Assembly: GCA_040222015.1 (NCBI GenBank) | Contig: JAVJWO010000208.1 | Location: 1 to 31,267 of the forward strand | Origin: Coleofasciculus chthonoplastes F2-STO-03 | GTDB lineage: Bacteria > Cyanobacteriota > Cyanobacteriia > Cyanobacteriales > Coleofasciculaceae | Reading direction: 5' to 3' | DNA: 31,267 nucleotides | Shown: one piece after another, positions 1-31,267 of the stretch | Layout: each line of letters begins with the position of its first letter | How positions within the stretch are numbered: position 1 is the first letter of the stretch | The notes under the pieces: model-generated | Database searches by the model: none | What the model was told of the DNA's origin: nothing | The model's input: only the letters and a program-made list of their open reading frames with translations | Position numbers and translations under genes: made by a program

Positions 1-141
1 TGATCATAACGCAGCTATCAACATAAAAAATAGAGCGGAGGGGCATCCCGTTCTTAAAGCTCAACGTCTCCTACGCAATAGCCGGATTGGTTGAGAAGCC
101 TACACTATACCTGTACTCAGGTTAGTGTAGGAGTATGTCAC
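1..141 (+). mobile_element. tnpB: 3' end of a tnpB gene plus right end (omega-RNA region) of an IS200/IS605- or IS607-type element, truncated by window start
   Basis: Frame 2 (2-94) reads DHNAAINIKNRAEGHPVLKAQRLLRNSRIG*, a RuvC-III D-x-NAAxNI motif. It is followed by hairpin CCTACACTA(99-107)...TAGTGTAGG(123-131) with inner ACCTG/CAGGT, and a terminal GTCAC at 137-141. Confidence 0.85.
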
Positions 142-240
142 TACAAGCTAATCTTTGATTGACTGTAGGAGTAAGCCAAAAGCTGATATCCTAGACCTAC
201 CCCCCTATCATGATTGATTTAGCATTTCACGTTTTAAGGA

Positions 241-981
241 ATGTCAATAACCACCAAGCCTTCCCTGCGAGAGCAACAACACCCTCTTATTCGCCAATTA
301 ACCGACTGTATTGAAGCTAACTGGCGGCGTTACCTGGATTTGTCGCCCTATCAGCTTCCCTCTGACTTAGGCTATGTAGAGGGGCGTCTAGAGGGTGAGA
401 AACTCACGATTGAAAACCGTTGTTATCAGACACCACAGTTTCGTAAACTGCACTTGGAACTGGCAAAAGTGGGAACAATGCTCGATATCCTCCACTGTGT
501 CATGTTTCCTCGCCCAGAGTATAATCTACCCATGTTCGGCTGTGATTTAGTCGGCGGACGGGGGAAAATCAGTGCCGCGATCGCAGACCTTTCTCCAGTG
601 AATGCTCAGCGTATCTTACCTGACGTCTATCGCCAACCGTTACAAGCCTTACCAACCCCTCATTTCCAAGACGTTCGTGAGTTGCCAGAGTGGGGCGACA
701 TTTTTTCGGAATTTTGCATTTTTATTCGACCCAACACTCCTCAAGAGGAACAGCAATTTTTATCGCGAGTAGAGAATTTTCTCCAAATTCATTGTACTCA
801 TGCGGCTAATGCGACACCCGTCTCGGCTGAAAAACAAGCAGAAGTTTTAGCGGGTCAGCATTATTATTGCACCAAGCAGCAGGAAAATGATAAAACCCGT
901 CGTGTGCTAGAAAAAGCCTTTGGTGCGGATTGGGCAGAGTATTATATGACAACGGTATTGTTTGACTTGCCATCTGTGTGA
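241..981 (+). CDS. pcyA: Phycocyanobilin:ferredoxin oxidoreductase
   Basis: Motifs [51 protein letters not shown]; lies upstream of devBCA as in other cyanobacteria. Confidence 0.97.
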
Positions 982-1166
982 TTAGTCATTTGTCATTCGT
1001 TGATTAGGAACTCTCTCCCCCTGCTTCCACAGCTCCCCCAGCTCCCAGACGTTCCACCGGAGGAGTCTCTACTACCCCATCCCATTAGACGTGCCTTATT
1101 CCTAGCGTCTATAACTGAAGGAGGGGCGCGAATTCTAGAGATTAATCCTATTTATATTAGGAATAT

Positions 1167-2585
1167 ATGGGGCATAAACCAGGGATGGATGAAGGACTAT
1201 TTTCAAAACCGATAACTCGTTGGGCGATCGCGCTGGCTGTTGGCGGAACCCTCGCAACTGGAGTTGCTGCCGTTTACAGCCTAAATCGGGTTCAACTCCG
1301 TCCAAATCAATCAAGTTCACAGCCTGCGGCTACACCCACGCTCGAAGCTGTAACCGCCTTAGGACGCTTGGAACCCGCTGGAGAAGTTCTGACTATATCC
1401 GCTCCGACATCGCTGGAGGGAGCCAATGTAGTGAAAGCATTACTCGTCTCGGAAGGCGATCGCGTTCGGGAAAATCAAGTGATTGCGATTATGGATAACC
1501 GCGATCGCTTACAAGCGGCTGTCGATCTTGCCAAAAAACAAGTTGAAATTGCTCAAGCGAATCTAGAACGAGTGAAAGCAGGTGCTAAAGCGGGTGCAAT
1601 TCAAGCTCAACAGGAAACCATTAATCGCCTGGAAAAAGAATTAGAGGGAGAAACAAAAGCCCAACAGAGCAAAATTAATCGCTTAGAAACTGAACTGAGA
1701 GAAACCACCAAAGCTCAAGAAGCCACGATTCAAGCCCAACAAGCCACTGTTAAAGGTCAAGAAGCTACGATTAGACGAATCGAGGCAGAAAAACGCAACG
1801 CTGACAACGACTTTGCCCGCTATCAACAATTAGCCGAAGATGGAGCCATTTCTACCTCAGAATTAGAAAGCCGCCGTTTGAGGGTGGAAACAGCCCTAGA
1901 ACGCCTGAGTGAGGCACAAGAAAACCTCAGTCAACAACAGGCGAATCTAATTCAAGCCGAAGCAAATAAAGCTCAAACCATCGCTAATCTTAACGAACAG
2001 CTTGAAGAAGCCAGAGTCAACCGCAACAAAACAATTGGCATTCTCGAAGCTCGGATTAAAGAAGAAGAAGCCCGCCTCGAAGAGATTAAAGAAATTCGTC
2101 CGGTTGATATTAAAAAAGCCGAAGCTGAAGTGGAAAGTACACTAGCTGCCGTTGAACAAGCCCAAGCTGATTTAGATTCATTAGCTTATGTGCGGGCTTC
2201 AGAAGATGGTCGAATTTTAGATATCAATACTTGGGCGGGGGAAACCATTAAAGCAGGGGAAGGAATTGTCGAACTGGGAAAAACTGACGAGATGATAGTG
2301 GTTGCTGAAGTCTACGAAAGCGATATTAGCAAAGTCCGTCTCGGACAACGTGTTGCCATCCGTAGTGAAGGCAAAGCATTTGAGGAAAAACTTCAAGGAA
2401 ATGTTAGCCAAATTGGACTACAAATTGGCAAAAAAGATATTCTGGATACCGATCCGGCTGCTGATGTTGATGCCAGAGTCGTGGAAGTGAATATTCGTCT
2501 ACGTCCAGAAGATAACCAAAAAGTTACCGGATTAACTAATTCAAAAGTTATCGTAGAAATATTCCTAGAATCAGAGTCGAATTAA
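1167..2585 (+). CDS. devB: DevB-family membrane fusion (HlyD-like) subunit of ABC exporter
   Basis: N-terminal TM helix, VTALGRLEP, long coiled coil, VAEVYESDI and DVDARVVEV motifs. The start could be a few codons later. Confidence 0.9.
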   Translation: MGHKPGMDEGLFSKPITRWAIALAVGGTLATGVAAVYSLNRVQLRPNQSSSQPAATPTLEAVTALGRLEPAGEVLTISAPTSLEGANVVKALLVSEGDRVRENQVIAIMDNRDRLQAAVDLAKKQVEIAQANLERVKAGAKAGAIQAQQETINRLEKELEGETKAQQSKINRLETELRETTKAQEATIQAQQATVKGQEATIRRIEAEKRNADNDFARYQQLAEDGAISTSELESRRLRVETALERLSEAQENLSQQQANLIQAEANKAQTIANLNEQLEEARVNRNKTIGILEARIKEEEARLEEIKEIRPVDIKKAEAEVESTLAAVEQAQADLDSLAYVRASEDGRILDINTWAGETIKAGEGIVELGKTDEMIVVAEVYESDISKVRLGQRVAIRSEGKAFEEKLQGNVSQIGLQIGKKDILDTDPAADVDARVVEVNIRLRPEDNQKVTGLTNSKVIVEIFLESESN

Positions 2586-2593
2586 TTGAAAAC

Positions 2594-2617
2594 CATGTCC
2601 TTTAGCGAAGCGAAGGA
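2594..2617. repeat. Small dispersed repeat (SDR-like, 24 nt)
   Basis: CATGTCCTTTAGCGAAGCGAAGGA matches 8006-8029 (inside tnpB) at 20/24 positions; both copies are preceded by AAAC. Confidence 0.7.
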
Positions 2618-2764
2618 TCAAGTCGAGGTGGGTTTAATTATATCAGGGTCAGGCAATAAATGATAATAGTGAAACCTGCCCCTACACACAACTTAAAATT
2701 TAAAACCAGGTTCCCTCAAACAAAATGAAGGGTCAACACGAAAAACTCAACCCTCGAAACTTCA

Positions 2765-3913
2765 ATGAAAATTCCACTCGCTTGGTTACAACTAAGCCGC
2801 GAAAAAATACGATTATTGGTCGCGATCGCGGGAATTGGCTTTGCTGATATTTTAATGTTTATGCAACTCGGGTTTCGTGATGCCTTGTTTGAGAGTAACG
2901 TGACCCTACATAAAAAGTTAAAAGGTGACATTTTTCTCATTAGCCCTCAGTCCACATCAACTATCGCCATGAAAAGCTTTCCCCAGCGGCGATTATATCA
3001 AGCTTTGGGTTTTGAGGGTGTTCAGTCTATTAGTCCACTCTATATGGATTTTGGATTATGGAAAAACCCGCAAACTCGAGCAACTCGCGCCATTATGGTT
3101 TTGGGATTTAATCCAGCTAATCCAGTATTAGATCTACCTGATGTTAACCAAAATTTGAATAAGATAAAAATAGAAAATGGGGTTTTATTCGATGATACTT
3201 CTAGACCAGAATATGGTTCAATTGCTCAACTATTTCGTCAAAAAGAAGAGGTAACGACAGAAGTAGAAGAACGCCGCATCCGGGTGGTGGGATTATTTAG
3301 TCTAGGCGCTTCCTTTGCTGCCGATGGAAATATTGTTACAAGTGATCTCAATTTTTTGCGGATCTTTCCACGACGAGATAAGGGACTAATTGATATTGGT
3401 ATAGTTCAATTACAACCCGGAGTAAATATCCAAAATGTTTTAACTAACATGAGACAGGAATTTCCTGATGATGTCACAATTTTGTCCAAGCAAGAATTTA
3501 TCGATTTTGAAAAAAAATACTGGCAAACCAGTACCGCGATCGGGTTTGTGTTTACCTTGGGAACAGTAATGGGGTTTGTTGTCGGTACAGTGATTGTTTA
3601 TCAAATTCTTTATACCGATGTTTCCGATCATTTACCTGAATATGCCACCCTCAAAGCGATGGGTTATACCAATCGTTATTTATTGATAGTGGTTTTCCAA
3701 GAAGCGCTTATTCTGGCTATTTTAGGATATATTCCCGGAATGGTAATTGCTTCGGGATTGTATGGTTTAACAAAAGCCGTAACTCGTCTACCGATGATGA
3801 TGTCCTTGACTAAAACTATAACTATTCTAATTTTGACAATTATTATGTGTTGTGTATCGGGGGCGATTGCTGTGCGGAAGCTGAAAGCTGCCGATCCTGC
3901 TGATATTTTTTAG
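2765..3913 (+). CDS. devC: DevC-family ABC transporter permease
   Basis: Starts MKIPLAWLQL, contains YQILYTDVSDHLPEYATLKAMGY and ends ADPADIF, all typical of DevC. Confidence 0.95.
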   Translation: MKIPLAWLQLSREKIRLLVAIAGIGFADILMFMQLGFRDALFESNVTLHKKLKGDIFLISPQSTSTIAMKSFPQRRLYQALGFEGVQSISPLYMDFGLWKNPQTRATRAIMVLGFNPANPVLDLPDVNQNLNKIKIENGVLFDDTSRPEYGSIAQLFRQKEEVTTEVEERRIRVVGLFSLGASFAADGNIVTSDLNFLRIFPRRDKGLIDIGIVQLQPGVNIQNVLTNMRQEFPDDVTILSKQEFIDFEKKYWQTSTAIGFVFTLGTVMGFVVGTVIVYQILYTDVSDHLPEYATLKAMGYTNRYLLIVVFQEALILAILGYIPGMVIASGLYGLTKAVTRLPMMMSLTKTITILILTIIMCCVSGAIAVRKLKAADPADIF

Positions 3914-4022
3914 AGGGTGAATAAGGGAGAAGGGAGATGGTAGAAGACAGTTTCAAGGCAAGTGTACACAAGGGATAGAGAAGGTTATCAAATTTGATTT
4001 TGGATGACGTATGAATTATGAA

Positions 4023-4136
4023 TAAGGGCGGGTTTTGTTGTTCCGTTATTGGTGAATATCTGAATTGAGTCCCTAAACCCGCCCCTACGATTGTCCCTAA
4101 ACCCGCCCCTACGATTGTCCCTAAACCCGCCCCGAC
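4023..4136. repeat. REP-like GGGCGGGTTT...AAACCCGCCCCTAC element with 24-nt tandem triplication
   Basis: GTCCCTAAACCCGCCCCTACGATT at 4069-4092 and 4093-4116, partial at 4117-4136; complementary arm GGGCGGGTTT near 4025. A related degenerate element lies at about 2622-2685. Confidence 0.85.
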
Positions 4137-4171
4137 AAGAGACGTATAAAATTATAATAGATTTATGAGTT

Positions 4172-4903
4172 ATGACTTATCACGTATTACGTCAATATCC
4201 TGTCGTCTCGATTAAAAATCTCAACCATTATTTTGGTAAAGGTTCTCTACGTAAACAAATTCTCTTTGATATCAACCTAGAACTATTATCTGGAGAAATT
4301 GTCTTGGTGACAGGTCCTTCGGGTTCAGGTAAAACGACCTTGTTAACGCTAATTGGGGGCTTGCGTTCACCCCAATCGGGTCAAGTTCAGGTTTTAGGAC
4401 AGGAACTTGTCGGTGCGACAGAAGAAAAACTGGTGCAAGTGCGCCGTCATATTGGTTATATCTTTCAATCTCATAATTTGCTCAAGAGTCTTACGGCGTG
4501 CCAAAACGTGCAAATGTCTGTGGAACTTCACCCGGATATTTCTCCCGTCGAGGCGGTAGCGAAATCAACAGCGATATTAACCACAGTCGGTTTAGCCAAT
4601 CATCTTAATAACTACCCGGATAACCTTTCTGGCGGACAAAAACAGCGGGTGGCGATCGCACGGGCGTTAGTGAGTCGTCCTCAGTTAGTTCTAGCTGACG
4701 AACCCACAGCAGCTTTGGATAGTCAATCTGGACGGAATGTAGTGGAATTAATGCAACATTTAGCAAAAGAACAAGGATGCACCATTCTACTCGTGACCCA
4801 CGATAACCGAATTCTGGATATTGCCGATCGGATTATTCATATCGAAGATGGACATATTCAAAGATGTCATAACCATGCCCTCGATGGTCGCGAAGGGTCA
4901 TAA
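4172..4903 (+). CDS. devA: DevA-family ABC transporter ATP-binding protein
   Basis: Walker A GPSGSGKT, signature LSGGQ, Walker B LVLADE, VTHD switch; follows devC. Confidence 0.95.
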   Translation: MTYHVLRQYPVVSIKNLNHYFGKGSLRKQILFDINLELLSGEIVLVTGPSGSGKTTLLTLIGGLRSPQSGQVQVLGQELVGATEEKLVQVRRHIGYIFQSHNLLKSLTACQNVQMSVELHPDISPVEAVAKSTAILTTVGLANHLNNYPDNLSGGQKQRVAIARALVSRPQLVLADEPTAALDSQSGRNVVELMQHLAKEQGCTILLVTHDNRILDIADRIIHIEDGHIQRCHNHALDGREGS

Positions 4904-5016
4904 GCAATAAGTAATACGTTATAAAATGGAGGATTTAGTAGCATCAGTTACTTGGATTAAGAACGACATTTAGGGTTGAGCAACTTTATCTAATGATTGG
5001 TAGATGGTAAATGGGT

Positions 5017-5793
5017 TTAGTTAATCCGCGCCCGATTTGTTCTTAAGGTCACGTTAACCCCCTCACTGGATTGCTGAAGCACCAGTAAAGGAGTTGGTTT
5101 AGCCTTTTGATCCCAGTGAATTGAAACAATTCGTCCTTGAATCGTGGGTTGCCAGCTTTCATCCTCTGGACTAAGAAAAGTTTCGATACAATCAATAATC
5201 TGACTAATCGTGGCTGAGGTGGCTTGAGTCGGTAATTTAGTCAACTTGATTTGAATCCGGAACAGCACTCGCATGGTACGTTTACCACTGCTTTCTGTCT
5301 CATACTTCACATCAAACAGTTCATCAACTTGTCGTCCCGTGGTACTAGCAATCCCGATCGCGCTTTGAGTCGCCTGATTCGGTCGTAGCGCCACACTGAT
5401 GATGTTTTTAACCTTGATTTTGATTTGATTAACGATAGCAAAATGGAATACCTCTTCCTCCATCCGCAATCGCAGATAGTCTAAATTGAACTCGCGAGAG
5501 TGAACCAAATCCGGATTCGTTTCCATTTTACGGATCGTGTTGAGCGCCAACTTCAACTTTTTCTGGAGGTCTTTGGTTTTAAACTGCTCAAATTTCAGCT
5601 TTTTCGTCGCGGCATTCAATTGCATTTTGCCATAGACCAGTAAGCCGATCACGAGTAAGAACAGTCCCATGGAGACAAACATCCAGGGTGATCCGAAAGA
5701 CTCATTGTTTGGGGGTGAAGGAGAGACAGCCGTGGGTGACGGCTGAGAAACTTGAGCTAATGTAGATTCTCTAGGGATAATCGAACTGGACAT
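5017..5793 (-). CDS. Hypothetical single-pass membrane protein
   Basis: Long ORF, likely starting at ATG 5793 (MSSSIIPRE) although the open frame extends to 5934. One hydrophobic helix (WMFVSMGLFLLVIGLLVY) then a coiled coil and a globular domain. Confidence 0.7.
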   Translation of the reverse strand: MSSSIIPRESTLAQVSQPSPTAVSPSPPNNESFGSPWMFVSMGLFLLVIGLLVYGKMQLNAATKKLKFEQFKTKDLQKKLKLALNTIRKMETNPDLVHSREFNLDYLRLRMEEEVFHFAIVNQIKIKVKNIISVALRPNQATQSAIGIASTTGRQVDELFDVKYETESSGKRTMRVLFRIQIKLTKLPTQATSATISQIIDCIETFLSPEDESWQPTIQGRIVSIHWDQKAKPTPLLVLQQSSEGVNVTLRTNRARIN

Positions 5794-6102
5794 AATGCCT
5801 GCTGGAGAAAACGTAAGAGTTATTTCTAGAATGCCTTCCAGGGAGTGCATCGGGTGCAATCTCGCCCTTGCTAAATCTGCTGGGTATACCGACAGCCATT
5901 TTTTGTCGGTGGGGAAAACACTGTACCGAGTCATAAACTCTTGCGAAAGTCCCCTAGGACTCCGCCATGAATGTTAGATTGTTCTGGATTTGTGTGGTTG
6001 ATCGATTTGTCGCTTCAATTACAGATGCACCCATGCAGATTTTGAATTACAGTCCTGGAAAAAGATAGCAGCAAACAGAGGTGTTTGTGCTGATTGTTAC
6101 CC

Positions 6103-7764
6103 TTAGTGGCGCCAGCGTGCCCGGTAGCTGCGAGCATCAATGTGGCACAAATTAGGAAACCGACTATAGCGACCTAAACCACCGGGCCACCATGGTTCCA
6201 GAGACCAATAAATCTGATTACCACTTAACCCTTCACACACAAAATCCATGGCATCTCCCACCAGATGCCGACTATACGTGGCACCCCCAACTGCTCGATT
6301 AATGTGAGGAGGACGATACCAACTGGTGACGATAAAAGGTCGCCCAATGCGATCGCGTGCCCGTTGTGCCAGTTTCGCAATGCGAATCATAGCATCCACT
6401 GTAGCTTGGTTAGGGGGCATACGTGTACCTCCATGGGTGGCTTCCGCCCAGGTAAAGCTACCATCGGGAATAATTGGTGCTAATAGCTGAATATTGTAAG
6501 GTGTCCACCGTTCAGGACGTTTGGGAGTCAAAATAGGCGTCGGCTTGGGCGGTGCTTCTTGGGCTTGGCGACGGGCTTCATTCATCCGTTTTTGGTCGTC
6601 TAGGAGAGATTGCACCGCCTGATTTCGCGTGGGCAAATCTCGCCACAGTTGCACCAGACGAATTAACGCTTCCCGTTGGTTGTCCTCTTCTTTGTAATCT
6701 TTGGGTATCTTGCCGACAAAGCTGATCAGTTCTCGATCGAGTTCCGCTGCCAGTTTTTGCATCGCGGTGGGATCAGTAGTATTCGCTTGCAGGATGTCTG
6801 GATTAATGCCGAGGTGACTTAATACCGTGGCGCGGGAGTCGAATTGATTCCAGAGTCGAAAGCCTTCGGTGAGGGCATTGCGTTGGCTACCTTGTCCCTG
6901 ATAGAATTTCGGCACACGCTCGACGAATGCCACCAGAGCCGGATCAATAATATCCAGATTTTCTTCGGGGGAGGCACTTTTTTCCAAAGACGCGATCGCT
7001 TCTTCTCGGGTTCGCAGTTGACGCCACAGTTGAGTTAAGCGCAGCAGTGCTTCCCGTTGATGGGGATAACCGCTATAGTTAGCAGAAACCCGTCCCATAA
7101 ATTGCTTGAGGGGAATATCCAATAGTGATTCATCCTCACGCGCTGATTCTACCTGATCCGTTGGCACTAACGAAGCAATCGCCGCATCCCGCGTATCCAG
7201 TTCCCGCCACACTCGCACCGCTTCAAGCAACGCATCCCGTTGATGCGGTAATCCCTGATAATACTCTGGTAGTCGATCCAAAAGCGTCAGTAAGGCTTTA
7301 TCCAGATAGGCAAGGTTTTGGGGCAGGTTTTCACTGGTGAAGTCGGCGGCTAAATCCGCCAGATACGCTTGTTTAAGGGACTCAAAGTTACTCGGTTCTA
7401 AACGTGCCACATAGGGTTGACTAGCTGGCGGTACATATCCCCTAGCCACGTTTTGCAGGAACTCGTCACTATAGCGTCCCTGTTCGGACAGCCATAAATC
7501 ACTCCCTTGCTGTCCCTGAACAATTAAACTATCAGTAAGCGATCGGATCACATTCGCAGCATACTGGACTTGTTCTGAGAACGTATTCACCTGATCAGGG
7601 GATACCCGATTAGCCGGGGATATGCCTAACCCTGTTTCCTCATCACCCAGGGTGGGAGAAGAATGAACCTGATAGAGAGCCGCCAAAATTGGCTTGTGAA
7701 TCCCCGCTCGTTCGGCAGCTAGAAGATAATAATAATTCCGTTGGTCTGGTGAGAGTATTGTCAT
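6103..7764 (-). CDS. Peptidase M15A family (D-Ala-D-Ala carboxypeptidase-type Zn metallopeptidase) with repeated N-terminal region
   Basis: C-terminal VTSWYRP...N..VGGA..SRH..GDAMDF...HID motifs typical of the Peptidase_M15_3 domain. Confidence 0.88.
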   Translation of the reverse strand: MTILSPDQRNYYYLLAAERAGIHKPILAALYQVHSSPTLGDEETGLGISPANRVSPDQVNTFSEQVQYAANVIRSLTDSLIVQGQQGSDLWLSEQGRYSDEFLQNVARGYVPPASQPYVARLEPSNFESLKQAYLADLAADFTSENLPQNLAYLDKALLTLLDRLPEYYQGLPHQRDALLEAVRVWRELDTRDAAIASLVPTDQVESAREDESLLDIPLKQFMGRVSANYSGYPHQREALLRLTQLWRQLRTREEAIASLEKSASPEENLDIIDPALVAFVERVPKFYQGQGSQRNALTEGFRLWNQFDSRATVLSHLGINPDILQANTTDPTAMQKLAAELDRELISFVGKIPKDYKEEDNQREALIRLVQLWRDLPTRNQAVQSLLDDQKRMNEARRQAQEAPPKPTPILTPKRPERWTPYNIQLLAPIIPDGSFTWAEATHGGTRMPPNQATVDAMIRIAKLAQRARDRIGRPFIVTSWYRPPHINRAVGGATYSRHLVGDAMDFVCEGLSGNQIYWSLEPWWPGGLGRYSRFPNLCHIDARSYRARWRH

Positions 7765-7804
7765 GATAAATTTTGATAATTCAAGCTATAGCACCCATTA
7801 CAGA

Positions 7805-9246
7805 TTGACACTCCCCCGGTTAAAACGCGGGGGATACCTTCTTCTCCGACTCGCCGTTAGACGACAGGATTGCTCCAACCGTCCAAGAGGGCAAATCTCC
7901 CCAAGCGTAAGTTCCGGTGTGCCCCACCGTACTTAATCCTTTTTGCAGGATGTTTAAACTAGCTGCAATATCCCTGTCCTCAACATACCCGCAGTTACCA
8001 CAAACCATGTCCTCGAACGAAGTGAAGGAATGGGTTCGTTGAGACAGGGATTTTTTGACTCGATGGTGACACTCTGGACAATCTTGGGAGGTGTAGTGCG
8101 GAGGAACCGCGACTGTCACTTTCCCATACTTGTGTCCAAAGTATTCTAACCACCGTCTAAATGTAGACCAGCCTGCATCAGAGATAGACTTAGACAAGTG
8201 ACGATTTCTTACCAAACCTTTAACATTTAAGTCTAGCCTTCGGCAAGCCGCTGGCGCGTCTACGTATGCTACCAAGTCGTTAGATTGGATCACGGAGTAT
8301 GCGACTCGCTTGCAATACTCTTTTCGCTGCCTACTTACTCTTAAATGCTTCCGGGCATATCGGCAACATGCTTTTTGATAGTTGTTTGACTGCGGTTTTG
8401 CTCCCTTTTGGTACTTCTTAGACTTCTTACGGTTGGCTCGATTGAGCTGTCTTTCCGATTGGCGGTAAAACTGCGGCGACTCTTCTGTATGTCCAGTTGA
8501 GTCAGCTAGGAAATATTTGATTCCTAGATCTAATCCGATGGCTCTACCTGTTGGTTGAGTTTTTATTCGGATATTAGCTTTAACCGCAAATTGTGCATAG
8601 TAGCCGTCAGCACGTCTAACTAACCTTACCCGTTTGATTTGGTCAATAGAGTAGAAGAGGAGGTCGTAAGTACCCTTAAGCTTTAGTCGCCCTATTCCTT
8701 TCTTGTCGCTAAAGGTAATGGCTTTTCGATTTTCAGACAGTTTCCAGCCGCTCGTCTTATACTCGACAGAGCGGCAATTCTTCTTGAATCGGGGGAAGCC
8801 AATATTTCCCTTGATTTTGTTTCGACAGTTTTCGTAGAAGCGACTAATTGCACTCCAAGCACGTTCAGCCGATGACTGACGTGCTTGAGAATTGAGTTCC
8901 CCAGCAAAGCTAAACTCTTTTGCTAGTACGCGGCAATATTTGTTGAGGTCGTACTTGTCGATACCTTCGTTATCTATCCAGTACCGCAAGCACTTGTTAT
9001 GGACGAACTGTGCCGTCCGAATCGCCTCATCAATGGCAGCGTATTGAGCGGGTTTAGCTTTTACCTTAAACTCAAAAACTATCATTGTTTTTGCTCAAGA
9101 TTATAATGTTCACTATAGAATAACTAGACCAATTGCGCCAGCCACAACTAAAGTTGTTAGGTTGAACCTTGCTCGGTGAAACCTTGAGCGAAGTCGAAAG
9201 GTTTCATCCCCCGACTAAAGTACGGAGGTTTTCACCATCGCGTTCT
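7805..9246 (-). mobile_element. tnpB-only (IS1341-like) IS200/IS605-family element; no tnpA
   Basis: On the minus strand the right end is the hairpin CCCCCGCGTTTTAACCGGGGG then AGTGTCAA, ending at 7805. The left end has hairpin CCTCCGTACTTTAGTCGGGGG (about 9208-9228), with TTAT (9250-9247) just outside as a plausible target motif. Confidence 0.85.
7820..9085 (-). CDS. tnpB: TnpB RNA-guided endonuclease homolog, predicted nuclease-dead (RuvC-II Glu missing)
   Basis: RuvC-I IGLDLG, zinc finger CPEC...CGNC and RuvC-III DRDIAASLNI are present. The expected DLVAYEDLNV reads DLVAYVDAPAACRRLDLNV. Confidence 0.9.
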   Translation of the reverse strand: MIVFEFKVKAKPAQYAAIDEAIRTAQFVHNKCLRYWIDNEGIDKYDLNKYCRVLAKEFSFAGELNSQARQSSAERAWSAISRFYENCRNKIKGNIGFPRFKKNCRSVEYKTSGWKLSENRKAITFSDKKGIGRLKLKGTYDLLFYSIDQIKRVRLVRRADGYYAQFAVKANIRIKTQPTGRAIGLDLGIKYFLADSTGHTEESPQFYRQSERQLNRANRKKSKKYQKGAKPQSNNYQKACCRYARKHLRVSRQRKEYCKRVAYSVIQSNDLVAYVDAPAACRRLDLNVKGLVRNRHLSKSISDAGWSTFRRWLEYFGHKYGKVTVAVPPHYTSQDCPECHHRVKKSLSQRTHSFTSFEDMVCGNCGYVEDRDIAASLNILQKGLSTVGHTGTYAWGDLPSWTVGAILSSNGESEKKVSPAF

Positions 9247-9726
9247 ATAACTACCCATCGCCAACAGTTAGCTCAAACCTATCAACGCCTCAAATCTGAA
9301 TTTCCCCAGCTTCACGAATCCCCTGACAATCGCTTTCGGATCACCGACTGGACGTTTGATAATCGCAATCTCAGCGTGGAGCAACTCGAACACCTTAACG
9401 CTCTTTGTATCTCAATGGATTGGGGATTTACCTATAGTTCGGTGCAATGTCACATCAAACCCCGATCTCAGGATAAAGCGACTGGATTAATCCAAGTGTT
9501 ACGTGACCATTTTCCCCAATATCAACCGGAACAAGTTCTGACAGTGGGTGATAGCCCTAACGATGCCAGTTTATTTAACCCCCAGTTATTTCCCCTATCC
9601 GTAGGCGTGGCTAATGTTTTGGATTATAGGGATGAACTGGACTATAAACCCGCTTATGTTACCGATGCTACAGAAGGTGAGGGATTTTGTGAGTTAGTAG
9701 AGTACCTGCATCAGGTAGGAAGGTAA
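9247..9726 (+). pseudogene. 5'-truncated HAD-superfamily (IIB/Cof-like) hydrolase
   Basis: C-terminal half only (DNRFRITDWTFD, DKATGL, LTVGDSPND = HAD motifs III/IV). Motif I (DxDGT) is absent and similarity begins at the IS left end. Confidence 0.8.
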
Positions 9727-9734
9727 TTGCTCCC

Positions 9735-9796
9735 TGACTCTTGACAAATGACTCTTGACAAATGACAAATGACAAATGACAAATGACAAATGACAA
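9735..9796. repeat. Heptamer tandem repeat (TGACAAA)n, STRR-type
   Basis: About nine TGACAAA/TGACTCT units immediately upstream of the lysC RBS (AGGAG 9802-9806). Confidence 0.9.
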
Positions 9797-9814
9797 GGTG
9801 TAGGAGCAAGATTT

Positions 9815-11647
9815 ATGGTGCTGGTTGTCCAAAAATACGGTGGAACCTCGGTGGGATCAGTTGAGCGGATTCAAACTGTTGCTCAACGTCTCTTAAAAAC
9901 AGTTCAAGCGGGTAACTCTTTAGTCGTCGTCGTGTCAGCGATGGGTAAAACCACCGATGGCTTAGTCAAACTGGCTCACGAAATTTCCGCCAATCCCAGC
10001 CGTCGGGAAATGGATATGTTACTCTCCACTGGCGAACAAGTCTCCATCGCCCTACTCGCGATGGCGTTGCAGGAAATAGGACAACCTGCAATTTCTCTGA
10101 CTGGCGCACAAGTCGGTATTGTCACGGAAGCCCAATATAGCCGCGCCCGAATTTTTAGTATTCACACCGAACGCATTTCTCGGCATATCAACGAGGGTAA
10201 CGTGGTAGTTGTAGCAGGGTTTCAAGGAATCAGTAGTATGACTGACTTAGAGATTACCACTTTGGGACGCGGCGGATCAGATACCTCAGCCGTGGCGTTA
10301 GCGGCATCATTAGGGGCAGATCGGTGTGAGATTTACACGGATGTTCCGGGGATTTTAACCGCCGATCCGCGCTTAGTCTCCGATGCTCAACTCATGGACG
10401 AGATTACCTGCGATGAGATGCTGGAATTAGCAAGCTTAGGGGCGAAGGTGCTGCATCCGCGTGCGGTGGAAATTGCTCGCAATTACGGGATGCCCTTGGT
10501 TGTATTATCCAGTTGGACGGATGATCCGGGGACGAAGGTGATTTCTCCTACGCCACAACCCCGTTCGTTAGATGATTTAGAAATAGCTCGATCAGTGGAT
10601 GCGGTAGAATTTGATACCGATCAGGCAAAAGTGGCAATGCTGCGGGTTCCCGATCATCCCGGTGTCGCCGCCCAATTATTTGGAGAGATTGCGGGTCAAG
10701 ATTTGGATGTGGATTTAATTATCCAGTCGATTCACGAGGGGAATACGAATGATATTGCCTTTAGTGTAAGTAAGGGTATTCTCAAACGGGCTGAAGCCGT
10801 GGCAGAAGCGATCGCGCCCGCTTTCCGTAGCCCCACTAATCCCAGTGATGATGAGGCGGAAGTCTTAGTGGAATCAAATATCGCCAAAATCGCGATCGCG
10901 GGGGCGGGGATGATTGGACATCCGGGTATTGCGGCGCAAATGTTCACCACTTTGGCAAATACGGGAATCAATATTCAGATGATTTCCACCTCAGAGGTGA
11001 AAGTAAGCTGTGTGATTGATGCGGCTGATTGTAATCGTGCGATCGCGGTTTTGTGTGACCAGTTTAAGATTAAGAGTTCCCCTGCCCGTTTACCGATTTC
11101 TGATAATGTAGAGACGCGCCATGGCGCGTCTCTACATTCAAACCCCGTCCGAGGGGTTGCCCTTGACCAAAATCAAGCCCGTTTAGCCATTCGTTATGTT
11201 CCTGATCGTCCAGGTATGGCAGCTCGCATATTTAGTATCTTAGCCGAGCAAACCATTAGCGTGGATATGATTATTCAATCTCAGCGCTGTCGAGTAATTG
11301 ATGGAATTCCCACACGCGATATTGCCTTCACCGTCGCCCAAGCTGAGGCAGAAAATGCCCAGAAAATTCTCCAAGAGGCAGCACCTATTTTAGGATACGG
11401 CAAGGTTCTCCTGGATGCCGATATTGCTAAAGTCAGTATTGTGGGTGCAGGAATGATTGGACAACCCGGTGTAGCCGCGCGAATGTTTGCCGCCCTTTCT
11501 CAACACAAAATCAACATTCAAATGATTACCACGTCGGAAATAAAGATTAGTTGTGTAGTGAATAAAGAACAAGGGGTGACAGCATTACAAGCCATTCACC
11601 AGGCATTTGGTTTAGCCGGAAATCAGCAAGTTGAAGTTCCCACATAG
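9815..11647 (+). CDS. lysC: Aspartate kinase (cyanobacterial four-ACT-domain type)
   Basis: VVQKYGGTSV, TTLGRGGSDTSA, DVPGILTADPR; repeated ACT units (IQMISTSEVKVS / IQMITTSEIKIS). Confidence 0.97.
   Translation: MVLVVQKYGGTSVGSVERIQTVAQRLLKTVQAGNSLVVVVSAMGKTTDGLVKLAHEISANPSRREMDMLLSTGEQVSIALLAMALQEIGQPAISLTGAQVGIVTEAQYSRARIFSIHTERISRHINEGNVVVVAGFQGISSMTDLEITTLGRGGSDTSAVALAASLGADRCEIYTDVPGILTADPRLVSDAQLMDEITCDEMLELASLGAKVLHPRAVEIARNYGMPLVVLSSWTDDPGTKVISPTPQPRSLDDLEIARSVDAVEFDTDQAKVAMLRVPDHPGVAAQLFGEIAGQDLDVDLIIQSIHEGNTNDIAFSVSKGILKRAEAVAEAIAPAFRSPTNPSDDEAEVLVESNIAKIAIAGAGMIGHPGIAAQMFTTLANTGINIQMISTSEVKVSCVIDAADCNRAIAVLCDQFKIKSSPARLPISDNVETRHGASLHSNPVRGVALDQNQARLAIRYVPDRPGMAARIFSILAEQTISVDMIIQSQRCRVIDGIPTRDIAFTVAQAEAENAQKILQEAAPILGYGKVLLDADIAKVSIVGAGMIGQPGVAARMFAALSQHKINIQMITTSEIKISCVVNKEQGVTALQAIHQAFGLAGNQQVEVPT
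11105..11138. repeat. Perfect 34-nt palindromic GTAG-type REP inside lysC, in frame
   Basis: AATGTAGAGACGCGCCATGGCGCGTCTCTACATT is its own reverse complement and translates as NVETRHGASLH in the inter-ACT linker. Confidence 0.9.
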
Positions 11648-11889
11648 GAGTGTCCATTAATTCTTACTAATGATTCTCTTAGTACATTGATATCGTAGGC
11701 TTGGAGTTGTCCAAGTTTCCTCAAAACCAGGGTTCTCTCAACTGTCGTAACGATCGCTTTTACCAGGAGGCAAGTCGCGGATTTTTTTAATTAGCGTTTG
11801 TTCAAAAGAATTGAGGATAACTGTATTATTCATACTTTGAGTATAGTTTGTATGGCTTATTTTAGCATCTCAGACAAAAAGCGAGTTAC

Positions 11890-13179
11890 TCAAGGCTTTT
11901 GATCTAAACGAATCGCCCGCTCCAACGCCGTTTTTTCTCTTGACCGACGAACATAAGGCTCTAATTCTTTGACATCTAAACCGCTTAAAATACTCAAATC
12001 CTCCACATTCATCCCTCTCATTAGCATTTCCACACACCATGTCTGTCGCGCTTGCTCAATTGAGGGAGATGGCGTTTCCAACTCAGAGGTAAAGTTACGC
12101 CATGCAACTCTTAATTCTGCCACAGACATCCGTTCCAAGGCTTCATTAACAAACAAGGGTGAGCGATCATCTTTACGACTTTTGAGCCATTGGTTTAAGG
12201 GATTGCGGGTGTAAGAACCATAGCGCTTACCCATAATCCACTGATTTACAGGGACTTGGCGCACGTTACCTTGAGTCACTTGCAATAAGTGTCTGTGAGT
12301 GTCACTAATTTGGTGCGATCGCTCTAAGGCAATAATTTCTTCTATCCGCAACCCCGCACCAAAGAGGACATAGGCGATAGCATAATCCCGTAATCCGCTT
12401 TTTTTGGCTTGTTGCAAAATGTCATGAACTAACGATGCGGGTAAATCGGCTACAGTCTCAGAGGAGATCACCGGAGAAGGCGCATTTGGTGAAGAATTGG
12501 TTACAGGCGGGCGCACTGTCTCCCCTGTGTCGCCGCTTCCCGGTTCTTCCTCCGCCTCTTCCCGTCTCTGTAGCTCTGTGTCTGCAAAAGCTCCGTGTAA
12601 GATGAGTTCGAGCAAACTTTGCAAAAACTCCTCCTGACTTTGCCACAGCTGGTGGAACTCGCTAGTTAGTTCAATCACCAGATACCCGAATAACATCACA
12701 TTAACCAAGCGGGCTAATTTTCCCGCCGACAATCGCAACACTAAGCGATCGCGTTGAATCACGGTGGTAAGATAATCAGCAAAGTCCAGGTTGGCTTGAG
12801 TAACCCCTTCTCCTAACGCCTGACGATGCTCAACCGTATATTTTCCTGACTCCCCAACCACAGAGCGCAGTAATTCGGGCATCTGTTTGAGAACCTGAAG
12901 GCGATCGCGTCCATAGTTGATCAGCGCCTGCTCAAATGTCGTTGTCTGATCGACTTGGGCTCTGAGTGATTCACCCAGACGGGTAAACACGCCAGAGTCT
13001 TCGATCACGGCTAAAAGCAATCCTTGTTTGTTACCAAAGTGACGGAACAGTGTGACTTCATTAACCTGGGCTAATTCAGCAATCTGACGTGTGGTTGTCT
13101 CAGTAACCCCCTGAACGGTAAACAACTCAAGCGCTGCTTGAATTAAACGCGCTCGTGTTGTAGAACTGGTACGAGACAT
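11890..13179 (-). CDS. TetR-family regulator fused to a C-terminal tyrosine-recombinase-like domain
   Basis: N-terminal TetR HTH (RARLIQAALELF...TTTRQIAELAQVNEVTLFRHFGNKQGLL). C-terminal RDYAIAYVLFGAGLRIEEIIAL (integrase box I) and QARQTWCVEML...LSG...PY (degenerate box II). Confidence 0.85.
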   Translation of the reverse strand: MSRTSSTTRARLIQAALELFTVQGVTETTTRQIAELAQVNEVTLFRHFGNKQGLLLAVIEDSGVFTRLGESLRAQVDQTTTFEQALINYGRDRLQVLKQMPELLRSVVGESGKYTVEHRQALGEGVTQANLDFADYLTTVIQRDRLVLRLSAGKLARLVNVMLFGYLVIELTSEFHQLWQSQEEFLQSLLELILHGAFADTELQRREEAEEEPGSGDTGETVRPPVTNSSPNAPSPVISSETVADLPASLVHDILQQAKKSGLRDYAIAYVLFGAGLRIEEIIALERSHQISDTHRHLLQVTQGNVRQVPVNQWIMGKRYGSYTRNPLNQWLKSRKDDRSPLFVNEALERMSVAELRVAWRNFTSELETPSPSIEQARQTWCVEMLMRGMNVEDLSILSGLDVKELEPYVRRSREKTALERAIRLDQKP

Positions 13180-13189
13180 AGTTTAACAA

Positions 13190-13258
13190 TGTAAGTGATA
13201 CTTGCATTTTGATGGAGTAGTGGTTAAGCTGATGGTATAAGTGTAAGTAAAACTTGCA
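13190..13258. promoter_or_regulatory. Two copies of an imperfect palindrome TGTAAGT-N3-ACTTGCA; probable TetR operators in the divergent promoter
   Basis: TGTAAGTgatACTTGCA (13190-13206) and TGTAAGTaaaACTTGCA (13242-13258); a -10-like TGgTATAAG lies at 13233-13241. Confidence 0.75.
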
Positions 13259-13289
13259 CCTCAATTCCTACTGTAACGATTCTCAATAG

Positions 13290-14138
13290 ATGACTAATTC
13301 CTCAATCTCAGCGCCTCCTCAAAGTCGCGCTAATCTACCCTTCCATTGGCCCAGTCTGCTGTTTTTTGGCACAATTCACGCCTTGGCACTGCTGGCGCCC
13401 TGGTTTTTTTCATGGTCAGCCTTGGGAGTAATGATACTTCTCCACTGGCTCTTTGGCAGCATTGGCATTTGTTTAGCCTATCATCGGCTTTTGACCCATC
13501 GGAGTCTTCAAGTGCCTAAGTGGTTAGAATATATCCTGACCACCATCGGTGCTGTAGCTCTCCAAGGAGGACCAATCTTTTGGGTAGCAGGACACCGTCA
13601 GCACCATGCTCACCCTGATGATGCAAACAAAGACCCTTACTCAGCACGAAATGGGTTTTGGTGGAGTCACATGCTTTGGCTGTTCTATCATAAGCCCGAA
13701 TTTTTTGATTACGACGTATATCAAAAATACGCTCCTGATATCGCTAGAGATCCTTATTATCGCTGGTTAGATCGCTATTTCTTATTGTTACAACTTCCGC
13801 TGGGTCTATTGCTTTACGTCGTCGGGGGATGGCAATTTGTATTCTGGGGTGTCTTTGTCCGAGCTGTACTACTGTGGCACAGCACCTGGTTAATTAATTC
13901 TGCCACTCACCTGCGCGGTTATCAGACTTATGAAGTTAATGATGGGTCTCGCAATCTCTGGTGGGCAGCTATCTTAACCTACGGAGAAGGTTGGCATAAC
14001 AATCACCACGCTCATCCCAATGTTGCTCCGGCTGGACGTAAATGGTGGGAAATCGATATGACGTGGTGGGCAATTCAAATCCTGCAAGGAGTAGGTTTAG
14101 CAAAAAAAGTCGTCCTCCCGCCTAAAAAGACAGCTTAG
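13290..14138 (+). CDS. desC: Delta-9-type acyl-lipid/acyl-CoA desaturase (DesC-like)
   Basis: Three His boxes HRLLTH, HRQHH, HNNHH; GEGWHNNHH and WWEID motifs; TM segments. Which DesC paralog it is cannot be determined here. Confidence 0.85.
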   Translation: MTNSSISAPPQSRANLPFHWPSLLFFGTIHALALLAPWFFSWSALGVMILLHWLFGSIGICLAYHRLLTHRSLQVPKWLEYILTTIGAVALQGGPIFWVAGHRQHHAHPDDANKDPYSARNGFWWSHMLWLFYHKPEFFDYDVYQKYAPDIARDPYYRWLDRYFLLLQLPLGLLLYVVGGWQFVFWGVFVRAVLLWHSTWLINSATHLRGYQTYEVNDGSRNLWWAAILTYGEGWHNNHHAHPNVAPAGRKWWEIDMTWWAIQILQGVGLAKKVVLPPKKTA

Positions 14139-14189
14139 TCAAGCTCTGGTGGGAATTTAAAAGTATGACGGTATGTGACGCAACGTTAG

Positions 14190-14219
14190 TGTAGAGACGT
14201 TGCATGCAACGTCTCTACA
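14190..14219. repeat. Palindromic GTAG-type REP downstream of desaturase (possible RNA stabiliser or terminator)
   Basis: TGTAGAGACGTTGCATGCAACGTCTCTACA, a perfect palindrome of the same family as 11105-11138. Confidence 0.85.
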
Positions 14220-14544
14220 ACTATCAAAAAGGTTTTCACTCCTAACCCGGTTTCTATGAATACTTGACCGACGGGTTGTTTTGTATAGAAATATTAAAGT
14301 TTATTTATTAGGATTGCGTGTTGCTTTCAAACATGGAAAAATATACACATTGTTTTTGACTTGATCACCGAGATAGCTATCACTATTAATCGGTCTGAAT
14401 TTGAGTCAATCAGCCCGACCCGGTTCATTCAAGTCTGAGAACCTAAAATAATAGATCCACGGGTTCCCACCAAAATTAACAACCTAACCCTATAGATTTC
14501 CACCCATTCAGGTAACAAATGTAATGACAACAACATAAACCCTG

Positions 14545-15855
14545 ATGTCGCAAGTCTATACCAAAGATTTTGAAATTCAATGTCCTCCCCAACAACGCAG
14601 TTGGAGAAAAATTGCACAAGAAATTGGCAATCTTCCTTTACCTGGTGTTCCGATTCGCTTGATTTTAACCAAGGTTGACGGAGATACGCTCACCTTTGAA
14701 TCCAGCTTTATCGAGACGGATAGAGAGCCGGTTTGGTCATCATTACTTGATATTAATCTGCGTCAACGGGTTTCTGCCCAACCCTTTGTCGCCGTGAGTA
14801 TTATTCCGACAGGCGTTAGAGCCGAAATTGGCGGTTTTGCTGGAGATGCGACTCCGAGTACGAATCTTTTAGCGGCGGCTTGTGATTATCTGGTGACTAA
14901 TCCCAATGCTGTAACCGCATCGGATATCTATTTGGCTCAGGATAATGTGCTTTACCTGGAGGGGAATCTGATTTGTCAGTTACTACTAGGTAATATTGGC
15001 GTGATCCCACAGAAGCGCAACACTATCGCCGCGATTATTGAGAAGCCACGAGATCAGCGATTTTTAAACAATGTTCTTAATGCTCTCAATGGCTTGCGGG
15101 CTGTGGGCGGAATTAATATTGATCCGGTTGTTGTCACCGGTGGGGCAGTGGAAACTGCTTGTACCTATTCCCCGTATGGTAATGCTTCTGGGGAATTTAA
15201 CGGGATGGAGGAGTTGATCAAGGCGTTAGATGTGGTGGAAACGTCTTCCGCTAGAGCGGTGGCGTTAATCACGACGTTGCACGTTGATGATCAAGTGCGT
15301 CAAGCCTACTACCAAGGAGAGTCTATTCCCAATCCTTGGGGTGGTGCGGAAGCGATTATGACTCATCTGACAACTAATTTCTATCCGTTTACGGCTGCCC
15401 ATGCCCCTTTATTATTGGAGTGGGAACATACGGGATTTGGTAAATTAGTCGATCCCAGAGATGGTGCTGAATTAATTTCTAGTGCTTATGTTTGTTCGCC
15501 TTTACAGGGTTTAATTAATTCTCCCCGCCCGGTAAGGTTTGATACCCCCGTAGCCCCAGGGGAAACCCGCATATCTGTAGAGAATGTTTCGGCGGTAGTG
15601 ATGCCAGAAACAACTGTGGGGAATATCCCTTTCTTGGCGTCGTTAGACCAAGGTGTGCCGATAATCTTAGTCAAAGATAATCCCACCAAGTACGATATTA
15701 CCCCGGAACGGTTGCAAATTGAGACCCAAGGCAGAAAAATATATCGTGTCAATAGCTACATGGAGGCTTCGGGATTGCTGTTAGCGTTACGGAATGGTAT
15801 TGCCGTTGAGAGTATAACTCGTCCGCTCCCACAAATTGAGCCAATTTTCTTGTAG
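14545..15855 (+). CDS. DUF3326-family protein with about 80-aa N-terminal extension; first gene of biosynthetic operon
   Basis: IIPTGVRAEIGGFAGDA, TNPNAV, LYLEGN, PWGGAEA, AHAP, VDPR..AE motifs, recalled as DUF3326. Confidence 0.75.
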   Translation: MSQVYTKDFEIQCPPQQRSWRKIAQEIGNLPLPGVPIRLILTKVDGDTLTFESSFIETDREPVWSSLLDINLRQRVSAQPFVAVSIIPTGVRAEIGGFAGDATPSTNLLAAACDYLVTNPNAVTASDIYLAQDNVLYLEGNLICQLLLGNIGVIPQKRNTIAAIIEKPRDQRFLNNVLNALNGLRAVGGINIDPVVVTGGAVETACTYSPYGNASGEFNGMEELIKALDVVETSSARAVALITTLHVDDQVRQAYYQGESIPNPWGGAEAIMTHLTTNFYPFTAAHAPLLLEWEHTGFGKLVDPRDGAELISSAYVCSPLQGLINSPRPVRFDTPVAPGETRISVENVSAVVMPETTVGNIPFLASLDQGVPIILVKDNPTKYDITPERLQIETQGRKIYRVNSYMEASGLLLALRNGIAVESITRPLPQIEPIFL

Positions 15856-15902
15856 CCAAGGCTGAAACTTGATCTTGGAGAAAGCTTAGAGGAGTAAGTT
15901 TC

Positions 15903-17087
15903 TTGAATTGTACGGAAAAATCCCAATTATCTTCATCTGACAACCTTCAAATTCAATCTTGGCAAACTGGAGACAAGGGAATCGAAGTGGATTATGTCTC
16001 TGGAGTCACCAATACTTTAAATAGGGTAAGCTTGCCGTGGATGTGGCTGCGAGATCACTGTCAATGTAGTTCCTGTTTCACCTCTACGGCACAGAGAGAA
16101 TGTGATGTATTCATTGGCTGGGATAAATTTAGATGGGAGGAAGTCTTTGTCGATACCGATCCCGCCGGGCTGATTATTCAATGGCAGGATAATCACAAAA
16201 GTTACTTTTCTTCCGATTTGCTATGGAAAATGCTCAACATTGAGAACTCCGTAGCCGTCGATGAACGAACATACTGGACGAATGATTTACCCAGTCTTGA
16301 TTATCGAAATGTCCTGGATACAGATATCGGATTAAGACAGTTGGTTGAATATGTCGCACAAGTCGGAGTATGTAAAGTTACGGGTGCTAAGCCGAGTAAA
16401 GCTGACGCGGCTAAACTTATGCAGAGAGTTGCCTATCTTCGGCAGAGTCATTTTGGCAATCTCGTCGAAATTAAGCCATCAAGTCATTCCGGCTATGATG
16501 AAACACATATTCATACCGAGGGAACGTTTAATTACGATCCTCCAGGGATTAAATTAGTTCAATGCCTGGACAAAAATACTTCCCCCTGCGAACTAATTTT
16601 GGTAGACGGGCTGGTGCTTGTTGACAGAATTAAACGTGAAGCACCGCAGACTCTAGGTTTATTACAAAATCATCGGGTGTCTTATCAGTACCTGAATCAG
16701 GATATTAATTTGATTGCTTCCGATTCGGTTGTCACCCTAGATCGGTATAATCGACTCAAGCGTATCCGCTACAATCGGAAAACCCAAGGTTCTTTTTCCG
16801 AGCCGGATTTAGCCAAAAAACAAGCGTTTACAGCCGCTTTTGAGCAGTTTGAGGCATGGCTAGATGAGGAATCTCAACAGCGAAAACTCAGCTTGAATCC
16901 AGGAGAAATGGTGCTGTGGGATAATTGGCGTGTCTTGCATGGTGGCGGCGCGATGGATGGCACTCATCACCTTGCCGTTTGCCTGTCAAATATGGAAGAT
17001 TTCCATAGTCGTCGGCGCGTAATTCAGACTAAATCCGATCAACGTCCTGTTCCCCTGGCTCGTGAAAAAAAGGGAGTTAAACCATGA
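15903..17087 (+). CDS. Gamma-butyrobetaine/trimethyllysine hydroxylase-like TauD/TfdA Fe(II)/2OG dioxygenase with N-terminal Zn domain; atypical active site
   Basis: WLRDHCQCSSC and WQDNHKSYF (GBBH-like N domain), HTEGT, WDNWRVLHGG; TTG start with GAGGAG RBS at 15889-15894. Confidence 0.85.
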   Translation: MNCTEKSQLSSSDNLQIQSWQTGDKGIEVDYVSGVTNTLNRVSLPWMWLRDHCQCSSCFTSTAQRECDVFIGWDKFRWEEVFVDTDPAGLIIQWQDNHKSYFSSDLLWKMLNIENSVAVDERTYWTNDLPSLDYRNVLDTDIGLRQLVEYVAQVGVCKVTGAKPSKADAAKLMQRVAYLRQSHFGNLVEIKPSSHSGYDETHIHTEGTFNYDPPGIKLVQCLDKNTSPCELILVDGLVLVDRIKREAPQTLGLLQNHRVSYQYLNQDINLIASDSVVTLDRYNRLKRIRYNRKTQGSFSEPDLAKKQAFTAAFEQFEAWLDEESQQRKLSLNPGEMVLWDNWRVLHGGGAMDGTHHLAVCLSNMEDFHSRRRVIQTKSDQRPVPLAREKKGVKP

Positions 17088-17926
17088 CAAATTTAAGCAC
17101 GATTGACAAAGATTCGACGCGCCAAAATCTCATCCTCTGGACAGCTAATACATTTGCTAATGGGCTACCAACAGTCACTTTCAATGAAGTCATGACTGAA
17201 TCTAGGGGATTAAAAAAATGGTTAGAAAACATTGCCTGTTATGGTTTGGGCATGGTATCAAATACTCCACACAATCGTGAGTCAACCCGCGCCCTGGTTG
17301 AACGGGTAGCCTATATTCGGATGGATATTTTTGGCGGTTTGGCTGACTCCGATATGAGCGAACCCCATGCTGATAGCGCCTATGCCAATGGATATCTTGC
17401 TGCCCACACGGATGGAACTTATGCCTACGATCCGCCAGGACTGATTTTATTTCATGTTCTGGATCGCGATTATAGTGGGGGAGAGAGCATTTTCATTGAT
17501 GGCTTCTATGCGGCAGAAACTCTACGACAATTATCTCCTGACGCTTTCTCTTTGCTTACCCAGGTTGATATGCCAGGACATTACTTAGAAGTTGATACCC
17601 ATTTAGAAACAAGGCAACCTCTAATTCAACTTGATCCGGAAAACCAGGTTAAGCGAATTCGATTTAATCACATGGATCGCGCCCCGTTTTACTGGGGTGA
17701 AAAAACCACACAGGTCTATGAAGCGCTTTGGGAATGGCGTAAAATTATTGATGACCTAGCCAATCAATATCGCTTTCGTCTCACACCCGGAAATGTTCTC
17801 TTGTTTGACAACTGGCGTCTTTTGCATGGACGATTAGCTTATGTAGGGGAGCGGCGCATGGTAAACTGCTATTTGAACATGGAGGACTTTGAAAGCCGAC
17901 TGAGAGGACTTCGAGCAACTCTCTAG
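17084..17926 (+). CDS. TMLH/BBOX-like TauD/TfdA Fe(II)/2OG dioxygenase, catalytic domain only
   Basis: AHTDGTY..DPPG, GGES.FIDGF, FDNWRLLHGR, GERRM; ATGA overlap with the upstream paralog. Confidence 0.9.
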   Translation: MTNLSTIDKDSTRQNLILWTANTFANGLPTVTFNEVMTESRGLKKWLENIACYGLGMVSNTPHNRESTRALVERVAYIRMDIFGGLADSDMSEPHADSAYANGYLAAHTDGTYAYDPPGLILFHVLDRDYSGGESIFIDGFYAAETLRQLSPDAFSLLTQVDMPGHYLEVDTHLETRQPLIQLDPENQVKRIRFNHMDRAPFYWGEKTTQVYEALWEWRKIIDDLANQYRFRLTPGNVLLFDNWRLLHGRLAYVGERRMVNCYLNMEDFESRLRGLRATL

Positions 17927-18021
17927 AGCGTCGGTAAGCGTAACCAAAGTTAGTGGCTCTTAAGAAGTCAAAAGCCTGCCCTCTTTCCGAAGTGAAGGGT
18001 CAAAAGTCAAAATAGAGGAGA

Positions 18022-18068
18022 TAACAAATAACAAATGACAAATGACAAATAACAAATGACAAATGACA
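18022..18068. repeat. Heptamer tandem repeat (TAACAAA/TGACAAA)n overlapping the aldolase start
   Basis: About seven units running from just after GAGGAG (18015-18020) into the first codons of the aldolase. Confidence 0.85.
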
Positions 18069-19129
18069 GAAGAGGTTTTGCCTCAGATAATCAGGCTGGA
18101 GTCGATCCGGAAATGATGAAGGCTATATTAGCCGCTAATCAGGGACACGCTTATGCCTATGGCGAAGATGAATGGACACAGTTAGCGATAGAAGAATTCC
18201 ACAAGCATTTTGGGGCGGATTGTCAGGTATTTTTTACCTTCGGGGGTACGGGTGCCAATGTATTCGCTTTGGCTTGTTTGTGTCGCTCGTTTGAAGCGAT
18301 ATTATGTTCTCGTGATGCCCATTTATACCATAGTGAATGTGGGGCTGTGGAGAATTTCATTGGTAGTAAAGTCGTTCCGATTGAAACGGCGGATGGGCGT
18401 TTAGATATTCAATCTATCAACGGTTATTTGTCTTGGCAAGACGATGTACATGCTTCTATCCCGCGTGTGATATCTATAACTCAGTCTACGGAATTGGGAA
18501 CGGTGTATCGCCCCTATGAGATTTTAGCGTTAGTAGAATATGCCCATCAGCACGGTATGACTGTTCATATGGATGGTACACGTCTGGTTAATGCCGCCGC
18601 TTCACTGAATTGTTCCTTGGCGGCGCTGACGACGGAACTTGGTATCGACGCGGTATCTTTTGGCGGCACTAAAAATGGGTTTTTGATGGGAGAAGCGGTT
18701 ATATTTCCTCACTCTGACGCTGGGTTGTCTCGGAATTTTTCGGCTATCTGGAAACAAAGTATGCAGATGCCTTCAAAATCTAGATTTATCGCTGCCCAGT
18801 TTTTAGCCTTATTTAAAGATGACCACTGGTTACAAAATGCTAGCCATGAAAATAAAATGGCTCAGTATCTTGCTGAACAAGTATCTAATATTACTGAAGT
18901 GGACATAGTGTATCCTGTAGAGACTAATGCTGTTTTTGCTAGAATCCCATTGGATTGGATTGAACCACTGGTCAAGGTTTGTCATTTTCATGTTTGGGAT
19001 AGTTCGACTGGATTAGTCCGATGGATGACCAATTTCGATACTCAGCCTGAAGATATTGAGCTATTTGTCGGCAAGCTTTATTCTCTTTCTCGTGTCTCGG
19101 TAATTCCGGAAAAGTCCATAATATTATAA
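18056..19129 (+). CDS. PLP-dependent low-specificity L-threonine aldolase family protein
   Basis: FASDN, YGED, GGTGAN, ITQSTELGTVY, HMDGTR, SFGGTKNG (PLP lysine). Confidence 0.92.
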   Translation: MTNDRRGFASDNQAGVDPEMMKAILAANQGHAYAYGEDEWTQLAIEEFHKHFGADCQVFFTFGGTGANVFALACLCRSFEAILCSRDAHLYHSECGAVENFIGSKVVPIETADGRLDIQSINGYLSWQDDVHASIPRVISITQSTELGTVYRPYEILALVEYAHQHGMTVHMDGTRLVNAAASLNCSLAALTTELGIDAVSFGGTKNGFLMGEAVIFPHSDAGLSRNFSAIWKQSMQMPSKSRFIAAQFLALFKDDHWLQNASHENKMAQYLAEQVSNITEVDIVYPVETNAVFARIPLDWIEPLVKVCHFHVWDSSTGLVRWMTNFDTQPEDIELFVGKLYSLSRVSVIPEKSIIL

Positions 19130-19135
19130 CAGAGT

Positions 19136-19771
19136 ATGTCTGAAGAAAAAGTCAAAGATATTTCAGAAACAAGACCTTGGTTCTCGATAATTTTTGATAG
19201 CCAAAGCCCTGAGGAATTAAAAACTAAATACGATAGTTGGGCAAATACCTACGATGCAGATATAAGAGACGATTGGTCTTTTATGCCTGTTAATATAGCA
19301 CGGACATTAAGTAAGCTACTTCCGAATAAAGATGCCACAATTTTAGATGCTGGTGCGGGTACGGGGTTAGTGGGTGAAGCGTTGGCACAAGCAGGATATA
19401 CTAATCTAACTGCTGTAGATTTGTCAGAAAAAATGTTAGCGATCGCTGAAGACAAGCAAGTCTATCAAAGCTTGTATCAGTGTAATTTAGAAAATTCCCC
19501 TATTTTTAGCGAATCAGTAAGTTTCGATGCCATTATCGCCGCAGGGGTTTTTACCCATGCTCATGCAGGAGTTAGAGCTTTAAACAATCTATTTGGTCTT
19601 TTAAAGGAAGAAGGACTATTCTTTTTAACCATACGGGAAGACTATCGCAGTGAAATGCAGACAGCTTTAGATAAATTACCCTGGACATTAGTTAGTAAAG
19701 AGGATTTTCATATCTATGATGAAGTCAAGTTGATGTATCTTCTGGCTTTTAAAAAGGAGCGATCACAATGA
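19136..19771 (+). CDS. Class I SAM-dependent methyltransferase
   Basis: Motif I ILDAGAGTGLVG, VDLSEKML, FDAII; YD.WA.TYD N-terminal motif. Confidence 0.9.
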   Translation: MSEEKVKDISETRPWFSIIFDSQSPEELKTKYDSWANTYDADIRDDWSFMPVNIARTLSKLLPNKDATILDAGAGTGLVGEALAQAGYTNLTAVDLSEKMLAIAEDKQVYQSLYQCNLENSPIFSESVSFDAIIAAGVFTHAHAGVRALNNLFGLLKEEGLFFLTIREDYRSEMQTALDKLPWTLVSKEDFHIYDEVKLMYLLAFKKERSQ

Positions 19772-20550
19772 AGAATAAAAGTATTCACAAATCAACTATA
19801 TCTGAGCAACAAACCTTAAAATATAGAAGGTTTGTAAAAATATATGACCGAGAAGATAGATGTGATATTCCCAAATCTGCTTGGAGACCTCTGACAGACA
19901 ATGCCTATTTACAAACTTGGAAAGGGGTACTTCTGGAAAAAGATCCCATGCAAATTGCAGCTTATCCGATGCTGCTTTACGAGTTGCAACCAAAGACAAT
20001 TATTGAGTTGGGCGCTTTGAAGGGAGGAAGTGCAATTTGGTTAGCAGATCACTTAGAATTATTTGGTATTCAAGGTGAGGTTTACTGTGTTGATAACGAT
20101 CTTTCTCAGCTTGATGAAAAAGCTAAAACCGACTCTCGAATTCATTTTATAGAAGGTGATTGCCAAGAAATTAGTGCAGTTTTACCCACAGAATTACTGT
20201 CTAAATTACCTCATCCTTGGTTAGTGATAGAGGATATTCATGACAATCTAGTTGGTATCCTCGAACATTTTCATCACAATGGTTTGCAAACTGGTGATTA
20301 CTTGATTATTGAAGACACCAATAAATTTATGTGGGAAGTTTGGGATGATTGGGAAGATCAAGAATTAATTCAGCGAGGTTTGCGCAAAATGGATGACTTA
20401 AGAAGCTGGTTAATGAAGCATCAAGATGAGTATTTAATCGATACTTACTACCAGGATATGTATGGTTATAATGTTTCCAAGAATTGGAATTCTATATTAA
20501 AAAGAACTTCAAAGAATGAACAAAAAAATCTTATTAGAACAAGAATTTAA
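19768..20550 (+). CDS. CmcI (cephalosporin hydroxylase / O-methyltransferase-like) family protein
   Basis: WKGV.L.KDP, PKTIIELG..GGSAIWLAD, GDYLIIEDT; ATGA overlap with the methyltransferase. Confidence 0.85.
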   Translation: MKNKSIHKSTISEQQTLKYRRFVKIYDREDRCDIPKSAWRPLTDNAYLQTWKGVLLEKDPMQIAAYPMLLYELQPKTIIELGALKGGSAIWLADHLELFGIQGEVYCVDNDLSQLDEKAKTDSRIHFIEGDCQEISAVLPTELLSKLPHPWLVIEDIHDNLVGILEHFHHNGLQTGDYLIIEDTNKFMWEVWDDWEDQELIQRGLRKMDDLRSWLMKHQDEYLIDTYYQDMYGYNVSKNWNSILKRTSKNEQKNLIRTRI

Positions 20551-21100
20551 AAAAACAGGGGCAAAATTTTTTTTAGCCTCTATGGATGATGTTCATATAA
20601 AGCACTTGATACAATTAGCTCAAGTTCCAAACTTAATAGAGTTAATGGATTGGGGCGGGTTGTTTAAAATTGATGAGACAGAAAAATTTATTCAAGCTAT
20701 TTCATTATACGGTTGTCCCTATTCTCGAAAAAGTGAAATATTATTATTGGGAATTTACTTAGAACCAGAAGAATTACCTATTGGATATGTCATACTCAAA
20801 GGATTAAATATGGATTTATTAACTGCTGAAGTTGGGATAGCAATTCTAGACAAAAAATATAGAGATAAAGGATATGGAAGGTTAGCATTAAACAGAATGA
20901 TTATTTATGCCTTTAATAAGCTAAAGATTAAAACCATTGGAGCAACAATTATTAGCTCAAATAAACAATCAATTAATATGTGTAAAAATCTAGGATTTTT
21001 TGTGAGAGAGATTATGCCTAAATCATGGTCTATGGCTAATGGAGAATTAGTAGATATGCTATGGCTCGAATTAACACCAGTTAAACATAAACGCCTCTAA
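20516..21100 (+). CDS. GNAT N-acetyltransferase (RimJ/RimL-like)
   Basis: AEVGIAI..KYRDKGYG acetyl-CoA motif, N..SI.M.KNLGF; overlaps the CmcI gene by 35 nt. Confidence 0.85.
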   Translation: MNKKILLEQEFKKTGAKFFLASMDDVHIKHLIQLAQVPNLIELMDWGGLFKIDETEKFIQAISLYGCPYSRKSEILLLGIYLEPEELPIGYVILKGLNMDLLTAEVGIAILDKKYRDKGYGRLALNRMIIYAFNKLKIKTIGATIISSNKQSINMCKNLGFFVREIMPKSWSMANGELVDMLWLELTPVKHKRL

Positions 21101-21148
21101 TTTTTTTGAGAATTAATAGTATTTATTTAGTTAAATTAAACTCTGAAT

Positions 21149-22345
21149 ATGACTAGAAAAAATTCCAATCTCTGTAAATTATGTGATTCTTATGCTTGGT
21201 TCACGTTTCAAAATAGGCTAGGGAAGAAAATTGAAGAACATCAATTATCAAATCCACAACAAGAACTGTACATGATGACATGGGGTAACACGACTCAACC
21301 TTTACCATCAAAAGTTGTTGAAGCTTTAGTTGATGCTGCTACTAAGCTAGGGAATAAGTCAACTTATACTGGATATGGGGAATATCAAGGAAATATTAAA
21401 CTAAGAGAAGCTATCTGCAACAATTACTATAAAAAGCGTGGAATTGACCTAAAACCAGCAGAAATTTTCGTCAGTGACGGTTCTCAACCTGCGACTTTTA
21501 GTGTTCAACAACTCTTTAGCTTAGATAATGTCATTGGATTACAATCACCAATGTTTTTTCCCTTTTCAGATGAAAATATTTTAGCAGGTAGAAAGAAAAT
21601 TATCTATCTAGAGTGTAACGAGAACAATAATTTTATTCCCGAGCTTCCTACATCAAAAGTTGATATAATTTACCTATGTTTTCCTAACAATCCAACAGGT
21701 GCGGTTGCTACAAAAGAGCAACTAAAAGTCTTTGTTGATTATGCAATAAATCATAATTCAATTATTATTTTTGATGCTGTTTACAGTGTTTTTATCACAG
21801 ATACTAACATTCCCAGAACTATTTACGAAGTAGAAAACGCAACAAAATGTGCTATTGAAATTGGTAGCTTTTCCAAAATGGCTGGATTTACTGGATTAAG
21901 ATTAGGTTGGTCTGTCGTTCCGTTTGATCTAACTGTTGAACACACCGTAGCAGGAGAGTTGACGGAAATGTTTAGAGTTCTTGAACATACAAGGTTTTTG
22001 GGTGCTTCTAATTTAGTACAAAAAGGAGGGATTGTCGCTTTATCACCACAGTGCCAACAAGAGTATCAAAAAATTATCAACTATTATCTGGAAAATGCTA
22101 AAATTCTCAACAAAGGTTTAGAGACTTTTGGACTTAAGTGTTTTGGTGGGAAGAATAATCCTTATATATGGGCTAAAGGAGCGGAAGGGATGAGTTCTTG
22201 GGAAGTTTTTGACCAACTCTTTTCCAAAGCTGGTATTGTTAGCGTACCTGGTAGCGTATTTGGTTCAAGTGGTGAGGGTTTCTTACGTCTAAGCACTTTT
22301 GTTAATCGAGAAGACATAGAAAAGGCAGTAGAAAAACTTTTATAA
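21149..22345 (+). CDS. PLP class I/II aminotransferase, LL-diaminopimelate aminotransferase (DapL)-like paralog
   Basis: YTGYG..QG...LREAI, IFVSDG, YLCFPNNPTG, IFDAVY, SFSKMAGFTGLRLGW, GEGFLRLS. Several family positions deviate (SDGSQP, FFPFSD), which suggests a different substrate. Confidence 0.85.
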   Translation: MTRKNSNLCKLCDSYAWFTFQNRLGKKIEEHQLSNPQQELYMMTWGNTTQPLPSKVVEALVDAATKLGNKSTYTGYGEYQGNIKLREAICNNYYKKRGIDLKPAEIFVSDGSQPATFSVQQLFSLDNVIGLQSPMFFPFSDENILAGRKKIIYLECNENNNFIPELPTSKVDIIYLCFPNNPTGAVATKEQLKVFVDYAINHNSIIIFDAVYSVFITDTNIPRTIYEVENATKCAIEIGSFSKMAGFTGLRLGWSVVPFDLTVEHTVAGELTEMFRVLEHTRFLGASNLVQKGGIVALSPQCQQEYQKIINYYLENAKILNKGLETFGLKCFGGKNNPYIWAKGAEGMSSWEVFDQLFSKAGIVSVPGSVFGSSGEGFLRLSTFVNREDIEKAVEKLL

Positions 22346-22458
22346 AGTATGAACAATAAATCTATTTGGCTGTAGGACTTCATCCTGTCTAAGGCAAAAC
22401 TATACTAAGATAGGGGATATCCAACTTAGCTCAAGTCGTTATCGGAGATTCCTTGTAT

Positions 22459-23256
22459 ATGGCAAAAAATAAGCATATTGCAATGTGGAGTTGTTCTAGA
22501 AGTCGTTCTACTGCTATAGCTCATGCATTCGAGCAACTGGAAGAATGCTTACTGCTGGATTCGCCTTTGTACGGACCTTATGCTTTCCACCAAGGTACTA
22601 GCTTAGATGCCCTATACAGGCAGGAAATAATAGAGCGTTTTGAAACAGACCACACAAAAGTAATTGAAACGATGATTGGTGGTTTACCTGAAGGTATATC
22701 TTTCTCATTCCAGAGGCATATTGCTAGGACTGCATTGCCTCAATTTGGAAGAAATTATCTACAATCTCTCAACAATTTTTTTTTGATAAGGCATCCTAAA
22801 GAAATTATCTTGTCTTGGCGACAGGTTCAAAAGAGGTTTGGGAAAGTAGAGAAAATTACTAGTCAGGATATTGGTATAGATCTACTTTACGATATCTTTA
22901 GAGATGTTGAAAATATTACTAATAAAACTCCCTTAGTGATTGAATCCAGCGACATAGTTAAAAATCCAAGACAGGTTTTGAAGTTTTTGTGTAATCAATT
23001 TGAGATCATTTTTTCCGAAAAAATGTTAAATTGGGATCGAGGATTGAGCAAATCCAAATTATTGCCAGATCACTTGCTTTCGGCATCAAAATATTGGTCA
23101 AAAACTTGGTACTCAACTCTTGTTGAATCCACAGGGTTTATTCCCTATAAAGAAAGAGAGATGGAATTAGATGAAGAATTAGTTCCCCTCTTGGAATTTT
23201 GTCTTCCTTTTTATGAAAAACTACTTGAACATCGTGTTACTTTTGAGATGTTATAA
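22459..23256 (+). CDS. Sulfotransferase-like (P-loop fold) protein
   Basis: IAMWSCSRSRSTA N-terminal loop, FFLIRHPKEIILS, P.VIES.D...NP, F.EKML.W, WY......STGF. ATG at 22459 preferred over TTG 22453. Confidence 0.75.
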   Translation: MAKNKHIAMWSCSRSRSTAIAHAFEQLEECLLLDSPLYGPYAFHQGTSLDALYRQEIIERFETDHTKVIETMIGGLPEGISFSFQRHIARTALPQFGRNYLQSLNNFFLIRHPKEIILSWRQVQKRFGKVEKITSQDIGIDLLYDIFRDVENITNKTPLVIESSDIVKNPRQVLKFLCNQFEIIFSEKMLNWDRGLSKSKLLPDHLLSASKYWSKTWYSTLVESTGFIPYKEREMELDEELVPLLEFCLPFYEKLLEHRVTFEML

Positions 23257-23282
23257 TGAATAAGCTGGGTTCTCAAGCAAAC

Positions 23283-23513
23283 TTAGATATTCAGAGGCAA
23301 AAAAGACGCAAGGTTTCTGGTGAGGATAGGATTCACCCAACACTCCTTGATATCGCTCATGTTCTCCAGGGGCAAAACAAGCATAAGCACCTGAACCCAG
23401 CTTATCCTCTTCCTCCCAAATACAAAGCCAGGTTGAAAATCTCCTGTGCAGATAAGTTGAACTGGGGAAAAGTTGGGGAAACAATAGGAGTATTTCCCGT
23501 AAAGGGCGTCATC
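23283..23513 (-). pseudogene. Chimeric remnant: Uma2 3' fragment fused to amine-oxidase 3' fragment
   Basis: About 23283-23422 aligns with 24667-24806 of the amine oxidase; about 23423-23513 aligns with the Uma2 3' end (about 26495-26585). Confidence 0.85.
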
Positions 23514-23520
23514 GCTTTAC

Positions 23521-23704
23521 CTCGTGAGACCCCAACCTCAGCGAAGCAGGTTGGGGAGGGATAGAGGTCAAACCGAACCACTCAATGTGGTGAGGTTTGA
23601 CAATCCAGGTGAAGGCACGACATTTCGACTTACCTCGACGGTCAGTGAGCTTGTCGAACTGTGGTCAGTGAGCTTGTCGAACTGTATGAGCGAAGTCGAA
23701 ATGT
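23521..23704 (+). mobile_element. Possible IS200/IS605 left-end remnant carrying nested small repeats
   Basis: Follows TTAC (23517-23520). Hairpins CCCCAACCT..AGGTTGGGG and GTCAAACC..GGTTTGAC; 23-nt tandem duplication (23640-23662, 23663-23685) inside inverted repeat ACATTTCGACTT/AAGTCGAAATGT. Confidence 0.5.
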
Positions 23705-23884
23705 AGTCCCTTCCCGCATCTAAACTAAGATGTCCTAACCAAATAGCGACTTGACAAAAAGTCTTAGAGATAATCCGAACTAGGGAAGTATTCGGAAGTC
23801 TGTACCAAGTTTAGACTCAGTGCGGATATTCAACTCTTGCGTTGCTAGATTTGTCTCTAACAATCCCTAACAGAGAAGCGATAG

Positions 23885-24535
23885 CTAGGTTAGGGTTGTT
23901 GAATTAGGGTGACTGTAGAATAATTGACCAATACCTTTAAGGGCAGCTAAAACTTGCTCCAGTTCATTTGCCCTGTCAATAGATAAGGCGTAGGAACGAC
24001 CATAGATGGGAACATCTGCTTGTTGGAGTTTAACAAAGACAAACTCTCTCCCATTGACTAGAAAACCAAACCTTGGTTTGTCACTTTTGAGATCATACAG
24101 CATATAAGCTAGAGCTTGAGGCAGTGCTGCCATCACATCAAACTTAGTACTTTTGGATTCGATCACCAGTATCCAAAGTCTCTGTTGCACTACTAAAACA
24201 TCTATCCTGCCTCTTACAATTACTCGATTGTCTTCAGCAGCAATTTCCACAGAAGTTTCAGTTCTGATCGAAAAGGGGGCTTGAAAGAATCCAGCGAAAT
24301 CCAGTAAAGGTGATAGAACCACCATTTTGACACCCTCTTCTAAAAGAGGACGGCGATTAACCAAGTTAAAGTAGTTGCTGCGGACTCTTTCCAGAGAACG
24401 TTTTTCCTCATCCGTTAAAGACGGTAAGTTGTCTTGCCATTCTCGAAAAAATTGACTATCGGTTGTTCGTTGTAGTCCAAAGTTTTCTTGCAGTTCTTCT
24501 AGGCTAATATCTTGAGCTTGAATAGTTTGAAGCAT
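23885..24535 (-). CDS. PD-(D/E)xK nuclease-fold protein (type I restriction R-subunit N-terminal-like)
   Basis: LEEGVKMVVLSPLL, GRIDVLV...VIESK, ALPQALAYM, FGFLVNGREFVF; no neighbouring hsdM/hsdS. Confidence 0.75.
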   Translation of the reverse strand: MLQTIQAQDISLEELQENFGLQRTTDSQFFREWQDNLPSLTDEEKRSLERVRSNYFNLVNRRPLLEEGVKMVVLSPLLDFAGFFQAPFSIRTETSVEIAAEDNRVIVRGRIDVLVVQQRLWILVIESKSTKFDVMAALPQALAYMLYDLKSDKPRFGFLVNGREFVFVKLQQADVPIYGRSYALSIDRANELEQVLAALKGIGQLFYSHPNSTTLT

Positions 24536-24590
24536 AATGGGTTTGATTAATAAATATCTGGCATATTTTCGATCTTAATGCTTATTTGAG

Positions 24591-26123
24591 TCAGCTATTT
24601 TCCAGAACATCAATTGTTGCCGCAAGTGCTGTCTGAATTGCCCCTTGCACAGAAGCATGATTAATACCCAGATGTTCCCCGGCAAAAAAGACGCGAGGTT
24701 GCTGTTGAGGATGGGATTCACCCAACCATCCTTGATATCGCTCATGTTCTCCTGGGGCAAAAAAGGCATAAGAGCCAGAACCCAGTTTAGCCTCTTCATC
24801 CCAAATATAGTGAATTATATCATCAACGTATGGCTCAATCTGAGGATGGAGTTGCTTAACCTCGCGCAATGTCAATTCAGTGCGATCGCGTGCTTCAAGA
24901 GTGCGGAATTTGCGTGAATTCCCTTCCCAACGATAAGCCGCCGTAAATGCAGTCGGTTGATCGGAAAGTTCGCGATCGCGGGCTATCCAGTGAGGATTGT
25001 CTGATTGTTGATCGGCTAAGATGGCATTATCATCAGGATACCAACATTTTTCGATATTTAAGTCAGTAAAACTTCCGCCACCATAAATCCCATCCTCAAA
25101 CTCCCAAGGACGAGCGGTACAGTGAAATAAGGTTTTCGCGGCGCTACAATACCCCAGACTGTTAATCGCTTCCCTTTGTTTAGCAGGTAAAGGCGGATCA
25201 AAATCAATTTGTGCCAAAGCCGTAGCCGGAACCGTACAGATGACACAATCAAACTCGGCGCTTTGTTTACCCTGTAAACTACTCCAGTGGAGTTTAACGC
25301 CAGAATCCGTTAGCTCTATGGCTGTCACCTGAGCTTGAGTCTGAATGTCCCCTGATATTCTTGCCACAAACGCTTTCACCAGGGTTTCCATCCCGCCGAC
25401 TAACTTATACTGTTCTACTCGATGCCAAGCAAAAAAGTCAATTAACCCATTCAAAAGAGAAACTTGATCATAATGGATCATCCCTGTCCCATGACCGACG
25501 AATTCAAAAGCATCAGGAGATAGGCGATCGCGAAAATATTGGGTTAACGAGAGGCTGTCGTATTCTCTGAGTCGGGAGCTGGTGAAGCTAGGGGAAAACA
25601 TCTCCCATTTCTCCTGATCAGACAAAGACTCGATTAACTCCTCTAAAATAGTTTCGTAAATTACCGCCGGATCTTGCTGCTCTTCCGGGGTTAACTTATA
25701 ATTATATAATAGGGGTTGATAATTGTCAAGGCGAGTCTTTTTGCCCCGTAAATAATAATAGGCGGCGGGATTGTAACTAACGAATTGTCTTCTGTCTAAA
25801 TTAAACTTATCCATATAATGGAGGGTGCAACCATGACTAGCCGGAACCCTCATGGCTCCCAATTCTGCATGGCTACCATCATGGAAATAGTGAGTATAAA
25901 TACGACCCCCTAAACGCCCAGAACTTTCCAACAGAGTAACCTGGTGCTGCAATTGACTCAATTCATAAGCACAAGTAAGTCCAGCAATTCCCCCACCGAT
26001 AATACCAATTCTGTGGCGAATTCCTTGGGAATCATAGCTAGCCAGAGAACCCGGATGAGAGTAGAGAAGATCGAAGGAAAAAGGTTGATTTAACTGTTGT
26101 TGATGACGATAAGGATTAAACAT
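24591..26123 (-). CDS. Flavin-dependent amine / L-amino-acid oxidase family protein
   Basis: IGIIGGGIAGL dinucleotide fold, LESSGRLGGR, ELGAMRVP, FFAGEH...ASVQGA. ATG at 26123 preferred because the upstream in-frame extension to 26318 is repeat/promoter DNA. Confidence 0.9.
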   Translation of the reverse strand: MFNPYRHQQQLNQPFSFDLLYSHPGSLASYDSQGIRHRIGIIGGGIAGLTCAYELSQLQHQVTLLESSGRLGGRIYTHYFHDGSHAELGAMRVPASHGCTLHYMDKFNLDRRQFVSYNPAAYYYLRGKKTRLDNYQPLLYNYKLTPEEQQDPAVIYETILEELIESLSDQEKWEMFSPSFTSSRLREYDSLSLTQYFRDRLSPDAFEFVGHGTGMIHYDQVSLLNGLIDFFAWHRVEQYKLVGGMETLVKAFVARISGDIQTQAQVTAIELTDSGVKLHWSSLQGKQSAEFDCVICTVPATALAQIDFDPPLPAKQREAINSLGYCSAAKTLFHCTARPWEFEDGIYGGGSFTDLNIEKCWYPDDNAILADQQSDNPHWIARDRELSDQPTAFTAAYRWEGNSRKFRTLEARDRTELTLREVKQLHPQIEPYVDDIIHYIWDEEAKLGSGSYAFFAPGEHERYQGWLGESHPQQQPRVFFAGEHLGINHASVQGAIQTALAATIDVLENS

Positions 26124-26165
26124 TGATTCAGATACAATTTTCCCACAGCAAAATTCACCCGTACC

Positions 26166-26223
26166 GTAGGGGCACCATCCTTGCGCCCTGCCTGGCTTGC
26201 GCCCTGCCTGGCTTGCGCCCCCT
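26166..26223. repeat. REP-like GTAGGGGC...GCCCCT element with internal 16-nt tandem duplication
   Basis: CTTGCGCCCTGCCTGG repeated twice plus a partial third copy. Confidence 0.7.
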
Positions 26224-26253
26224 AAAACTTGGTACGCCAGTTCAACTCGGTTA

Positions 26254-26317
26254 AATCTAGACAACCGGGCTACCTTGAAGATAATCGGCGTGCGATCGCG
26301 TTTGCTATTATACACCA
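26254..26317 (-). promoter_or_regulatory. Repeated promoter/leader cassette, copy 1 (upstream of amine oxidase)
   Basis: Minus strand GGTGTATAATagcaaacGCGATCGCacgccgattatcttc with a consensus TATAAT; near-identical to 27124-27174 and 28746-28817. Confidence 0.65.
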
Positions 26318-26476
26318 TAGGACTTACGCTTTCTTGACGGCACAGGCGCTACCTGTAAGGGCACGGCAGTGCCGTGCCCCTACCAAGATTGTGGGTGATG
26401 GGCGCATGCGGTGCAGGGCAAAAGCTGGCAAAGGGCGCACAACCTGCGCCCCTACATTCTACCAACGTAAGTCCTA
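26318..26476. mobile_element. MITE-like element with 11-bp terminal inverted repeats and internal REP hairpins
   Basis: TAGGACTTACG (26318-26328) and CGTAAGTCCTA (26466-26476), with TA at both ends; internal hairpin GGGCACGGCAGTGCCGTGCCC. Confidence 0.75.
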
Positions 26477-26491
26477 ATAATTGTCGTTTCC

Positions 26492-27121
26492 CTAAAAAGC
26501 TAAGTTAAAAATCTCCTGTGCGGATAAGTTGAACTGGGGAAAAGTCGGGGAAACAATGGAGGTATTTCCCGTAAAACTCGTCATCTGATATTCGCCGTCA
26601 ACCAAATTACAAACAAAAAATGTGGGTTGCTTGGGGTTGCCAATAAACTTTCTCGCTCCCAAGGCGGCATAATCGATAATCCAATATTCCTCAATACCCA
26701 TTTCCTCATAATCTCGAAGTTTATTGTAGTAATCGTCACGCCAATTGGTTGAAACCACCTCAACAATTAATTTGACTGAATCCGAATTTTGGATAATTGA
26801 TTCACTTTCCCACCGAGATTCCCTGCCAATAGTTTCTTGGTTCAAAACGATGATGTCCGGTTCATACCCTGATTTTTCCCGTTGGGGTTTGACAATCGAC
26901 TCTCTCGGAATAGTCCAAATACCTCCTTTGCCTATCTGCCTGATAACTATCAATAGTTGCTCAATCAGGGAACCTGTTAGATTTGAATGTTTCCCCTTTG
27001 GCTTGGGCATTTCGATAATTACTCCATCATGCAGTTCGTACCGGACGTCTGATTGTTCGGGATACCAACTGATAAATTCATCAAAGCTGTATAATTTTAG
27101 GTCGGCTTTGGCTTGAGTCAT
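26492..27121 (-). CDS. Uma2 (DUF820) family putative endonuclease
   Basis: YELHDGVIIEM, YEPDIIV, LIVEVVSTNWRDDY..K..DYEEMGIEEYWIID. Start ATG 27121 (MTQAK) is supported by the paralog start at 28687. Confidence 0.92.
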   Translation of the reverse strand: MTQAKADLKLYSFDEFISWYPEQSDVRYELHDGVIIEMPKPKGKHSNLTGSLIEQLLIVIRQIGKGGIWTIPRESIVKPQREKSGYEPDIIVLNQETIGRESRWESESIIQNSDSVKLIVEVVSTNWRDDYYNKLRDYEEMGIEEYWIIDYAALGARKFIGNPKQPTFFVCNLVDGEYQMTSFTGNTSIVSPTFPQFNLSAQEIFNLAF

Positions 27122-27123
27122 AA

Positions 27124-27174
27124 TTGAAGATAATCGGTGTGCGATCGCGTTCGCCATTATACACCGGGCAAAGG
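27124..27174 (-). promoter_or_regulatory. Repeated promoter/leader cassette, copy 2 (directly upstream of Uma2)
   Basis: TTGAAGATAATCGGTGTGCGATCGCGTTCGCCATTATACACCGGGCAAAGG; TATAAT on the minus strand. Confidence 0.65.
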
Positions 27175-27285
27175 GTGAGTAGCTGTAACCAAAAGGTGGG
27201 CAAAATCCGAGCCAAGAATAAATCTCAGCCATCAGTGCTATTATATTAGCCAAACGGTTATCGGTATAAGGCGGAACATTTTGGT

Positions 27286-27320
27286 TAGGAAAGGGAACAG
27301 GGAAAAGGGAACAGGGAACA
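27286..27320. repeat. Heptamer tandem repeat (GGGAACA/GGGAAAA)n
   Basis: aggaaagggaacagggaaaagggaacagggaaca. Confidence 0.75.
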
Positions 27321-27384
27321 AATTTGTCCCAGCTGGGGTTGGTAGCTGCCAAACTTATCACTCTAAGTACGGGAGAGCCAAAAA

Positions 27385-28311
27385 ATGAGACAGTATTCTC
27401 CACTCACAATTGTTTCCTATCTAATCGGTCCGACGCTGATTATCTTTAGCCATATCGGATCGTTACTTGTTTTAATCACGGGTTTATCGTGGGGCGCTTT
27501 CCTATGGATCATATTTTTATATGTTATCCGTATGCTGGCAACAACCGGCATCTACCATCGACTACTCACCCACAAAAGCTATCAAGCTCCGGCTCCAGTT
27601 CTATGGGTGGGAAGTATTGTGGGAGCATCGGCGGGGCAGATGGGTCCAAGTTGGTGGAAAGCACACCATGTAGCCCATCATAAACATGTCGATCAAGATC
27701 TTGATCCCCATTCCCCCTGTACACCCTTTCAGGGGATCAGAGGATTTTATTGGTCTCAAGGAGGTTGGCTACTATCTCCCCGCTTTTTTCCTGCCAAGCT
27801 ACCCGCTGATGTTGAGAGTGATACGGTTTTAAAGGTGATTGACCGTTTGCACTTTATCCCTGTAGTGGCACTTGGGGCAATTTCTTATGTCATGGGTGGC
27901 GTTGAATATCTGGGTGCATTTTTTCTCAGCACAACCCTGCTGTTTCATGGCGTGCAAACCGTCAACTCCCTTTGTCATATTGTGGGGGAACAACCATTTG
28001 TCACCGATGATCTCAGTCGCAATAATAAGTTAGTCGCATTTCTAACTCTGGGTGAAGGCTGGCATAATCTCCATCATGCCTTTCAGTCATCCAGTCGCCA
28101 TGGGATCACTATTTATTCTGGACAGGTTGTCTATCTTCCCGATCCCACATTTAGCTTCATTAAAATGCTTGAGTTCTTAAAGTTAGCGTCAAAGCTTAGA
28201 GTGCCGACTGAAATCAATCTGCTGGCACGTTCCCAGGTTGTAAGCTTTCAGTCTTCCGAGTTGCCAGCTACAGTAAAAACATCGGTAGGTTCTGAACACC
28301 CCTCTAGTTAA
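27385..28311 (+). CDS. Second membrane di-iron desaturase (delta-9-like), divergent
   Basis: His boxes HRLLTH, HVAHH, HNLHH; DPHSP; LTLGEGWHN. Confidence 0.88.
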   Translation: MRQYSPLTIVSYLIGPTLIIFSHIGSLLVLITGLSWGAFLWIIFLYVIRMLATTGIYHRLLTHKSYQAPAPVLWVGSIVGASAGQMGPSWWKAHHVAHHKHVDQDLDPHSPCTPFQGIRGFYWSQGGWLLSPRFFPAKLPADVESDTVLKVIDRLHFIPVVALGAISYVMGGVEYLGAFFLSTTLLFHGVQTVNSLCHIVGEQPFVTDDLSRNNKLVAFLTLGEGWHNLHHAFQSSSRHGITIYSGQVVYLPDPTFSFIKMLEFLKLASKLRVPTEINLLARSQVVSFQSSELPATVKTSVGSEHPSS

Positions 28312-28319
28312 ACATTACT

Positions 28320-28414
28320 TACAGCGCTTCGCGCTCTTATGGAGTACAGTATTACCCGCTATCCCTCAAACGGCTAGATTGATGTTGTACCTCATAGCAG
28401 AGGAAAGCGTTGTA
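28320..28414. mobile_element. Short MITE-like inverted-repeat element
   Basis: Ends TACAGCGCTT / AAGCGTTGTA, with inner imperfect arms TATGGAGTACA / TGTACCTCATA. Confidence 0.55.
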
Positions 28415-28432
28415 TTTTGTCTGGGGAGAGCT

Positions 28433-28687
28433 TCACTCTAACTCAACGTATTCGGCTAAATTTTCAATTTGGGGATCATGAATCTGTAGGGGCTCACTTT
28501 CACGACTATATTTTTGGCTGTGTAAATTAAACAGAGAACCTGTTAGATTTGAATGTTTCCCCTTTGGCTTGGGGATTTCGAGAATTACTCCATCATGCAG
28601 TTCGTACCGGACGTCTGATTGTTCGGGATACCAACTTATAAATTCATCAAAGCTGTATAATTTGGGTTCAGCTTGGGCTTGAGTCAT
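28433..28687 (-). pseudogene. Truncated Uma2 paralog fused to a copy of the 3' end of the neighbouring secreted-protein gene
   Basis: The first ~52 aa are nearly identical to the Uma2 at 26492-27121. The tail DPQIENLAEYVELE* mirrors DPKIENLVEYVDLE* of 28848-30326. Confidence 0.85.
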
Positions 28688-28745
28688 AAATCGTTTTCAG
28701 ATTATTTTGAGCGTTTGTGATTCAAACAAAAGAGATAAAATTGTC

Positions 28746-28817
28746 AATCCAGACAACCGGGCTACATGGAAGATAATCGGCGTGCGATCGCGTTTGCCAT
28801 TATACACCAGGCAAAGG
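28746..28817 (-). promoter_or_regulatory. Repeated promoter/leader cassette, copy 3 (upstream of Uma2 pseudogene)
   Basis: AATCCAGACAACCGGGCTACATGGAAGATAATCGGCGTGCGATCGCGTTTGCCATTATACACCAGGCAAAGG. Confidence 0.65.
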
Positions 28818-28847
28818 TTGATTAGTCGGGGCTTGGTGACCAATTCC

Positions 28848-30326
28848 CTACTCTAAATCAACGTATTCAACTAAATTTTCAATTTTGGGATCAGCAAACC
28901 GATAAAGTAGACGCCACAGCACGGTATAACTTCCATCTAAACGCTGGTGAACCGGTTGAAAAGCAACAATTACATCACTACTCGGTGTCTTGAGGATTTC
29001 TGGTAAATAGCGGCGCTGCGCTCGGGAAATGGGTTCTCCTTTCAGTATGGCTTCAGGTAACTGGAATTGGATTAATCTGACTAAATAGGTATTATTTAAT
29101 GCTATCTTTGAACCTGTAGCCGCAGGTGGACTTAAAGGCGGGACAAACCCGATACCATCCTTACCCGTGTAAAAGCGCCGTTGGTCTATTTGTAAGCCTT
29201 CTACGTCATTGGGTGGACGATAGTTCATAAATAAATCCCGTTGTTCGGGTGTAAGCGTAGAAATTGTGTTTAGATTGCCGTTGATTTCGTCTAAAGAAAC
29301 ATCACCCAAATTGACGATAAAACCATAATCCAGTCCTGGCAATGAAATTGTAAAGTTCCCATTTTCAATCTCCAGTGCAAAGCTGGGAACAGCATCCGTA
29401 ACCGATTCAACCCCAGTAGTTAAGGGAAAGGGTTGGGGGAGGGGAGATTGCAGACGGTTTCGCAACGTATTAGGATCAGGGTGATAGCTTTCGGCGAGAA
29501 AGATACGGGCAATTCCGGTATTCGGTTGGTTAAGAAAGTCGGCATATCGTTGGGGTTCTAAGGGTAAAAGACCTAAAGTACTTTGAGTGGGAATGACTGA
29601 ATAAACACCGGGGTCAATTATACGAGCAGAGTCGGGAAATGCGGGTAATGTGGGTAATAGCTGTTCCCGTGCCGTTAAAAGGGTTTGGGTGACAGCTTCC
29701 GGAGGCGCGATCGCAGGTTGTAGCGGCTGTCTGCTATCGTCTGTAGTCGGGCGTTTTGTCGGCATACCCAAGACGGGCGGTTCCGGTTCCGGGAAGTCAG
29801 GTACAGGCGAAAATCTCGGACGAAGTGGCGTGGCTAAATTCAGCCGCAATCCCAGGCGTTGTTCATCGGGTACGGTACTGGGTGCAGCTACCCCGGCTAG
29901 CATCGGTAACCGCCTATCCAACAGATCAACCATTGGTTCCAGCTTTTGGGTAGATACATAAAGAGTGCAATACACCTGTCGCTGGGGTAAGGTTAACGGT
30001 GCAGGAACATCGGGATCAGGCGTTCCGTTATTACAGAGAAACTGGGGAATTCGATATTGACTCGTCAAGAAGCGTTCTACTTTACCTAGGTGTAAGAACA
30101 GTTGCGATCGCGTCGCTTCTACTTGATATACATTAGGACTGTAGAATGCTCGCTCAATCCGATTAATCAAATTCAGTTGTTCTTGAACCAGTCCTTCGGC
30201 TGGACGCCAAAATCCTTGGGCAAAGCTAGATTGTGCTGTTGTATCTTGGGCATTTGCCGTTGAGGGCGAAAGTAGCGGGAACGATAGGGATAAGGATACT
30301 AATACCAATAAAGATGAGTAGTGCAT
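28848..30326 (-). CDS. Hypothetical secreted/periplasmic protein
   Basis: Signal peptide (hydrophobic core, ANA-Q cleavage site), Pro-rich linker, no recognised catalytic motif. Confidence 0.8.
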   Translation of the reverse strand: MHYSSLLVLVSLSLSFPLLSPSTANAQDTTAQSSFAQGFWRPAEGLVQEQLNLINRIERAFYSPNVYQVEATRSQLFLHLGKVERFLTSQYRIPQFLCNNGTPDPDVPAPLTLPQRQVYCTLYVSTQKLEPMVDLLDRRLPMLAGVAAPSTVPDEQRLGLRLNLATPLRPRFSPVPDFPEPEPPVLGMPTKRPTTDDSRQPLQPAIAPPEAVTQTLLTAREQLLPTLPAFPDSARIIDPGVYSVIPTQSTLGLLPLEPQRYADFLNQPNTGIARIFLAESYHPDPNTLRNRLQSPLPQPFPLTTGVESVTDAVPSFALEIENGNFTISLPGLDYGFIVNLGDVSLDEINGNLNTISTLTPEQRDLFMNYRPPNDVEGLQIDQRRFYTGKDGIGFVPPLSPPAATGSKIALNNTYLVRLIQFQLPEAILKGEPISRAQRRYLPEILKTPSSDVIVAFQPVHQRLDGSYTVLWRLLYRFADPKIENLVEYVDLE

Positions 30327-30835
30327 AAACGTTAGGGGCCATGGCTTGCGCCCGATTTAAGGGTAGAATCCACTCCACCATTGTAGCTGTGTGACATAAG
30401 TAGTAGCTCGGCACACCTAATTATTGGACTTTAGACGAATCAACAAATTGTCCAATTTGGGTATTAATAAGTTTTGTCAACTATTTTGATTGACGGCGAA
30501 GAACCATCTATACTCCTCTTCTAGATATCGATGTTTTAACCTTACGGCTGTCTCACTCAGGTTAAATTCAGGTTAATCGCCCGAAAGCGTAAACCTCCCA
30601 GATACAGTGTTTCGTTGCATTAGTTTTGACTTACATTCATTGAGCGTGAAGGAGTAAATCCTGTGTCTGACCGTTCAGTTTTTGTAAAGTTTTGTGAAAA
30701 AATCGTTCATTTGCGTAAAATTCGCTGCCCAATCCCGAGTAATCAGTGAAGGTTCACAAGTTGCAGCGAATCGACTGGAGTGAAATAGCCACTCGATCAG
30801 ATTTTCTAAGAAATTTTGTTTAAGGAGTGAGAACG

Positions 30836-31066
30836 ATGTCAGTAAACGATTTGTTCGATCAAATTGATGCTCCCGAAGCCTGGGATATTGAAACCGGAAA
30901 CAATATAGTCGTTGGGGTAATTGATACCGGGGTGGATTATAACCATCCTGATCTCAATGACAAATCGTCTTTGCACTTGCTGGGAACGATGAGGTGGATG
31001 GTTCAGGCAGCGTTGGTGGTAATCAGTTCTACGGCGGTCAAGGTCATGATACCCTAGATGCCTCTA
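30836..31066 (+). pseudogene. Collapsed remnant of an S8 (subtilase) protease / RTX Ca-binding repeat gene
   Basis: RBS AAGGAG then MSVNDLFD, followed by IDAPEAWD..VVGVIDTGVDYNHPDL (S8 Asp motif). In another frame from 30964: IVFALAGNDEVDGSGSVGGNQFYGGQGHDTL (GGxGxD repeat). Confidence 0.75.
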
Positions 31067-31267
31067 ATAAACTACCCAGACCGGCTAAGAGCTGAGGTCT
31101 GGGTTTTTAGTAGCCCTAAAGTCATCGAACAAGCTAAGACTTCGGCGTGAGCGCTCAGTCGAACGCTGAACATACTCGATAGTTCGGCTTAGCTTGCACG
31201 ATAACCCCGTGCCTCCAGGCTGGTTTATAGACAGCCCCACAAGTGCAATATTATTGGCTCCATTAAA
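31067..31267 (-). mobile_element. tnpB: 3' end of a third tnpB and its right end, truncated by window end
   Basis: Minus strand 31267-31085 reads FNGANNIALVGLSINQPGGTGLSCKL...KNPDLSS*, a RuvC-III tail. It overlaps hairpin ACCCAGACC..GGTCTGGGT, and the element ends AGTTTAT near 31067. Confidence 0.75.

Follow-up and report, generated by a model that had tools for sequence, protein, structure and literature searches.

A real, uncharacterised cyanobacterial gene cluster is present in the 31,267-nucleotide stretch of Coleofasciculus chthonoplastes DNA analysed here (hereafter the window), and in this cluster a block of two dioxygenase-type genes and an aldolase gene is a swap for the decarboxylase gene of related clusters. 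Because a trimethyllysine-hydroxylase-like (TMLH-like) enzyme and an aldolase have replaced that decarboxylase, the probable product of the cluster is a small methylated compound of the amine type, formed in an unusual way. The fuller reading is that the cluster is biosynthetic, belongs to a family not yet described and uses a hydroxylase/aldolase pair of the carnitine or guanitoxin type to give a small methylated metabolite derived from an amine or amino-aldehyde; the chances of this reading appear to us about even. In the literature, no paper was found that describes the gene set of the window. The interpretation proposed in a first-pass annotation of this DNA, a nine-gene biosynthetic operon for a small amino-acid-derived amine, is supported in part.

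All nine reading frames lie on the + strand between positions 14,545 and 23,256 (ORF listing), and their coordinates, domains and spacings were all as given in that annotation. Overlaps of 4 nt occur at 17,084 and 19,768, an overlap of 35 nt at 20,516 and a gap of 6 nt past 19,129, and Pfam agrees with the family calls for 9 of 9 genes. TTG is the start codon in two genes (15,903 and 22,453). No family was assigned by Pfam to the tenth ORF (23,256-23,564). The description of the operon as NRPS/PKS-independent agrees with the 27 window ORFs scanned, among which zero NRPS or PKS domains were detected. Scans for promoters and terminators performed no better than shuffles (26 found against 29.2 expected and 10 against 9.3, respectively). 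A weak hint is given by metatranscriptome-library contigs, 97-98% identical, that match parts of the DUF3326, TauD-long and neighbouring oxidase genes and of the aldolase/MT11 junction.

Ten loci with the DUF3326 paralog were compared, the window and nine others. Co-occurrence in other genomes, a check named beforehand, was observed for a core of six genes encoding the DUF3326 paralog, two TauD-type proteins (TauD-long and TauD-short), a threonine aldolase, the methyltransferase MT11 and a CmcI-like protein. Moorena producens 3L and a Scytonema MAG (loci L006 and L007) carry these six genes with their order preserved and with 61-91% protein identity, and since the flanks of the core in these two genomes are unrelated, the arrangement is beyond chance. 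The nine genes thus form one unit as far as the six-gene core is concerned, and not for the tail of GNAT, DapL-like and sulfotransferase genes, a trio that is complete only in the window among the ten loci.

The family-defining member is the first gene, a diverged DUF3326 paralog (14,545-15,855, + strand; Pfam PF11805, 239 bits against 585 bits for a second copy on C134 of the same genome). Of the 401 cyanobacterial genomes sampled, 8 contain a paralog of this type. In each of the seven loci other than the window, L006 and L007, an OKR_DC_1 PLP decarboxylase gene directly follows the paralog and fills the slot of the TauD-TauD-aldolase block. In three of the seven (L018, L019 and L020, likewise uncharacterised) MT11 and CmcI come next, and a 6-nt junction precedes MT11 as it does in the window. 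The DUF3326, MT11 and CmcI proteins of these three loci are 84-88%, 63-73% and 82-87% identical to those of the window, and the difference lies in their decarboxylase, the place of which is taken in the window by TauD-long, TauD-short and the aldolase. The DUF3326 proteins of both variants show 84-89% identity to the window protein, and their tree does not separate the variants. NRPS A-T-C and MatE partners are found in 3 of the 10 loci. The first-pass annotation, right in naming the domain, had overlooked both the family-defining place of DUF3326 and the exchange of block for decarboxylase. An AF2 model of the paralog (pLDDT 86, pTM 0.90) gave no specific fold match, only generic alpha/beta ones (best Z 10.1, rmsd 3.0, 108 aligned), and TM values in Foldseek were at most 0.25.

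TauD-short (17,084-17,926, + strand; Pfam TauD, NCBIfam TMLD), the start of which overlaps the stop of TauD-long by 4 nt, is a catalytic Fe/2OG hydroxylase of the TMLH type. It lacks the N-terminal domain: Pfam did not find GBBH-like_N in it, and its match to the NCBIfam TMLD profile TIGR02410 (223.2 bits, below the cut-off of 268.3) covers profile positions 88-360 only. The nearest non-orthologous relatives are proteins named trimethyllysine dioxygenase. Residues H108, D110 and H248 align with H202, D204 and H347 of BBOX, giving the His-x-Asp...His triad. In TMLH, D231 binds the substrate alpha-ammonium and R391 and R398 bind 2OG (PMC7764450). TauD-short shares these residues as Asp97, R250 and R257, each conserved in 3 of 3 orthologues; at the position of D231, TMLD-named proteins have Asp and BBOX-named proteins Asn. 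Over the catalytic and pocket positions, agreement with TMLD-named proteins is 11 out of 12. Three of the four aromatic cage positions are also shared with TMLH (F83, Y100 and Y263 are present). In contrast to the complete TMLH cage (Y217, W221, Y234), the W221 position is occupied by Ala87 in 3 of 3 orthologues, and for this reason the true substrate may differ from trimethyllysine.

Two Fe/2OG dioxygenases had been proposed, and the two are not equivalent. TauD-long (15,903-17,087, + strand; Pfam GBBH-like_N and TauD) joins a GBBH-like N-terminal Zn domain to a TauD fold, the 2OG site of which is degenerate. It retains the Zn site Cys53/55/58/His98 (Cys3His) and the metal ligands H204-x-E206...H346, in the pattern H, D/E, H. 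Both 2OG-binding arginines are missing, with Gly at the equivalent of BBOX R349 and His at that of R360 in 4 of 4 full-length orthologues. Its pocket residues vary among orthologues, and its relatives include only 2 library representatives at 59% identity, the others being at 33% or less. Judged from these residues, TauD-long is a probable non-catalytic partner. Complex prediction for TauD-long and TauD-short gave a score of 0.89, against 0.40 for the best of three controls, with at least 60% of contacts agreeing between runs and a partner pLDDT of 86. Among solved complexes 116 of 157 attain the mark applied, and among mismatched pairs 2 of 215; these counts hold only roughly here because own alignments were used for this pair. 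Since the prediction is similar to solved homodimers of BBOX, the pass may reflect this likeness only. As modelled, TauD-short probably works as a heterodimer with TauD-long, in difference from TMLH in that the N-terminal Zn domain is on a separate, degenerate paralog.

The best NCBIfam match of both TauD proteins is TMLD, followed by BBOX and TmpA, and a hydroxylase of the TMLH/BBOX clade adjoins a threonine-aldolase-type PLP enzyme, as in eukaryotic carnitine biosynthesis (TMLH and HTML aldolase). These matches, the TMLD-like pocket of TauD-short and weak matches of MT11 to amine and lysine N-methyltransferases would suit a strict carnitine-type pathway, in which MT11 trimethylates free lysine, TauD-short acts as TMLH and the aldolase as HTML aldolase, and 4-trimethylaminobutanal is converted to a betaine or amine osmolyte (gamma-butyrobetaine or carnitine-like). 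Such a pathway is unlikely, however, given the Ala in place of the cage Trp and NCBIfam scores that stay under the equivalog cut-offs. In the ORFs of the clusters in the window, L006 and L007, no aldehyde dehydrogenase (TMABA-DH) was detected, and TauD-long, taken as the BBOX, lacks the 2OG-binding arginines of a competent gamma-butyrobetaine hydroxylase. Unlike the carnitine genes, those of the window are embedded with DUF3326, MT11 and CmcI, and neither DUF3326 nor CmcI nor the decarboxylase substitution in related clusters would be explained.

The hydroxylase-then-aldolase logic of the first-pass annotation is supported on both sides, by the TMLD match and pocket pattern of TauD-short and by the aldolase itself. 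The latter (18,056-19,129, + strand) is a PLP-dependent threonine-aldolase-type enzyme (Pfam Beta_elim_lyase PF01212, 1.3e-49) that matches the L-threonine aldolase 5vye in PDB over residues 1-338 (E 3.8e-85). It contains an SFGGTKNG motif, the Lys of which we take to be the PLP lysine. MT11 (19,136-19,771, + strand; Pfam Methyltransf_11, 1e-15) is a class-I SAM methyltransferase with METTL27 as best PDB match (1.1e-13). Weak matches to PrmA, glycine/sarcosine N-methyltransferase, PmtA and Methyltransf_16 were also detected, and MT11 is probably N-directed. The gene is present in 6 of the 10 loci, always directly behind the aldolase or decarboxylase. In L006, L007 and the Moorena locus P0388, aldolase and MT11 form one ORF; in the window this fusion is divided by an in-frame TAA and two codons (19,127-19,135, + strand; ...IIL*QS-M), and L006 and L007 carry Glu at the TAA codon and read through. 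An aldolase with 97% identity, recorded under the name Coleofasciculus chthonoplastes, stops at the same residue as that of the window. The CmcI-family methyltransferase-like protein (19,768-20,550, + strand; Pfam RMNT_CmcI PF04989, 6.3e-17, 62.4 bits against a cut-off of 23.2) matches CmcI itself (PDB 2br3, E 2.7e-23) and is 65-87% identical to its counterparts in 5 other loci; against the rhamnosyl-methyltransferase equivalog it scores 57.5, the cut-off being 400. Of the analogy drawn in the first-pass annotation to the saxitoxin tailoring enzymes SxtX (CmcI-like) and SxtN (a sulfotransferase), what is seen here is the Pfam family that the CmcI-like gene has in common with SxtX.

At 19,136, the start of MT11, the GC content drops from 43-46% to 30-38%. 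This could mark the border between two unrelated adjoining units, one amino-acid-modifying (DUF3326, two TauD proteins and aldolase) and the other a low-GC set for glycan or lipid tailoring (MT11, CmcI, GNAT, aminotransferase and sulfotransferase); the CmcI family includes rhamnosyl O-methyltransferases, GNAT weakly matches PseH, and sulfotransferases and aminotransferases are often used in glycan modification. We consider such a division very unlikely, since it would separate the parts of the aldolase::MT11 fusion and since MT11 and CmcI lie behind the DUF3326 module in 6 of the 10 loci. The aminotransferase is of the DapL type, not the DegT sugar class, and no glycosyltransferase was found among the 27 window ORFs scanned.

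The two lineage-specific genes at the head of the tail encode a GNAT acetyltransferase (20,516-21,100, + strand; Pfam Acetyltransf_3, 1.7e-12), with a GC content of 29.7% and also present in metagenome contigs of run X1, and a DapL-type aminotransferase paralog (21,149-22,345, + strand; Pfam Aminotran_1_2; TIGR03542, 446.3 bits, above the cut-off of 364.7). A housekeeping DapL copy on C162 scores 609 bits; since the window gene is a second copy, 42% identical to it, its function may differ. The aminotransferase had been counted as a pathway member, and the family call stands, but its closest relatives (52-54% identity) sit elsewhere in an unrelated trio with a 2-hydroxyacid dehydrogenase. No aminotransferase was found inside the L006 or L007 clusters, so that an amine end-product is not general. 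The third tail gene, encoding a Sulfotransfer_5 protein (22,453-23,256, + strand; Pfam, 9.5e-21), gave no PDB sequence match; its homologue in L006 is 25% identical and on the opposite strand, and the match in L018 is a 59-residue fragment. The GC3 of the tail (23-30%) is distinct from that of the core, and the GNAT and DapL-like genes lack counterparts at all nine other loci; their tie to the core is therefore adjacency. With the sulfotransferase recurring only loosely, the 'acylated, sulfated' product of the first-pass annotation is not borne out beyond the lineage of the window.

Outside the nine-gene span, an L-amino-acid-oxidase-like flavoprotein (24,591-26,318, - strand; Pfam Amino_oxidase, 1.3e-59; best PDB matches, L-amino acid oxidases, 2.2e-45) is a candidate associated gene, with homologues of 64-67% identity adjoining the cluster in L007, L018 and L020. 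The presence of such a gene near the cluster in 4 of 10 loci would fit a catabolic or salvage operon in which glycine and an aldehyde are obtained by breaking down methylated lysine or other cationic amino acids related to it, as would the usable glycine released by hydroxylase and aldolase, and TmpA-type relatives are catabolic by family name. This role is nevertheless very unlikely. The two methyltransferases of the conserved core and the joining of the same DUF3326 module to NRPS A-T-C and a MatE exporter in sister clusters suggest a biosynthetic rather than a catabolic role; no transporter or regulator was found by Pfam inside the cluster, and the patchy distribution of the paralog is typical of specialised metabolism.

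For the biosynthetic reading, gene content, conservation, exchange of the module, residue patterns and predicted pairing are results of the analysis; we infer what DUF3326 does, which product is made and in what order the steps occur, and the substrate would be a cationic amino acid similar to lysine and possibly N-methylated. The family would combine the diverged DUF3326 paralog and a module that takes the alpha-amino-acid end off a basic, amino-acid-like intermediate with MT11 and the CmcI-like protein. Where this module is a PLP decarboxylase, as in most members, the outcome would be an amine. In the window, TMLH-like TauD-short would hydroxylate C3 of the amino acid, the degenerate TauD-long giving the N-terminal Zn domain to the probable heterodimer, and the threonine-aldolase-type enzyme would then release glycine, giving an amino-aldehyde with two carbons fewer, which MT11 and the CmcI-like protein may methylate afterwards. 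In the lineage of the window, the DapL-type aminotransferase, GNAT and sulfotransferase probably tailor the product further (aldehyde to amine, N-acetylation and sulfation). A toxin role for the product would be pure speculation.

By analogy with PavB (see below), DUF3326 could be a new C-N bond-forming enzyme (amine plus aldehyde or imine), fed with the amino-aldehyde by a split, heterodimeric TMLH-like hydroxylase and the aldolase instead of by the more common decarboxylase, an idea that we regard as doubtful. If true, the product would be a previously unknown methylated polyamine-like metabolite, acetylated and sulfated in the lineage of the window, and the family would be a modular and widespread means of making unusual polyamines, present in cyanobacteria and in certain other bacteria.

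Among known systems, guanitoxin synthesis (gnt), also hosted by a cyanobacterium, resembles the proposed route in converting a beta-hydroxy amino acid to an aldehyde and glycine, followed by amination and N-methylation; a preprint describes retro-aldol cleavage by GntG and then transamination by GntE (bioRxiv 10.1101/2023.03.21.533663). The window is not a gnt cluster, as had been noted earlier: with the models GntG NF041359 (cut-off 230 bits) and GntC NF041364 (cut-off 415), the scores were 85.5 and 158.8 bits. Unlike gnt, the hydroxylase is of the TMLH clade, and the window is without an arginine-cyclising enzyme, kinase or N-hydroxylase.

In the pavettamine cluster pavABC of Burkholderia s.l., the DUF3326 protein PavB and a PLP-decarboxylase-domain protein are required for the joined C5-N-C5 triamine (bioRxiv 10.64898/2026.06.12.731819). 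PavB genetics hint at a C-N bond-forming role for DUF3326. The pairing of DUF3326 with a decarboxylase in 7 of 7 sister loci is similar at the level of families. The same preprint gives the decarboxylase domain of PavA an alanine-racemase fold (bioRxiv 10.64898/2026.06.12.731819), in contrast to OKR_DC_1 in the sister loci. Unlike pavABC with its PavA and PavC, the window has no Rieske, decarboxylase or JmjC domain among the 27 ORFs scanned.

The 129-nt spacer between TauD-short and the aldolase contains a heptamer tandem repeat (ACAAATG/ACAAATA; 18,021-18,066, no strand assigned, by sequence reading) that reaches the aldolase start codon. The heptamer repeat has at least 100 matches genome-wide, and in 4 of 4 runs the contig depth at positions 18,024-18,068 is very high and contigs have loose ends there.

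The cluster is composed of nine co-oriented genes on the forward strand (14545-23256), and the ORF listing gave frames at exactly the coordinates proposed in the first-pass annotation, including the 4-nt overlaps at 17084 and 19768, the 35-nt overlap at 20516 and the 6-nt gap after 19129. All nine family assignments were confirmed by Pfam, in the order DUF3326, GBBH-like_N plus TauD (TauD-long), TauD (TauD-short), Beta_elim_lyase (aldolase), Methyltransf_11 (MT11), RMNT_CmcI (CmcI-like), GNAT, Aminotran_1_2 (DapL-like aminotransferase) and Sulfotransfer_5 (sulfotransferase). The predicted absence of a scaffold synthase also held, with an NRPS or PKS domain in 0 of the 27 window ORFs scanned. 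Promoter and terminator scans gave nothing better than shuffled sequences.

When species-representative genomes were scanned with TauD-short, two related loci emerged, L006 of Moorena producens 3L (91% identity) and L007 of a Scytonema MAG (78%). After comparison of 17 window proteins with both loci by tblastn, together with Pfam on their ORFs, the order DUF3326, TauD-long, TauD-short, aldolase, MT11 and CmcI was found to be identical in all three, the identities to the window being 88-89% for DUF3326, 61-77% for TauD-long, 72-84% for aldolase, 76-81% for MT11 and 65-72% for CmcI. The conserved co-occurrence expected for the whole operon was thus observed for this six-gene core, but the GNAT and DapL-like genes have no counterpart in L006 or L007 by tblastn and Pfam. 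A sulfotransferase gene, 25% identical and on the opposite strand, is present in L006 only of the two. The GC content declines along the cluster from 46% (DUF3326) to 30% (GNAT), and GC3 in the three tail genes is 23-30%, the mean GC of the window being 44%; MT11 and CmcI are low-GC also in L006 and in L018, a sister locus with the same DUF3326 paralog. A rival reading of the tail as glycan modification was considered and ranked low.

The flanks are unrelated across the window, L006 and L007, and transposase or integrase genes are located in those of the window and L006. The window flanks carry genes for a bilin reductase, an HlyD/FtsX/ABC exporter, a four-ACT aspartate kinase and Uma2 proteins, and with the kinship seen in genome searches they indicate a cyanobacterial genome, 7.7 Mb in size. 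The upstream aspartate kinase (9815-11647) was rejected as part of a lysine-supply module, because an opposite-strand TetR-integrase gene and a desaturase gene intervene and no match was found in L006 or L007. The TetR-integrase gene (11890-13179, reverse strand), just upstream of the cluster, is one ORF of 429 aa with an N-terminal TetR DNA-binding domain and a C-terminal phage-integrase (tyrosine recombinase) domain. A TnpB/Cas12f-like gene is located at 7820-9085 on the reverse strand. Two fatty-acid desaturase paralogs (13290-14138 and 27385-28311, both forward), 34% identical to each other, flank the cluster, oxidase and Uma2 genes; neither was matched in L006 or L007.

The DUF3326 protein of the cluster is a diverged paralog, giving 240 bits with PF11805 against 585 bits for the other copy of the genome (contig C134). 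In an even sample of 401 cyanobacterial genomes it was detected in 8, the host included (E <= 1e-80), and the source names of the subfamily were Okeania, Cylindrospermopsis, Raphidiopsis, Aetokthonos, Anabaena, Scytonema, Gloeotrichia and a few non-cyanobacteria. Directly downstream of DUF3326, all seven other loci (L018-L024) carry the gene for an Orn/Lys/Arg-decarboxylase-type PLP enzyme (OKR_DC_1). From the gene order of these seven loci, TauD-long, TauD-short and aldolase of the window, L006 and L007 occupy the slot of the decarboxylase in the relatives. MT11 (63-73% identical) and CmcI (82-87%) come after the decarboxylase in L018, L019 and L020, where the 6-nt junction that precedes MT11 in the window recurs, and a PhyH-type or proline-3-hydroxylase-like dioxygenase is found near the cluster in L019 and L018. 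In L021, DUF3326 and decarboxylase are followed by an EamA transporter and an FAD oxidase, while in L022-L024 they are accompanied by a B12-radical-SAM enzyme, an NRPS A-T-C module, another methyltransferase and a MatE exporter. This NRPS-linked variant suggests condensation of an amine derived from DUF3326 and decarboxylase with an acyl or aminoacyl thioester. The same three loci (G050, G166 and G164) contain one or two OKR_DC_1 decarboxylases and show weak DUF3109-like similarity that falls short of the Pfam cut-off.

In the DUF3326 tree, the decarboxylase and TauD/aldolase variants were not separated, and only the NRPS-linked clade was supported (98/100). The best solved relative of the sister-locus decarboxylase (2x3l, 7.9e-31) belongs to the Orn/Lys/Arg decarboxylase family but is itself uncharacterised, which leaves the substrate unfixed. 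An L-amino-acid-oxidase-like gene adjoins the cluster in 4 of 10 loci (window, L007, L018 and L020), and the L019 contig stops just after CmcI; the best PDB matches of the oxidase are L-amino acid oxidases (2.2e-45). The DUF3326 gene of L020 (G274:C1, about 15570-16886, reverse strand) is likely to be a pseudogene, judging from its internal stop codons (one TAG and one TAA), the rest of this decarboxylase-type cluster being intact. With decarboxylation in one variant and hydroxylation/retro-aldol cleavage in the other taking one and the same place ahead of a shared methyltransferase, the swap predicts paired related metabolites with a defined difference.

Aldolase and MT11 form one ORF in L006 and L007 (584 or 574 aa). 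The 6-nt gap of the window consists of an in-frame TAA and two codons, followed by the conserved Met of the methyltransferase domain, and both L006 and L007 read through at the position of this TAA. Among the best 120 of 4848 hits, the fused form is in the minority (Moorena cluster P0388 and L007), and the unfused aldolase is represented by six orthologue clusters of 73-84% identity. An aldolase of the same length with 97% identity carries the source name Coleofasciculus chthonoplastes. The aldolase of the window is a threonine aldolase (PDB 5vye, 3.8e-85) that falls far under the GntG cut-off. The best solved relative of MT11 is METTL27, and its weak matches to PrmA, glycine/sarcosine N-methyltransferase and PmtA hint at N-methylation. 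The CmcI-like protein matched the CmcI structure at 2.7e-23.

For both TauD proteins, the best models were TMLD (trimethyllysine dioxygenase), BBOX (gamma-butyrobetaine hydroxylase) and TmpA, all under cut-off, and the best solved relatives were BBOX and TmpA. Residues were mapped on alignments to human BBOX and to source-named TMLD and BBOX proteins, with the roles in the TMLH (trimethyllysine hydroxylase)/BBOX pocket taken from the account in PMC7764450. The metal triad (H202/D204/H347 in BBOX) is kept in TauD-short (H108, D110 and H248) and in TauD-long (H204, Asp or Glu at 206, and H346). Two Fe/2OG dioxygenases had been proposed, and for TauD-short this stands, both 2OG arginines (R349/R360 in BBOX) being kept as R250 and R257; TauD-long lacks both, with Gly and His in their place in all four full-length orthologues. 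At the position of the α-ammonium residue (D231 in TMLH, Asn in BBOX), TauD-short has Asp97 while TauD-long is variable (H, N, D or S); the Asn of BBOX N292 is kept in both. The aromatic cage of TauD-short retains F83, Y100 and Y263 but its Trp is replaced by Ala (Ala87) in 3/3 orthologues, and the cage of TauD-long varies among orthologues. TauD-short has no N-terminal Zn domain, whereas TauD-long keeps the Cys3His site.

TauD-long forms an isolated lineage: among 2005 hits, two representatives share 59% identity with it and the remainder no more than 33%. TauD-short is rare, since at E <= 1e-30 just 2 of 401 genomes gave a hit, the second of these being 30% identical, and six further database clusters show 76-92% identity. 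The two genes share an ATGA overlap. Complex prediction for the pair gave 0.89 against 0.40 for the best of three controls, with at least 60% of contacts in agreement between runs and a partner pLDDT of 86, and the predicted interface takes in residues 42-73 of TauD-long in its N-terminal domain. Of the solved complexes, 116 of 157 attained this pairing mark, as did 2 of 215 mismatched pairs, counts that hold roughly as custom alignments were used here. The prediction supports pairing of TauD-long with TauD-short, although the pass may reflect likeness to BBOX, of which homodimers have been solved. TauD-long would then be a non-catalytic subunit that gives TauD-short its missing domain. A TMLH-type oxygenase divided in this way between a catalytic subunit and a degenerate one that bears the Zn domain would have a quaternary arrangement new to the clade.

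Full-length proteins named trimethyllysine dioxygenase in Alphaproteobacteria (Dongiaceae, Kiloniellales; P0129, P0162, P0136 and others) carry the complete TMLH pocket including the cage Trp. A separate orphan cluster (L034, G172:C60:62500-81500, about 7200-14200, reverse strand) includes two full-length TauD genes, one with GBBH-like_N, together with an Orn/DAP/Arg decarboxylase, an HD-domain protein, Sulfotransfer_5, a 2-hydroxyacid dehydrogenase, an AlaDH-like protein, an SDR and methyltransferases; its pairing of TauD and HD-domain proteins recalls TmpA/TmpB.

The AF2 model of DUF3326 was confident (pLDDT 86, pTM 0.90), and Foldseek against PDB gave nothing with TM > 0.25. A wide structure search (VIA) gave a plateau of matches (best Z 10.1, rmsd 3.0, 108 aligned; Z still 8.6 at rank 50) that included LacI/periplasmic-binding proteins, GT-B glycosyltransferases and Asp/Glu-racemase-like enzymes, and a specific fold was given up because the matches were only generic alpha/beta. 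Removal of the first 75 residues before refolding led to a poor model (pLDDT 62), and a protein atlas search returned DUF3326 clusters alone. In a preprint on pavettamine, the DUF3326 protein PavB and the Rieske/PLP-decarboxylase PavA are described as both required to produce N-(5-aminopentyl)pentane-1,5-diamine, an intermediate of the pavettamine route (bioRxiv 10.64898/2026.06.12.731819). As far as that account goes, PavB/PavA parallels the DUF3326-decarboxylase pair of the sister loci, and this parallel suggests that DUF3326 may join amine units. Among open-access papers and bioRxiv, no functional data on DUF3326 were found beyond this 2026 livestock-toxin preprint, and the cluster offers a genomic handle on this widespread domain.

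The tail aminotransferase exceeds the DapL equivalog cut-off (446 versus 365 bits), yet it is a second copy, the housekeeping DapL on contig C162 giving 609 bits with 42% identity to it. Its closest relatives (52-54% identity) were found in 3 of 400 other genomes, none within a DUF3326 cluster. These relatives adjoin a D-2-hydroxyacid dehydrogenase in 3/3 loci and a small SET-domain protein in two of them (L031, 8159-11061; L032, 7586-10300; L033, 8070-10808), forming an uncharacterised trio. The PDB search gave no solved sequence relative for the sulfotransferase.

We infer the substrate, the order of steps, the product and the role of DUF3326 as follows. The substrate would be a basic, lysine-like amino acid, possibly N-methylated, in whose origin DUF3326 and the oxidase may share. 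TauD-short/TauD-long would hydroxylate it at C3, aldolase would then cleave the hydroxylated substrate to glycine and an amino-aldehyde, and MT11 and CmcI would add methyl groups to the product. The DapL-type aminotransferase, GNAT and sulfotransferase of this lineage may turn the aldehyde into an amine and decorate it, while in the sister clusters decarboxylation would give an amine longer by one carbon. This logic corresponds to the two opening steps of carnitine synthesis in eukaryotes and, as far as described in bioRxiv 10.1101/2023.03.21.533663, the GntG/GntE steps of guanitoxin. The cluster is, as first proposed, not gnt, the model cut-offs not being reached; membership failed for TMLH (cage Trp, cut-off and N-domain), for a complete carnitine pathway (the cluster has neither an ALDH nor a competent BBOX) and for pavABC. 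The gene set was undescribed in the open-access papers and main bioRxiv texts searched. We rate the cluster as an NRPS-independent amino-acid-derived type, notable for its swapped module, its putative split oxygenase and its link to DUF3326. The abstract of one paper states that the carnitine pathway is unseen in prokaryotes, and the cluster would be a prokaryotic case of carnitine-type chemistry. Going by the names that sources give to close relatives, the hosts are mat- or bloom-forming cyanobacteria, Coleofasciculus (97% aldolase), Moorena and Scytonema (same core) and Cylindrospermopsis (DUF3326 paralog), and a small cationic metabolite from such hosts would be of ecological and possibly toxicological interest.

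Parts of the window are carried by 13 public sequencing runs (best share 0.32). One metatranscriptome library gave contigs, 97-98% identical, for parts of DUF3326, TauD-long, the aldolase/MT11 junction (18968-19206), MT11 and the oxidase; such libraries can contain DNA, and contigs alone give no transcript ends, strandedness or transcript structure. In the four runs compared, no contig reached the sulfotransferase region (22340-23273), which says nothing either way. DNA contigs of the marine metagenome X1 are colinear with the window over 15819-21921, indicating that a relative shares the gene order from TauD-long to the DapL-like gene. These contigs show 0-3 differences within 20026-20998 (CmcI end and GNAT) against about 6% divergence elsewhere, a contrast that hints at either recent exchange of the low-GC tail or a strain mixture.

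A heptamer tandem repeat (ACAAATG/ACAAATA) at 18021-18066 ends the spacer between TauD-short and aldolase and runs into the aldolase start codon. The same repeat is located at about 14190-14250 and at 23763-23807. Its matches across the genome number at least 100 and frequently keep a 28-nt register, and its depth is very high in 4/4 metagenome runs. Runs X1 and X3 have 78 other letters in place of the spacer 17927-18066.

Follow-up and report, generated by a model that had tools for sequence, protein, structure and literature searches.

The window analysed here, a stretch of 31,267 nucleotides from the cyanobacterium Coleofasciculus chthonoplastes F2-STO-03 (contig JAVJWO010000208.1), contains three adjacent genes that resemble enzymes of carnitine synthesis: two members (genes A and B) of the family of trimethyllysine hydroxylase (TMLH) and gamma-butyrobetaine hydroxylase (BBOX), and an aldolase. 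A first-pass annotation, made from the sequence alone, read them as three of the four carnitine-pathway enzyme types, and proposed either a bacterial carnitine- or betaine-type route or a branch converting the aldehyde into a methylated diamine. Does this trio serve carnitine synthesis, or does it belong to a different pathway?

Gene content of the locus

As that annotation described, the three ORFs lie side by side and are followed by methyltransferase and aminotransferase genes (Table 1), and no aldehyde dehydrogenase was found among the 16 of the 30 listed ORFs of the window that were scanned against Pfam. Three features were overlooked: gene A is without the 2-oxoglutarate arginines, gene B is without the zinc domain, and an upstream DUF3326 gene defines the cluster. 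The trio sits within this DUF3326-methyltransferase cluster, with genes A and B joined by an ATGA overlap. RNA-library contigs from two studies, in which DNA carry-over is possible, cover portions of four genes: A, B, the aldolase gene and the methyltransferase gene. Promoter and terminator scans of the locus gave counts at chance level (25 vs 26 and 9 vs 7.5, respectively). The GNAT acetyltransferase gene is also found on a contig of run X1. The longest ORF for the flavoprotein begins at 26318, and its homologues begin at the Met at 26123.

Table 1. Cluster genes and neighbouring genes in the window
Feature	Coordinates	Strand	Length	Evidence
DUF3326 protein, long-form, first cluster gene	14545..15855	+	436 aa	PF11805, E 8e-71
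Gene A, TMLH-derived, zinc domain and H-x-E...H triad	15903..17087	+	394 aa	PF06155 and PF02668
Gene B, TMLH-like, catalytic domain but no zinc domain	17084..17926	+	280 aa	Alignment of catalytic residues
Low-specificity L-threonine-aldolase-type PLP enzyme	18056..19129	+	357 aa	PF01212; best PDB match 5vye, E 4e-85
Class I SAM methyltransferase, right border of swapped cassette	19136..19771	+		Best PDB match METTL27
CmcI/rhamnosyl O-methyltransferase-like protein, cluster-family core gene	19768..20550	+		PF04989; 15/24 locus rows
GNAT acetyltransferase, accessory, GC 0.30	20516..21100	+		No partner in other 23 locus rows
LL-diaminopimelate-aminotransferase-like enzyme, extra copy, accessory	21149..22345	+		TIGR03542, 446 bits (cut-off 365)
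Sulfotransferase-domain protein, accessory	22453..23256	+		PF19798; family members also in L043 and L021
L-amino-acid-oxidase-like flavoprotein, linked to cluster family	24591..26123	-		8/24 locus rows

The aldolase is a fold-type-I PLP enzyme that aligns over its full length to solved L-threonine aldolases, and carries the GGTKNG lysine motif. It is present as a single copy in the genome. Gene order was read at four A/B loci, three of them long. The aldolase is fused to the methyltransferase in two of the three long loci (L021 and L022), while L023 contains A and B without an adjacent aldolase. The methyltransferase is common to the loci with A/B and to those with a decarboxylase described below. 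The aminotransferase, which the annotation had noted, is indeed present, sharing 40% identity with a second genomic copy (on contig C162), but none of the other 23 locus rows contains a counterpart, and the A/B loci do not carry it consistently.

Family assignment of A and B

Both oxygenases match the TMLH and BBOX models (E 1e-43 to 1e-66), under every curated cut-off. With the TMLH model TIGR02410 (cut-off 268 bits), gene A scores 162 bits and gene B 223 bits, the best of the models for B but still below the cut-off, and with the BBOX model TIGR02409 (cut-off 415 bits) the pair scores 151 and 190. Their closest solved structures by sequence are BBOX and TmpA (E 1e-32 to 1e-34). In a tree with only two named BBOX rows, the family split (SH-aLRT 97%) places A and B on its TMLH side, and neither clusters with BBOX. 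Thus the family matches and the aldolase of the annotation stand, but its pairing of a TMLH with a BBOX does not. Gene A sits on a long branch; A and B as sisters have a support of 34 in a quick IQ-TREE run, and are not grouped by FastTree. The genome contains no TMLH/BBOX family member besides A and B. Full-length bacterial TMLH-like genes adjoin an amino-acid permease and a flavoprotein, and no aldolase or DUF3326 gene is among the 41 ORFs scanned from 8 of 13 such loci.

Complementary losses in A and B

Residues are numbered as in TMLH (PMC7764450), with positions transferred by identical spacing. Gene B retains the metal triad and the 2-oxoglutarate arginines (H108-D110-H248, R250 and R257, equivalent to H242-D244-H389, R391 and R398) in 9/9 rows, and also D97 and N195 (9/9 rows), the equivalents of D231 and N334, which bind the amino-acid head in TMLH (PMC7764450). 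At the position separating the two families (Asn191 in BBOX, D231 in TMLH), B has Asp and not Asn. By contrast, B has no N-terminal zinc domain in the Pfam scan, in the alignment or in the upstream frame, where the in-frame codons open before its start number one in the window and 1-24 across loci. This truncation is identical in 7/7 clusters. Gene B has a dN/dS of 0.10-0.14 and is, judging from its residues, likely the catalytic subunit. A frameshift or misassembly splitting one gene was rejected: both A and B contain a complete catalytic domain, four loci share the layout, and the A/B junction is spanned by a contig of run X1.

Gene A displays the reverse pattern. Its zinc-domain ligands C53, C55, C58 and H98, the same as those of BBOX, are present in 10/10 A sequences, but both 2-oxoglutarate arginines are gone, the R391 and R398 equivalents being Gly and His in 13/14 rows (the other is truncated). 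The D231 equivalent (4/14) and the D-R pair after N334 are also lost. The metal triad H-x-D/E...H is kept in 13/13 full-length rows, with D244 replaced by Glu in the window copy and in 3/14 rows altogether; retention of the triad is not required of a pure scaffold. Gene A starts with TTG in the window and with ATG at the aligned site in L021. It is likely a non-catalytic subunit.

An alternative is that A is an active iron enzyme using a 2-oxo acid other than 2-oxoglutarate, or none, with B working alone or beside it. Such an activity would suit the retained triad and the uniform replacement motif (Gly and His in 13/13 full-length A rows), as well as the amino-acid-oxidase-like gene, a possible source of a 2-oxo acid, near 3/3 long A/B loci. 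This oxidase is however also found in decarboxylase-type loci, A has lost substrate residues, varies in its triad and accumulates changes at roughly twice the rate of B, and the missing zinc domain of B is left unexplained, making this alternative quite improbable. That A is a duplicate in decay, B a damaged TMLH and the whole cassette non-functional is barely credible: the long branch of A and its lost catalytic residues would fit decay, but A remains full length and free of stops in 4/4 loci, has a dN/dS of 0.23-0.28 (dS up to 1.07) and invariant zinc ligands, and B is truncated in the same way in every cluster.

A predicted A:B heterodimer

The predicted A:B complex scores 0.89, against 0.52 for the best of three controls; the mark set for this score is reached by 116/157 solved pairs and 2/215 mismatched pairs. 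At least 79% of contacts are shared between model runs, and the partner pLDDT is at least 83. BBOX is itself a dimer (PMC12067446), and the pass may stem from likeness to the solved BBOX homodimer. In the model, A is predicted to lend its zinc domain to the substrate-binding face of B.

Conservation was compared among related, not independent, sequences. Within A, conservation is higher at the predicted interface than elsewhere (0.86 vs 0.74) and lower at the orphaned docking surface, the site for a partner zinc domain (0.61 vs 0.76). Two substrate-binding residues lie within this orphaned surface. Y212 is kept in 132/133 other relatives and in 7/7 B sequences, and is missing from 10/10 A sequences. 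In B, the predicted interface does not stand out in conservation from the remaining residues (0.91 vs 0.88, p 0.20). Because of the complementary losses, the ATGA coupling (in 3/4 loci), the complex score and the interface conservation of A, the two proteins together likely form a single two-part heterodimeric beta-hydroxylase.

A cassette in the decarboxylase slot of DUF3326 clusters

Of 20 sibling DUF3326 loci, 19 contain a PF01276 Orn/Lys/Arg decarboxylase and no A/B, and the remaining one contains A, B and the aldolase and no decarboxylase. An orthologue of the cluster decarboxylase is absent from 3/3 A/B genomes, in which only matches of about 30% identity were found, whereas G007, from the same genus, does carry one. 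When the two cluster types are compared at the DNA level, similarity stops at the DUF3326 stop codon and restarts at the methyltransferase start, and these points are the borders of the swap. On the DUF3326 tree, a single clade of A/B loci is rejected (p-AU 1.5e-39, with four changes forced), and the swap recurs at least four times. Evident at the sequence level are the slot and its borders, the fact that cassette and decarboxylase exclude each other, and the complementary losses of the two oxygenases.

The cluster family is present in 20/400 sampled cyanobacterial genomes (about 5%), including 6/6 genomes of one sampled genus, and is otherwise scattered across the order. The cassette itself is rare, occurring in 2/52 genomes of the family of the source organism and in 1/389 in the family of G408. 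No description of the cluster family, or of such a heterodimer, was found in the open-access literature.

The cluster DUF3326 protein is 31% identical to the other DUF3326 protein of the genome (on contig C134), and is likely a C-N condensing enzyme. A Foldseek search gave no clear fold match (best TM 0.22), the best VIA-align match had a Z of 9.2 (rmsd 3.5 over 132 residues), and an Atlas search returned DUF3326 clusters only. A likeness to saccharopine reductase (Z 7.9, rmsd 7.2, 143 residues) was within noise and was discarded. Deoxyhypusine and homospermidine synthases were absent from the fold listing, an absence that is not exclusionary.

Comparison with known systems

The closest parallel is the pavettamine pathway (PavABC) of Burkholderia s.l., in which formation of bis(5-aminopentyl)amine depends on a DUF3326 protein together with a decarboxylase (bioRxiv 10.64898/2026.06.12.731819); this preprint contains no mention of cyanobacteria. 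Both systems combine a DUF3326 gene, an enzyme removing the head of a basic amino acid, and oxygenases, and in the 19 sibling loci the partner is a decarboxylase too. The differences are that the slot in the window holds the TMLH-derived pair and aldolase, the partner decarboxylase of a Pav-type cluster being absent from the locus and the sibling-enzyme orthologue from the genome; that the cluster adds methyltransferases and an amino-acid oxidase; and that the sibling decarboxylase belongs to PF01276, while PavA has a Rieske/racemase fold according to the same preprint. PavB and the cluster DUF3326 protein belong to the same Pfam family (PF11805), and a tblastn search of a plasmid collection bearing on PavB gave no match.

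TMLH and HTML aldolase of eukaryotic carnitine synthesis belong to the same enzyme families, and B retains the iron, 2-oxoglutarate and amino-acid-head residues (PMC7764450, PMC8085414), suggesting by analogy that the same C3 hydroxylation and glycine release likely occur here. However, TMLH is one chain forming a homodimer, whereas here one gene supplies the zinc domain and the other the working active site; in addition, there is no BBOX and no clustered aldehyde dehydrogenase.

In guanitoxin biosynthesis, beta-hydroxylation by GntD precedes the GntG step. GntG catalyzes a cyanobacterial retro-aldol reaction, followed by transamination by GntE (bioRxiv 10.1101/2023.03.21.533663), but the gene content of this pathway is unlike that of the window. 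A guanitoxin-type cluster was rejected, since both models fall short of their cut-offs: GntG gives the aldolase 85 bits (cut-off 230), and GntC gives the aminotransferase 159 (cut-off 415).

Carnitine synthesis

The aromatic cage of TMLH (Y217, W221 and Y234) corresponds to F83, A87 and Y100 in B, in 9/9 rows of the alignment. The W221 position is aromatic in 130/133 other relatives and Ala in B, and B carries a new Asp, D81 (9/9), where 133/133 other relatives have Thr or Ser. The annotation had named two observations that together would speak against its proposal, no turnover of methylated lysines or butyrobetaine and absence of the quaternary-ammonium cage from structural models; the cage of B, incomplete through the change from Trp to Ala, supplies one half of this pair at the level of sequence.

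For a carnitine or gamma-butyrobetaine route, B would act as TMLH, the aldolase as HTML aldolase, an aldehyde dehydrogenase in trans, and A or another protein as BBOX. The best score of B with the TMLH model and its D231, N334 and Y234 equivalents are in keeping with such a route; the genome has nine aldehyde dehydrogenase matches, all on other contigs, and the two middle steps could be filled by host enzymes, as in E. coli (PMC8085414). However, the four-step pathway is incomplete here: the genome contains no competent BBOX, A being without its 2-oxoglutarate arginines, B having the TMLH-type Asp, and no other family member being present. A third BBOX-family gene in L022 might fill this role, but its product is without the aromatic residues of the cage (no W or Y234 equivalent in 5/5), and its type also occurs in four decarboxylase-type loci. 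The cassette is moreover rare, takes the place of a decarboxylase within a specialised cluster, and is accompanied by a BCCT transporter in 0/3 A/B genomes. Carnitine synthesis is therefore very unlikely, and the route was rejected on the absence of BBOX, the loss of the cage and the cluster context.

Proposed mechanism

We think it probable, on balance, that A, B and the aldolase constitute a heterodimeric beta-hydroxylase and its aldolase, occupying the amino-acid decarboxylase slot of a DUF3326 biosynthetic cluster, and this cassette is probably a swappable step in making a polyamine-type compound, not carnitine. Because B keeps the D231 and N334 equivalents, it would hydroxylate an alpha-amino acid at C3, one whose side chain is lysine-like and non-quaternary, and the aldolase would cleave the product to glycine and an aldehyde. 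The substrate would most likely be an N-substituted (aminoalkyl-extended) amino acid made by DUF3326. In decarboxylase clusters, CO2 would be removed to give an amine, whereas with the cassette glycine would be removed to give an aldehyde one carbon shorter, which may then be cyclised, transaminated or methylated into a polyamine-type or small alkaloid product. The hydroxylation and retro-aldol chemistry put forward by the annotation was thus a sound inference, and its second option, a branch leading to a modified amine, comes near to the present reading.

The same enzymes could act in a different order, with the cassette upstream on free lysine or on mono/dimethyl-lysine supplied by the methyltransferase, giving 4-aminobutanal or, by transamination, a C4 diamine for DUF3326 to condense. 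This order also accounts for the swap, with the sibling decarboxylase supplying a C5 diamine, and in the pavettamine preprint PavA and PavB could not be ordered (bioRxiv 10.64898/2026.06.12.731819). Loss of the cage Trp suits an unmethylated amine, and the window contains an extra aminotransferase. Conversely, the Trp-to-Ala change together with D81 suggests a side chain larger and more cationic than that of lysine, the aminotransferase is without counterpart in the other loci, and the methyltransferase comes after the aldolase, being fused behind it in two of the three long loci. We consider the upstream order unlikely.

Extending the preferred reading, in which the cassette acts on the DUF3326 product, we tentatively suggest that a homodimeric TMLH could have been split in two, a pseudoenzyme with the zinc domain and a bare catalytic subunit, which would form an obligate half-of-sites heterodimer adapted to an amino acid with a polyamine extension. 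With the aldolase, this plug-in cassette, exchanged by cyanobacteria for a decarboxylase, could change chain length in a widespread DUF3326-derived polyamine/alkaloid family.

Implications

Labels of 'trimethyllysine dioxygenase' in such genomes are no sign of carnitine synthesis. If the heterodimer is true, it offers a natural test of the roles of the zinc domain and of dimerisation in BBOX/TMLH enzymes. The evidence for DUF3326 function is genetic and comes from one pathway, and the cluster gives a direct handle on this protein: its two natural versions differ in one defined slot, allowing a comparison of products to probe the DUF3326 output and the order of steps. The locus also points to a small-molecule cluster family in about 5% of sampled cyanobacterial genomes; in other bacteria, some relatives of this cluster family produce a toxic polyamine.

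Identity and phylogeny of the cassette genes

The three open reading frames of the cassette (genes A and B and an aldolase gene) lie where the first-pass annotation had placed them (table). A and B score below the cut-offs of both the trimethyllysine hydroxylase (TMLH) model (162 and 223 bits, respectively) and the gamma-butyrobetaine hydroxylase (BBOX) model (151 and 190 bits), and are the sole TMLH/BBOX-family members found in this 99.99%-complete genome. Proteins of the B clade are short (280-288 aa in 7/7 clusters, against 360-470 aa for most other matches), and because only 1, 6, 6 and 24 open codons precede the ATG of B in four loci, an N-terminal domain could not be accommodated. The genome has a single zinc motif, within A, and C53, C55, C58 and H98 are conserved in 10/10 A sequences. 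Purifying selection is relaxed on A (dN/dS 0.23-0.28) and stronger on B (dN/dS 0.10-0.14).

Features of the window discussed in the text
Feature	Position	Strand	Description
TnpB-like ORF	7820-9085	-	IS200/IS605-type element, recognised by eye
Heptamer repeat	9742-9796		tandem, TGACAAA type
TetR protein	11890-13179	-	fused to tyrosine-recombinase-like C-terminal domain; divergent from next gene
Desaturase	13290-14138	+	fatty-acid desaturase
DUF3326 gene	14545-15855	+	first of cluster
Gene A	15903-17087	+	GBBH-like N-terminal domain and TauD domain
Gene B	17084-17926	+	TauD domain alone
Heptamer repeat	18024-18068		tandem, TGACAAA type; overlaps aldolase start
Aldolase (third gene)	18056-19129	+	beta-eliminating-lyase-family PLP enzyme, closest to L-threonine aldolases; start shorter than in L021, L022
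Methyltransferase	19136-19771	+	right border of cassette
DapL-like enzyme	21149-22345		extra copy
ORF, 102 aa	23256-23564	opposite to remnant	no Pfam match; probably spurious
Remnant	23278-23502	-	57% identical to C-terminal part of next gene
Amino-acid-oxidase-like gene	24591-26123
Second desaturase	27385-28311

In a quick IQ-TREE phylogeny (LG+C20, 46 rows), a split with 97% support puts A and B with TMLH, inside bacterial TMLH-like proteins (support 93), with a support of only 34 for their sister grouping; FastTree also places both on the TMLH side, yet apart from each other. By this tree test, with only two named BBOX rows, neither A nor B is a BBOX. A third BBOX-family clade (L022:13335-14456 and members in L048, L049, L052 and L055) occurs in both cluster types, with iron and 2-oxoglutarate residues intact and cage aromatics absent at 2/3 positions. 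Full-length bacterial TMLH-like genes immediately follow an amino-acid permease gene in L026, L028, L034 and L036, possibly for trimethyllysine uptake and breakdown, and a flavoprotein is encoded near such genes in L030 and L036.

Active sites and predicted A:B heterodimer

TMLH, as described in PMC7764450, is a dimer with the iron ligands H242, D244 and H389, 2-oxoglutarate-binding R391 and R398, an aromatic cage of Y217, W221 and Y234, and D231 and N334 at the amino-acid head. The spacing of these residues in B (83, 87, 97, 100, 108, 110; 248, 250, 257) is identical to that in TMLH. Residues were counted in an alignment of 161 proteins (sequences <270 aa excluded), whose rows include near-duplicates and hence are not independent. 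All nine B rows retain the iron triad, both arginines, D231, N334 and Y234; their Y217 and W221 positions are occupied by Phe and Ala, and a new Asp stands at position 81. Of the 133 other relatives, 110 have Trp and 130 have an aromatic residue at the W221 position, and 133/133 have Thr or Ser at position 81. In A, R391 is replaced by Gly and R398 by His in 13/14 rows (the 14th is truncated), the W221 position is Trp in 0/14, D231 is retained in 4/14, and Glu takes the place of the iron Asp in 3/14, the window's A included. At sequence level, A and B show complementary losses. The retained D231 and N334, lost Trp and added Asp of B would suit a substrate that resembles lysine and has an extended, protonated side chain.

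BBOX is likewise described as a dimer in PMC12067446. The A and B genes overlap (ATGA) in 3/4 loci, and the predicted A:B complex scores 0.89 (best control 0.52), the mark for this score being reached by 116/157 solved complexes and 2/215 mismatched pairs; at least 79% of contacts agree between runs, with a partner pLDDT of at least 83. Since BBOX homodimers are already solved, the score may reflect likeness only. In BBOX, one subunit's zinc domain is packed against the partner's catalytic domain, and in the A:B model we take B 196-223 to be part of the B interface presumed to lie under the zinc domain. The 41 interface residues of A are more conserved than the rest of A (0.86 vs 0.74, equalled in 1 in 10,000 random draws); the 17 A residues equivalent to B 196-223 are less so (0.61 vs 0.76), and Y212, present in 132/133 other relatives and 7/7 B, is found in 0/10 A. 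This asymmetry lends separate support to the heterodimer; the B interface has no significant excess conservation over the rest of B (p 0.20). A and B are predicted to bind each other.

Distribution and exchange with a decarboxylase

B orthologues with DNA are present in Moorena producens 3L (L021), Scytonema sp. PMC 1070.18 (L022) and a 3.9-kb metagenome contig (L023, one of 14 loci examined). All A/B loci share the gene order long-form DUF3326, A, B, methyltransferase. In the window, the aldolase gene separates B from the methyltransferase gene; L021 and L022 have it fused to the methyltransferase, and in L023 no aldolase gene adjoins the others. There, threonine aldolase or SHMT from the host may carry out this step, as PMC8085414 proposes for E. 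coli. The cassette is rare, occurring in 2/52 genomes of the window's family, 1/389 in the family of genome G408 and 1/400 others in the order.

Long DUF3326 genes occur in 20/400 other genomes of the order, and all 20 regions, several of which stop at contig ends, were fetched and their ORFs clustered. Sibling loci (19/20) encode a 400-480 aa protein of a single cluster, identified as Orn/Lys/Arg decarboxylase (PF01276) in 9/9 members scanned (PDB match 2x3l, E 7e-29) and located directly after DUF3326 in 17/19. The 20th, L045 (genome G262), has the A/B pair with the aldolase; its proteins match those encoded by L021, and L045 and L021 count as one locus. All three A/B genomes have only ~30% identical matches to the sibling decarboxylase, and a true copy is present in G007, of the window's genus. 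When two A/B loci and two decarboxylase loci are aligned as DNA, similarity ends at the DUF3326 stop and returns at the methyltransferase start. At sequence level, these comparisons show a slot with defined borders, in which cassette and decarboxylase exclude each other. In a tree of 22 DUF3326 proteins (without L045, a duplicate, and L054, whose gene is broken), the four A/B loci require four changes, and a single clade is rejected (p-AU 1.5e-39). The window DUF3326 shares 94.5% identity with a decarboxylase-type copy and 89% with the L021 protein; at silent sites, window and L021 are closer in A and B (dS 0.43) than in DUF3326 (dS 0.66), which fits cassette movement.

The wider cluster family and neighbouring genes

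In pavettamine biosynthesis, according to a preprint (bioRxiv 10.64898/2026.06.12.731819), the DUF3326 protein is PavB, and bis(5-aminopentyl)amine is no longer made when either PavB or PavA, which bears the decarboxylase, is lost; its authors were unable to say which of PavA and PavB acts first. Fold comparison of the window DUF3326 model (pLDDT 87) gave no specific match. Variable genes in 24 locus rows encode a CmcI-like methyltransferase (15), cupin (13) and amino-acid oxidase (8), and others encode PhyH, TauD, Rieske and proline-hydroxylase-like oxygenases. In L058 and L059, DUF3326 and decarboxylase are followed by six tandem paralogues of 509-537 aa (weak radical-SAM matches in the two scanned). 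The L060, L061 and L062 clusters contain DUF3326, 1-2 decarboxylases, an A-T-C NRPS module, a methyltransferase and a MatE exporter, with a B12-dependent radical SAM gene in L060 and L061. Three of the loci surveyed have an NRPS next to DUF3326. Upstream of its A/B cluster, L045 has another DUF3326 module (L045:653-11917), which is broken by a transposase-like ORF and contains a 125-aa DUF3326 fragment, PhyH-like protein, class II aldolase, aminotransferase, 2-hydroxyacid dehydrogenases and PRMT-like methyltransferases. A related module, intact and with two decarboxylases, is present in L046.

Elsewhere in the window, the DapL-like enzyme has DGSQP for DGSKC and TRFLG for TKFNG of solved DapL, at positions that presumably bind the far end of diaminopimelate, suggesting another substrate. 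The two desaturase genes adjoin each other in G007, so local order differs between G007 and the window's genome.

Proposed reaction and the carnitine question

According to PMC8085414, prokaryotes have not been observed to synthesize carnitine de novo. The locus leaves that statement unchanged, and the bacterial carnitine/betaine route, one of two readings offered by the first-pass annotation, is not supported. No account of the cluster family, the cassette or a heterodimeric TMLH/BBOX was found in the open-access literature; the component families are known, and their arrangement appears not to have been described before. The aminotransferase and GNAT genes of the window are low-GC extras, also present on contigs of sequencing run X1 and in 0/23 other locus rows, and L045 has a different class I aminotransferase ~9 kb upstream.

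B with A would catalyze beta-hydroxylation, followed by aldolase cleavage, both at the head of an alpha-amino acid. Guanitoxin offers a cyanobacterial precedent, with retro-aldol cleavage followed by transamination (bioRxiv 10.1101/2023.03.21.533663). Because decarboxylase and cassette would both act on the alpha-amino-acid head, they probably share a substrate, and the cassette would yield an aldehyde with one carbon fewer than the amine made by sibling clusters.
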